Shown here piece by piece: positions 1 through 64,000 of a stretch of DNA of 64,000 bases (position 1 is its first letter; every line of letters starts with the position of its first letter). Source of the DNA: Nemertoderma westbladi (taxonomy: Eukaryota; Animalia; Xenacoelomorpha); NCBI GenBank assembly GCA_032718475.1, contig JAUCBJ010004774.1:1-64000 (forward strand). Reading direction: 5' to 3'. The position numbers and the translations under genes are program-made. The notes under the pieces are model-generated. The model did not search any database and had not been told where the DNA came from. It saw only the letters and a list, made by a program, of their open reading frames with translations.

Positions 1-167
1 CTAGAGATGCAAGATGCATGATACATTCTTTGAAATATACATTAATATAATCAAAGTATAATATATAAAATAAAATACGATGCATCGTGCATCTCTAGTG
101 TACGTCAGGAACGATTTTTGCATCTTGCATCGTGCATCTTGCATCTCTAGCTAGTGTGCGGCGGGCC
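1..167. mobile_element. Right end of a PIF/Harbinger-like MITE (runs off the window start)
   Basis: Nested GATGCAAGATGCA / TGCATCTTGCATC inverted motifs, ending CTAGTGTGCGGCGGGCC followed by TAA (Harbinger-type terminus and target site). The left end is not visible. Confidence 0.45.
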
Positions 168-809
168 TAAATTGGGAAACAACAATTTTATAAATAAATA
201 AATTTAACATTTATATTTGTTATTCCAAGCGCTCTTAGGGGCCATACAGCTTTATCAGCTGCATTACTATTATTTATTAGTTTCCAATCAACAGTCAGTT
301 GTATAGGCCTACCGCGACCGGCTTACGGTATGTGTATTGTGTAGGCTGGGGTGTAGGTGTAGGTGTAGTGTTTAGCCTCAAAATAGACGACGAATTTCAT
401 TAAACTTGATAGTTTTGCAGTTGCGAACTATTATTTATATTGTTATCACTAGTGGCGTGCGGTGCACGCGGGATGTAGATCTTCAATCTGCAGAACACTT
501 CTATTAATTAATTAATATACTAATATTTAACTTTTTAAATCACTTTGTTCCTTTAGGCCTGACAATGATCCAATTTTCTAAACCTACGTTTCCCTCTCAT
601 GATTCTAATTACACCAATTATTGTAGTACTACAGTTGAAATCCTAAATTATTACTAAAATTCATTCACCAGGAATTAGTAAGAAATTCACATTCGCCCAT
701 ACCTTGAGTGAGGAGGCTTTCAGCTGTATAAAATATTTAACACACACTAATGCTACCCTATGATGAATTTCAAGTTTGTAAGGAGTGGAGTTTAGGCAGT
801 AAGGCCTAA

Positions 810-1117
810 GCAAACAGTATGGGTGTACTAAGTACACGAAGTGGGGACTTCGCGCAGCACGAAGTTGGCGAAGCCTTAGCGAATTGACACTGTTAGGGGG
901 TGGGTCAATTTATGCAAATAGTTGTCGTTGTCACGTTGGCCCTCTAGCGGCAGACTGGAGAACTGCAGATGGATTCGCCTCCTTTGAAAGTCACAGCTAA
1001 TGGTCTAATACATCTCTCAAAAATCTCAACTTTTGCTCATATTGATACCTACAAATTTTCAACTTGGCAGCTTTAAATCCGACAAAGTTATTAGCATGTC
1101 AAAATCGTAACGACGAC

Positions 1118-1149
<32 letters not shown>

Positions 1150-1256
1150 CGACAACGACGACGACGACGACGACGACAACTATTTGCATAAATTGACCCA
1201 CCCCCTAACAGTGTCAATTCGCTAAGGCTCCGCCAACTTCGTGGCTCGCCCCACAA
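810..1256 (-). mobile_element. Helentron-associated non-autonomous element (HINE/DINE-1-like)
   Basis: ~72-bp inverted repeat (about 858-930 vs 1172-1243), internal (ACG)n microsatellite at 1109-1180, and terminal hairpin GTGTAC-TAA-GTACAC at 823-837. Its termini TTGTGGGGCGAG...CGCGAAGTCCCCAC are shared with the element at 33653-34300. Confidence 0.7.
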
Positions 1257-1587
1257 TAATCTTGGCAACCTCATCGATTTATACTAAGCCTGAGTAGAAA
1301 TCCATTACATAAGCCATTTTTCATCATGAACACCAGCTGTTATTGGTGTAATTTTACCTTTGCGTCTATGGCACTTTTCGTTTATTTCATTTTTTGCAAA
1401 AACTAATGACTGTTTTTTTTCTGAAAATTGCTTTATACTCCCATACAGACCATACACTACAGGAGGGTAAAAAACAACACAATTGACCGGATAGTTTCGG
1501 AGCCTTTCGTGTGACAAACAGAAACACGATTTTCTTACAGTAAGTAAATCTGAAGATTTACAAATAATTTTTCCTTATTTTCACTAG

Positions 1588-1783
1588 TGACCGCTTCCGA
1601 ACTGCTACCAACGTGTTGGGTGACTCATACGGGGCCGCTATAGTCCAGCATCTATGTCAGGACGAACTGTCCAAGCTGGACGCTGCGAAGCCGCCAGAGG
1701 ACGCGGATGCGGAGTCGGATTCCGGTGCGGGGGGCGACGAGGACGGAGTTGTGGTAAAGATGGAGGAGGACACTAAATGCTAG
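1588..1783 (+). CDS. Last coding exon of an SLC1-family (EAAT-like) glutamate/amino-acid transporter
   Basis: After acceptor TTTTCACTAG it reads DRFRTATNVLGDSYGAAIVQHLCQDEL...EEDTKC*, which matches the SLC1A TM8 motif DRxRTxxNVLGDxxGAxIVxHL. An AT-rich 3' UTR follows. Confidence 0.9.
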
Positions 1784-4473
1784 AAAATACAGCCTAACTG
1801 AACGATGATTGGAGTTGCTATAACAACATCAACAAGGTGCATTCTATGCATTACCTATACCGAATAAAAAATATATATTAACACCGTCTCAATTGAAAAG
1901 GACCAGCTAATTTATTGTGGTTGAACATACGGTTGTGTGTGAAATGTCCAGCATTCATGTTTAATGTCTATACCAATAGTGTCTGCCTTGTGCAGTAAAG
2001 GACAGTTTATCATTACTATATGACATGCAGCTTATTAATTACGTTTGGTATATGTTTTGTTAACGTTTTGCGCAGTTTGTTGCATTGGCTTAGCATTTAA
2101 TGTATAGCAATGTACCCATTAAAGTAATTGTTTGTACACTTATATATAATAAAAGATAATTATTTACAAATTTTAACTTTGAAACTAAGTAAAGATGTTT
2201 CATTATTACCATATATTGTAATTGTATTACATGTATTGTAATATACTGCACATTTTGTATAATGACAACTAGAGACGTACAATATTGTTTTCCGTGTAGT
2301 TTTGTGCTTTTTTTCCGTCCATATTTTTCGATGGGTATTTAGTCATTTCGTCACAATTTTTGGTAATGGTTAGCTATTATTTCTTCTATGTTATTAGTTG
2401 TAAATCTCATGTCTATATAAAGGGTCTATTATAGTCGATATCTACCGTATATATATATATGTTTGTCTAACAGCCCGAGTAACTATTAAAGAATGTGCAA
2501 TGCTATAACATTTATTGGAGGATTAACGTTTATATCTAACTGCGATTAATTTACCAACTAATATTCGAGTTTTACATAATGATTTGTGATATAAGATCAA
2601 CTTACTAGTAAAGGTACTTACAGATACTTACTAAGTGATGTAATTTAATAATAATAATATAATGTGTACTTTACGTGACGGTAATATAAATGAAATGTTT
2701 TGCTTTTGTTTGGTCTGCATTTTGTTTTGATGTTTTTAAGAAATACGAAATATTTCAGATATTATATTAATCGTATATAAATATTACAGATAATATTGAA
2801 GAGTTTGCGCTTTTTTTATTTATAATAACTTAATTCTGTAACATTTGGCTTTATGTTTTTATTGTTGAATTCAGAATTATTGATGAAGTTATTTAGGAAA
2901 AAAATGTTAAAATTTTTAGGTTTTTCCACAATGTTATTGTAGATATCCCAGACGAAATTATGCAATGTAACATAAATATTTAATATTTATTTAACTTGCT
3001 TACATTGTGCATTTTCATTATAGTTGCAGCCTTGCAATACAACCTACTAACTGTTGTTTATTGAACTGGAATCGGGAATCTTGACATCGATATTACTTAA
3101 TATAGATATTTACTTACGAGTAAACAAAGTATATCTACGTGAATGAATTTTAACAAATTTATTAAATAAAATGATTAATTTCACTTTAATTGTAATTAAA
3201 TTTATTATAATTTTTTTTATATTCAGAATAAAAAAGATATATATAGTAATAATATTAATTCATCTCAATGTAAAATGTTCCAAATTATGGATTATAACTG
3301 TTCCACAATTTTTGTAGATTTTTTGTTTTATTAGTGTAATGAAAAATTTAAAAATATTGGTTAGTCTAATAAAATGAGGCCCTGATAATATGCCAAGAGT
3401 GAAATAAACATAGCTTAGCAAATAATGAATATTTTACGTCACAATAATGTGTAACACAAAAATATATACGAAACCAGTATGGTAAGTAACAATGATTTGT
3501 AACATATAGTCAATTATATTGTGTTGTAGATGTAATTTAGACTAATTAGTTAGGATTCGAAACTTATAAATTTACTTCTATAAGAATTTTTAGAATAATA
3601 TTCCTATATTATATAAATTACATATAATCATTATTGTTTTGATTCTACTTTTTTACGATTACAATTAAATGTTTAATGTTCTTTTCAATGGTTAAAATAT
3701 TGACGTCAATTAGTTTAGACGTATCATAATTAAATGGATTTATAGTTTCACTTGAGCGGTTTTTACACTTTTACTTGGAATCTAGTCTCCTTGTTCAGTG
3801 AACCCTAATATTTATACAAAACGTAAATCGAACTCATAAAATCTGAAGCGGTGATAGTTAAAACTCTCCGAGTTTGTGGGTGAGTCAACATGTTTATTTT
3901 CGTTTTCATTCTCATGTTTGAAGCGGTTAAAAAGGTGTCTGCAGTTGTGTGTTTCTGTTATTTGTCAACGAAATTCGGATATTTTTAGGTATTTAGAATC
4001 TCTGCCACGACATCATTCCAGCGGTACTAACGATAAAACTTTGTTGAAGTGCGACTCGTGTAATATAAACAGAGATACTTATTTTAAACGATTGTTACTA
4101 AAGATTGGAAGCTATAAAAGTTCTGATTTACCCAGGAAGAATAGCGAAGTCGAAATATCACCGTTTCAAATTTTGTACACAATTTTCATCTTATTACAAT
4201 TTGTATAAAAAAGGGGTGGGGGGGGGGGGGTAACTGAATTAAGACACTATATTCCGGGACATCGTGTAAGTTGGTGTATCATATTTGAAATTGCTGATTT
4301 AGTGTGAATTTTTATTTGCTTTTAATGTCGAACATCAAACATCTTTTTAGTTATGTATTTTCCGATTATAGTTTAAATGAAAATGCAATTGTTTTTGAAA
4401 ATATAAACGATTCTAAAACAAAATTTGATTTTAAGTTAAATGATAATTTTTATCTTCAAACAAGTCTGTATCA

Positions 4474-5235
4474 CCTGTATCAAATCATGTAATAAGTCAA
4501 TACCACCTGTATCAACCACCCTCCGTGAACGCAGATTAAGATTCAGTGGGCACTGCTGGCGAAGTAAAGACGAGGTCATACCAGATCTACTTCTCTGGCA
4601 ACCAACTCATGGAAAGCGTAGTCGTAGACGACCTGCCATAACATATATAGATCAACTTGAAAGGGATACTGAACTTGGGAGAAACGAAATTGCGACAACT
4701 ATGGAGAATCTGGAAGCCTGGAAGGATCTCATTTCCACTGTCCGAGTTCGCTCAACCTAGTAGTAGTTAGAGAATCGGGAAGCCTGGAAGGATCTCATTT
4801 CCACTGTCCGAGTTCGCTCGACCTAGTAGTAGTTGGAGAATCGGGAAGCCTGGAAGGATCTCATTTCCGCTGTCCGAGTTCGCTCGACCTAGTAGTAGTT
4901 GGAGAATCGGGAAGCCTGGAAGGATCTCATTTCCACTGTCCGAGTTCGCTCGACCTTGTAGTAGTTTGAGAATCGGGAAGCCTGGAAGGATCTCATTTCC
5001 GCTGTCCGAGTTCGCTCGACCTAGTAGTAGTTGGAGAATCGGGAAGCCTGGAAGGATCTCATTTCCACTGTCCGAGTTCGCTCGACCTAGTAGTAGTTGG
5101 AGAATCGGGAAGCCTGGAAGGATCTCAGTTCCACTGCCCGAGTTCGCTCGACCTAGTAGTAGTTGGAGAATCGGGAAGCCTGGAAGGATCTCATTTCCAC
5201 TGTCCGAGTTCGCTCGACCTAGTAGTAGTAGTAGT
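4474..5235 (+). mobile_element. 5'-truncated RTE-clade LINE 3' end with (TAG)n tail and tandemly reiterated terminus
   Basis: ORF end LRERRLRFSGHCWR...LLLWQP..GKRSRRRP...YIDQL is typical of the RTE C-terminus. A 12-bp TSD AAGTCTGTATCA lies at 4462-4473 and 5236-5247. Confidence 0.85.
4702..5235 (+). repeat. 66-bp tandem repeat, 8 copies (terminal segment of the LINE plus TAG tail)
   Basis: The unit TTGGAGAATCGGGAAGCCTGGAAGGATCTCATTTCCACTGTCCGAGTTCGCTCGACCTAGTAGTAG is read directly. Confidence 0.95.
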
Positions 5236-6054
5236 AAGTCTGTATCATAATGCAATTCCGGCCTTGCGTGGTATGATAGGCATTGTGTTTGCTGTGGTTG
5301 GGTGAGGCTCTTCCTAGAATCTCCATTAGATTTATAAACGATTACGGGGGGGGGGGGGGGGGGGTGGTGTGGGGAGCAGAAGGGTGCGGTTGGCAGAGTA
5401 GGCCAGTATAGGCGAAGCAGAACCTTATCGCCCCTGGAACTTTATCGCCCCTATATATTGCATTTTTGTTTCGGGTTAGGTACTCCATGTTACCGCTTAA
5501 AAGATATTATTTATTACTTATTATCACTCTGTCTGTCTATATAGAATAACGGGTTCGAGCACAACGGAGAGGGAGAGAGAGGAATATTTTTTTATAGGTA
5601 TAGAGAACATTGATATATAGACATCACAAGGAATTTGAGCTGAGAGCCGAATAGATGCCAAACTTAAAATCGAATAGAAATCAATTATGGAAATCTCAGA
5701 AAGTAATTTTCTCTCAAATAATAACAATCCTCTGCAAATCCGTTAATCTCCAGAATTTTTTAATCGTTTTAATAAGAAATTGGTCCGGTTTTCAAGCTTT
5801 GGAATTTAATCGTGTTGAGTAATTAATTTATCGTAGATATTTGATTAGTGCAGGGGATTATTGGCATTTTCGTCGTCACGTTAGTTAGGGTCGGTAAATA
5901 TTCGAAACTGTTTTATGTGTATAAATGCCACCATCAACTGCATTGATAACTTGACTCGCATGCATTTAAAACTATTTAAATTTAAATTTGGCTATTTATT
6001 CAAAAATTTAAACATTTCTTACATATGTCAATTACAATAATATCAAATTATGTT

Positions 6055-6540
6055 TAACTTTATAGTTGCAAGTAATATATTATAGTCGCTCATTCAAATT
6101 ATAATCCGCTGAAAAAACTTTATAGCCCGCACACTCAACTTTATAGTCCGCTCACAATACTTTATAGTCCGACACAAAACTTTATAATCCTATCTCAAAA
6201 CTAAAATAGTCCGCTTATACAAATTTACAATCCGCTCATAACTTTATAGTACGATGACGTAACCCAATTCTATAGTCCGCACACTCTACTTTATAATCCA
6301 CCCATATAACTTTATAGACCGATACCACAACTTAGCTCACACATCATAGTCCGCTCATAAAGCTTTATAGTACGCTCACAATTTTTTATTGTCCGCTCAC
6401 GCAACTTTATAATCCTACCAACATAACTTTATAGTCCGATCACACAACTTAGCCCACTCTCAATGCTTTTTTTTCTCCGCTCACATAACGTAAATAGCCC
6501 GCTCATATAGATTTGCCGCTCACAACTTTATAGTCCGCAT
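6055..6540. repeat. Degenerate ~20-bp minisatellite upstream of the PKD1-like gene
   Basis: Recurrent ACTTTATAGTCCGCTCA core with many substitutions. Confidence 0.8.
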
Positions 6541-6770
6541 AAACAATTCACTAACCTCAACTATTATATCGATTAAATATATTATGTTATAATAGTTGTT
6601 CTAACGTATGCCTATATATATATAAGTTCATAGTGGTGTATAATAGTGTAGGCCCCATGGTTACCATGGTAACCAAACGTTGATGTTCTAAACAAATAAA
6701 CCATTTTAATGGGATTGTAGTATCATTGTATATTACTTATAAACGAATTCCAGTAGTCAACGCAATAATT

Positions 6771-6867
6771 ATGGAAGTTTCATTTATTTTATGCGGTCTC
6801 ATGCTAGCGGGATTGTTTTATAAGGTAGAAAATTTGGTTGCAGTACCAAATTACCCATCAACAACAG
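6771..6867 (+). CDS. PKD1-like gene exon 1: signal peptide
   Basis: [32 protein letters not shown], donor CAG/GTAATT, phase 1. Confidence 0.7.
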
Positions 6868-9800
6868 GTAATTAATATTAGTGTAGTCTAGTCTAATACA
6901 AGAATGCTACGCCGGGTTCACTGTGTCAAGTACAATGCACACATCTCCTACCACAGACTATATAACATTGGAGGTGTCTTATTGGTACCCCCAAGCTTGA
7001 CACTTGGACACAGTAATTATATTTAATTTGATTACCAATAGGGTTTTGCATCGCTCGCCCGGACGACACGTACGGAATTGCTCCCTGTCTTGATTTCTAC
7101 TACAGCTGCACCGGACAAGACAATGCGGACAAAGTAAACTGCCCTGATAACGAAATATTCGACCTCGATACCTCCACATGTGTTGCCAAGACAACAATGG
7201 AACATAAATGTTTCCGTGAGTAAATTACAACTGAATTATATTTTCAATTTTCATACTTACATTTATAGTTGTTTGCTAAAACCCTTACTGAACACATGCA
7301 CAGTATATGCAAAAGCATTTGTCGAAAACACAAAAATACATTAACTTCTCTAATGTTGAAAAAAAAATGTAGGCCTACAGTATAACAAGAATTTCACATT
7401 TATCTAAATTTACATAGGCCCATAACATATTTTTCCTGAAATTGTTGATAGTGTATTTCTATAATACAGTACTAGAGACGGGCCTAGCGGCCCGTGAAGC
7501 AAGTCGTAGGAGACAGTACGAGTCAAGTAAAAGCTTTTTGTTCTGTCTGATAATCAATTAGTGTGAGGGTAGTCCTGGTGGTGTAGGAAAAATTTTCTAG
7601 ACAACTTCAAACTATAATTATTATGTTGTAATCATCTAATGAATTATAAAAGCTGTTGTGATTATAGAAGATAGAGAAAGCAGTTAGCGAAATGATTATT
7701 TTGTTCTATTAAGATTAATTTTAGATTTAGATTGTTCTTTAAGTTTGCTTTTGGCCTATAATCTTTATGATAGTGGAGAAAAGTCTTGTTTATGGTTGTT
7801 GTTTTTCAATTAGACGAATGCAGCGGATGGCATAAAATTAAAACTGCAACTGCGAGTGGAAACGAGGTAAAGTTTGATATGACGTCATTCACCGACCTGG
7901 CGACACTTTATACTGAAATGTGTCTCAATCCACAAGCTCTCGATGTCTACCTAAATGTCAATGTCGATGTTGGTGCTGGTAGGTGATCTCCTCATTAAGT
8001 TCAAAAATTACAAATTAAGTTACTTATAAGTGTACAATATATGAAACAATTCCTTTATTATTCCATGTTCCACTACAAATGAAACAATTCCTTTATTATT
8101 CCATGTTCCACTACATATGAAACAATTCCTTTATTATTCCAGGTTCCACTACATATGAAACAATTCCTTTATTATTCCATGTTCCACTACATATGAAACA
8201 ATTCCTTTATTATTCCAGGTTCCACTACATATGAAACAATTCCTTTATTATTCCAGGTTCCACTATAAATGAAACAATTCCTTTATTATTCCATGTTCCA
8301 CTATAAATGAAACAATTCCTTTATTATTCCATGTTCCACTACAAATGAAACATTTCCTTATTCAATTATTATTAATTCCTTATTTATTCCAGGTTCCACT
8401 ATAAATGAAACAATTCCTTTTTTATTCCAGGTTCCACTACATATGAAACAATTCCTTTATTATTCCATGTTCCACTATAAATGAAACAATTCCTTTATTA
8501 TTCCATGTTCCACTACATATGAAACAATTCCTTTATTATTCCAGGTTCCACTATAAATGAAACAATTCCTTTATTATTCCAGGTTCCACTACATATGAAA
8601 CAATTCCTTTATTATTCCAGGTTCCACTATAAATGAAACAATTCCTTTATTATTCCATGTTCCACTACATATGAAACAATTCCTTTATTATTCCAGGTTC
8701 CACTATAAATGAAACAATTCCTTTATTATTCCAGGTTCCACTACATATGAAACAATTCCTTTATTATTCCAGGTTCCACTATAAATGAAACAATTCCTTT
8801 ATTATTCCATGTTCCACTACATATGAAACAATTCCTTTATTATTCCAGGTTCCACTATAAATGAAACAATTCCTTTATTATTCCAGGTTCCACTACATAT
8901 GAAACAATTCCTTTATTATTCCAGGTTCGACTATATCTGTCACTCGACCAGCATGGATGACCACGAGTGCATTTGCTTCCTATGGTGAGACGGTCGGTTT
9001 TAGTTGCCGCGATGCCCAACAAATTGTATCAGCAGGGCAGAAATGTTACAATTCTTACACAGTGATGATGTGCTGTAAGAATGAACATGGTGCGTCATTT
9101 TCGGATAAATTCACAATAAATAATATATAATTATTATTTGCCTACATACAAATTCAGAATTCTAAAAAATTACCCTGCGAAACTAGATTCAGAATAAAGG
9201 AAGAAATTGAAACTTGAGATTTCACTGAATCTCTTTAAATTTTAGATGTTGTAATTTTTGCATGCATTGTTTAGGCCCACATTCTTTTTAAGTGACTGAT
9301 CATTGTGATATCAGCCTGCGATGCTGATGGGAGGGGATCGAATGGGGGTGTGGAGTTACTGCTATTTCACATACAAATTCATTATCAAATAACTTGACAT
9401 ATTTTCATATCATATTTTAAAAACTATTGATTAACTTTGTATATATTATATTGTTCTAGAACGGGACTGCAGTTCTGTGGCGAATGCCTACTGTTGGGAC
9501 TTTGAAACAGTCGGAGATAACGCCATCTATGAGAAAGTATTCACTTACAGCGGAGTAGAGCAGCCGGATGGTTCGCCGTTCTATAGAGTAAGTACCAATA
9601 CGTATATCCGAAGTGGGGTGAGAAAGGATGATGCAAATCGGCTATCATTGGCTGTTAAAAATATTTTGTTACATAAAAACCCAAATTTATAATGAATTAC
9701 AACAATTTCTTCAAATATCCAACAAAACATCAACTTCAGACTAGGAACACCGAACACCACCTCTTTTGTATTCTGACTAGGAACACTACCTCTTTCGTAT

Positions 9801-12800
9801 TCTGACTAGGAATACCACCTCTTTCGTATTCTGACTAGGAATACCACCTCTTTTGTATTCTGACTAGGAATACCACCTCTTTCGTATTCTGACTAGGAAT
9901 ACCACCTCTTTTGTATTCTGACTAGGAATACCACCTCTTTCGTATTCTGACTAGGAATACCACCTCTTTCGTATTCTGACTAGGAATACCACCTCTTTTA
10001 TATTCTGACTAGGAATACCACCTCTTTCGTATTCTGACTAGGAATACCACCTCTTTCATATTCTGACTAGGAATACCACCTCTTTTGTATTCTGACTAGG
10101 AATACCACCTCTTTTGTATTCTGACTAGGAATACTACCTCTTTTGTGTTCTGACTAGGAATACCACCTCTTTTGTATTCTGACTAGGAATACCACCTCTT
10201 TTGTATTCTGACTAGGAATACCACCTCTTTTGTATTCTGACTAGGAATACTACCTCTTTTGTGTTCTGACTAGGAATACCACCTCTTTCGTATTCTGACT
10301 AGGAATACCACCTCTTTTGTATTCTGACTAGGAATACCACCTCTTTCGTATTCTGACTAGGAATACCACCTCTTTTGTATTCTGACTAGGAACACCACCT
10401 CTTTCGTATACTGACTAGGAATACCACCTCTTTTGTATTCTGACTAGGAATACCACCTCTTTCGTATACTGACTAGGAATACCACCTCTTTTGTATTCTG
10501 ACTAGGAATACCACCTCTTTTGTATTCTGACTAGGAACACCACCTCTTTCGTATACTGACTAGGAATACCACCTCTTTTGTATTCTGACTAGGAATACCA
10601 CCTCTTTCGTATACTGACTAGGAATACCACCTCTTTTGTATTCTGACTAGGAATACCACCTCTTTTGTATTCTGACTAGGAACACCATCTATTTTGTATT
10701 CTGACTAGGAACACCGAACAGCACCTCTTTTGTATACTGACTAGGAATACCACCTCTTTCGTATTCTGACTAGGAATACCACCTCTTTCGTATTCTGACT
10801 AGGAATACCACCTCTTTCGTATTCTGACTAGGAATACCACCTCTTTCGTATTCTGACTAGGAATACCACCTCTTTCGTATTCTGACTAGGAATACCACCT
10901 CTTTTGTATTCTGACTAGGAATACCACCTCTTTTGTATTCTGACTAGGAACACCGAACAGCACCTCTTTTATATTCTGACTAGGAATACCACCTCTTTCG
11001 TATACTGACTAGGAATACCACCTCTTTCGTATTCTGACTAGGAATACCACCTCTTTCGTATTCTGACTAGGAATACCACCTCTTTCGTATTCTGACTAGG
11101 AATACCACCTCTTTCGTATTCTGACTAGGAATACCACCTCTTTCGTATTCTGACTAGGAATACCACCTCTTTCGTATTCTGACTAGGAATACCACCTCTT
11201 TTATATTCTGACTAGGAATACCACCTCTTTCGTATTCTGACTAGGAATACCACCTCTTTCGTATTCTGACTAGGAATACCACCTCTTTTGTATTCTGACT
11301 AAGAATACAACCTCTTTTGTGTTCTGACTAGGAATACCACCTCTTTTGTATACTGACTAGGAATACCACCTCTTTTGTATTCTGACTAAGAATACAACCT
11401 CTTTTGTGTTCTGACTAGGAATACCACCTCTTTTGTATACTGACTAGGAATACCACCTCTTTCGTATTCTGACTAGGAATACCACCTCTTTTATATTCTG
11501 ACTAGGAACACCATCTATTTTGTATTCTGACTAGGAACACCACCTCTTTCGTATTCTGACTAGGAACACCACCTCTTTTGTATTCTGACTAGGAACACCA
11601 CCTCTTTTGTATTCTGACTAGGAACACCACCTCTTTTGTATTCTGACTAGGAACACCACCTCTTTTGTATTCTGACTAGGAACACCACCTCTTTCGTATT
11701 CTGACTAGGAACACCACCTCTTTTGTATTCTGACTAGGAACACCATCTCTTTTGTATTCTGACTAGGAATACCACCTCTTTTATATTCTGACTAGGAATA
11801 CCACCTCTTTCGTATTCTGACTAGGAATACCACCTCTTTCGTATTCTGACTAGGAACACCACCTCTTTTGTATTCTGACTAGGAACACCATCTCTTTTGT
11901 ATTCTGACTAGGAATACCACCTCTTTTATATTCTGACTAGGAATACCACCTCTTTCGTATTCTGACTAGGAACACCACCTCTTTCGTATTCTGACTAGGA
12001 ACACCACCTCTTTTGTATTCTGACTAGGAATACCACCTCTTTTGTGTTCTGACTAGGAACACCATCTCTTTTGTATTCTGACTAGGAACACCACCTCTTT
12101 TGTGTTCTGACTAGGAACACCGAACACCACCTCTTTTGTATTCTGACTAGGAACACCACCTCTTTTGTATTCTGACTAGGAACACCATCTATTTTGTATT
12201 CTGACTAGGAACACCACCTCTTTTGTATTCTGACTAGGAACACCATCTATTTTGTATTCTGACTAGGAACACCACCTCTTTTGTATTCTGACTAGGAACA
12301 CCATCTATTTTGTATTCTGACTAGGAACACCACCTCTTTTGTATTCTGACTAGGAACACCATCTCTTTTGTATTCTGACTAGGAATACCACCTCTTTTGT
12401 ATTCTGACTAGGAATACCACCTCTTTTGTATTCTGACTAGGAACACCACCTCTTTCGTATTCTGACTAGGAACACCACCTCTTTTGTATTCTGACTAGGA
12501 ACACCACCTCTTTTGTATTCTGACTAGGAACACCACCTCTTTTGTATTCTGACTAGGAACACCATCTCTTTTGTATTCTGACTAGGAACACCATCTATTT
12601 TGTATTCTGACTAGGAACACCACCTCTTTTGTATTCTGACTAGGAACACCATCTCTTTTGTATTCTGACTAGGAATACCACCTCTTTTATATTCTGACTA
12701 GGAATACCACCTCTTTCGTATTCTGACTAGGAATACCACCTCTTTCGTATTCTGACTAGGAATACCACCTCTTTTGTGTTCTGACTAGGAACACCATCTC

Positions 12801-15800
12801 TTTTGTATTCTGACTAGGAACACCACCTCTTTTGTGTTCTGACTAGGAACACCGAACACCACCTCTTTTGTATTCTGACTAGGAACACCATCTATTTTGT
12901 ATTCTGACTAGGAACACCACCTCTTTTATATTCTGACTAGGAATACCACCTCTTTCGTATTCTGACTAGGAATACCACCTCTTTCGTATTCTGACTAGGA
13001 ATACCACCTCTTTTGTGTTCTGACTAGGAACACCACCTCTTTTGTGTTCTGACTAGGAACACCACCTCTTTTGTATTCTGACTAGGAACACCTCCTCTTT
13101 TGTGTTCTGACTAGGAACACCATCTCTTTTGTATTCTGACTAGGAACACCACCTCTTTTGTATTCTGACTAGGAACACCACCTCTTTTGTGTTCTGACTA
13201 GGAACACCACCTCTTTTGTGTTCTGACTAGGAACACCATCTCTTTTGTATTCTGACTAGGAACACCACCTCTTTTGTGTTCTGACTAGGAACACCACCTC
13301 TTTTGTGTTCTGACTAGAAACACCACCTCTTTCGTATTCTGACTAGGAACACCTCCTCTTTTGTGTTCTGACTAGGAACACCACCTCTTTTGTGTTCTGA
13401 CTAGAAACACCACCTCTTTCGTATTCTGACTAGGAACACCTCCTCTTTTGTGTTCTGACTAGGAACACCACCTCTTTTGTATTCTGACTAGGAACACCAT
13501 CTCTTTTGTATTCTGACTAGGAACACCACCTCTTTTGTATTCTGACTAGGAACACCATCTCTTTTGTATTCTGACTAGGAACACCACCACTTTTGTGTTC
13601 TGACTAGGAACACCATCTATTTTGTATTCTGACTAGGAACACCACCTCTTTTGTGTTCTGACTAGGAACACCACCTCTTTTGTATTCTGACTAGGAACAC
13701 CACCTCTTTTGTGTTCTGACTAGGAACACCACCTCTTTTCTGTTCTGACTAGGAACACCATCTATTTTGTATTCTGACTAGGAATACCACCTCTTTTGTG
13801 TTCTGACTAGGAACACCATCTCTTTTTTATTCTGACTAGGAATACCACCTCTTTTGTGTTCTGACTAGGAACACCACCTCTTTTGTATTCTGACTAGGAA
13901 TACCACCTCTTTTCTGTTCTGACTAGGAACACCATCTCTTTTGTATTCTGACTAGGAACACCACCTCTTTTCTGTTCTGACTAGGAACACCATCTCTTTT
14001 GTATTCTGACTAGGTACACCACCTCTTTTGTGTTCTGACTAGGAATACTACCTCTTTTCTGTTCTGACTAGGAACACCATCTCTTTTGTATTCTGACTAG
14101 GTACACCACCTCTTTTGTGTTCTGACTAGGAATACTACCTCTTTTGTGTTCTGACTAGGAACACCATCTCTTTTGTATTCTGACTAGGTACACCACCTCT
14201 TTTCTGTTCTGACTAGGAACACCATCTCTTTTGTATTCTGACTAGGTACACCATCTCTTTTTTATTCTGACTAGGAATACCACCTCTTTTGTGTTCTGAC
14301 TAGGAACACCACCTCTTTTGTATTCTGACTAGGAACACCACCTCTTTTGTGTTCTGACTAGGAACACCATCTCTTTTTTATTCTGACTAGGAATACCACC
14401 TCTTTTGTGTTCTGACTAGGAACACCACCTCTTTTGTATTCTGACTAGGAACACCACCTCTTTTCTGTTCTGACTAGGAACACCATCTCTTTTGTATTCT
14501 GACTAGGAACACCACCTCTTTTCTGTTCTGACTAGGAACACCATCTCTTTTGTATTCTGACTAGGTACACCACCTCTTTTGTGTTCTGACTAGGAATACT
14601 ACCTCTTTTCTGTTCTGACTAGGAACACCATCTCTTTTGTATTCTGACTAGGTACACCACCTCTTTTGTGTTCTGACTAGGAATACTACCTCTTTTGTGT
14701 TCTGACTAGGAACACCATCTCTTTTGTATTCTGACTAGGTACACCACCTCTTTTCTGTTCTGACTAGGAACACCATCTCTTTTGTATTCTGACTAGGTAC
14801 ACCACCTCTTTTGTGTTCTGACTAGGAACACCATCTCTTTTTTATTCTGACTAGGTACACCACCTCTTTTGTGTTCTGACTAGGAACACCATCTCTTTTT
14901 TATTCTGACTAGGAATACCACCTCTTTTGTGTTCTGACTAGGAACACCACCTCTTTTCTGTTCTGACTAGGAACACCATCTCTTTTGTATTCTGACTAGG
15001 AACACCACCTCTTTTCTGTTCTGACTAGGAACACCATCTCTTTTGTATTCTGACTAGGTACACCACCTCTTTTGTGTTCTGACTAGGAACACCATCTCTT
15101 TTTTATTCTGACTAGGTACACCACCTCTTTTGTGTTCTGACTAGGAACACCATCTCTTTTTTATTCTGACTAGGAATACCACCTCTTTTGTGTTCTGACT
15201 AGGAACACCACCTCTTTTCTGTTCTGACTAGGAACACCATCTCTTTTGTATTCTGACTAGGAACACCACCTCTTTTCTGTTCTGACTAGGAACACCATCT
15301 CTTTTGTATTCTGACTAGGTACACCACCTCTTTTGTGTTCTGACTAGGAATACTACCTCTTTTCTGTTCTGACTAGGAACACCATCTCTTTTGTATTCTG
15401 ACTAGGTACACCACCTCTTTTGTGTTCTGACTAGGAATACTACCTCTTTTGTGTTCTGACTAGGAACACCATCTCTTTTGTATTCTGACTAGGTACACCA
15501 CCTCTTTTGTGTTCTGACTAGGAATACTACCTCTTTTGTGTTCTGACTAGGAACACCACCTCTTTTGTGTTCTGACTAGGAACACCACCTCTTTTCTGTT
15601 CTGACTAGGAACACCATCTCTTTTGTATTCTGACTAGGTACACCACCTCTTTTGTGTTCTGACTAGGAATACTACCTCTTTTCTGTTCTGACTAGGAACA
15701 CCATCTCTTTTGTATTCTGACTAGGTACACCACCTCTTTTGTGTTCTGACTAGGAATACTACCTCTTTTGTGTTCTGACTAGGAACACCATCTATTTTGT

Positions 15801-18800
15801 ATTCTGACTAGGAACACCATCTCTTTTGTATTCTGACTAGGAACACCATCTCTTTTTTATTCTGACTAGGAATACCATCTCTTTTGTATTCTGACTAGGA
15901 ACACCACCTCTTTTGTGTTCTGACTAGGAACACCACCTCTTTTGTGTTCTGACTAGAAACACCACCTCTTTCGTATTCTGACTAGGAACACCTCCTCTTT
16001 TGTGTTCTGACTAGGAACACCACCTCTTTTGTGTTCTGACTAGAAACACCACCTCTTTCGTATTCTGACTAGGAACACCTCCTCTTTTGTGTTCTGACTA
16101 GGAACACCACCTCTTTTGTGTTCTGACTAGAAACACCACCTCTTTCGTATTCTGACTAGGAACACCTCCTCTTTTGTGTTCTGACTAGGAACACCACCTC
16201 TTTTGTATTCTGACTAGGAACACCATCTCTTTTGTATTCTGACTAGGAACACCACCTCTTTTGTATTCTGACTAGGAACACCATCTCTTTTGTATTCTGA
16301 CTAGGAACACCACCACTTTTGTGTTCTGACTAGGAACACCATCTATTTTGTATTCTGACTAGGAACACCACCTCTTTTGTGTTCTGACTAGGAACACCAT
16401 CTCTTTTGTATTCTGACTAGGAACACCACCTCTTTTGTGTTCTGACTAGGAACACCACCTCTTTTCTGTTCTGACTAGGAACACCATCTATTTTGTATTC
16501 TGACTAGGAACACCACCTCTTTTGTGTTCTGACTCGGAACACCACCTCTTTTGTATTCTGACTAGGAACACCACCTCTTTTGTGTTCTGACTAGGAACAC
16601 CATCTCTTTTTTATTCTGACTAGGAATACCACCTCTTTTGTGTTCTGACTAGGAACACCACCTCTTTTCTGTTCTGACTAGGAACACCATCTCTTTTGTA
16701 TTCTGACTAGGTACACCACCTCTTTTGTGTTCTGACTAGGAATACTACCTCTTTTCTGTTCTGACTAGGAACACCATCTCTTTTGTATTCTGACTAGGTA
16801 CACCACCTCTTTTGTGTTCTGACTAGGAATACTACCTCTTTTGTGTTCTGACTAGGAACACCATCTATTTTGTATTCTGACTAGGAACACCATCTCTTTT
16901 GTATTCTGACTAGGAACACCATCTCTTTTTTATTCTGACTAGGAATACCATCTCTTTTGTATTCTGACTAGGAACACCACCTCTTTTGTGTTCTGACTAG
17001 GAACACCACCTCTTTTGTGTTCTGACTAGAAACACCACCTCTTTCGTATTCTGACTAGGAACACCTCCTCTTTTGTGTTCTGACTAGGAACACCACCTCT
17101 TTTGTGTTCTGACTAGAAACACCACCTCTTTCGTATTCTGACTAGGAACACCTCCTCTTTTGTGTTCTGACTAGGAACACCACCTCTTTTGTGTTCTGAC
17201 TAGAAACACCACCTCTTTCGTATTCTGACTAGGAACACCTCCTCTTTTGTGTTCTGACTAGGAACACCACCTCTTTTGTATTCTGACTAGGAACACCATC
17301 TCTTTTGTATTCTGACTAGGAACACCACCTCTTTTGTATTCTGACTAGGAACACCATCTCTTTTGTATTCTGACTAGGAACACCACCACTTTTGTGTTCT
17401 GACTAGGAACACCATCTATTTTGTATTCTGACTAGGAACACCACCTCTTTTGTGTTCTGACTAGGAACACCATCTCTTTTGTATTCTGACTAGGAACACC
17501 ACCTCTTTTGTGTTCTGACTAGGAATACTACCTCTTTTGTGTTCTGACTAGGAACACCATCTCTTTTGTATTCTGACTAGGAACACCATCTATTTTGTAT
17601 TCTGACTAGGAACACCATCTATTTTGTGTTCTGACTAGGAACACCATCTCTTTTGTATTCTGACTAGGAACACCATCTATTTTGTGTTCTGACTAGGAAC
17701 ACCACCTCTTTTGTATTCTGACTAGGAACACCATCTATTTTGTGTTCTGACTAGGAACACCATCTCTTTTGTATTCTGACTAGGAACACCATCTCTTTCG
17801 TATTCTGACTAGGAACACCACCTCTTTTGTATTCTGACTAGGAACACCATCTCTTTTGTATTCTGACTAGGAACACCATCTATTTTGTGTTCTGACTAGG
17901 AACACCATCTCTTTTGTATTCTGACTAGGAATACCACCTCTTTTGTGTTCTGACTAGGAACACCACCTCTTTTGTATTCTGACTAGGTACACCACCTCTT
18001 TTGTGTTCTGACTAGGAATACTACCTCTTTTGTGTTCTGACTAGGAACACCATCTCTTTTGTATTCTGACTAGGAACACCATCTATTTTGTATTCTGACT
18101 AGGAACACCATCTATTTTGTGTTCTGACTAGGAACACCATATCTTTTGTATTCTGACTAGGAACACCATCTATTTTGTGTTCTGACTAGGAACACCATCT
18201 CTTTTGTATTCTGACTAGGAACACCATCTCTTTTCTGTTCTGACTAGGAACACCATCTCTTTTGTATTCTGACTAGGTACACCACCTCTTTTGTGTTCTG
18301 ACTAGGAACACCATCTCTTTTGTATTCTGACTAGGTACACCACCTCTTTTGTGTTCTGACTAGGAACACCATCTCTTTTGTATTCTGACTAGGAACACCA
18401 CCTCTTTTCTGTTCTGACTAGGAACACCATCTCTTTTGTATTCTGACTAGGAACACCACCTCTTTTCTGTTCTGACTAGGAACACCATCTCTTTTGTATT
18501 CTGACTAGGTACACCACCTCTTTTGTGTTCTGACTAGGAACACCATCTCTTTTGTATTCTGACTAGGAACACCATCTATTTTGTATTCTGACTAGGAACA
18601 CCATCTATTTTGTGTTCTGACTAGGAACACCATCTCTTTTGTATTCTGACTAGGAACACCACCTCTTTTGTGTTCTGACTAGGAATACTACCTCTTTTCT
18701 GTTCTGACTAGGAACACCATCTCTTTTGTATTCTGACTAGGTACACCACCTCTTTTGTGTTCTGACTAGGAATACTACCTCTTTTGTGTTCTGACTAGGA

Positions 18801-21800
18801 ACACCATCTCTTTTGTATTCTGACTAGGAACACCATCTATTTTGTATTCTGACTAGGAACACCATCTATTTTGTGTTCTGACTAGGAACACCATCTCTTT
18901 TGTATTCTGACTAGGAACACCATCTATTTTGTGTTCTGACTAGGAACACCACCTCTTTTGTATTCTGACTAGGAACACCATCTATTTTGTGTTCTGACTA
19001 GGAACACCATCTCTTTTGTATTCTGACTAGGAACACCATCTCTTTCGTATTCTGACTAGGAACACCACCTCTTTTGTATTCTGACTAGGAACACCATCTC
19101 TTTTGTATTCTGACTAGGAACACCATCTATTTTGTGTTCTGACTAGGAACACCATCTCTTTTGTATTCTGACTAGGAATACCACCTCTTTTGTGTTCTGA
19201 CTAGGAACACCACCTCTTTTGTATTCTGACTAGGTACACCACCTCTTTTGTGTTCTGACTAGGAATACTACCTCTTTTGTGTTCTGACTAGGAACACCAT
19301 CTCTTTTGTATTCTGACTAGGAACACCATCTATTTTGTATTCTGACTAGGAACACCATCTATTTTGTGTTCTGACTAGGAACACCATATCTTTTGTATTC
19401 TGACTAGGAACACCATCTATTTTGTGTTCTGACTAGGAACACCATCTCTTTTGTATTCTGACTAGGAACACCATCTCTTTTTTATTCTGACTAGGAACAC
19501 CATCTCTTTTGTATTCTGACTAGGTACACCACCTCTTTTGTGTTCTGACTAGGAATACTACCTCTTTTGTGTTCTGACTAGGAATACCACCTCTTTTGTG
19601 TTCTGACTAGGAACACCACCTCTTTTGTGTTCTGACTAGGAACACCACCTCTTTTGTGTTCTGACTAGGAACACCACCTCTTTTGTGTTCTGACTAGGAA
19701 CACCACCTCTTTTGTGTTCTGACTAGGAATACCACCTCTTTTGTGTTCTGACTAGGAACACCATCTCTTTTTTATTCTGACTAGGAACACCACCTCTTTT
19801 GTGTTCTGACTAGGAACACCATCTCTTTTGTATTCTGACTAGGAACACCACCTCTTTTGTGTTCTGACTAGGAACACCACCTCTTTTGTGTTCTGACTAG
19901 GAACACCACCTCTTTTGTGTTCTGACTAGGAACACCACCTCTTTTGTATTCTGACTAGGAATACCACCTCTTTTGTGTTCTGACTAGGAACACCACCTCT
20001 TTTGTATTCTGACTAGGAACACCACCTCTTTTGTGTTCTGACTAGGAACACCACCTCTTTTGTGTTCTGACTAGGAACACCATCTCTTTTGTATTCTGAC
20101 TAGGAACACCACCTCTTTTGTGTTCTGACTAGGAACACCACCTCTTTTGTGTTCTGACTAGGAACACCACCTCTTTTGTATTCTGACTAGGAATACTACC
20201 TCTTTTGTGTTCTGACTAGGAATACCACCTCTTTTGTATTCTGACTAGGAATACTACCTCTTTCGTATTCTGACTAGGAATACCACCTCTTTCGTATTCT
20301 GACTAGGAATACCACCTCTTTTGTATTCTGACTAGGAATACCACCTCTTTCGTATTCTGACTAGGAATACCACCTCTTTTGTGTTCTGACTAGGAATACC
20401 ACCTCTTTTGTATTCTGACTAGGAATACTACCTCTTTCGTATTCTGACTAGGAATACCACCTCTTTCGTATTCTGACTAGGAATACCACCTCTTTTGTAT
20501 TCTGACTAGGAATACCACCTCTTTCGTATTCTGACTAGGAATACCACCTCTTTTGTGTTCTGACTAGGAATACCACCTCTTTTGTATTCTGACTAGGAAT
20601 ACCACCTCTTTTGTATTCTGACTAGGAATACTACCTCTTTCGTATTCTGACTAGGAACACCGAACACCACCTCTTTTGTGTTCTGACTAGGAACACCACC
20701 TCTTTTGTGTTCTGACTAGGAACACCACCTCTTTTGTGTTCTGACTAGGAACACCACCTCTTTTGTATTCTGACTAGGAATACTACCTCTTTTGTGTTCT
20801 GACTAGGAATACCACCTCTTTTGTATTCTGACTAGGAATACTACCTCTTTCGTATTCTGACTAGGAATACCACCTCTTTCGTATTCTGACTAGGAATACC
20901 ACCTCTTTTGTATTCTGACTAGGAATACCACCTCTTTCGTATTCTGACTAGGAATACCACCTCTTTTGTGTTCTGACTAGGAATACCACCTCTTTTGTAT
21001 TCTGACTAGGAATACTACCTCTTTCGTATTCTGACTAGGAATACCACCTCTTTCGTATTCTGACTAGGAATACCACCTCTTTTGTATTCTGACTAGGAAT
21101 ACCACCTCTTTCGTATTCTGACTAGGAATACCACCTCTTTCGTATTCTGACTAGGAATACCACCTCTTTTATATTCTGACTAGGAATACCACCTCTTTCG
21201 TATTCTGACTAGGAATGCCACCTCTTTCGTATTCTGACTAGGAATACCACCTCTTTTGTATTCTGACTAGGAATACCACCTCTTTTGTATTCTGACTAGG
21301 AATACTACCTCTTTTGTGTTCTGACTAGGAATACCACCTCTTTTGTATTCTAACTAGGAATACCACCTCTTTCGTATTCTGACTAGGAATACCACCTCTT
21401 TCGTATTCTGACTAGGAATACCACCTCTTTTATATTCTGACTAGGAATACCACCTCTTTCGTATTCTGACTAGGAATACCACCTCTTTCGTATTCTGACT
21501 AGGAATACCACCTCTTTTGTATTCTGACTAGGAATACCACCTCTTTTGTATTCTGACTAGGAATACTACCTCTTTTGTGTTCTGACTAGGAATACCACCT
21601 CTTTTGTATTCTGACTAGGAATACTACCTCTTTCGTATTCTGACTAGGAATACCACCTCTTTTGTATTCTGACTAGGAACACCGAACAGCACCTCTTTTA
21701 TATTCTGACTAGGAATACCACCTCTTTCGTATTCTGACTAGGAATACCACCTCTTTTGTATTCTGACTAAGAATACAACCTCTTTTGTGTGCTGACTAGG

Positions 21801-24800
21801 AATACCACCTCTTTTGTATACTGACTAGGAATACCACCTCTTTCGTATTCTGACTAGGAATACCACCTCTTTTATATTCTGACTAGGAACACCATCTATT
21901 TTGTATTCTGACTAGGAACACCACCTCTTTTGTATTCTGACTAGGAACACCACCTCTTTCGTATTCTGACTAGGAACACCACCTCTTTTGTATTCTGACT
22001 AGGAACACCACCTCTTTTGTATTCTGACTAGGAACACCACCTCTTTTGTATTCTGACTAGGAACACCACCTCTTTCGTATTCTGACTAGGAACACCACCT
22101 CTTTTGTATTCTGACTAGGAACACCACCTCTTTTGTATTCTGACTAGGAACACCACCTCTTTTGTATTCTGACTAGGAACACCGAACACCACCTCTTTTG
22201 TGTTCTGACTAGGAACACCGAACACCACCTCTTTTGTATTCTGACTAGGAACACCACCTCTTTCGTATTCTGACTAGGAACACCACCTCTTTTGTATTCT
22301 GACTAGGAACACCACCTCTTTCGTATTCTGACTAGGAACACCACCTCTTTTGTATTCTGACTAGGAACACCACCTCTTTTGTATTCTGACTAGGAACACC
22401 ACCTCTTTTGTATTCTGACTAGGAACACCACCTCTTTTGTGTTCTGACTAGGAACACCGAACACCACCTCTTTTGTATTCTGACTAGGAACACCACCTCT
22501 TTCGTATTCTGACTAGGAACACCACCTCTTTTGTATTCTGACTAGGAACACCACCTCTTTCGTATTCTGACTAGGAACACCACCTCTTTTGTATTCTGAC
22601 TAGGAACACCACCTCTTTTGTATTCTGACTAGGAACACCACCTCTTTCGTATTCTGACTAGGAACACCTCCTCTTTTGTGTTCTGACTAGGAACACCATC
22701 TCTTTTGTATTCTGACTAGGAACACCACCTCTTTTGTGTTCTGACTAGGAACACCGAACACCACCTCTTTTGTATTCTGACTAGGAACACCACCTCTTTC
22801 GTATTCTGACTAGGAACACCACCTCTTTTGTATTCTGACTAGGAACACCACCTCTTTCGTATTCTGACTAGGAACACCACCTCTTTTGTATTCTGACTAG
22901 GAACACCACCACTTTTGTGTTCTGACTAGGAACACCATCTCTTTCGTATTCTGACTAGGAACACCTCCTCTTTTGTGTTCTGACTAGGAACACCATCTCT
23001 TTTGTATTCTGACTAGGAACACCACCTCTTTTGTGTTCTGACTAGGAACACCGAACACCACCTCTTTTGTATTCTGACTAGGAACACCACCTCTTTTGTA
23101 TTCTGACTAGGAACACCATCTATTTTGTATTCTGACTAGGAACACCACCTCTTTTGTATTCTGACTAGGAACACCACCTCTTTTGTATTCTGACTAGGAA
23201 CACCACCTCTTTCGTATTCTGACTAGGAACACCTCCTCTTTTGTGTTCTGACTAGGAACACCATCTCTTTTGTATTCTGACTAGGAACACCACCTCTTTT
23301 GTGTTCTGACTAGGAACACCACCACTTTTGTGTTCTGACTAGGAACACCATCTATTTTGTATTCTGACTAGGAACACCACCTCTTTTGTGTTCTGACTAG
23401 GAACACCATCTCTTTTGTATTCTGACTAGGAACACCACCTCTTTTGTATTCTGACTAGGAACACCACCTCTTTCGTATTCTGACTAGGAACACCTCCTCT
23501 TTTGTGTTCTGACTAGGAACACCATCTCTTTTGTATTCTGACTAGGAACACCACCTCTTTTGTGTTCTGACTAGGAACACCACCACTTTTGTGTTCTGAC
23601 TAGGAACACCATCTATTTTGTATTCTGACTAGGAACACCACCTCTTTTGTGTTCTGACTAGGAACACCACCTCTTTTGTATTCTGACTAGGAACACCACC
23701 TCTTTTGTGTTCTGACTAGGAACACCACCTCTTTTGTGTTCTGACTAGGAACACCATCTCTTTTGTATTCTGACTAGGAACACCACCTCTTTTGTATTCT
23801 GACTAGGAACACCACCTCTTTCGTATTCTGACTAGGAACACCTCCTCTTTTGTATTCTGACTAGGAACACCACCTCTTTTGTGTTCTGACTAGGAACACC
23901 ATCTCTTTTGTATTCTGACTAGGAACACCACCTCTTTTGTATTCTGACTAGGAACACCACCTCTTTCGTATTCTGACTAGGAACACCTCCTCTTTTGTGT
24001 TCTGACTAGGAACACCTCCTCTTTTGTGTTCTGACTAGGAACACCACCACTTTTGTGTTCTGACTAGGAACACCATCTATTTTGTATTCTGACTAGGAAC
24101 ACCACCTCTTTTGTGTTCTGACTAGGAACACCGAACACCACCTCTTTTGTATTCTGACTAGGAACACCACCTCTTTTGTATTCTGACTTGGAACACCACC
24201 ACTTTTGTGTTCTGACTAGGAACACCATCTATTTTGTATTCTGACTAGGAACACCACCTCTTTTGTGTTCTGACTAGGAACACCGAACACCACCTCTTTT
24301 GTATTCTGACTAGGAACACCACCTCTTTTGTATTCTGACTAGGAACACCATCTATTTTGTATTCTGACTAGGAACACCACCTCTTTTGTGTTCTGACTAG
24401 GAACACCGAACACCACCTCTTTCGTATACTGACTAGGAATACCACCTCTTTTGTGTTCTGACTAGGAACACCATCTCTTTCGTATACTGACTTGGAACAC
24501 CACCACTTTTGTGTTCTGACTAGGAACACCATCTATTTTGTATTCTGACTAGGAACACCACCTCTTTTGTGTTCTGACTAGGAACACCGAACACCACCTC
24601 TTTTGTATTCTGACTAGGAACACCACCTCTTTTGTATTCTGACTAGGAACACCATCTATTTTGTATTCTGACTAGGAACACCACCTCTTTTGTATTCTGA
24701 CTAGGAACACCACCTCTTTTGTATTCTGACTAGGAACACCACCTCTTTCGTATTCTGACTAGGAACACCTCCTCTTTTGTGTTCTGACTAGGAACACCAT

Positions 24801-27800
24801 CTCTTTTGTGTTCTGACTAGGAACACCATCTCTTTTTTATTCTGACTAGGAACACCACCTCTTTTGTGTTCTGACTAGGAACACCACCTCTTTTGTATTC
24901 TGACTAGGAACACCACCTCTTTCGTATTCTGACTAGGAACACCTCCTCTTTTGTGTTCTGACTAGGAACACCATCTCTTTTGTGTTCTGACTAGGTACAC
25001 CACCTCTTTTGTGTTCTGACTAGGAACACCACCTCTTTTGTGTTCTGACTAGGAACACCATCTCTTTTGTGTTCTGACTAGGAACACCACCTCTTTTGTG
25101 TTCTGACTAGGAACACCACCTCTTTTGTGTTCTGACTAGGAACACCATCTCTTTTGTATTCTGACTAGGTACACCACCTCTTTTGTGTTCTGACTAGGAA
25201 CACCACCTATTTTGTGTTCTGACTAGGAACACCACCTCTTTTGTGTTCTGACTAGGAACACCACCACTTTTGTGTTCTGACTAGGAACACCATCTATTTT
25301 GTATTCTGACTAGGAACACCACCTCTTTTGTGTTCTGACTAGGAACACGACCTCTTTTGTGTTCTGACTAGGAACACGACCTCTTTTGTGTTCTGACTAG
25401 GAACACCACCTCTATTGTGTTCTGACTAGGAACACCACCTCTTTTGTGTTCTGACTAGGAACACCACCTCTTTCGTACTGTATTCTGCTTTGCTCTTTCG
25501 GGGTTGATAGCCATTGTATGATTATGTGTATGTGTAAGATTGTTTACCGTACAGTTGTGGGGCGAGCCACGAAGTTAGCGAACTTTTAATTATTAAGGCA
25601 CTCAATAAATAATTTTAGTTTAATTTTGTAATACAATGAAAATTATTAAAAACCAAAGTCAATCAAAAGCAATAATTAATCAATAAAGAATGTTAATTTA
25701 CAAGAAAGAAAGTTGTTTACAAAAGTACTGGCTAGGAGGGTCCCCCAGTTTGGAATGACCTCAGTGGCCTAGAAAATCAAGCTTAAGACACTCCTTGAAA
25801 CTGAGAAAGGAGTAATGATATGCCATTTAGGTGAGCATTATGTGCTGTATAAATTGGTGTCAAACAGGTGTCTAACAGGCGCAATGTAGTAACTCTAACA
25901 AATGAAAGGAATAATTATTATATCTCTCTCTATACTACTGTTTAATAATATTGAAAATTACTAATTCTTATTTTTCACATAATTATTACAGTCTATTCAA
26001 ATCAACTTACAATTAATCACAATGTTCTAGAATATTCAATGGTTTCAGTGTCTCAAAACACTACAATTTTCAAAGTTACAGAATTATCAAATGTAAATAA
26101 GGCGTTCTAGTAATTAGTACTTCCACAGGACTTTATCAATGCCATGAACTACCCCATTGGAACATGTGACATCGGGGTCCCTTATAATAGCGTACTGGCT
26201 GTCGCCGCCAACTGTTGTTATTGGAGGCACGGAAGAGGTTTTGGTAAGAACCAAGATATCTCCATTCACTGCTGTTTCTTGAGCTGCGGCACCGGCCTTA
26301 AGGCCTGAAATGGAAAAGTGTGCGTTTTAATAGCATTAATTAATTAATTAATTAATTAATGTATTAGATATGTGGCAAATCATTAAAAATTTCAATTTTC
26401 ATTAAAAGTCAGAGGGCAACATACTGCTGTACAGTAGGCCTACATTGGTCAATTCCACAGCCACGTAATGTAGACTACGTTATAAATGAAATTGAAACTT
26501 GCTGTCGTCATCTGGTTACCACCACAATTTCCGGTACTGTTAATATTATGAAAACGTTATGATTTACAGTCGGGCAGATATCAGTCAATATTATTAATTA
26601 ATATATTTAATATATTTATATAATTAATATATTAGAGAATAAGCTTATGTCATTCAAATACAAATAGACACTGACTGAATACAGTTTCAACAGTAGTATA
26701 GGCCTACTGTAGGTACCGGTATGTAGCCTATTTAGCTAAACCTTAAAACGTACCGTACTGTTTTCTTTTGGAAGGTTTTTTTTGAGACTTTTTTTTATAC
26801 ATAAAAACTTGCTCAAAAACGGCCAAGCGGAAACGCTGCCAAATTTTTTTTGTTAAGATGGATAACAGGGAATTGTGGTGCCGCAATATTGCATTGTTGA
26901 TAAGCGGCACAGCAATCTTAATGCAACTACTGTATAATGCTAATGCAGCATGGGGATAGATACTGTAGTATATATAAATTTACCAACCGGTAGTGAATAT
27001 AGTGCGGCTGGCTACAACATGTCGTTCCATTACATTCCGCAGTTGAGTCGCGTTGTTTTTAAGCCGATTCAGAGTGGCTTTTGGGATTTTATTGAAGGCC
27101 GCATTTGACGGAGAGTAGATTGTATATGGCCCGTCTTCGTGCAGTGTTGAGGATGTCCCCGCCAAAACGAGAAGGTCAGTGAATATACTGAAAAAAAAAA
27201 CATTTTTACAATCTACAGATGTCCAATATACAGTGTTAATGTGCAGATAAATGACTATAACTTATATCTGTAAGTGAAACACGAAATGCCGAGCCGACCC
27301 GAAGGTTTCTCCCTCTCTTGGCTATTACCTGTAAGGCTATTAAACGAACGGATGAAGTGGTAGGCATTGACCAGCTGTATCATAGTGTATAGATGATCGA
27401 AAAATCTTTATTTAATATAATATAACCAGCTAAAGACCCTCAATACTTTATATTTTTTTATCATCTATACACCTGTAAGGCTGGAATACTGTCACGCTAA
27501 CTCCCATGGATGAACACAGTGTAACAATAATTCAACTCTTACAATCATACTCAGCCGTTGCCGCCACGCGGTTACCGAATTGTAACTGGATCGCAACCGG
27601 ACCGAACCTTGGCTGCTGGACCAACAGACAAGGTACAGCTGGAGGCACAGTGAGTGAACACTCCACCAGTTCTCTGATGAATATTTATTTAATTAAGTAA
27701 TTACGCCCGAACGCAGGCTATTTATATTTACTTGAATTACTTAGCTAATAATATTAACAAAATCATCAATATATTGTGTAGATTATAAATAAAACAATAT

Positions 27801-30800
27801 AAAATGAAATAAAATAAGTCACTACTTTAATATAATAATATGCATTAGTTCAATTTACCATCTAATGAAAGTATTCTTACCTTTACATATATTATAAACT
27901 ATTACAATAAATTCTTACACTTATCTGGAAACACAGGTCTACCTGTAAATAATATATGAGCCTAAATGTATATATAACTTTTGTTGGGCACAGCTTTGGC
28001 AAAGTCGGCAATGACGTCCAGGTGGGATCGAACTGGTGACCTCTGGGTTGGAAGTCTGAAACTCTAACCATTCAGCAAGCGGCTTGGGGTAAAAGGTTGA
28101 CCCGGAAATACCCCCTTGTATGGCAGACCTTGTATGTCCGCAATTAACCTCCTCATGGCCTCCCATCTGTCAATAACACCATATGCTGCCACTGTGCTCA
28201 ACCCTACAGTACTTGTATATAGATATACTCATACTCAAATCTAGTACCTGTATATAGATATACTCTCCAATCTTACGGCCACATCTTGGTCTGCTCTGGG
28301 ATAAATGAATTTGTTGACCACATGGACTACCCCATTACTCGCCTGCTGATCAAAGGTAACTATTGGCGACCCGCTGGCAGTAATGACATTTATATCGGTG
28401 TAAAGGTTTGTTCGTATTTTCTGCAGAAATATAACAAAACCTAATTATATATTCTTACAATTTATTATTAACTGTTTCGTATTAATGGAATAATTGTTAA
28501 AATCGTCTATCTAGAAATAAAGTGAAATGTTTATCCAACGGTAATCATCAAAAATGTTAATGTTTAATGACTCGCGGAGGCCACGAATATTATTTCTCCA
28601 CAAACATAAACCTCCCGTGATGTGAAAATACCAGGTTTTAAATTATTTGTTGAATTTTATTGCAATTTATTATGACGAATTTGTATTTTCTTAAACTTCT
28701 CTTTATGGATAGATAGATAGATAGATTTATTTATACATTATGTAAAAACAATAACAAATACACCAAACAATGTACCGGTATAAAGGTATTGTCCAACATA
28801 ACATATAGGATTACCCCTAAAGCTTTGCAGCTTATTTCCAAGGGGGTCCTTTATGTTACTTGGTTACAAATACAATATTACACTACGCTAACCTAAAACC
28901 AATATAAAACGTAATTACACTATGTACATGTACAACTTTACCGAGAGCGTGACAATGCCCGACTCAACGATAAAGATGTAATGTACAGAACAATTTATTA
29001 TAAAACGTAATTACAGTATAAATAGTAAATAATTAATAAACTAATAACTTACTGTAGGACTATTGTACCTATTTTTACATTGCACACGGAGATGAGATTT
29101 AACTGCAGATTTAAAAGAATGTTGATTATTTAGGTTTTTAATTTCATTAGGCAGAGCGTTCCAATTTTTTATGCCGTTAAAAAAGAAAGTATCAGATTCA
29201 AAGGATTTACAATTCGGGAGGTAGAAGTTTGAAGCACTAGCTCTGGTACTGTAAGAGTGTGTATCGCGTACTCTGTTGAATTTTTGTTTTAGGTAATTGG
29301 GACATTTACCATTATACACTTTATGCACATGGTTAAGGTGTAGCTGCTTAACTCTACTATCTAAGTTAAGTAGTCCAGATTCAGAAAAGTCATCTGGAGT
29401 TAGGTGGTGCCTAGGTTTGTAGTCTTTAATAAATCGTACTACTTTATTCTGAGCTACTTGTAATTTACATTTAAGCTGTTTGGTTAAGCCTTCATACCAA
29501 GAAGAGCACGCATAGTCCATGTGACACTGTATTAAAGAAGAGCAAAGTAACTTGCGGGAGTCGGTGTTCAAACTATTTTTATTTCTGTATAGAAACCTAA
29601 GCCTACTGTTAACTTTCGAGAAAATATTTTTCACTGTACTTTCTCCTGATAAGCAGTTATCCAATGTGGCGCCTAAATATTTAACTTCCTTTTTATTTTC
29701 AATCTTATGTCCATTACTAGTGACTTCAAACTTAGTTACCTTCTTTAACTTTCTTTTGGAACCAAACAAAATACTTTCAGTTTTACCGTAGTGAATGGAT
29801 AGCTTATTATCAACCAACCACTCATTACAGGATTCTAGAACTGCACTTAACTTTTGGGAAATATGGATAGGATCTTTATGAGAGAAAATAAGAGCACTGT
29901 CGTCGGCATATAAAATCAGTTTAAAATCGGGATCTATACTACTTATCATATCATTTACATAGCATACAAAAAGCAGAGGACCTAATATACTACCTTGCGG
30001 TACACCACAGGTAATCTCTTGTACAGTAGACAGCGATTTGCTAATGACTACAGTTTGACCTCTGTCTGACAGGTAGGACTTGAACCAGTCTATAGAACCT
30101 ACACCCATCAGGCCTAACTTACCAAGCAGAATTTCGTGATCTACAGTATCGAAAGCCTTTTGTAGGTCCAACATTACCATACCAGTATATAAACCCTTTG
30201 CGTTATTACATCTAATTGTATCAGTTAAGTTAATAAGGCAGGTGTCTGTAGAATATGATTTACGAAAACCGGACTGAAGTTCATAGATCAGATTTAGCCT
30301 ACTAAGATGTGCTTCCAGCTGTAGAAAAACAGAACGTTCTAGAATTTTAGATACAATACTTAAGATACTAACAGGTCTGTAATTACAGGGTTCTACTTTA
30401 CTATTCTTTTTATACAGAGGAACAACCTTAGCTAATTTCAGTTCGTCTGGTACTACATTATCTACGATAGAGTAATTAATAATAAAAGTAATAGGCACTT
30501 TAAGTACTTCAGCACCATCCTTAAGAAAACGGGCAGGTATTAGATCTAGACCGGTACTTTTTGAGGCTGATAGGCTAAGTAGATTTTTAAAAACGAAATC
30601 CTCAGAAACGGGTTTTAAAAATAACTTTTCTGAATTTTGTAACTTTTCTAAATAAAAATTTTTTAGAGTTTCGGACCCTATACTATATTTATTACTTGAT
30701 AACGGTAATTTCTTAACTAAATTAGAGGCAACATTAGTAAAATAATTATTAAATAAATTACTAACTAGAGTATGATCATGAATCAGCTCACCGTTATCTT

Positions 30801-33800
30801 GCAGAACAATATTCGATTTAGATTTAAGGTTTTTATAACCTAAAGATTTTAGGGTAGACCATAGACTTTTAGGATTATCTTTATTCTCACTTATTTTGTT
30901 GTACAAATATTCAGATTTAGCTTTTTTTATTTCCCGTTGGACAAGGTTTATAGCTCTTTATAGCTCATATTTCAGAAACTCTGATGTACTTGAGTTGGGA
31001 AATTCTAACGCTCTATATTGACATCGACACTTCCTTCACCGTCTGCTGATAGGTCTACGCTATACCTGTATATATATATATACATATCTGACACATGAAT
31101 CATATATACATAATTAACCCAAAAACACCACCAATATTATATTATGAATCATTTACAAAGGTCAGTTTATTCTCAATTAAATTGGGCTTCTTCCTAAAAT
31201 ATTTCCAACTCTGGTTTATTGTTTTGGTTCCTTTCAATGTAACCTGCTTCCTTACTAAACACAAAAATTACTAAAATTATATTTCATATAATATATTATA
31301 CACATACTACTTGACCATCGAGACTAGGAATCAGACCTTCGTCCTTAATGTCAGCCTTAACGATTTTCATTGTAGAGGCATGGAATGATAGCGTATCTTC
31401 TAATAATACAGGGTCGCCGGTTATAGCAGCTAGAAGATCCTGAAAGATCAAAACGATTTCAGAATTAATATGAACCGAGATAATTTTACTAAAAAAGACA
31501 GAAGAGTCTAACTAATTCAAACAGACTAACCTTGTTCATATTGGCTAGAGCGTCGTTGTTTGGTACAAATAAAGTGATTGTCTTGTCATTCTGCAGTTTC
31601 TGTTTTATTGTGGGACATTTGTCTAAAAGGCTCGCAAATTGTGGTCCCAATTTCACCGCCAGATCGTAAACGGTATTGGAGTCCTTGACGACGGATTTCG
31701 CCTCGACTAATTCAACCCATGGTACGACATCCGGTTGATTCTTCAACCCAAAGGTTGCAGCAACAAGGAGACACAGAACCAGTGCACTTATTTGCATAAC
31801 CATATTAGTGCTGAGGTGGTTGAACTTGTTTAATTAATTAATTTATAATAATTTAATATCACAATTTTAGTAAACGTACACTATTTAACCCTATTTTAGA
31901 GATACATTTTGCACTCTATAATCGTAGATTAAATCAACCTTTCTAAATTAATTACTGACTTCATACTTTACTAATGAAATAATCGTTTAGCTCTCTATCG
32001 GACGCATTTTGTATCAAATGAGAAATTGAAAACTGAAATTTATTATTTAATCAAATATGGATATTCAATATAAAATAAAAGAATAATATAATTATTACAA
32101 GAAGGTACTTTTGTTTAGATAAGTAAAATAGAGTTCAAACAATGGATGGTGTTTTCCCTGAGTAAATAAAACCACAGTTTAGATATCTCTCTCTCTGGTA
32201 CTTTTTATCCCACAATTCCCCAATCGATCTTTTCATATCAATGTTTACCAGTACAAAGTTAACCACACACTGCTAATCTTTAGCTTATAATTGCTATACA
32301 GTACTACGTCAGTTCTATAAATAAGTGTTACTATAGTATCTATTGGTGGGGTTTTGGTCAGAGGTCTGTATCAAATGTCAGTTTTAAACTTTAACCTGTA
32401 ATGTAACGGCTTGTAACGGCTTGTATACAGCTTGTTACGGTTGCTTTTAGTTCCAGTGCTTTATTCAATTTAGAGGGGGTCTCAAATTATATTTATCTCG
32501 TGCACCAAAACGCTTAATCTGGCCCTGTTCAGTTCAATAAGAACTGTATTAGGAATTAGGTTGCTGAACCTTAAGCTGTGGGTAACGAAAGTCTTATTAC
32601 AGTATTATTATACTACTGACTTAGTTGTAAGAGACAGGCTGACTTAGTGGTACGTCATAAAACTTGCAATAATAATTACTGATGTTTATCATTTTCAGAT
32701 GGATGCTGTTCTGACTGGAGCTACATTGTCTTCGGGAGAATTATTTGGCGAATCAGCTGTCAGTAGTCAAGCAATCAGAACGGACGCTGTATCTCAGGTT
32801 AGGGTAATTATTATATGGCGGATCAGCTGTCAGTAGAGTCAGCCAATCAGAACAGAGGCTGTATCTCAGGTTAGGGTAATTATTATATGGCGAATCAGCT
32901 GTCAGTAGTCAGCCAATCAGAACAGAGGCTGTATCTCAGGTTAGGGTAATTATTATATGGCGGATCAGCTGTCAGTAGAGTCAGCCAATCAGAACAGAGG
33001 CTGTATCTCAGGTTAGGGTAATTATTATATGGCGAATCAGCTGTCAGTAGTCAGCCAATCAGAACAGAGGCTGTATCTCAGGTTAGGGTAATTATTATAT
33101 GGCGGATCAGCTGTCAGTAGAGTCAGCCAATCAGAACAGAGGCTGTATCTCAGGTTAGGGTAATTATTATATGGCGAATCAGCTGTCAGTAGTCAGCCAA
33201 ACAGAACAGAGGCTGTATCTCAGGTAAGGGTAATTATTATATGGATGTAAACGCTACGCCGACAGCCGACAACCACTGCCATCAACAGCAAATATGAAAA
33301 TGTAACCTGAGTTCGTGACTCTCGCTTATTGTTTTGGTTAGAATAACCTTCCACTGTAACCTGTTCCTTTCCTTCAATTAATAAATAACATTAATTAGCT
33401 TTAATAATGGTTGTCGGCGTTGGTTGTCAGTAGTCGGTTGTCGGCGTAGCGTTTACACCCTTATTATATGGCGAATCAGCTGTCAGTTATAAAGTAAACA
33501 GAATCGAGGTTGTATCCTGTATCTTAGGATAGGCTAATTATTATAGGGCGAATCAGCTGCCAGTAGGCAGCCAATCAGAACAGAGGCCTACATACCAGTG
33601 TGAACTTCCATTACCACAACTGTTTTTGAAAATGAAACTTTTTAATATTGGTTTGTGGGGCGAGACACGTAGTCGGCGAGCCTTGGCATACGGTTCATAT
33701 AGGGCAAATGGGGCATGTCCGTCTGTCTGTCTGTCTGTCCGTCCGTCTGTCTGGTAAATGTTTGAACGCGAATTTCTCGGCATCGCTCGTTCGGAATTGA

Positions 33801-36800
33801 ACCAAACTTAGTAGGTAAGTAGTAGAGAGAAAGTTTAGAAAGTTTGTAAAGTTTGGTGAAAAATCATGCAGTCTGACGTCAGCTACGACAGATTATGTGG
33901 TTTTTAGAAAATGTTAAATTTCTCGGGAAGGCCTCATTTTCCTGAGCTGAAATTTTGGTGGCCTGTAGAGAATCATGAAGTCTATCTTTTACGAAATTGA
34001 AAAGTTAAGACATTTAATTGGGGATCCGCTAGAGACTCAGAAGTAATGACATAGGCCTACCGGTACGGTACTGCTGTACAGTGCTGCACTGGTAAGTACG
34101 AAATTGCAGAATAACAATTTGACACCACCTAGCGGATTAACATATGATTGTATATCGAATGAATACATTTATACTGTAGCATGGGATATTGGGTCCAAAC
34201 TAGACATACCCCATTTGCTCTATATGAACCGTATGCCAAGGCTTGCCGACTACGTGCTTCGCGAAGTCCCCACGAACGTGTTGTTTTATAGTGGTACTTT
34301 TATTTAATTGTCAAGCAATGAAGTAAAAACCTTACCGGTAGGTATGCAGTACAAATGAAACAGTAAAAAAGCAACTGACCTGTAGACGTTGCTGCCGTCT
34401 TGCCGTCTTGATGCTGTCTAACGCGTTCAATCAAGTGCTGGATGGTATGTCCAACATATTCCCCCTTACAAGAGGGACAAGAGAAAGAATAAACGACGTT
34501 AGACGCAAGAATATCTGGAACCGGATGTTTCAATGATGGTAGTGATTGGCGCAGTTTGGCAGTTGTGTAAACAAACCGCACTGGCCGTGTGCAAGACCTT
34601 GGTACTAGACCACGCAACCTACAAACAAAAAGTTCGGTGGCCCAACCGCGGTACTCAAACTTACAGATAATGGGCCTGGGATTTTCCGACGGTTCCGGCT
34701 CCACCGGGTCAATGACCTCGGTGGGTGTAACCGCAGTCACCTCGCTCTCACTACTATTGCCAGGACGCCCCCTAGCGGCACGGACGGCGGTAAGCTCACG
34801 CTGAATCATCGCATTTGTATATTGGTTATTGCTAAGAATAATATTAGCTTCCCCAATTGCAGTATTGAGCTGGGAGCCATCCCCGCCCTTACTGACGTTA
34901 AAAACGTTAAATTTGTTGTTTTAGTTGTTAAAATACAAGTAAATTTTATTTCTAGGATATTTTTGTTTAAGATCATCGGCATCAAATGAAAACATAAAAA
35001 TTTCACTTAGAATATATATAATTATTAGCGAATAATTATTTATTAATTTACAGCAATCTGTTGACCTTGGAGATTTTGCTTCTGTTGTTTGTATTAAAGA
35101 TTTTTCCACCTGTCGAGGTTTCGTTGTGATGTTTTGGTGTAAAATTGACGCAGGTCAGGGGACTACTTCAGATGCTTATTTTATCTCCAGCGGTAAGTCC
35201 ATTGTTATAGGCCTACAGTATTACAATAATAATGGCTTATTCATACGCTTGCACTTATTTCACGACACATTATTAGCCAACCACTGGCGGTGGTTGCAGG
35301 AAATAATTAACATTCAATTCACAAGTCCATCACACAAATATTTTTCTACACAAACATACAAGTAATATGTTTTCTTCCATTTTTTTTTATTAGGAATGCA
35401 ATTTTGTGGTACAAGTTTCTGCAATGGGACAATACAAATTGGACCGACAACCCCCCCCCCCCCACCCCCAAATTCACTACAAATCCGAATGAGATCCTCC
35501 CCCTCCCTAGTGGGTGAACCAAAATTTTTATTCTCTGTTTCATTCTTTAGCTTCAAGCGTTTGAAAAAGGTGTCTCCGACGATATTGTACCAGTTTCATT
35601 TGTTACGGGATTAACCTTAAGACACTTTATTACCTACAGAAACCAAATCTGAGGTGTTATGTCACATCAGATAAGGTATTAATCATTCATGCCTCACCCG
35701 GGCGCGGGGTCACGCTTCATTCATGTCTCAAGGCGTGGGGTCACATCGTCCACTTTTTACACCTACAGTAGGAATTGGGTTACACCTCATTACACAGCCT
35801 TACCTGGACGGGGGTCGCGCTTCATTCATTCATTTTCATTTATGTCTCTTTATTAAGTCTTAATTTATATCTCAGTATATTACAATATTATGTGTATAAT
35901 ATCGAGTCTATTCAAGCACTAATTTATAATATCATTTGCAATTATAATTATTTTATTAATGCAGTGAAAACGAGAATGCAAATGTGAAAGAATTGTACGA
36001 GCTGATAATATAAATCTTCAAATAATTTCCTATACATATCTCAGTATCACAATATTTTCAAAATTCTTTACTTATTTCAATCTTCTACTGTAGTCCATCA
36101 TACAAAATGTAATGGCAATTAGAACAACCCCCCTAACTCCCCCCCCCTCCCTTTGGCAGCAGCAATTACTAGCCTTGCTATCTGCAATGGTGCCTTCCCT
36201 CATTATCAACTAGTGTTATTACGCACAATATACTATACAGTAATTATACTTATACTTATAATATATAATATTTGTGCCTATTTATATTATATTAACTTGA
36301 TAATACTAAACGGGAAAATAAACAGTAAAACAGTAAATCAAAGTGGGAAAATCTGTTAGCACCCCGATTGTATGCCAAACCCCAAAGGTCAACTTACAAT
36401 CAGGGAGGCTGCTAAAGGAACCGAGAGAAAGCCGCCCCAATATTAGATTATTACAACAACATATCCATTGGGTAAGAAAGTGGAGGAGAGCCAGCCCGTC
36501 TCTTAATTTTTTACTTTATATTACGCGATCAATTTTCACTCATCTCGTCATGAACCCAACATGTATGTAAACTTTTGTTAAATTTGTTGGCTATGCGTTT
36601 GCGGTTGTTTGGGCGGAGTGTGGTAGGCCTACACTTTTCACACTTAAATATTTTGGTTGTGAAATGTTACAGGGCATAGCTATCTGAGATATTTCATTTA
36701 TATTTTATTATGAGAGTGTGACGGGATCCAGGAAGGATCCCGATTTATCCGGTTGTTTAATTCACTCGTCCCCGCCGTGTGCATGAAAGGTAAAAGGGAA

Positions 36801-39800
36801 TCCGTGTCGTTCGTTGTATATAATAACTGATATAGATATAGGGTATATAGATATAGGTGTACGGATAATGTTGTCGTATACAGAAGGCGGGATACGGTAA
36901 TTAAAGTCCCGGTCCTTCCCTAGCTAAACTAACTAACCTAAACTAGCACCAATATTACACTGAGATAACTGAACTGATATGATTACTGCCAAGTGGCTAT
37001 ATTGCACGGTTGGCCTTGTTACTCTACCTAACCGATGCCTTTCCCCCCTCTGATTGGTTGATACCCTTGTTGGCGCCCTTTGGAGTGTTTCCGTTCACTC
37101 CACCTGTTCTCTCTGGGTTAGGGGTTTGGCCCCTGACCCTCATTGTGTGTTTCCTTCCCATTTTGTTGGGGTGGCACGAGTTGGTTGATTACCCAATCTC
37201 GTGGCTCCCAATATTGCTTATCGGCTTAACTTTATGGGGTGTTAGCGGGATTGAATAAGCTAACACTCCCCCCCATGCTATCTTCCCGGTGAGAAGATAG
37301 CATCCACCTTAAGTGCGCTACAATCCCGCTGGATCCCGATCTAGTATCTGGTGTGGGGTGGAATTCTTTTCTCTCGGAGCCGGCTTTCCAGGCCGCTCCC
37401 TATGGGTATGATAACGCTACCCTGTATGCCTGGCATCTCATGTCGGGCCGATCGCGCTCACCTCTCACGCGACTTTTGTTTCCCCAACACTTTTGCCCTA
37501 TCTCTTCTCCACTCTCACCCTAACTCTCTCATACCCTCGGACCTCCTCGTCCCTCACTCAGCCTCTTATTCTCCCCCCCCCCACACACTAGAATTGCGTC
37601 CGCACTCTCTCCGCACTTCGCACTATTTGCTCTGTTCCTCAACCCCACTTCGATTGCCTCATCCCTTCTGACGAATCCCCCCCCCCCCCCCTCTTGTGCC
37701 GTCGCACTCAAGAAGCGTGAAATTGTCTGGTGTCTCGTCCATAGTGCCATAGTCAGTTATCCCCCCAGTCCCAGTAGCTAATTGAGAAAGGTTGTATGAC
37801 TATAGTACTTACTCCGAACGTATATTTGTAGATTACTAATTACTACGTACGTACATACAAATTGCACTTATATGATTATTTGCATTAATTAAATTTGTAC
37901 TTAATAGTTCGTACGTCCCACGCGGCGCCTTCCAGGCGTACCACGTCCAAGTCTCAGTTTCTCTCCCTCGGCTCTGGGAACCTATCTGTTCCTCTGGGCA
38001 TAGTTCCCCCTGGCGTCCTCTTCCCTGGGTCGTTTCTTGGTTACCACCGCTCCTCTGGGATCCGCTTTCTGCTTTCGGACCTTCGCCGCCACCTCCCTGC
38101 TGATTCCGGCTGTTGGCTCCTTGGGCGCTGGTGTTATTAATGCCCGATATCGCTTCGCCGGTGGCCCCTCAGAGTGGCCCTGTTGTCTCCCTCTGGTGGC
38201 GTCCCATAGGATCATCTTCATGGCTTGCGGTACGTGCTCCGCCAAGAAATCCCTAAACTCCCCTCGGTTCTGTGGCGTCCACCTGTCCAAATATCTTTGT
38301 GTATTCATCACTCCGGCATACGACGCCGCTGTTGCTACCTCTTGATAGGTAAAGGGTAGCCTCCGCTTTATGATTTCCATGTGAGCCTCCTGATTGATAA
38401 GGAAGAAACCCCACTTGAACTCCTGGGCCTTCATGCGCTGGCGCGTCATGGCCCCGACGTCGGCCCACTCCTCGAATCTCCTGAACTTCTCTTCGTCGTC
38501 CATCCAGTCGCACTGGCGTCCGTAGTGTCCCCGAAAGTGGCACTTTGGACATCGGTTATGCAGTCGTGGACACGCCCCCATCCTGTGGCTTGGTTCTCGG
38601 CAGTAGAGACAAAAGGTTCCCTTTTGGAACTGGTACAGGCAGCTCCTTTCCTGGTGGGTCTGTCTCCCACAGTAGTCGCAACCGAGTACCAATGTCTCCC
38701 GCCCCATGTCGTCTCTCGTCCCAAGCGATCTCCGCGGTCTGTGGAGTCGCTGGTAGGCGAATTTCTCCACGTTGGTGTCCCTGTCTACGTCGATCTCTCC
38801 GCCCCTCTCGGGCATTGTCTCCCCGAATACTATCCGTGGTGCCGTCCCCGGTTGCTCGCCCAACCTGATAGTGCTCCCCGCGAAATCCATCGCCGGCTCC
38901 TCGTGCACCCAGGTCCGCTTGCCGGATCTGTTCCAGAAGGCCCTCGCCCCACTGGCCGTCACCACCCTTCCGCCAACCCAGTCCGTGTCCGAGTGGCCTA
39001 TCCTCTCGATGGGCGGCATCTCTCCGAACTCGTCGTCGTCCTCCTCCTCCTCTGGCAGTGGCTCCAACCCCGGTATCCCGATGGATCCACTATGTCCCTT
39101 CCCGCCTTGGCTCTCGCCCGTAGCTCTCCATCCCTCTAACTCCCTTAACTTCCTTGGCGGTTGGTCGCCTTCGGCGCCCGCTGGTATGGGCATCGCTTGC
39201 AACCCCGACGTCGACTGTTTCGGTGATCCCACTGTCCATCCCAGTTCTCGCCCTAGAGACTCCCCCGAACTCCCTGACGAAGTCCAATGAAGCTCGTCTA
39301 AGCCCGCCTGTTCCTCGAAGCCGTAACTCTGCGTCCTGGCCTCCTCTTCCCTCTCCTCTGCTTCTATCCTCTCCTGTCTAGCGACTTCTTCCAGTCGCTT
39401 TGCTTCTCGTCTATCCGTTTCTAGCTGCTCCCATCTCTGATACGGCGTATCTGTCTCCCCGTCTACCAGATGCCGGCTGTTGTAGTACACCGACTCGCCC
39501 TTCAGCCCCGGGTGGTCTACCAGACCGTCGAAGGCCATTTTAAAGGCTCTCCTGTAGCTTAGGGGTGATCCCGATAACAGAAATGCCCCTGGTTCCCTCT
39601 CGATAACCACGGTCATAAATAAGTTAAGCAAACTTATCATCATCCAATCTTCCTGCAGGATATATCGCTTCTGATATACCTTTATCGCTCCTCTGCGGAA
39701 TTGATATACCTCTTGCTTTCCCGGTCTCGCTCCCCACTTTATCGAGTTCGCTAGTTCTGCTCCGTATTCTTCCCTGAACTTCCCCCAGTCCATCGGTTTG

Positions 39801-42800
39801 TGGCACACGAGCCCCAATAGTTGGCCCATTGCCACCGCCCCGCATTGGCCTGTGTTTTCGACTACCCCCAACCCATCCGGTGCCGTCATAGCCATAAAGA
39901 CCTTCTGCATATCCAGGAGGTTGGTGGCGTCCGGACCGATGATTCTCTCCGCATCCTCACGAATCGCCGATCCCACTTTCGTCGTCGACTTCTCTCTTAC
40001 CAAGACTTGTACCGCTTTCGGTAACTGGTTTAATTTCGGCCCGTCCATCTTCCCATACGTTCCTAGATCGAATAAGAAGATGTCCCCATTTGGCGCGGCC
40101 AAATGTAGGAGTATGGTCCTGGCCGACCCCGCCGTTCCTCGTCTCGAACCCGCCTCGTCTTCCACGGTTCCCTCGTCGTCTAGGATCATATATCCTCCTC
40201 TGTTGACGGACTCTATGAATCTCTTCCAGTCCTTCCTCGGTGATTCCCTCGGGTACTTCGGAATCCCGAATTTCGCCTCGTCCCCTTTCACCACGTAGTG
40301 GAAGTGTTGGAAATTCGCGTTGTCCAGCGACGGCGTCCCGTAGGTCCCGACCAGCCGCTGTTCGTGCATCTCCCGGAAGTGATCCTGCAGCGCTCGTGCC
40401 GCGTGACCCCTTTCCAACCTCTCGTAGTATCCTCTCGTCTTCTCTTCCGGATGCCTCTCGGTGAAATCCACCAGTATCTCCTTTCCTCCTGATTCCGCCT
40501 TTCTCTTTCTGATCAACTTGCTCGCCATTCCGAACACTCACTCGCTCACCTGCAAGGTGGTGCCTTACCAAGGCGCAATACAGATGAGTGATGTATCTAG
40601 GATGTTCTGTACCGTCCGATAATGGCCTATTTCTTACTTAACTGCGCCTTTTAACCTAAATTATTACTAATTAATTTTGAAGCTAGTAAATGAGCGTAAT
40701 TTACAATTTCTGTCCGTTACTTTTATTATGTTCTAGAATAACTTTCCTTGTGTTGCCATTATTTGTAACTTTCAGCCCTTTTCTTATTTATTTTTAATTT
40801 AATTTTAATTCCACTGTCCTACTACTTACTATTGCCTATGGATTGTTCTATTCTCTAATCCACATTTTGGCCTACACTGTGGGCCTGTGCAGTACAGCAG
40901 TATGCGTCGTGTGGCCACACGATTTACCCAGCTGTACTCATATGCCCCCCTCTCGCTACTAACTGCTAACTATATCTATATCTTATATACCCTTTTACCT
41001 CTAACTCTAACTCTTCTCTAACTAACGGTACTACGTACCCTCTAACTCTCTAATTAACGGTACTACATACCCTCTAACTCTTCTCTAACTAACGGTACTA
41101 CGTACCCTCTAACTCTCTAACTAACGGTACCATGTACCCTCTAACTCTTCTCTAACTAACGGTACTGCGTACCCTCTAACTCTCTAACTAACGGTACTAC
41201 TTACCCTCTAACTCTTCTCTAACTAACGGTACTACGTACCCTCTAACTCTCTAACTGACGGTACTACGTACCCTCTAACTCTCTACTTAACTAGCGGTAC
41301 TACGTACCCTCTAACTCTCTAACTAACGGTACTACGTACCCTCTAACTCTCTACTTAACTAGCGGCACAACGTACCCTCTAACTCTTCTCTAACTAACGG
41401 TACTGCATACCCTCTAACTCTCTAACTAACGGTACTACGTACCCTCTAACACTTCTCTAACTAACGGTACTACGTACCCTCTAACTCCTCTCTAACTAAC
41501 GGTACTACGTACCTCCTAACTAACTAACTAACTCTAGGTACTACGTACCTCCTAACTAACTGACTCTAGGTACTACGTACCTTCTTACTGACTAACTAAC
41601 TCTAGGTACTACGTACCTTCTTACTGACTAACTTTTGCCTACTAACTGCGTACCTACTATGTACTATTATTTTATTTTTATTTTCTGTTTTTATCTATTT
41701 TTATGTGTGGGAAGGGCGTCTCGCCCTCAATCCCACCCCCCTCAGTCCAAAGCTTGGACGACTAAACTCATGACAGACTCCACTAAGGTGCCCCTTCAGC
41801 AGACAGCATTTTCCCACAGCTCTCCTGTAGGTTTTTCTGTCCTTCGCACCTATCTTACCACCTATCCGCACTTCTACCGACCGGACTCTTCCGTCCTCGT
41901 CGGAGTAAGTTCCTACAACTCTTGCCAACCGCCACTGGTTGTTGATGATAGTATCATCCGTAACGATTACGAGATCTCCCTCTCTTAACTCCCTATTTGG
42001 CTTCCTCCACTTACTCCTTTTATGGAGTATGGGTAGGTATTCCTCGACCCACCTCCTCCAATACTCTGCGCTTATTGCTTTAGCGACTTTCCAACTTTGG
42101 CGGGAGTGTATGTCATCTGGGTCTACACCCCGCATATCGATGGTCGCTGGCCTTTCCATCAGGAAATGGCTAGGCGTCAGCACGTCTAATGACTCAGGGT
42201 CATCATTCTCCGGGTATAGCGGTCTGCTATTAATGATCCCCTCGCACTTCGCAAGCACTGTCCGTAAGACGTCCTCAGTGACCATGTGGGTGTTCATTAG
42301 CTTCGTCATTAGACGCTTAGAACTGCCCACCAGTCTCTCGACGCATCCTAGTGTATGTGGTGCATACGGCGTCCTTCTCTCCCACTTTACTTGTCGTCGT
42401 CTCATGGCTGCCCTGACTTCTTCTCCTTCCAAGATGTCCAAGGCGTCTGCCATCTCATTCTCTGCGCCCACAAAGTTGGTGCCGTTGTCGCTGTATATCA
42501 CTGCGATCGTCCCACCTTTGCGGTCCCTAAACCTTTCTAAGGCATTAATGAATGCTGATGTGGTTGCATCTTGGGCGAGTTCTATCCCTACCGCCCGCGT
42601 GTTGTTACATACGAAGATGATACCGTAGCGTTTCTCCGTGTGCCGCATCACCTTTATCTTTATCGGCCCGAACATGTCCACACCGCAATGCGTAAATGGC
42701 GGGTCGTGCTGTCTTACTCTATTCGCTGGTAGTGGCGCCATCTCTTGTATGGCTCGCTCCTTCTTCGCTCGTCGGCAGGTCTGGCACTGCCCCACCGCCG

Positions 42801-45800
42801 CTTTTACCTTCTTCCTCAACTGTTTGACCCAAAAGGTCCTCCTTATCTCCGTGAGGGTTCGGTTGGTGCCCCCGTGCAATATTGACTTATGGGAGTCCCA
42901 GATAATCTGGTGGACTATTGGCGATCCTGTGGGAATGATGATGGGTTTCGGTGGTATGACTATGCTGTTGTTGTATCCCACCCTAGAATTCATTACTAGA
43001 ATCCCGTCGTCATTAAGTTGTGGCGACAGCGTGATCAGCTCGCTGTCCCGTCGAAGGTGCTGTTGGTTACCGACGCATTCCACCTCGTCGCCATAGTTCT
43101 TCCGTTGTTCATAGCGGATGACTGCCTTGGCCGCTCCTTCCAGATCTATGGTTGTCCTGATCTTCTTGTCCTTGCCAACTCCCGCGAGGAAATTCCCGAA
43201 GGCTCTCCAGTATGCCACTAGTTTCTTGGTCTTATACCAACTAGAACTGTAGCTGAGGAGTTTATCCGTCGGGTTATCGCACAGTTCTCGTTTTGGTTGC
43301 ACATCCCTAATCTCCCTCACCATCTGGGAGTATATCTCTTCTCCCTCTGAATCTCCTTCTTCTCCCTCTGACACTACTTCTGAGCCCGGGTCCACCTTTC
43401 TCATCGGCGGCCAGGCCTCCTTATCGCTCAGAAATTGTGGCCCATGTTGCCACAATACTTCCTTCTTCAAGAAAGTGTGGCGTACTACGCCCCTCGACAA
43501 CAAGTCCGCTGGGTTCTCGTCCGTTGGGCAGTAGTGCCACCTTTCCAGTTCTGTGCTCGCCCTTATTTCGTCCACTCTATTTGCGACGAATATTGGGTAT
43601 CTCGTCCTTTCGTTATGTAGCCAACCAAGCACTACCATGGAATCCGTCCAGTAGTGTGTCTCCACTATGTTGGGAATAGTATCCACTAGGTAGGCTGTGG
43701 CTCTAACTCCTAGTCTCGCAGCTGTCAATTCTAATTTGGGAACTGATGCTGAATCTGGCGGCGTTGACTTTGCTTTGCTAAAGGCTAGTCTGGGCTTATG
43801 AGCCCCCTCTCGTTGTACTAAGTAGAGTGCCGCTCCGTACGCCTCCAACGACGCATCGGAGAACATGTGTAGGTCCAGGTTCGTCATGTTCCCATCCGGG
43901 AAATACACTCGTGGCATGTTGTATGTTCCCATCTTCTCCAAGTCTCCTGTCCATTTACTCCATTGTTTCTTGATTTCCTCTGGTACCTCTACGTCCCACT
44001 CATCCTTCAATTTGTATACTCTCTTGAGTATCTGTTTCCCCATAACTAATAATGGGGATGCTAGGCCTAGGGGATCGTATATCCTTGCTATATACGATAC
44101 ATAGCCCCTCTTCGTGTGGATGTCTGCGCCCTCCTGGCTCAGCTGATACTTCAGTTCGTCTGTCTCTCTGTTCCACACGATTCCCAATGCCTTCTGTTGA
44201 GATACTGTTCTTTTAATCGCCATGTCCTGCCCTTTGGCTGTTGTGGGATTATCCATGGTCGATTCTGGCCTCTTGTCCTCTATCGCCTTGATAAATTCTT
44301 CCGAACTGGATTGGAATTTGGTCAGGTTAAAGCCGGATCCTTTCAGGATGTCGCGAACCTCGCGCCCCGTGTCCAGTATCTCCTTAACCGTATTTCCAGA
44401 CTCCATTCCGTCGTCTACGTAGAAGCCACGTCGAATCATATCGACGGCCCTAGTGCTGTATCTATCTTCCTTCCCCTTCACTGTGTCTCTGACTGCCATA
44501 GTCGTCGTAAATGAAGACGACTTGGCTCCCATGTTTTGAACTACCATCTTATATGCTGGCATTATCGACGGTTCTTCCTCGCCGTTATACCATAAGAAGC
44601 GCTGACTGTCGCTATCTTCCTCCGTTACACGGACTTGGTTGAACATGCCTTCTATGTCACACGTGAAGGCGTGTTTCCCATTCCTAAATCTAAGTAGGAC
44701 CTCTATGCCCGAATTGTATATGTCTGGGCCTTCTAACAGGTAGTCGTTTAAGCATTTTCCGTCAGTCTTTGCCGATGCGTCGACTACCATCCGTAGTTTA
44801 CCTTTCTTTGGGTCTAAAGCCACGTGGAGTGGCAGGTAATATGTCCTGTCCGTGTTCGGCTCGTCGACCGGTAACTCCACGGCCCATCCTTTCTCGACGT
44901 ACTTCTTAATCGTTCTGTGGATGTACTCGTTCTTCTCGGGGCTCCGTTTTAGTGTTTGTTTCAGCTTGCGGAGTCTCGTGAGTACCATCCCTCTATTATC
45001 GGGCAGTGGTATCTTCGGTAGTTTCCATACCATTCCTATAGTATACCGCCCCTCACTGCATGTCATCGATTCCTCCACGCTTTGTAAAGCCTGCTTGTCT
45101 TCTACCGAGGTCCCGACCCCGGTCTCTTTTAGTCCCTCGAAATCTTGCCTGAGCAGTCTTTTGAGCTGCTCCTCTGCTCCCTCATCACCCATTTCCTGCA
45201 TTGTTCCCGCGAACATGCATCCTGATGTCTCCGACATCCTAAATGGTATCTTACTCTTGATTGGGCCACTCAGCGTCCACCCGAATGGTGTTAATATCGC
45301 CACCGGGTCACACTGCTTGTCTTCGCCGAAGACCGTTTGCATTCTTTCGTTGGCCATTGGGCAATCCATTCCTACTATGATGGATACCTTCCTAACGTCC
45401 ACGTCTGGGATTGAGAAGTCAATGTCGTCCAGGAATTTATATTGCTCGACCTCGATGTTGGTTGGCCGCCTGGCATTGATATTAATTGACTCTATCACTT
45501 GGATGGGGTCGATGGTTGCCCCATAGTCGCATCCCGGTGCCACTGCTGCAATTGCGCACCGTCCTGTTCTCATCTCCAGGATCTCATCTTTGCTAGAGAT
45601 GGTTGTCACCACCATTCTGCTTGGCCTCGTTCTCAATCCTATCTCTTCGGCCACCCATTCCTCGACTAATGTGAAGGCAGCTCCACTATCAACCAGCATT
45701 AGTGTTGTTACTGATCGATTGCCTTCCCCAATCACTCGCACGGGTACTACTCCAAGTAACACCGTTCCTCTCTTCTTCGCCCCTACTGTGCTCATCGCCA

Positions 45801-48800
45801 TCATCTGGCCTCTCCTCTGACCAAACTTTACCGGCTTCTCCTTGCACTCCCTTGCTCTATGTCCACTCATTACACATCGCGAGCAGATTTTGTTGCTCAA
45901 CGCATAATCTATCTGATCCTGCCTAGGTAGCGCCTGCCAGTACCTGCAGTTCATGGTTTGATGAAGCGCATTTGCGTGTAGCTGGCATTTGCTCTTTGGG
46001 TCGTAGCCCTCTTTATACAGTGCATTGCGTATCGCAGCTGCGTTTGTACCAAAGTCCCTACTATTCTTATTGTTTGAATTCGGCCTACTGGACGTACTGG
46101 GGTTATATTTATTCGTGTTGTTATTGTTCCCCTGTCCATTCCATGGTGTTGTCTTATCTTTGGCTAGCTGTGGACTTGCAGTCCCCTGCGTCGCTGCATA
46201 TGGCAATGATTGCCTGAGTCTCGGTAATGCGTTTGATGTATTGCGCTCTGGTTTCGGTCTATGGTAATCCGTCTTCGGTCCCTTTCCCAGGCTATCTTCG
46301 CTATAGACTGGGTCAGTTATTAGTTCAGCCTCGTAGTTTAAGAAGCTTGACATTTCTTCTAAACCCGGTTCCACACCCTTCTTGTCTCGAGTGGAGAAGG
46401 CGATCTTCCTCCACTCGTTGCGCAGCCAATTTGGTAGTGCCTGTGCTATCGTGGTGATGTTATTGGACGCGTTGAGCTCGTATGGCGCGTCTATCGTCTT
46501 CAGCACGATTAGCGCCTTTTCGACTTTGTTAGCGAACGTCTTAATGCTAACGGGATTATCCTGTAGGCCACCCGATGTTATGCCTCTCAGTGTCTGTCTG
46601 ATGATCTTGGCCGGGTGCCCGTATTCCCTATCCAGTGCCCGCCATGCTGTCGTGAAGCCGCCCTCTATTCCTTGATATTGCCTCACGATGTCGTATGCTG
46701 GGCCTCCCGTGTATACTTGCAGATACTTTAGGCACTCCGCCTGCGTCAAGTTTTTTGTAAGTATTTCGTTACTATACATGCGCCGAAACTGTAGATATTC
46801 TTCCGGCCTACTCCCATCGAATTTGAATGGTTCCACGGGTGGTAACTCGATCCTCGTTTTCAACGCATCGATCAACGTGGCCATCCCCATCGCCTGCACT
46901 TCCAATGGGTTCGATGGATGCTGTATAGTTTCTCCTGTCTGGTGCGGTTCGTCCGTCCTATTTCTTGATCTTCTTTGACTTGGGTATGTCATTGGGGGTA
47001 GCGGCCCCCTCCATATCTCTGTGTCACACGACCTATTTTCATCCAAGGGTCTCGTTGTTCTCGCTCCTATCGGGGTATATTGTTGATATTGTGATGGGGG
47101 AATGTCACCCTGCCCCCCCCCCCCCCCCCCACCGGTATGTTTGGTACTGGGGTTGATGTTAATATGTTGGGGCCCATACACCTATCCGCAATAATTCCCC
47201 CCTCCCCTGGGTATATGTTATGTCCCTGCATGCTGTAGTCATACTGCTGTACTGGTACCGGTATAGGCCTATCAACTTCTGGCCTACTCGTCGGTATGTA
47301 TTCCGCGACTTCCGGGTTTAATCCCGTTGTCCGCGCTATCCTATCCCCTACATTGCCTCTCTCAGTATGGCCTATGGTATGTGCAGTAAGGCCTACAGTA
47401 TGTCCTACAGTCTGCGTGTGTTGCTCGGGATCGAAGTTTATTCTTCTCGAATAATCCTCCCCGCGGCTACTGTATTCTCGATCGGTAGGTACATTCCGTC
47501 GGAAAGTTTCTCTTCGACCTCCCTCTCTACTATTCTCGTCTTCGTACCGGTACATCGCGTATCCCTCCATCGGCGCATAATGCACCTCACCAGGTCGCAT
47601 CTCTCCGGGGCGACGGCAATCTCCCGGAGTCCGACCCCACTGACTCTCCGTTCTCATCTCGACTACCGACGGCTCGCTATCCGTCCTCGCTCTTCTATCG
47701 TTTGCGGCGATACTTCTACTACTGTCTTCTCTTCCTCTCCCTCCAGTGTAGTATTCCCGCTCGTGAGATCTCTCGTCGACCTCCCGGTTAAACCCCACTG
47801 TTCTTCTTCCCTCTTCTGATCGGGCTCGACGCTTCGTCCGCCCTCTCACGACGTCAACCTGTCTCTCTCTGCTCGGTCGCACGCCACTGGGGATACTCAC
47901 AATCCCCCTATTACTGTCCGTCGCCGGGTGTTGCGGTTTACCTATTTCGGCCCGCGCATTATCCGCTGATGGCTGTGGAGCACTCCCTGCCCCCCCCCCT
48001 TTCGCCGCTAACTCGCTGTTGTGGGGCCCCTGTAGCCCCCCCCCCCACTCACCACATCTAACTTCGCTATCCCTCACCCCGCTACTATATCCCTCTTTAG
48101 TCGACACATCTACCCTACCGCGGTAGGGTCTATTCACCCCCGCCTCTCCCTCTGCTATTGCGTGGCCTACCAGGCCCTCTACTCCCTGCCTACCAACTAC
48201 GTGGCCTACCAGGCCCTCACTGGGTCTACCCAACCCAGCCGCTCCCTGCCCACCAACTACGTGGCCTACCAGGCCCTCTCTGGGTTGGCTCAATCCCGCC
48301 ACTTCCGACCTACCAATTGTACGGCCTACCAGGCCCCCGTCTGCCTGGCCATACATGCCCGACGTGTTCATGTTAATAGCACCCATATTGGAAACGGAAT
48401 TAATTTGTCCGTTTGAAACAAAATCATTTGAATTATTTTGTAAATTCGGACTTGGATCATTATTTAAATTATTTGAATTATTTTGCACGTTCAAATTGAA
48501 ATTATTATTTGTACTTAAATTTAAATTACTGCTACTAGGTAAAGTATTATTTGCTGCAATAAAGGTTTGGTTAGAGTTATCCCATACGGTACTATTAATA
48601 TTAACGACGTCTACTATAGCATTATTATCACCCCCCCCCCCCCCGCCCGTACGGTCACACCAGTCTTGGGTCTGTCGTGCGGTCCCTGTAAGTGGGGTAT
48701 TAATAAATGTATCCACGGCCCCTGGCTCCTCGAAAATACTCGAGCTAGCCCCACTCTCAGACGCCCCTACTCGCGCCAATTCCCGTTCGCGCGTATGTAC

Positions 48801-51800
48801 AGCTTTGTACCCTGTAAGCTCACCTTGACGTTTCTCTAGTTCCTTTTGCTCACCCTCCTTCCTTGCCATTCTCTCCTTACACTCCCGTGCGTCCCGTTCG
48901 GCCAATTCCAATTCTCTTCTAGCCCCCTCCCTTCGTCTCGCCTCACGCTCTCTGCGTTCGTTTTCCTTTCTCTCCTCGCGCTCTCTGCACTCGTTTTCCT
49001 CTTTCGCCTCACGCTCTTCGCGCTCATTTTTCTCCCTCACCTCGCGTTCCCTGTGTTCCGCCTCACGCTCTTTGCGCTCAATTTTCTCTCTCGCCTCGCG
49101 CTCTTCTTGTTCCTTCCTCCCTACTTCCTCACACTCCCTAAGGCTTCTCGCGGCCCTTTCGGCCCTCTCCCCGGTTTCCTTAATCAACGCCATTTCCCTC
49201 TCTAGCAGCACTCTCCCCTCCTCTAACCGTCTGCCTACTTCCCTTTGACCTTGCTCTATTAAATTGAGACGGTACGCGGCATTTATATCTCCCACCCGTC
49301 TTTCTTTCACGGAGGATGTAGCAGACTTATCGGTTGTAACGGATTCCCTCCGCCTCCCCTTCCTACTAACCTTCCCCCGCCTCCCGGAACTTCCTCCGAC
49401 CGACGAGGCTGAATCCTCGGGGTTAACCTCGGATTCGTCCTCCTCGGGTCTCTCCCAACCCACTAATTTTACTCCCCGGGCATCGACTAAGTACGGCCCT
49501 ACGTACACTACGCTAGGTTCTATACCCCCATACCGCCATAAGTCATACAGTTCCTCGGCAACCCCTCTCGCTCTCTCCTCGGCCAGTCCTCTTTGCCCGA
49601 AGCGCATTAGATAATAAAAGTGTCTATTCGACTCACCTAGTCTTCTCTTTAGTTTTACCTTGTCTATCGTCGCCCCTCCTCTGGCCTCCTCTAATAGTCT
49701 CCGGGTCGCGTTGTAGGCCCGTCGAAGTCGATCAGAAACCCCGACATCCTCGTCGCCGACCTCTCGTCCGTCTCTCCGGGTCCGGCGTCGTACCGTCGGC
49801 CCCGCCGTCGCCGTTTCGGTGGGCCACTCGTCGCTCTCGGCCTGTGGCTGGCCGGCGACATCGGTACCGACATCTCCTCCGTCTCTTCGGGTCCGGCGTC
49901 GTACCGTCGGCCCCACCGTCGCCGTTTCAGTGGGCCGCTCGTCGCCCTCGGCCTGTGGCTGGCCGGCGACATCGGTACGTCGACCCACGTCTCGTGTCGA
50001 CTCGTCTCCGTCTCCCTCCGTCTCGCTCTCTCCTTCTCTTGGCTCGACCTCGGGTTCCAGGCGGCCCCTCTCATCCTGGACTGCCGGATGACCCGTTACC
50101 GATGGGTCCGGCGTTGTGGGCCTGTACCGCCTGGTTGCGGCCTCGCGGATCGTTAATTCTTCGTCCGGGGTCCGCGTCGGCGTTGTTTCTCCCGACTGGC
50201 TCATCTCGCTTGGTGATTGGTGGCTGGTGGTTTAGCTGGCTAGGGGAACAACTCGATTTAATTACTGTGACGGGATCCAGGAAGGATCCCGATTTATCCG
50301 GTTGTTTAATTCACTCGTCCCCGCCGTGTGCATGAAAGGTAAAAGGGAATCCGTGTCGTTCGTTGTATATAATAACTGATATAGATATAGGGTATATAGA
50401 TATAGGTGTACGGATAATGTTGTCGTATACAGAAGGCGGGATACGGTAATTAAAGTCCCGGTCCTTCCCTAGCTAAACTAACTAACCTAAACTAGCACCA
50501 ATATTACACTGAGATAACTGGACTGATATGATTACTGCCAAGTGGCTATATTGCACGGTTGGCCTTGTTACTCTACCTAACCGATGCCTTTCCCCCCTCT
50601 GATTGGTTGATACCCTTGTTGGCGCCCTTTGGAGTGTTTCCGTTCACTCCACCTGTTCTCTCTGGGTTAGGGGTTTGGCCCCTGACCCTCATTGTGTGTT
50701 TCCTTCCCATTTTGTTGGGGTGGCACGAGTTGGTTGATTACCCAATCTCGTGGCTCCCAATATTGCTTATCGGCTTAACTTTATGGGGTGTTAGCGGGAT
50801 TGAATAAGCTAACAGAGAGGAAGAAGAACATACAACGTTATTTACTATATATGTAACAAAATAATTGTTTTCGTGTTTAACTTGGAAGCCTCCCCAAATA
50901 GTTGATATACAATTATATTTAAAATTATTTCCATGGTCATGGTCATTCACCCGTCTTTAGTTAGAAATTTGTTTGCATGAAAGACAGTTTAGTTTAGTTT
51001 TTACTGATTTATCAGTCATATCATTATCAGTCATATCATTATCTCATATCTGACTGGGGTAATAATAAAGGATAGGATAAATGGAAGCAAAGTGTGACAG
51101 TAACAAATATTTCCCCGTCACCCTAGCATGTCTTAAGTATATGATATATCAAAGTGGGAAGTTTGGATTCACTGCATAAATGCAGTTCACCAAACTTCCC
51201 CCGAATGCACACTGTAACTTCCCCCTTCCCACAAATATCCACTGTTGAATTAATTTGAAGCGATATAATAAGTACAAAATTGTGCGAGTTTTTAATTGTG
51301 TGGTCCAATTGTTATTTGATTTCTATTTATTATTTAAAGTGCATTTAATATCACACTGGTTTTTAGAATATTATACTATACAACCTTATGTTTTATTAAT
51401 TTACCAAATCGAAGCCTCATAAGGGCCGGTTATTTGTACACATATCCCCTAATGCGCTCAGTAAGGTTCAAACAACATATTGAACCAAGGTGGACGGTTA
51501 GATGGCCGCGCAAACTATCTGTGTACTAAAATGTTAAACCTATATAATATATCTGAAAAAAGTTTTTGTCTGAATGCCAAGACGTGAGGCGGCCTACAGC
51601 CAGTAGTTATATATGCTGTAATTATAGCCGGCGCTTACCTTATCCAAATGGTTAATTTGTTTAAAATGATATTTATTCATTTTGGTTTAAATAATTACAT
51701 TGGTTTTGTGGACCATTTATTTTGTAGGTATTCTCCATTATATTTAGTGCTGTGTGATTTCTTGGGGAGACATTTTTTAAATTGGTGTCCCATAATTTTT

Positions 51801-54800
51801 TGGTGGAATTTTCATAAATTTTGGTGTGGCTTTAATTTGGTAGCATATTCAAATATATTATATAGAACTCTACTAACATACTACTCTTGTTTTCAGGTGG
51901 GCAAACCGAAATGTCTAACGGATTCTATTTCGGGATTATCCGCGGAATGCTAAGAGCTGGATTCTCATATAACGATAAAACTTATTGGGTTAATTTCCAA
52001 TCAACGGATTCTTTTTGGTCCCAATGGAATCACGTTGCCATGTTTGTTGAAGAGATTCATGGGTCTTTGACAAAATTGCAATTTTATTTAAACGGAGCCA
52101 AGGTATAATAATTTTATAATTTTACTTTTCAACTATCAGTTAGTCGAAGTACCTCCATCAACATTATAATATCATTATTAATGGGGCTCTGATCGAGTTC
52201 CGGCAGCTAGTGGTTTGTTTGTTTGTGGCTGTTGGTGTGTGCGGCAGCGGCAGGAATGTTTGAACGCTAATAAGTCAGTTAATCTCGGAACCAAACTTGG
52301 TACACTTATAGTCTATCAAAAGTTTAGAAATTTTACAAAAAGACAGACTTATATAGTTCCTCTGTTACTACGGGGCGAATTGACAGAAACGTAAACGCAG
52401 CTGTTATTATAGAACCAACAATCAGATTTATCTGAAAGTTGGTAGTAGTAACCTACGAGCATTACTTAAATAGGAATTTTACACACAGACAGACTTTTAC
52501 AGTTCCTCTGTCTGTCGTTAGGGGGCGAATTGACAGAAACGTAAACGCAGCTGTTATTATAGAACCAACAATCAGATTTATCTGAAAGTTGGTAGTAGTA
52601 ACCTACGAGCATTACTTAAATATAAATTTTACACACAGACAGACTTTTACAGTTCCTCTGTCTGTCGCTAGGGGGCGAATTGTCAGAGCTCCAGTTGATC
52701 GTGCTTAGCACGGTTTAATCTATCAGCCGCTTTGTTCGTTTCAATTTCAGTCTGTATGCGTTTCTGCATATTTCTGTTTACTTTTCTTTCTCTTTGTCTG
52801 TCATGGCGGATGGGGTAATGTTCATTTGTGTGTGTTTATTATTATTGTTATTACTTTAGTAGTAGTATTAGTAGTAGTAGTATTACTTTATTACGTTATT
52901 ACTCTAGGTAGCTACTGACTCCTATGGGCACACCAGAAGCAACGCGATTCATCAAGTTGGTTCCCAGATGTACGATATGTTCACCCATATTGTAATAGGA
53001 AGACCCAATAACGTCCAGGGGAATTATGGGTCGGTTTACATCGATCAATTAGAGATTCACATACAAAAAACCAGTGACCTGATATCCGACTACCTTAATC
53101 ACGCAATCAGGAGTAAGATAATACATATTTAGTACACCGAGGACCCACGTACAGTAGTATGCTTACTGCGTAGACTGATATAATATTATTACATTATTAT
53201 ATAATATTAACAATATTATATTATTATAATACAGAAAATTAGTTTTGAATCCATTTTTTGTTAATGGTTGTTGTTGGATGTTAATGGTTAATGGTTGCTC
53301 ATTTTTTGTACTTCAAGACATGGCGAATCTTACCGGCGTCACTTACCCATTTTTTTATTTGTAGCTCTTTTTTGAGTTTAGATTAGTTTTGATTTTAGAG
53401 TTTGAAATACAAGTTTTGGCAAATGTTACAAAATATCGTCTGTTAACGAGTGTATCTATTGAAAATTGAATAACACTTTAGTAGAGAAAAACATTTACCA
53501 ACTTTTCTTCCAGACCGCCAACAAGGCCCGAGTTACCTCCCTAGCAACTGATTTATGAAATGTAATGTATTGATTATTTTGTTTCAACTTTTATTTTTTG
53601 AGAAAAAGTCTGAGAAAAACGGTTTTAAAAATTAAAGCCCAATCCACAACTTAAATAAAGTCTTGAGAACACATCAAACATCAAGGGTCTAATGTCGCAG
53701 ACACAGGCCGGTTATTTGGACCAGAGTAATATTCTCATGAATCAAAATGAGTTTACCGCTTTAACCGTAGCTGGCACGCGCTATTTATACTACGCAATTG
53801 GAGGGAGGGTGGGGGGGATTTTATAATATTTTCAGATCTTTCCTGAAATTTAAAATTTTAAGGTATAAAAGGATTTTTCTAGATCGCCGATCACGATAAA
53901 TCTTGTTTAAAATATTTTTGGCATTCCAATCATCATTTTTGGTGCTATTCTGGTCGCCAGGACGAAAAGTAAGTAAACAAATGTCAAATTTTGTTTTGCC
54001 TTTGATTGTTAAGCAGAAATAAGACAAGACCCAGAAATGCTTAATTCTAAATGCAGAAGTCACATCAGTCAGAATCGACTTGCATGTGTAAACTGGGCCT
54101 TTACCATTAAGGACTGTTTCTACAATTTATCTTTATTTGTACAACACTATTGATGTAATATTTCATAATAATAAGATAAAGTTATTTTACACAATTTGCA
54201 GGTATTTCCAAGTATTTCTATATGGGTTGTTTCAATGAGCCTGTCTCATTCATTCCTAAAACAGTTGACAATACATTAGAAATGTATAACTCATGTCTCG
54301 ATTCTCAATACGCCATGATCAGGGAATTCGGACCATTCTACCAGATTATGTGTACAGATAATCTACCAACTATACAGTCTACTTCCTGTTCAGACTATCC
54401 TTATGAAAATACTGGAATGAAAATCGGTTAGTTACTGTACCGGTACTGCTACTGGTGTCAGTTACAATATTAACAACCCGTACCTTGCAAACACATGAAA
54501 TATTACAGTATTATATAGGTTTCTAGACAATGATGATACATTTTATGTGAACAAAAGTTCTAGAACTGTAACTAACTAACAATAGTAATTAAGATGTAGA
54601 ACGACTTTTTTACAAATAAAATATTTATCAAATATTATGTTTAATAGGTACCACAGCTGGCGCATCTGTGGCTGTTTTTAGGACCACTACATCAACCAAT
54701 TCTATCAAAGAGTTTAAAATATACAAACCAATTGAAGAGTTCCTGACGGAATTTGTGGATGAGTCTGGTGTAATTATTGCTGACGTCACGAACATAGAAC

Positions 54801-57800
54801 TAGGGACCAATATCGGTATAAAGATGACCAACATTCTGGATGCCGACCTCGATAAAGCCACACTGCTGGAGGATAAAGCTGACAGAGGAGGATTACATAT
54901 AGTTTATATTTATACCATTCTATATAAAAAAGGTGAGTCTTCAATCCTCAAAATAATTGGCGACATGTCTCATTAGATTTGATACATAGAACATTCGAAG
55001 CGGTTACATCTTTACACGTCATGAGTTTGATCCGTCGATGCGGATGCTAAGGTCGTTGTAATTTCGTGGATAGATTGCCCGCGTAGTTAATAAAACAATT
55101 GAAGCGGCCATTCGCAATAGGGAGTAAGTACGAAAAATGTGTTTGTGAGAAAATTATAACTTATTAATAGCCGTGTTTTTCATCTTAATCTTCCTTAACT
55201 GCAAAGATATATAAATTTCCGTGTGTGAAAATTGATTTCACGTATTTGCACGCTATTAACAAACATAAAGTTCGTATCAAAAAAAGATACTCCTTTCCGG
55301 AACTGAACTGTATTTTTTCTATTTGCATTTTAATGAAGGATAATCCCTTTTGACATGAATATAAATGATGACTTTTTTGCAAAGATAAATATTTTATCCA
55401 AAAAAGTTTGTTGTGTGTAATGCGTTTTTAGAGCCTGGGAAGGGTATAATGGAAAAAAGGAATAAAAAATATTAGGAGTAAATCATAACTAATTTAAAAA
55501 GAACCAAAAGCCAAAAATTAGCCGCGCTCTAAAAAACAGCAAATTTTTTCCCCTATATACAAGTCAATTGGTGTTAATATTACCCAAGATAGGCCTAGTG
55601 GTGGGGTGCCGCAAAATTCTGGTGTACCGTCAACCGGTACACCAGTCACCGGCACAGTCGCGGCATTGCGCGCCATCTGGCGCGCTTTATGTCCTTAATC
55701 CACTAATGACTGTGTATCTATCAATAAACGTTTATGGCTAACTATCGTTTCTCTACGATATCAACACAATTAAAGCAGGATTAGATAGATATACACTGCT
55801 GATGTGAGTAACTACGTCTAGAGTTCCGGTACACCAGAATATTCATAGAGTACTTCATATGCCTGACTGCTGTCACCCACAATTCATAATTCCCGCCTAC
55901 TAGGATCGGCATGCTGCATTGCAGCTGCATTTTTAGGAATGCTATGCCGGCTTATCGACAAAATTGCACCGCCACAACTCCCTATCACCCATGACATTTG
56001 CTAGATCATCCGCATCTTCAAGGCCAGTGTCCTTTAAGATGCGTCTCAAGAAAGTCATGGGCTGTCCACCATGCTTATTCACTCCATGAGGCTGCCAAAG
56101 TACAAGATTATGCACTGGCTGGTCCTCACGGCGAAAGCAATGTCCTGCAAAGCGGAGGCGATTTTGTTCTAGTGTCAAGCTTGGGGGAACCAATGAGACA
56201 CATCCAATGTTATATAGTGTCTGGTTGGGGATGTATGCATTGTACTTGACACAATGAACCCGGCGTAACATTCTTGTGAATGTGCCATCCAGAGATTTGG
56301 TGTCCTCAGCAGTTAGAGCCCAGCATGGACTCCCATAGAGGAGTACTGGAACTACTGCTGCTCTAAATAATCGGACCTTAAGTTTCCGATTAATTCTTGG
56401 TGACTTCCAAATCCTAGAAAGCCTATTCAAGGCTTCCCATGCCTTTCCCTTACGTATTGGAAGGTCCTCACCTGACTTCCGGATCCATGATCCCAGTTAA
56501 CAGAAGTCATCCACATGCTCAAGCATACCATCTTTTGAGCTTATGCTCATGAGACTTGCTGACTTGCTGAGGACTTTCAAAGTTAACTGTCAAAATTTTG
56601 GTCTTTCTGGAGTTAATAAAAAGACCAACACTAGAAGCAGCATGTTCTACTGAGCTGAGGAGCCGTTGGGCTCCCTCTAGTGATTCTGAGAGTACTCCTA
56701 AGTCATCAGCAAAGTCTAGATCAGTTAGGTACTTGGCAGGATTTCCTCGACTTCTGGAGCCAGTAGGTGGAGTTATCATCACCCCATCATCATTATGATG
56801 ATCTAAGGACATGCGTAGAACATAGTCAACAACAATTATGAACAATAATGGTGCAAGTCTGTCTCCCTGGAGGACGCCCCACAACACTTCAAATGGTTCT
56901 GTGTCACCGTCAATAGTAGACACAAATGTTGTCGAACCATCGTATACTGATCTGATTGCTGCTATAATTTCATCATGAATCCCATATAATGAAAGTATGC
57001 TGAACATACGTGAGCGAGAGACTGAATCAAAGGCCTTGAAGAAGTCAACAAAGATAACAGCCAGATGCCTGTCTTTCTTATTTGATAACTCTTCAATTAT
57101 CCTTCTAAGTGCCAAAATGGGCTCCATGGTCCCACGACCTTTACGGAACCCATTCTGATTTCCACGGTGCAGTCTCTCAATGGGATCCCTGATGCGATTT
57201 AATAGAATTCTATTGTATAGCTTTGCAGCAATCGAGATCAATGAGATTCCCCGAAAAAAAACCAAAGAGTGTTAGGTTGCCCTTCTTGGGAACTGGCACC
57301 AACTTATTTGTTTTCATTTCTTGTGGGACTCTTGTTGTTCGGTACATGTCTACTATGATGGGATAGATGAGCTTTAAACCGTTTCCTGTTTCGAGGGTAT
57401 ACAGAAACTGTTTCTGCAGCTGCTAACTTAACTGCCTCTGTGAAGGCAGTATAGCCCTCACAGTGATCTGCCGCCTCAGAGGCAAGAACCTCATACCTGT
57501 TGCTCAGCTGTAGTGTGAAGCTGGATCTCACACTTGGCTGTTGCAACAGAGAGGACCAGTCATGCCGCGGCAAGGCAGATTTCGTTGTTCTGCTAGCACG
57601 CAGACTAAGTCTTACCTTGGCCACAATAAGGCGGTGATCACTGGAGAAGGGTCGTAGTGTAAATGCATTACAGTCTTGTATAGAGCTCCTGTATTTCCAA
57701 CGAAACAGGATATGGTCTATCTGGGACTTGTGACCACTGGGTCCACTATGAGTCCATAGCTTTCCAGTTCGCTTCTTGAACTGGGTTCCAGCCGAAAACA

Positions 57801-60800
57801 ATCCATTTCCAGAGATAAAATCCTGAAGATGGACGGAATTTCGGTTGACACTATTGCTATAGACCCAGGGCGATGTAGGTGATTGATACAGACTTGCATT
57901 AAAGTCTCCCAGGAATGTTAAGAATGCATGCTGATCCACTCCATCAGTAGCTGCTTGTAGATTCTGGTAGAAATTTTCCACCTCCTCTACAGGGGCAACA
58001 TTAGTTGGAGAGTAGCACACAATCAGAACCACCTTAGGAAACTTCTTAGCCAGTCTTCCAGAACATGAGAAATGGCAACAGGTGATGCGGTTACAGATAT
58101 GGTCTATTTTGTCCAATGCTCCATGTGCAGTTGGATTCATCAATAGACCAATTCCACCATGGCCACTATCATCTGCTGAAGCGAGGGCGAGTCGCCAACC
58201 GCCCCCCATGTCCTTAATCAGAACCTCATCAGTCTGTCCAGTCTGCATTCGGTGCTCTTGAACACCCACTGCACTAAGAGAAAGCTTATCTGCCAAGGCC
58301 ATCAGCTCACCTTGTCGCATTGGGGACCCGAGTGTTAGGGTGTTTACTGAGGCTAGTCTAGTGACTTGCCTCAGATTCACCAATGGCTTTGTTGGTCGGG
58401 GTGGAACATGAGAGTAGCCTCCAACTCCAGAATCCCCCCCCCCCCCCCCCTCACAATCTGGCCTCCCTGGTGACCCAGGGTTTGGGCCAGAAAGGTCATC
58501 AGGAAAGGGACTCAAAGAATTGTTGGCTGCTCTCTCTCCAGTAGGGGGTGAGACAGGCAGCCGGTCAGGAGATAACTGACGCCTGTGAGGCCGATTGTGT
58601 CCAGTCATTCCACTGGCCTCTAGTGGCTGGACCTCCGCATTACTAATGTAATCCATAGTGGGGGTTGGGCGGTGCTTTTTTGCCGAGTCAGCTCTCGGGG
58701 CAAATACCACACCCTGGTTCCCGCCAATATTGGTTTGATCTCAGTGAATGGCAATAGGGAGTATCTTACTCACAACTCACTTACTCCTCTTTGATTCTCA
58801 ATGCTAAAAGGGAGTACCTTTTAAATGAAAATTTAAATATTACTGGTATGCCTTAGCCATCGTGACTGGCCTATTCAGCACATTAAAATGAACCAGAATC
58901 GGTGTCTAACTCAATTTTGATAAAATCATACTTACTCCCTATTACGTATGGCCGCTTCAATTGGATGAATAGGTACAGAGAATAAACATAAGAGTCCAAT
59001 AAAACACTGTAAAAGATTACAGTGGCGTTGCTTTCTAACATGAACAATTAACAAAATTTTATTTAACTTGCATTCACTGAATTTAGTGGTCTCTATACTA
59101 TACACCGTTATTTTACTTCTTGTGTGTTTCTACCAGATAGAGTATTATGGTTCATATGAAACTCACAAATATAAATTTTATTCCAGATGGCGCAGTAGTT
59201 CATACTAACAAAATTTCGGACGCTGATGACCCCCTCCCAATATCCTATTGGACCCCAGACCAACCGGGAATCTATCAATACGAGATTTTGATAGAAGACA
59301 GCTTCTACCCGGAGCAACCACTACCTATAACAACATCGTCACCGGAACAATTCACAGTGAAACGAATATTCGTGGACCCTCCTCAAGGCGTTACTATAAC
59401 AACCGATGGGGGCGACACAAACGCTCCTGTTGCTATTGTTGTTACCATAGCAGGAGATTCAGCCGCGAATTGTCAGTTAACAATAAATCAGTTAAGCAAC
59501 CCAATTCCAACCACTTTATCGGGTGCGTTGCACTCAGCAGCTGTCGTCCCTCCTGTTAATGATAACGATGGATTTGTTATTAGAACAATAACATTCGATC
59601 ACACGTTTAATACTGCCGATGAATACACCGCTATAATAGAGTGCCCTCCAGGTTCCGGAAGTATAACAAGCAATACCGTGTTTGTGGTTGATACTATTCC
59701 AGATGTAAGATTCACGCAATCTACTAATGTTATTAAGTTAGGAGAGAATATTCGCATAGATTGGACTCCCGTTGATCCGAATATAAGTTACGAGTTGCTG
59801 TTTGACGGTATAAAGGTTGGTTACAGTGCCGGTGGAACATCGATGTTCTATGAAGTTGTTTACGGGGAGACCTACACATGCGCCGGTAGCTACGAGCTGG
59901 TACTGACAGCCCAAACAATTAGTGGGGGCATGGTTACTGAAGTTGCTAATGTTATTGCACAGCAGGAAATAGCTGGAGTTTCTATCAAGGTGAGTACTAG
60001 TAGTTGTCTATTTTACCACTACAACTAGATCGAGCGAGCTTGGGAAGTGGAAATCCGGGGTTCACGATTCCCCATAGTTGTCGCTTTCTCAAGTTAATCT
60101 ATACTGTAATGTATATGTTATAGCCGGTCGTCCACGGCTAAGCTTTCCTTGTTTTTGTTGCCAGAAAAGCAGATCTGTTTTTTTTCCAGATTTCCGAAGA
60201 TACACAATGCAGCCCACAAGAGGATCACAGCATAAAGATGAATGTGTATGTGAACACACCAATCTTCGCAGTTATTTGCAATTTGCCGGATGGAGTGGAA
60301 GTCTTTGTAGAGATTGATTATAATAAACCTGGAGGCAAGTATAAAGCCCTATTACAATGTTTACCAGACATTATCATCAATCAAGTTGTAGTTTGAAAAT
60401 ATTATCTGTGACTGTATCCTTTAGAAACCGGCGACGTTTAAAACTATAGACATGCTGCATTGCAGCTGCATTTATATATTACATATATATTAGGAATGCT
60501 GTGCCGGCTTGCCAACACAATTGCGCCGCCACAACATAATATTTGCTAGATCATCCGCATATTCAAGGCCAGTGTCCTTTAAGAGGCGTCTCAATAACGT
60601 CACGAGCTGTCCAGTATAAGTGCATAAATCAATCATCTTATCTAATCAGACATTTTGCATAAAATTAAAAACTGTTTTCTTTTTTTTTGCAGAGGAGAGT
60701 GAATGGCGACGATACCCAGAATCTCCCAACCAGATCGTAATAGAAGGAAGTTACCCTGTACCCAGCGAGCAGAGCAACCCAGACAACCCAGCCGAAACGA

Positions 60801-63486
60801 TAGACGTAGGGTACAAGGTCACTGTCAATGTGGTCAACTATGTTACAGCGTCGTTAGTGGCTTCGAGAGAGGTGTTCGTCGAGTTACCGTGCGATGTGAG
60901 TTGTCCGCCTACCCGTAGCGGCTTTCTCTACGTCACAGAGATTTCCGGTATTATATTTAACTTTAGTTACAAATATAATTTTTTAGTCACTGCTTTTTAC
61001 TTCCGGTGAAATTCAATTTTATTAAGACTATTTTCAATTCTTCTGAAGTGCACAGCTCTCTTGTGCACAGCACTCTTGTGCACAGCACTCTTGTGCACAG
61101 CACTCTTGTGCTCAGCACTCTTGTGCACAACACTCTTGTGCACAGCACCTTGTGCACAGCACTCTTGTTGACAGCAATCTTGTGCACAGCACTATTTATT
61201 AACTTGTGTGAACTTAACTGGATTAACTGTGTAGACCAATACATTCCGCTATATATTCCGCGAGTGAAATAAAGTTTCGTTTATTTTTTGGGTTCGAAAT
61301 CAGAGCCGCTGTAACGTGCCCATTTCCCTTACTGTTTTACAAAATACATTTTTCGACTTACTGAATACATAGTTGGTGTTTGGCATAATTTTGCGCCATT
61401 GACTATTAATTAACTATAACTACAGAATATAAAACTCATTATCAATATTTATTGTTTAGTATCCAGATATAACAATACGTGGTATAGGTAAACAGCAGGA
61501 TCAGCCGCGAGTTATATTCAATTCGCAGGAATTGGATTTGTCCGCACTCGTTATAATCCAATGCAACCGAATAAAAAACCCGGTAAGTGATAATTATGTG
61601 CTAAACTTGGTGATAATTCTGTGATAAATTTTGTGATAATTCTGTGATAAATTTTGTGATACTTCTGTGATAAATTTTGTGATAATTCTGTGATAAATTT
61701 TGTGATACTTCTGTGATAAATTTTGTGATAATTCTATGATAAATTTTGTGATATATCTGTACTAAATTTGGTGATAATTCTGTGACAAATTTTGTGATAA
61801 TTCTGTGATAAATTTTGTGATACTGTAATTCTGTGATAAATTTTGTGATAATTCTGTGATAAATTTTGTGATAATTCTGTGATAAATTTTGTGATAATTC
61901 TATGATAAATTTTGTGATACTGTAATTCTGTGATAAATTTTGTGATAATTCTGTGATAAATTTTGTGATAATTCTGTGATAAATTTTGTGATACTGTATG
62001 TAATTCTGTGATAAATTTTGTGATAATTCTGTGATAAATTTTGTTATAATTCTGTGATAAATTTTGTGATACTGTAATTCTGTGATAAATTTTGTGATAC
62101 TGTAATTCTGTGATAAATTTTGTGATAATTCTGTGGCAGTAAAAGTAAATAATATATTATTTATTTCAAATAACATTTTACATTATTCGATTTACATTTC
62201 ACTTTTAGACATATTATTTACTCGTTTACATTAAAACTTACAATTATATTTATTTATTTATTTTATTACATATTTATAGAATTAAATGTCTATTTACTTA
62301 CTAATTGAACCAATTTGTTTTCTGTTTGTGTTTTCCAATACTTACAGTAATTTGTTGATCGACCAAATTATCTTCAAACGTCAATTTAACGCAAAATTAC
62401 AATTGACAATTGACTCCTCTGTTTGAAACATTAAGGTTATTTATAAATTAACGGAAAGGAGCAAGTTTCAGTGCTTTTTATTTTACCCAAAACCGTAAAT
62501 AAGAGTCAATACCACAGGCTACAGTTATAATTTTGTGATTAATCAGCTGTTTTTGCGTCGATTTTCCCCTGGAAAGCACTAAAACGTTACAGTCGTCTTC
62601 AATTGATTGTTCTCATAGAATTTCCGAGGAAGTGCGTATAACTGGCGTATTTGGGATCTTGAGTCTGGTGATATCGTATTAGACAGATACGATTTACCGC
62701 CTTCCACCATCTTACCACCTCGCACACTAATGCCTGGACTCTATCGTGTGTGTCTACAGGTGTCGCTACTGCCTGTCGAATTCTTTCTAGGGATGACTAC
62801 TAGTGATTGCATGTACGCCCAAGTTGGTAGGTAACCCTATTTATTTGGTAGAGATTGAAGGCATTGATTGCATTGAGTTCATTGAACTTGCGCAATACAA
62901 TATAATGGCTCTTTGTTACGAGTTTTTACTTTTATTCCGATAGGAGATTTAATATTCAACTCTATTACCAAACCTAAACGCAACACAACTAATTTGAACA
63001 TTAGTCTTGTAACGTCTTGTACATTAATACAAATAAAATTAAGGCGACGAGCTTTCTACCTGTTACCAAAACAATAAACGATATTGTTACTATTGCGGGA
63101 GAGTAACAGGTTAAAGAGGCGGGCATTCTAGCCCAAACTGTTATATCTTTGCTAACCTCTCTACGCTGGGTATATGAGTATTTTTATTCAGTTTAATAAG
63201 CTATTATATTGGAATAGTTTATTAATTAAGCTTTTCTTATTTGTTTTTTTTATTCCAAAAATTACGACATTAGTTATTTTTTATAGAACTCCCACCTCTG
63301 GAAGCTTTCATAGTTGGAGGTTTAACAATAACTATAGCGCCAACCAATCCGACTGTCTTACTGGATGGGTTGACACAATCCCAGGATTCCTCTACAATCT
63401 CTAAGAACCATCTACTGTTTACATGGAGTTGTCTTTGGATCAATAGATCCCCGAATGTTTGCAAAATTAACGATATAAGATCATTA
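6771..63486 (+). CDS. Polycystin-1/REJ-family (PKD1-like) receptor gene, 5' part, at least 17 exons, continues beyond the window
   Basis: Phase-consistent exons: 6771-6867, 7042-7215, 7814-7978, 8925-9089, 9460-9587, 32699-32797, 35054-35192, 51897-52102, 52908-53112, 54202-54426, 54648-54932, 59187-59989, 60190-60334, 60693-60895, 61460-61582, 62619-62826, 63287-63486. All introns are GT-AG except one GC-AG. Domain order: signal peptide, CBM14, WxxW, LamG-like, WSC-like, PKD-like, REJ. Confidence 0.8.
7042..7215 (+). CDS. PKD1-like gene exon 2: chitin-binding type-2 (CBM14/peritrophin-A) domain
   Basis: [57 protein letters not shown] has the six-Cys spacing and the CP...FD....C motif. Phase 1-1. 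Confidence 0.85.
7814..9089 (+). CDS. PKD1-like gene exons 3-4 (7814-7978, 8925-9089): divergent mucin WxxW/CysD domain
   Basis: ECSGW...[10 protein letters not shown] and GFSCRDAQQ...[12 protein letters not shown] resemble the CysD consensus C..P...G..C....Q...C..Y.V..CC. Confidence 0.7.
8041..8928. repeat. 38-bp minisatellite (~23 copies) made of the exon-4 splice acceptor region
   Basis: Unit ATGAAACAATTCCTTTATTATTCCA(G/T)GTTCCACTA(C/T)A(A/T). The last copy supplies the real acceptor TTCCAG/GTTCG. Confidence 0.95.
9460..9587 (+). CDS. PKD1-like gene exon 5: start of LamG/concanavalin-like domain
   Basis: [26 protein letters not shown]...PFYR; acceptor TTCTAG, donor AGA/GTAAGT, phase 0. 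Confidence 0.75.
9739..25477. repeat. Intronic satellite, 29-bp unit, ~540 copies
   Basis: Consensus GACTAGGAA(C/T)ACCA(C/T)CTCTTT(T/C)GT(A/G)TTCT, contiguous with no unique spacers. Some units carry a 7-bp GAACACC duplication. Confidence 0.98.
26114..31803 (-). CDS. Nested secreted fasciclin (2 x FAS1 domain; TGFBI/periostin-like) gene, 5 exons, complete
   Basis: Exons 31803-31531, 31439-31308, 28420-28248, 27187-26988, 26304-26114 are phase-consistent. Signal peptide [19 protein letters not shown]; H1 motifs [11 protein letters not shown] and [11 protein letters not shown]; H2 motifs [15 protein letters not shown] and [16 protein letters not shown]. Confidence 0.9.
27975..28083 (-). mobile_element. 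tRNA-derived SINE head (degenerate)
   Basis: The minus strand reads CCGCTTGCTGAATGGTTAGAG...CAGTTCGATCCCACC, with A-box- and B-box-like motifs at tRNA spacing but no clean cloverleaf. Confidence 0.5.
28707..30953 (-). mobile_element. 5'-truncated CR1/L2-group (Crack/Daphne-like) LINE
   Basis: Uninterrupted RT ORF, ~330-bp 3' UTR and (ATCT)n tail at ~28708-28726. Possible 8-bp TSD CTCTTTAT at 28699-28706 and 30954-30961. Confidence 0.9.
29041..30906 (-). CDS. Non-LTR retrotransposon reverse transcriptase (N-terminally truncated ORF2)
   Basis: [37 protein letters not shown] and KYLG motifs. Confidence 0.95.
32699..32797 (+). CDS. PKD1-like gene exon 6 (LamG-like)
   Basis: [46 protein letters not shown], phase 0-0, bridging exons 5 and 7. 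Confidence 0.7.
32747..33590. repeat. 70/72-bp tandem repeat made of the exon-6 3' end and splice donor (7 good plus 2 degenerate copies)
   Basis: Unit GGCG(A/G)ATCAGCTGTCAGTAG(AG)TCAGCCAATCAGAACAGAGGCTGTATCTCAGGTTAGGGTAATTATTATAT, starting at 32747, 32817, 32889, 32959, 33031, 33101 and 33173. Confidence 0.95.
33243..33460. mobile_element. Mutator-like MITE (218 bp)
   Basis: TIRs GGATGTAAACGCTACGCCGACAGCCGAC / GTCGGTTGTCGGCGTAGCGTTTACACCC, with a 9-bp TSD TTATTATAT at 33234-33242 and 33461-33469. Confidence 0.85.
33653..34300 (+). mobile_element. Helentron-associated non-autonomous element (HINE/DINE-1-like)
   Basis: ~54-bp inverted repeat (33666-33719 vs 34203-34256), (GTCT/GTCC)n microsatellite, and the same termini as the element at 810-1256. 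Confidence 0.7.
34400..34640 (-). mobile_element. Penelope-like element fragment (GIY-YIG endonuclease)
   Basis: [31 protein letters not shown] matches the PLE GIY-YIG pattern VVY...C..C...YIG.T...L..R..EH. Confidence 0.8.
35054..35192 (+). CDS. PKD1-like gene exon 7 (LamG/pentraxin-like)
   Basis: [30 protein letters not shown]...AYFISSG, with TTTACAG acceptor and G/GTAAGT donor. Confidence 0.8.
36717..37265 (-). repeat. 3' LTR
   Basis: Direct repeat of 50266-50814. I could see only one mismatch (36972 A vs 50521 G). Confidence 0.97.
37266..37304 (-). promoter_or_regulatory. Polypurine tract preceded by a perfect 11-bp hairpin
   Basis: The minus-strand G-run plus AG abuts the 3' LTR. ATGCTATCTTC-N7-GAAGATAGCAT lies immediately upstream. 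Confidence 0.8.
37982..40528 (-). CDS. Retrotransposon ORF3: DEDDy (WRN/EXD/Mut-7-like) 3'-5' exonuclease plus three CCHC zinc knuckles
   Basis: ExoI ILDDEG, then LLHLA...IFLFD, LP..VQVLV....TKVG..IRED (ExoII), LLDMQ, and [10 protein letters not shown] (ExoIII-like). Knuckles [28 protein letters not shown] and [14 protein letters not shown]. Basic NLS-like termini. The first ATG is at 40528. Confidence 0.75.
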   Translation of the reverse strand: MASKLIRKRKAESGGKEILVDFTERHPEEKTRGYYERLERGHAARALQDHFREMHEQRLVGTYGTPSLDNANFQHFHYVVKGDEAKFGIPKYPRESPRKDWKRFIESVNRGGYMILDDEGTVEDEAGSRRGTAGSARTILLHLAAPNGDIFLFDLGTYGKMDGPKLNQLPKAVQVLVREKSTTKVGSAIREDAERIIGPDATNLLDMQKVFMAMTAPDGLGVVENTGQCGAVAMGQLLGLVCHKPMDWGKFREEYGAELANSIKWGARPGKQEVYQFRRGAIKVYQKRYILQEDWMMISLLNLFMTVVIEREPGAFLLSGSPLSYRRAFKMAFDGLVDHPGLKGESVYYNSRHLVDGETDTPYQRWEQLETDRREAKRLEEVARQERIEAEEREEEARTQSYGFEEQAGLDELHWTSSGSSGESLGRELGWTVGSPKQSTSGLQAMPIPAGAEGDQPPRKLRELEGWRATGESQGGKGHSGSIGIPGLEPLPEEEEDDDEFGEMPPIERIGHSDTDWVGGRVVTASGARAFWNRSGKRTWVHEEPAMDFAGSTIRLGEQPGTAPRIVFGETMPERGGEIDVDRDTNVEKFAYQRLHRPRRSLGTRDDMGRETLVLGCDYCGRQTHQERSCLYQFQKGTFCLYCREPSHRMGACPRLHNRCPKCHFRGHYGRQCDWMDDEEKFRRFEEWADVGAMTRQRMKAQEFKWGFFLINQEAHMEIIKRRLPFTYQEVATAASYAGVMNTQRYLDRWTPQNRGEFRDFLAEHVPQAMKMILWDATRGRQQGHSEGPPAKRYRALITPAPKEPTAGISREVAAKVRKQKADPRGAVVTKKRPREEDARGNYAQRNR
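41000..41635. repeat. 33-40-bp tandem array between pol and ORF3
   Basis: Unit CTAACTAACGGTACTACGTACCCTCTAACTC(TTC)T, roughly 18 copies, each with a GGTAC-TAC-GTACC mini-palindrome. Confidence 0.9.
41701..47181 (-). CDS. BEL/Pao Gag-Pol polyprotein (Gag core, protease, RT, RNase H, integrase)
   Basis: PFKFDG Gag core; knuckles CQLH...HQTMNC and [14 protein letters not shown]; protease LVDSGA; RT YLPLH and FYVDD; RNase [22 protein letters not shown]; integrase [21 protein letters not shown]; C-terminal W.LARV.....DGRVRSV. Confidence 0.97.
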   Translation of the reverse strand: MYGPQHININPSTKHTGGGGGGGQGDIPPSQYQQYTPIGARTTRPLDENRSCDTEIWRGPLPPMTYPSQRRSRNRTDEPHQTGETIQHPSNPLEVQAMGMATLIDALKTRIELPPVEPFKFDGSRPEEYLQFRRMYSNEILTKNLTQAECLKYLQVYTGGPAYDIVRQYQGIEGGFTTAWRALDREYGHPAKIIRQTLRGITSGGLQDNPVSIKTFANKVEKALIVLKTIDAPYELNASNNITTIAQALPNWLRNEWRKIAFSTRDKKGVEPGLEEMSSFLNYEAELITDPVYSEDSLGKGPKTDYHRPKPERNTSNALPRLRQSLPYAATQGTASPQLAKDKTTPWNGQGNNNNTNKYNPSTSSRPNSNNKNSRDFGTNAAAIRNALYKEGYDPKSKCQLHANALHQTMNCRYWQALPRQDQIDYALSNKICSRCVMSGHRARECKEKPVKFGQRRGQMMAMSTVGAKKRGTVLLGVVPVRVIGEGNRSVTTLMLVDSGAAFTLVEEWVAEEIGLRTRPSRMVVTTISSKDEILEMRTGRCAIAAVAPGCDYGATIDPIQVIESININARRPTNIEVEQYKFLDDIDFSIPDVDVRKVSIIVGMDCPMANERMQTVFGEDKQCDPVAILTPFGWTLSGPIKSKIPFRMSETSGCMFAGTMQEMGDEGAEEQLKRLLRQDFEGLKETGVGTSVEDKQALQSVEESMTCSEGRYTIGMVWKLPKIPLPDNRGMVLTRLRKLKQTLKRSPEKNEYIHRTIKKYVEKGWAVELPVDEPNTDRTYYLPLHVALDPKKGKLRMVVDASAKTDGKCLNDYLLEGPDIYNSGIEVLLRFRNGKHAFTCDIEGMFNQVRVTEEDSDSQRFLWYNGEEEPSIMPAYKMVVQNMGAKSSSFTTTMAVRDTVKGKEDRYSTRAVDMIRRGFYVDDGMESGNTVKEILDTGREVRDILKGSGFNLTKFQSSSEEFIKAIEDKRPESTMDNPTTAKGQDMAIKRTVSQQKALGIVWNRETDELKYQLSQEGADIHTKRGYVSYIARIYDPLGLASPLLVMGKQILKRVYKLKDEWDVEVPEEIKKQWSKWTGDLEKMGTYNMPRVYFPDGNMTNLDLHMFSDASLEAYGAALYLVQREGAHKPRLAFSKAKSTPPDSASVPKLELTAARLGVRATAYLVDTIPNIVETHYWTDSMVVLGWLHNERTRYPIFVANRVDEIRASTELERWHYCPTDENPADLLSRGVVRHTFLKKEVLWQHGPQFLSDKEAWPPMRKVDPGSEVVSEGEEGDSEGEEIYSQMVREIRDVQPKRELCDNPTDKLLSYSSSWYKTKKLVAYWRAFGNFLAGVGKDKKIRTTIDLEGAAKAVIRYEQRKNYGDEVECVGNQQHLRRDSELITLSPQLNDDGILVMNSRVGYNNSIVIPPKPIIIPTGSPIVHQIIWDSHKSILHGGTNRTLTEIRRTFWVKQLRKKVKAAVGQCQTCRRAKKERAIQEMAPLPANRVRQHDPPFTHCGVDMFGPIKIKVMRHTEKRYGIIFVCNNTRAVGIELAQDATTSAFINALERFRDRKGGTIAVIYSDNGTNFVGAENEMADALDILEGEEVRAAMRRRQVKWERRTPYAPHTLGCVERLVGSSKRLMTKLMNTHMVTEDVLRTVLAKCEGIINSRPLYPENDDPESLDVLTPSHFLMERPATIDMRGVDPDDIHSRQSWKVAKAISAEYWRRWVEEYLPILHKRSKWRKPNRELREGDLVIVTDDTIINNQWRLARVVGTYSDEDGRVRSVEVRIGGKIGAKDRKTYRRAVGKCCLLKGHLSGVCHEFSRPSFGLRGVGLRARRPSHT
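47067..50204 (-). CDS. BEL/Pao ORF1 / N-terminal Gag extension (low complexity, coiled coil)
   Basis: 1045-aa open frame starting 61 nt after the 5' LTR, with an E/R-rich coiled coil and internal peptide repeats. It overlaps the Gag-Pol frame across a long G run. Confidence 0.85.
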   Translation of the reverse strand: MSQSGETTPTRTPDEELTIREAATRRYRPTTPDPSVTGHPAVQDERGRLEPEVEPREGESETEGDGDESTRDVGRRTDVAGQPQAEGDERPTETATVGPTVRRRTRRDGGDVGTDVAGQPQAESDEWPTETATAGPTVRRRTRRDGREVGDEDVGVSDRLRRAYNATRRLLEEARGGATIDKVKLKRRLGESNRHFYYLMRFGQRGLAEERARGVAEELYDLWRYGGIEPSVVYVGPYLVDARGVKLVGWERPEEDESEVNPEDSASSVGGSSGRRGKVSRKGRRRESVTTDKSATSSVKERRVGDINAAYRLNLIEQGQREVGRRLEEGRVLLEREMALIKETGERAERAARSLRECEEVGRKEQEEREAREKIERKEREAEHREREVREKNEREEREAKEENECREREERKENERREREARRREGARRELELAERDARECKERMARKEGEQKELEKRQGELTGYKAVHTRERELARVGASESGASSSIFEEPGAVDTFINTPLTGTARQTQDWCDRTGGGGGGDNNAIVDVVNINSTVWDNSNQTFIAANNTLPSSSNLNLSTNNNFNLNVQNNSNNLNNDPSPNLQNNSNDFVSNGQINSVSNMGAINMNTSGMYGQADGGLVGRTIGRSEVAGLSQPREGLVGHVVGGQGAAGLGRPSEGLVGHVVGRQGVEGLVGHAIAEGEAGVNRPYRGRVDVSTKEGYSSGVRDSEVRCGEWGGGLQGPHNSELAAKGGGAGSAPQPSADNARAEIGKPQHPATDSNRGIVSIPSGVRPSRERQVDVVRGRTKRRARSEEGRRTVGFNREVDERSHEREYYTGGRGREDSSRSIAANDRRARTDSEPSVVEMRTESQWGRTPGDCRRPGEMRPGEVHYAPMEGYAMYRYEDENSREGGRRETFRRNVPTDREYSSRGEDYSRRINFDPEQHTQTVGHTVGLTAHTIGHTERGNVGDRIARTTGLNPEVAEYIPTSRPEVDRPIPVPVQQYDYSMQGHNIYPGEGGIIADRCMGPNILTSTPVPNIPVGGGGGGRVTFPHHNINNIPR
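50266..50814 (-). repeat. 5' LTR
   Basis: Direct repeat of 36717-37265. An ATTAAA signal lies ~40 nt before the LTR end on the minus strand, and a GGGATCC-N5-GGATCCC hairpin is in U5. Confidence 0.97.
51897..53112 (+). CDS. PKD1-like gene exons 8-9 (51897-52102, 52908-53112): LamG-like domain core
   Basis: GGQT..SNGF...QWNHVAM...LQFYLNG and IVIGRPNN...YGSVYIDQL. Confidence 0.85.
52183..52720 (+). mobile_element. Probable HINE-like element with an internal ~175-bp tandem duplication
   Basis: GGGGCTCTGA...TCAGAGCTCC subterminal inverted repeat, (GTTT)n, and 3' hairpin CGTGC-TTA-GCACG. AATGTTTGAACGC and ACCAAACTT are shared with the 33653 element. Confidence 0.55.
54202..54932 (+). CDS. PKD1-like gene exons 10-11 (54202-54426, 54648-54932): degenerate WSC-like domain and linker
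   Basis: YFYMGCF...C....YA......MC.....SC.....IG....SVAVFR with canonical splice sites, phase 1. Confidence 0.7.
55616..55840. mobile_element. Small MITE-like element
   Basis: 14-bp inverted repeats ATTCTGGTGTACCG / CGGTACACCAGAAT. Confidence 0.5.
55905..58735 (-). mobile_element. RTE-clade LINE, degenerate (APE endonuclease plus RT; frameshifts and an internal deletion)
   Basis: APE motifs VGVQEHR, CYSPT, LGDFNA, SQIDHIL, SDHRL (57304-58710). RT motifs [32 protein letters not shown] (56519-57265). RTE C-terminus [10 protein letters not shown] (55942-56430). Confidence 0.93.
59187..60895 (+). CDS. PKD1-like gene exons 12-14 (59187-59989, 60190-60334, 60693-60895): PKD/Ig-like repeats
   Basis: Beta-rich repeats [41 protein letters not shown] and [12 protein letters not shown], phase-consistent. 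Confidence 0.8.
60452..60613 (-). mobile_element. Short diverged 3' fragment of the same RTE family as 55905-58735
   Basis: Shares ATGCTGCATTGCAGCTGCATTT and ATTTGCTAGATCATCCGCAT..TCAAGGCCAGTGTCCTTTAAGA with 55911-56070. Confidence 0.85.
61048..61192. repeat. 15-bp minisatellite GTGCACAGCACTCTT
   Basis: About 10 direct copies. Confidence 0.9.
61460..63486 (+). CDS. PKD1-like gene exons 15-17 (61460-61582, 62619-62826, 63287-63486): REJ domain start
   Basis: (C)DYPDITI...LSALVIIQC; YNWRI...[18 protein letters not shown]; LEAFIVGG...VLLDG..SQD...LLFTWSC. These are characteristic REJ motifs. Confidence 0.85.
61587..62135. repeat. 11/12-bp (23-bp dimer) minisatellite GTGATAATTCT-GTGATAAATTTT
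   Basis: Direct reading. It begins within the donor of exon 15 (GTAAGTGATAATT). Confidence 0.93.
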
Positions 63487-63636
63487 GTGAGTCATCTCAA
63501 TTCCTATAACTACAACTAACAGTTCTCAACATTCATTTAAATTTTACAATAAGCTGCTTAAATACAACCATATAGCATATAGTGACAGGACAATTGTCCC
63601 TCGGCAATTATTATTGTCCTCAAGATTATTTCCTCC

Positions 63637-64000
63637 CAATTACACTTATATCCCCCCCCCCTCAATGACACTTATATTTCCCCCCAATGACTCGTATATT
63701 CCCCCCCTATGACACTTATATTTCCCCCAATGACACTTATATTTCCCCCCAATGACACTTATATTTCCCCCCGCCCCAAAGACTCTTATATTTCCCCCTA
63801 TGACACTTATATTTCCCCCCAATTGCACTTATATTTCCCTCTAATTACACTTATATTTCCCCCAATGACACTTATATTTCCCCCACAATGACACTTATAT
63901 TTCCCACCCCACCAATGACACTTATATTTCCCCCCAATTACACTTATAGTTTCCCCCAATTACACTTATATTTCCCCCTAATTTCACTTATATTTCCCCC
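63637..64000. repeat. ~22-bp minisatellite AAT(G/T)ACACTTATATTTCCCCC
   Basis: Direct reading; it runs off the window end. Confidence 0.93.

What the first reader, a model, noticed from the sequence alone, without database searches (positions are those of the whole stretch)
37982..40537. BEL/Pao retrotransposon carries an intact exonuclease plus triple zinc-knuckle ORF where env would be
Seen: an uninterrupted ~850-aa ORF inside near-identical LTRs, on the same strand as pol. It has D120-x-E122, KVG..IRE-D195 and Y292...E296/D297 in the order and spacing of WRN/EXD/Mut-7-type DEDDy 3'-5' exonucleases. A coiled coil, an acidic disordered linker, three CX2CX4HX4C knuckles (~38510-38680) and NLS-like basic patches follow. 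There is no signal peptide or obvious TM anchor, so it is not env. Known: DEDDy nucleases (Mut-7/Nibbler, EXD1) act in small-RNA pathways, and DEDDy cargo ORFs have been described in bdelloid rotifer retroelements. I do not know this exonuclease+CCHC architecture from BEL/Pao. Inference: an element-encoded RNA-binding nuclease that trims or degrades piRNA/siRNA (counter-silencing) or processes primer/cDNA ends. ExoIII is atypical (YILQED rather than YAAxD), so catalytic activity is uncertain.
Basis: partly seen in the sequence, partly recalled or inferred. Interest (0 to 1): 0.9.

Follow-up and report, generated by a model that had tools for sequence, protein, structure and literature searches.

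The report
Jumping gene carrying its own exonuclease
A recently inserted BEL/Pao jumping gene carries an extra, conserved gene that joins an exonuclease-shaped domain to three zinc fingers; dozens of relatives carry the same gene and some are predicted to make it as a tail on their integrase by reading through a stop codon, so it likely works inside the element's own replication particle, although its activity is untested.

Summary
Observation confirmed and extended. ORF3 (848 aa from ATG 40528, minus strand) lies between pol and the 3' LTR of a 14.1-kb BEL/Pao element with 549-bp LTRs (1 mismatch) and a 5-bp target duplication. Its N-terminal domain is a DEDDy-type 3'-5' exonuclease fold: the family profile hits human EXD2 at E=6e-15, and the model matches Nibbler at Z about 15. 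The last catalytic Asp is Glu here. Copies in the host show purifying selection (26 of 36 variants synonymous). The gene is a family: 36 of 39 informative metagenome loci have it directly behind a BEL/Pao-type integrase, and integrase and exonuclease distances track each other (rho 0.82). One integrase clade keeps the gene but has lost the catalytic residues. In 11 of 44 relatives ORF3 follows pol in frame behind one TGA; six similar ones share a covarying stem-loop 9 nt downstream, a readthrough signature. The window copy is not of this type. Best reading: an old accessory nucleic-acid-binding protein of the element's own particle, trimming 3' ends where active (about 0.5); counter-silencing about 0.25. 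DEDDy ORF3s are known from rotifer Ty3/gypsy elements; I found no BEL/Pao report. New variant of a known kind.

The parts
50266..50814 (-). 5' LTR, 549 bp, TG...CA
   Evidence: blastn 549 bp, 1 mismatch to the 3' LTR; CTCTC directly outside
47067..50231 (-). ORF1, 1054 aa stop to stop, low-complexity N-terminal part of gag; overlaps the next frame around a G-run at 47108-47133
   Evidence: no Pfam hit under E 0.4
41701..47181 (-). gag-pol frame, 1826 aa: DUF1759, knuckle, protease, RT, Pao RNase H region (Peptidase_A17), integrase, DUF5641; ends in TAA
   Evidence: Pfam
41005..41633 (.). 32/35-bp tandem repeat in the 1.17-kb spacer between pol and ORF3
40529..40600 (-). leader of ORF3 with a branch-point-like CTCAT, an acceptor-like TTGCAG/G and a strong ATG context (inferred splice acceptor, untested)
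   Evidence: sequence; a frequent 1-nt insertion at 40538 in other copies lies upstream of the ATG
37982..40528 (-). ORF3, 848 aa
   Evidence: purifying selection
39596..40237 (-). DEDDy-type exonuclease domain core (aa 98-311); D117 40180-40178, E119 40174-40172, D192 39955-39953, Y289 39664-39662, E293 39652-39650
39311..39445 (-). long charged helix, aa 362-406 (predicted)
38183..38695 (-). zinc module, aa 612-782: three CCHC knuckles (38680-38510) plus a conserved helical extension (FExxADxGxxTxxR...WGF)
37266..37276 (-). polypurine tract before the 3' LTR
   Evidence: sequence
36717..37265 (-). 3' LTR, followed by target-site duplication CTCTC

Best explanation
ORF3 is a conserved accessory gene of BEL/Pao retrotransposons that joins a DEDDy-type exonuclease fold to a triple zinc-knuckle module; the protein likely binds the element's own RNA or cDNA inside its replication particle and, where the catalytic residues survive, would trim 3' ends there. 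Shown: position inside the LTRs, fold, purifying selection, linkage to BEL/Pao pol in many relatives, co-divergence with integrase, loss of catalytic residues in one clade. Predicted: in some relatives the protein is made as a C-terminal extension of Pol by TGA readthrough, which would put it into the particle with RT and integrase in small amounts. Inferred: the window copy makes it as a free protein, probably from a spliced or internal transcript, and recruits it through the knuckles. Separate odds: real accessory gene 0.95; DEDDy fold 0.97; window protein catalytically active about 0.55; readthrough real in relatives about 0.8; site of action in the element's own particle or RNP about 0.5.
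For: Family: 80 relatives at E up to 0.001; 35 of the 38 that are at least 450 aa carry both modules (the profiles were built from 35 of these 38, so this shows shared architecture, not an independent test). A profile built without the window row scores ORF3 aa 101-304 at 77 bits. Profile against the PDB: EXD2 E=5.8e-15 over the whole domain. Model from the 36-row alignment: pLDDT mostly 80-95 in both domains; best matches Nibbler Z 14.9 (rmsd 3.3, 203 aligned), NrnC, T. brucei RNase D, WRN, RRP6, Egalitarian. Selection: 26 of 36 frequent variants in 39620-40200 synonymous against 0.29 expected, no stop, no indel; 23 of 33 over the whole ORF. Context: 36 of 39 loci with at least 3.5 kb upstream have a same-strand integrase ahead of the knuckles; 10 of 11 pols checked have DUF5641 and 7 of 11 Peptidase_A17. 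Co-divergence: Mantel rho 0.82, p=0.0002, 31 rows. Readthrough: 11 of 44 loci in frame behind one stop, all TGA, 9 of 11 followed by C; 13 of the other 33 end in TGA. Stem-loop 9 nt after the stop with 10 of 14 pairs changed on both sides, 0 of 500 shuffles as high, matching Type II UGA-CGG cassettes with a 7-8 nt spacer and stem (PMC3159437, passages).
Against: No activity, expression or localisation data. The window element itself has no readthrough cassette: pol ends in TAA and a 1.17-kb spacer follows, and 33 of 44 relatives are not contiguous in frame, so particle delivery is inferred from a minority. Five loci with the TGA-C context have an interrupted or shifted frame (L002, L033, L037, L062, L066). 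Nine of the 11 in-frame loci lack the ExoI residues, so fusion and catalysis coincide only in L029 and L076. With all 15 cassette regions RNAalifold found no common structure, and the six-row structure came from rows I picked as similar. The window has Glu for the ExoIII Asp, as do only 6 of 77 non-redundant domains. A readthrough protein with a zinc finger can be a silencing suppressor (ilarvirus CP-RT, PMC11166343, abstract). Loci were found by the knuckle pattern, so the knuckles are constant by construction, and most come from a few assemblies.
Confidence: 0.52

Rival explanations
1. Counter-silencing factor: the protein binds and trims or degrades piRNA/siRNA or their precursors, and dead versions act as decoys against host Nibbler/Mut-7/EXD1-type factors.
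For: Best structural match is Nibbler, with Exd1 in the list (rows within 1 Z are tied). The family is abundant in the host's sequencing runs (8562 and 5067 contigs laid; no copy number). Most relatives and the window encode it as a separate ORF. Ilarvirus CP-RT is a readthrough, zinc-finger-dependent weak suppressor (PMC11166343, abstract). PMC5408684 raises a silencing-related role for rotifer ORF3.
Against: A conserved low-level fusion to the integrase end in two parts of the tree fits a particle role better than a mass-action suppressor (inference). ORF3 co-diverges with its own pol and is under purifying selection; neither shows an arms-race pattern, although positive selection was not tested.
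Confidence: 0.25
2. Non-catalytic RNA adaptor: the exonuclease fold serves as an RNA-binding surface, as in Egalitarian or EXD1, to route the element's RNA to germ cells or to assembly sites; catalysis is incidental.
For: 32 of 77 non-redundant domains have lost ExoI residues yet keep the domain, including a whole 12-row integrase clade. Egalitarian structures bound to RNA localisation signals, one from the I-factor, are among the fold matches. L047 and L059 keep the zinc module without the exonuclease.
Against: 36 of 77 domains keep the full catalytic set across very low overall identity, which implies selected catalysis in many lineages. No motor-adaptor motif was tested.
Confidence: 0.15
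3. Passive cargo: a captured host gene or chance ORF that rides along without function for the element.
For: No Pfam hit for the ORF alone. PMC5408684 found mostly neutral intragenomic variation in the rotifer env-like and GDSL-like ORF3s it resequenced.
Against: Purifying selection, frame kept (1 in-frame indel among the 12 listed of 42; none), co-divergence with integrase, and the element's own base composition (GC3 0.68 against about 0.35 GC in flanks).
Confidence: 0.03

Closest known systems
DEDDy ORF3 of bdelloid rotifer LTR retrotransposons Juno and Vesta, shared with Athena/Terminon elements (PMC5408684, main text read; PMC6431247, passages)
   Same: RNase D-like DEDDy exonuclease ORF downstream of pol, where env would sit; function untested there too.
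   Different: Those carriers are rotifer Juno/Vesta lineages (Ty3/gypsy-like, recalled), not BEL/Pao; the motif is DEED; the paper reports no triple-knuckle module, no coiled coil and no readthrough. Sequence relationship could not be tested.
Belpaoviridae (BEL/Pao) elements with an env-like third gene (PMC8742986, whole text)
   Same: LTR size, domain order, third gene between pol and the 3' LTR.
   Different: The third gene is a soluble nuclease-fold protein; the element is 14.1 kb against the 4.2-10 kb given for the family.
EXD2 / WRN-exo / Nibbler (Mut-7) / Egalitarian / EXD1 exonuclease domains
   Same: Fold and motif order; active and dead members exist in both groups.
   Different: 10-19% identity in the structural matches; element-borne; joined to a triple-knuckle module; ExoIII Glu in the window copy. 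The donor cannot be named from these data.
Trypanosoma brucei RNase D (PDB 7c42/7c45)
   Same: Same architecture: DEDDy domain followed by CCHC knuckles; hit in both parts, Z 13-14.
   Different: A cellular kinetoplastid enzyme (role in guide-RNA tail trimming is recalled); the exonuclease part matches only at E 0.039; probably convergent.
Type II stop-codon readthrough cassettes (UGA-CGG/CUA plus 3' stem-loop; PMC3159437, passages)
   Same: In relatives: TGA, mostly +C, 9-nt spacer, covarying stem.
   Different: Predicted only; at a pol/ORF3 junction; absent from the window copy. Readthrough into an env-like ORF in soybean SIRE1 is recalled; that paper was not held.
Dada DNA transposons with a DEDDy domain inside the transposase (PMC3706591, passages)
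   Same: A DEDDy domain in the same polypeptide as a DDE enzyme, proposed to process 3' ends during transposition.
   Different: DNA transposon, domain inserted within the transposase, no knuckle triplet.

Membership tests
BEL/Pao (Belpaoviridae) | LTRs of 0.2-1.2 kb flanking gag-pol | tested here: met
   549-bp LTRs, TG...CA, 5-bp duplication
BEL/Pao (Belpaoviridae) | PR-RT-RH-IN order with Pao-type domains | tested here: met
   Peptidase_A17 5e-40, DUF5641, DUF1759; the 120 nearest pols listed all carry PF05380
BEL/Pao (Belpaoviridae) | Polypurine tract before the 3' LTR | tested here: met
   G-rich purine run directly before TG
BEL/Pao (Belpaoviridae) | tRNA-Arg or tRNA-Gly primer-binding site | tested here: inconclusive
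   The sequence after the 5' LTR does not start with TGG; host tRNAs were not available
DEDDy 3'-5' exonucleases | RNase D/DnaQ-like fold | tested here: met
   EXD2 E=5.8e-15 by family profile; Z 13-15, rmsd 2.8-4.0, about 180-210 aligned
DEDDy 3'-5' exonucleases | ExoI D-x-E, ExoII D, ExoIII Tyr | tested here: met
   D117, E119, D192, Y289 sit in the family's conserved columns
DEDDy 3'-5' exonucleases | ExoIII Asp four residues after Tyr | tested here: not met
   E293 in the window; Glu in 6 of 77 non-redundant domains, Asp with a full set in 36. So it has the DEDDy fold but is not a canonical DEDDy enzyme by motif
DEDDy 3'-5' exonucleases | Acidic residues cluster around two metals; 3'-5' activity | not testable with these tools
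Bdelloid Juno/Vesta DEDDy ORF3 | Carried by Juno/Vesta or Athena elements, DEED motif | tested here: not met
   Carrier is BEL/Pao; motif is D-E-D-E
Bdelloid Juno/Vesta DEDDy ORF3 | Sequence kinship to the rotifer ORF pool | not testable with these tools
   Those sequences are in Repbase and were not available
env-like ORF3 | Membrane anchor and glycoprotein fold | tested here: not met
   Hydropathy maximum 1.3; fold is an exonuclease
Type II readthrough cassette (relatives only) | In-frame UGA followed by C and a 3' stem-loop | tested here: met
   not present in the window copy
Type II readthrough cassette (relatives only) | Measured readthrough | not testable with these tools
   Needs a reporter assay or ribosome profiling

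The most novel reading that the evidence does not exclude
A deep, so far uncatalogued branch of BEL/Pao elements packages its own 3'-5' exonuclease with RT and integrase, by Pol readthrough in some lineages and as a free ORF3 in others, and uses it to edit cDNA 3' ends during reverse transcription: a retroelement counterpart of a proofreading exonuclease, which may help sustain 10-14 kb genomes. One sub-lineage has since turned it into a pure RNA-binding adaptor.
Probability: 0.15. Interest if true: 0.92.

Novelty: new variant of a known kind. Interest (0 to 1): 0.7.

Why it matters
The role of exonuclease cargo in LTR retrotransposons has been open since the 2017 rotifer report. This family makes it testable: it offers natural active, Glu-variant, dead and exonuclease-less versions on one pol tree, and two predicted ways of expression. 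A readthrough fusion to the integrase end would be the first positional clue I found that such a nuclease travels in the particle. It also shows that the third gene of Belpaoviridae is not only env.

Tried and rejected
No whole genome is held, so copy number and the share of full-length copies with ORF3 were not measured. The word-index protein search found no ORF3 relative with aa 70-400 or with alignment A1, although an exhaustive search did; those blanks are a sensitivity limit. The single-sequence fold failed (pLDDT 31). No relative in viral contigs. The Atlas gave a 0.94 feature hit to a cluster with PF01612 on 34% of members (lead only); later Atlas requests did not complete. No RNA holder was listed; run X6 is only guessed to be RNA and holds scattered pieces, so nothing is said on expression. 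The zinc module was not folded alone, so whether its helical extension has a known fold is untested. RNAalifold on 15 cassette regions gave no consensus. The Fisher test printed used a miscounted cell (14 for 13) and is not used. A single origin of ORF3 is neither shown nor excluded: the 24 ORF3-bearing pols can form one side of a branch with support 72, unrooted, with the window on a long branch (53 of the 120 relatives included, whose own downstream DNA is unknown). L071 is a chance match inside a pyrophosphatase gene. No complex prediction was run. Earlier-findings look-ups by sequence, by the first word set and by place were empty.
Full report
OBSERVATION. The ORF is real and where stated: 40537-37982 on the minus strand, 848 aa from the first ATG at 40528. 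It lies inside a 14,098-bp element with 549-bp LTRs (50814-50266 and 37265-36717, one mismatch, TG...CA), a CTCTC target duplication and a polypurine tract, so this insertion is recent. The pol frame carries Peptidase_A17, DUF1759 and DUF5641 in PR-RT-RH-IN order; its nearest database relatives are BEL/Pao pols at 32-36% identity, the named ones from fish, echinoderms, a sea anemone and crustaceans. ORF3 has three CX2CX4HX4C knuckles and no membrane segment. On its own it hits nothing in Pfam.

FAMILY AND FOLD. An exhaustive phmmer search gave 80 relatives at E up to 0.001, found mainly through the knuckle region. Of the 38 that are at least 450 aa long, 35 also carry the N-terminal domain (the profiles came from these same proteins). 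Two relatives hit PF01612 just under its cut-off, among 42 scanned. The profile of a 36-row alignment hits human EXD2 at E=5.8e-15 over the whole domain, then T. brucei RNase D (both parts), Egalitarian and WRN. A profile without the window row still scores ORF3 aa 101-304 at 77 bits. The AlphaFold model from that alignment is confident over most of aa 70-345 and 620-770 and disordered at 409-610. It matches Nibbler (Z 14.9, rmsd 3.3, 203 aligned), NrnC, RNase D, WRN and RRP6, tied within about 1-2 Z. The fold is therefore DEDDy type, but no donor can be named.

ACTIVE SITE. D117, E119, D192 and Y289 fall in the conserved columns; the ExoIII acid is E293. Among 92 exonuclease domains, 83 cover ExoI and ExoIII and 77 remain after removing those over 90% identical: 36 canonical, 6 with Glu as in the window, 32 without ExoI, 3 otherwise changed. 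The window's Glu is thus a recurring natural variant; whether it is active is open.

SELECTION. Contigs of four coded runs cover the ORF, densely in two. Of the 40 best-supported variant places listed (620 more not shown), 33 lie in the ORF and 23 are synonymous, against 0.31 expected (p=6e-6). In 39620-40200 all 36 places at 15% share or more were listed: 26 synonymous, 10 not, no stop, no indel, pN/pS about 0.16. The only variants listed in catalytic codons are silent (D192; E293). These are differences between this copy and others, not independent events.

GENOMIC CONTEXT OF RELATIVES. A degenerate pattern for knuckles 2-3 matched once in the window and never in 100 shuffles. Of these 80, 76 encode the zinc module; 46 of the 53 with at least 2 kb upstream have the exonuclease; 36 of the 39 with at least 3.5 kb upstream have a same-strand integrase ahead of it. 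Ten of 11 pols checked carry DUF5641 and 7 Peptidase_A17. Six contigs have terminal overlaps, as expected if a whole LTR-gag-pol-ORF3 unit collapsed into a circle (inference). Most loci come from a handful of assemblies, and host taxa are unknown.

CO-DIVERGENCE. For 31 elements with both parts, integrase and exonuclease tree distances correlate (Spearman 0.82, permutation p=0.0002); kin share history, so this shows joint inheritance, not co-adaptation. A 13-row integrase clade (support 99) keeps D-E-D-Y-D throughout. A 12-row clade (99) has lost it: 11 lack ExoI, and the twelfth is cut there but lacks the later residues. L047 and L059 keep only the zinc module. The window is a long branch in both trees. 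One origin is not excluded and not shown.

READTHROUGH IN RELATIVES. In 11 of 44 loci with both a pol end and ORF3, ORF3 continues pol's frame behind one stop, always TGA and followed by C in 9; 13 of the other 33 end in TGA. Five more loci of the dead clade have TGA-C but an interrupted frame. The 150 nt after the stop fold better than shuffles in 15 such loci (mean z -2.1) than in 15 others (-0.3; p=2e-4, rows not independent; 30 of the 44 used). Six similar ones share a stem-loop starting 9 nt after the stop, with 10 of 14 pairs changed on both sides and 0 of 500 shuffles as high (structure derived from the same rows). Most of nine others fold a stem at a similar distance, with z from -0.05 to -5.1, but all 15 together give no consensus. 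This is the anatomy of Type II readthrough (PMC3159437, passages). It occurs in a 10-row part of the dead clade and in the L029/L076 pair of the intact clade. The window copy differs: TAA, then a 1.17-kb spacer with a tandem repeat, and an acceptor-like sequence before a strong ATG, so a separate transcript is inferred.

MECHANISM. I commit to a role in the element's own particle or RNP (about 0.5). The knuckles resemble nucleocapsid and LIN28 knuckles and likely bind single-stranded nucleic acid. A readthrough tail on integrase would be packaged with Pol. Where the acids survive, the domain would trim 3' ends of RNA or cDNA; where they do not, it would act as a binding surface. Counter-silencing (0.25) and a transport-adaptor role (0.15) remain open. 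Against my reading: the window copy and most relatives are not fusions, fusion and intact catalysis coincide in only two loci, and a viral readthrough zinc-finger protein is a known silencing suppressor (PMC11166343, abstract).

WHAT IS KNOWN. DEDDy ORF3s are described for rotifer Juno and Vesta elements (PMC5408684, parts 1-3 of 5, the main text; PMC6431247, passages), and a DEDDy domain within Dada transposases (PMC3706591, passages). The ICTV profile lists only env as a third gene (PMC8742986, whole text). 'Exonuclease' does not occur in the main text of four surveys that cover BEL/Pao (PMC3118150, PMC8556966, PMC6238403, PMC8220671; passages) or of PMC12440569; their supplements were not read and could hold such ORFs unannotated. 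Full-text searches listed no BEL/Pao exonuclease paper; the phrase 'BEL Pao' matched no text, so those three are weak. Repbase, GyDB and Dfam could not be searched. Unchecked notes of this scan report RRP6-like or DEDDh ORF3s in several gypsy elements, which suggests exonuclease capture is recurrent and lowers the surprise of the general kind.

VERDICT. A real, selected, lineage-wide accessory gene; a new variant of a known kind. New here are the BEL/Pao carrier, the exonuclease-plus-triple-knuckle architecture, the active, dead and lost states on one tree, and the predicted Pol readthrough. Interest 0.7.

Noticed in passing
L007:1234, L034, L037:6645, L065:6736, L066, L068:5645 and nine more loci: Readthrough-type cassette at the pol stop (TGA, mostly +C, 9-nt spacer, stem-loop with a conserved CTCGGA stretch in many); worth a study of its own.
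   Followed up: yes
window 47067-47181: gag and pol sit in two overlapping frames that meet at a long G-run; many relatives have one continuous 2100-2400 aa frame. Could be a sequencing slip, a mutation or a programmed shift.
   Followed up: no
window 50236-50265: The sequence after the 5' LTR does not begin with TGG, so no usual primer-binding site; it begins with a donor-like GTAATT.
   Followed up: partly
L047:3341-6529, L059:6880-9648, L061:2-2425: ORF3 variants with the zinc module and long helical or acidic regions but no exonuclease hit.
   Followed up: partly
L005:40-4815, L051:5002-9657, L015:335-4318, L043:1226-5476: ORF3 frames of 1300-1600 aa with very long low-complexity N-terminal parts before the exonuclease.
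   Followed up: no
L008, L032, L072, L016; L010, L077, L079: Lower-GC members with His in place of the ExoIII Tyr (N-E-E-H-N and D-E-D-H-D sets), behind a very divergent BEL/Pao pol in L010 and L079.
   Followed up: partly
window 9608-25473: About 16 kb of a 29-bp satellite (532 matches of a 300-nt reference at 29-nt spacing).
   Followed up: no
window 29041-30957 and 55942-58740 (minus): A non-LTR reverse transcriptase ORF (RVT_1 3e-36) and a broken endonuclease-plus-RT LINE (class judged by eye, untested).
   Followed up: no
window 31489-31833 (minus), 59141-60028 and 60620-61009 (plus): Probable host exons: a fasciclin-like piece with a signal peptide and PKD-like pieces (motifs recalled, not scanned).
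   Followed up: no
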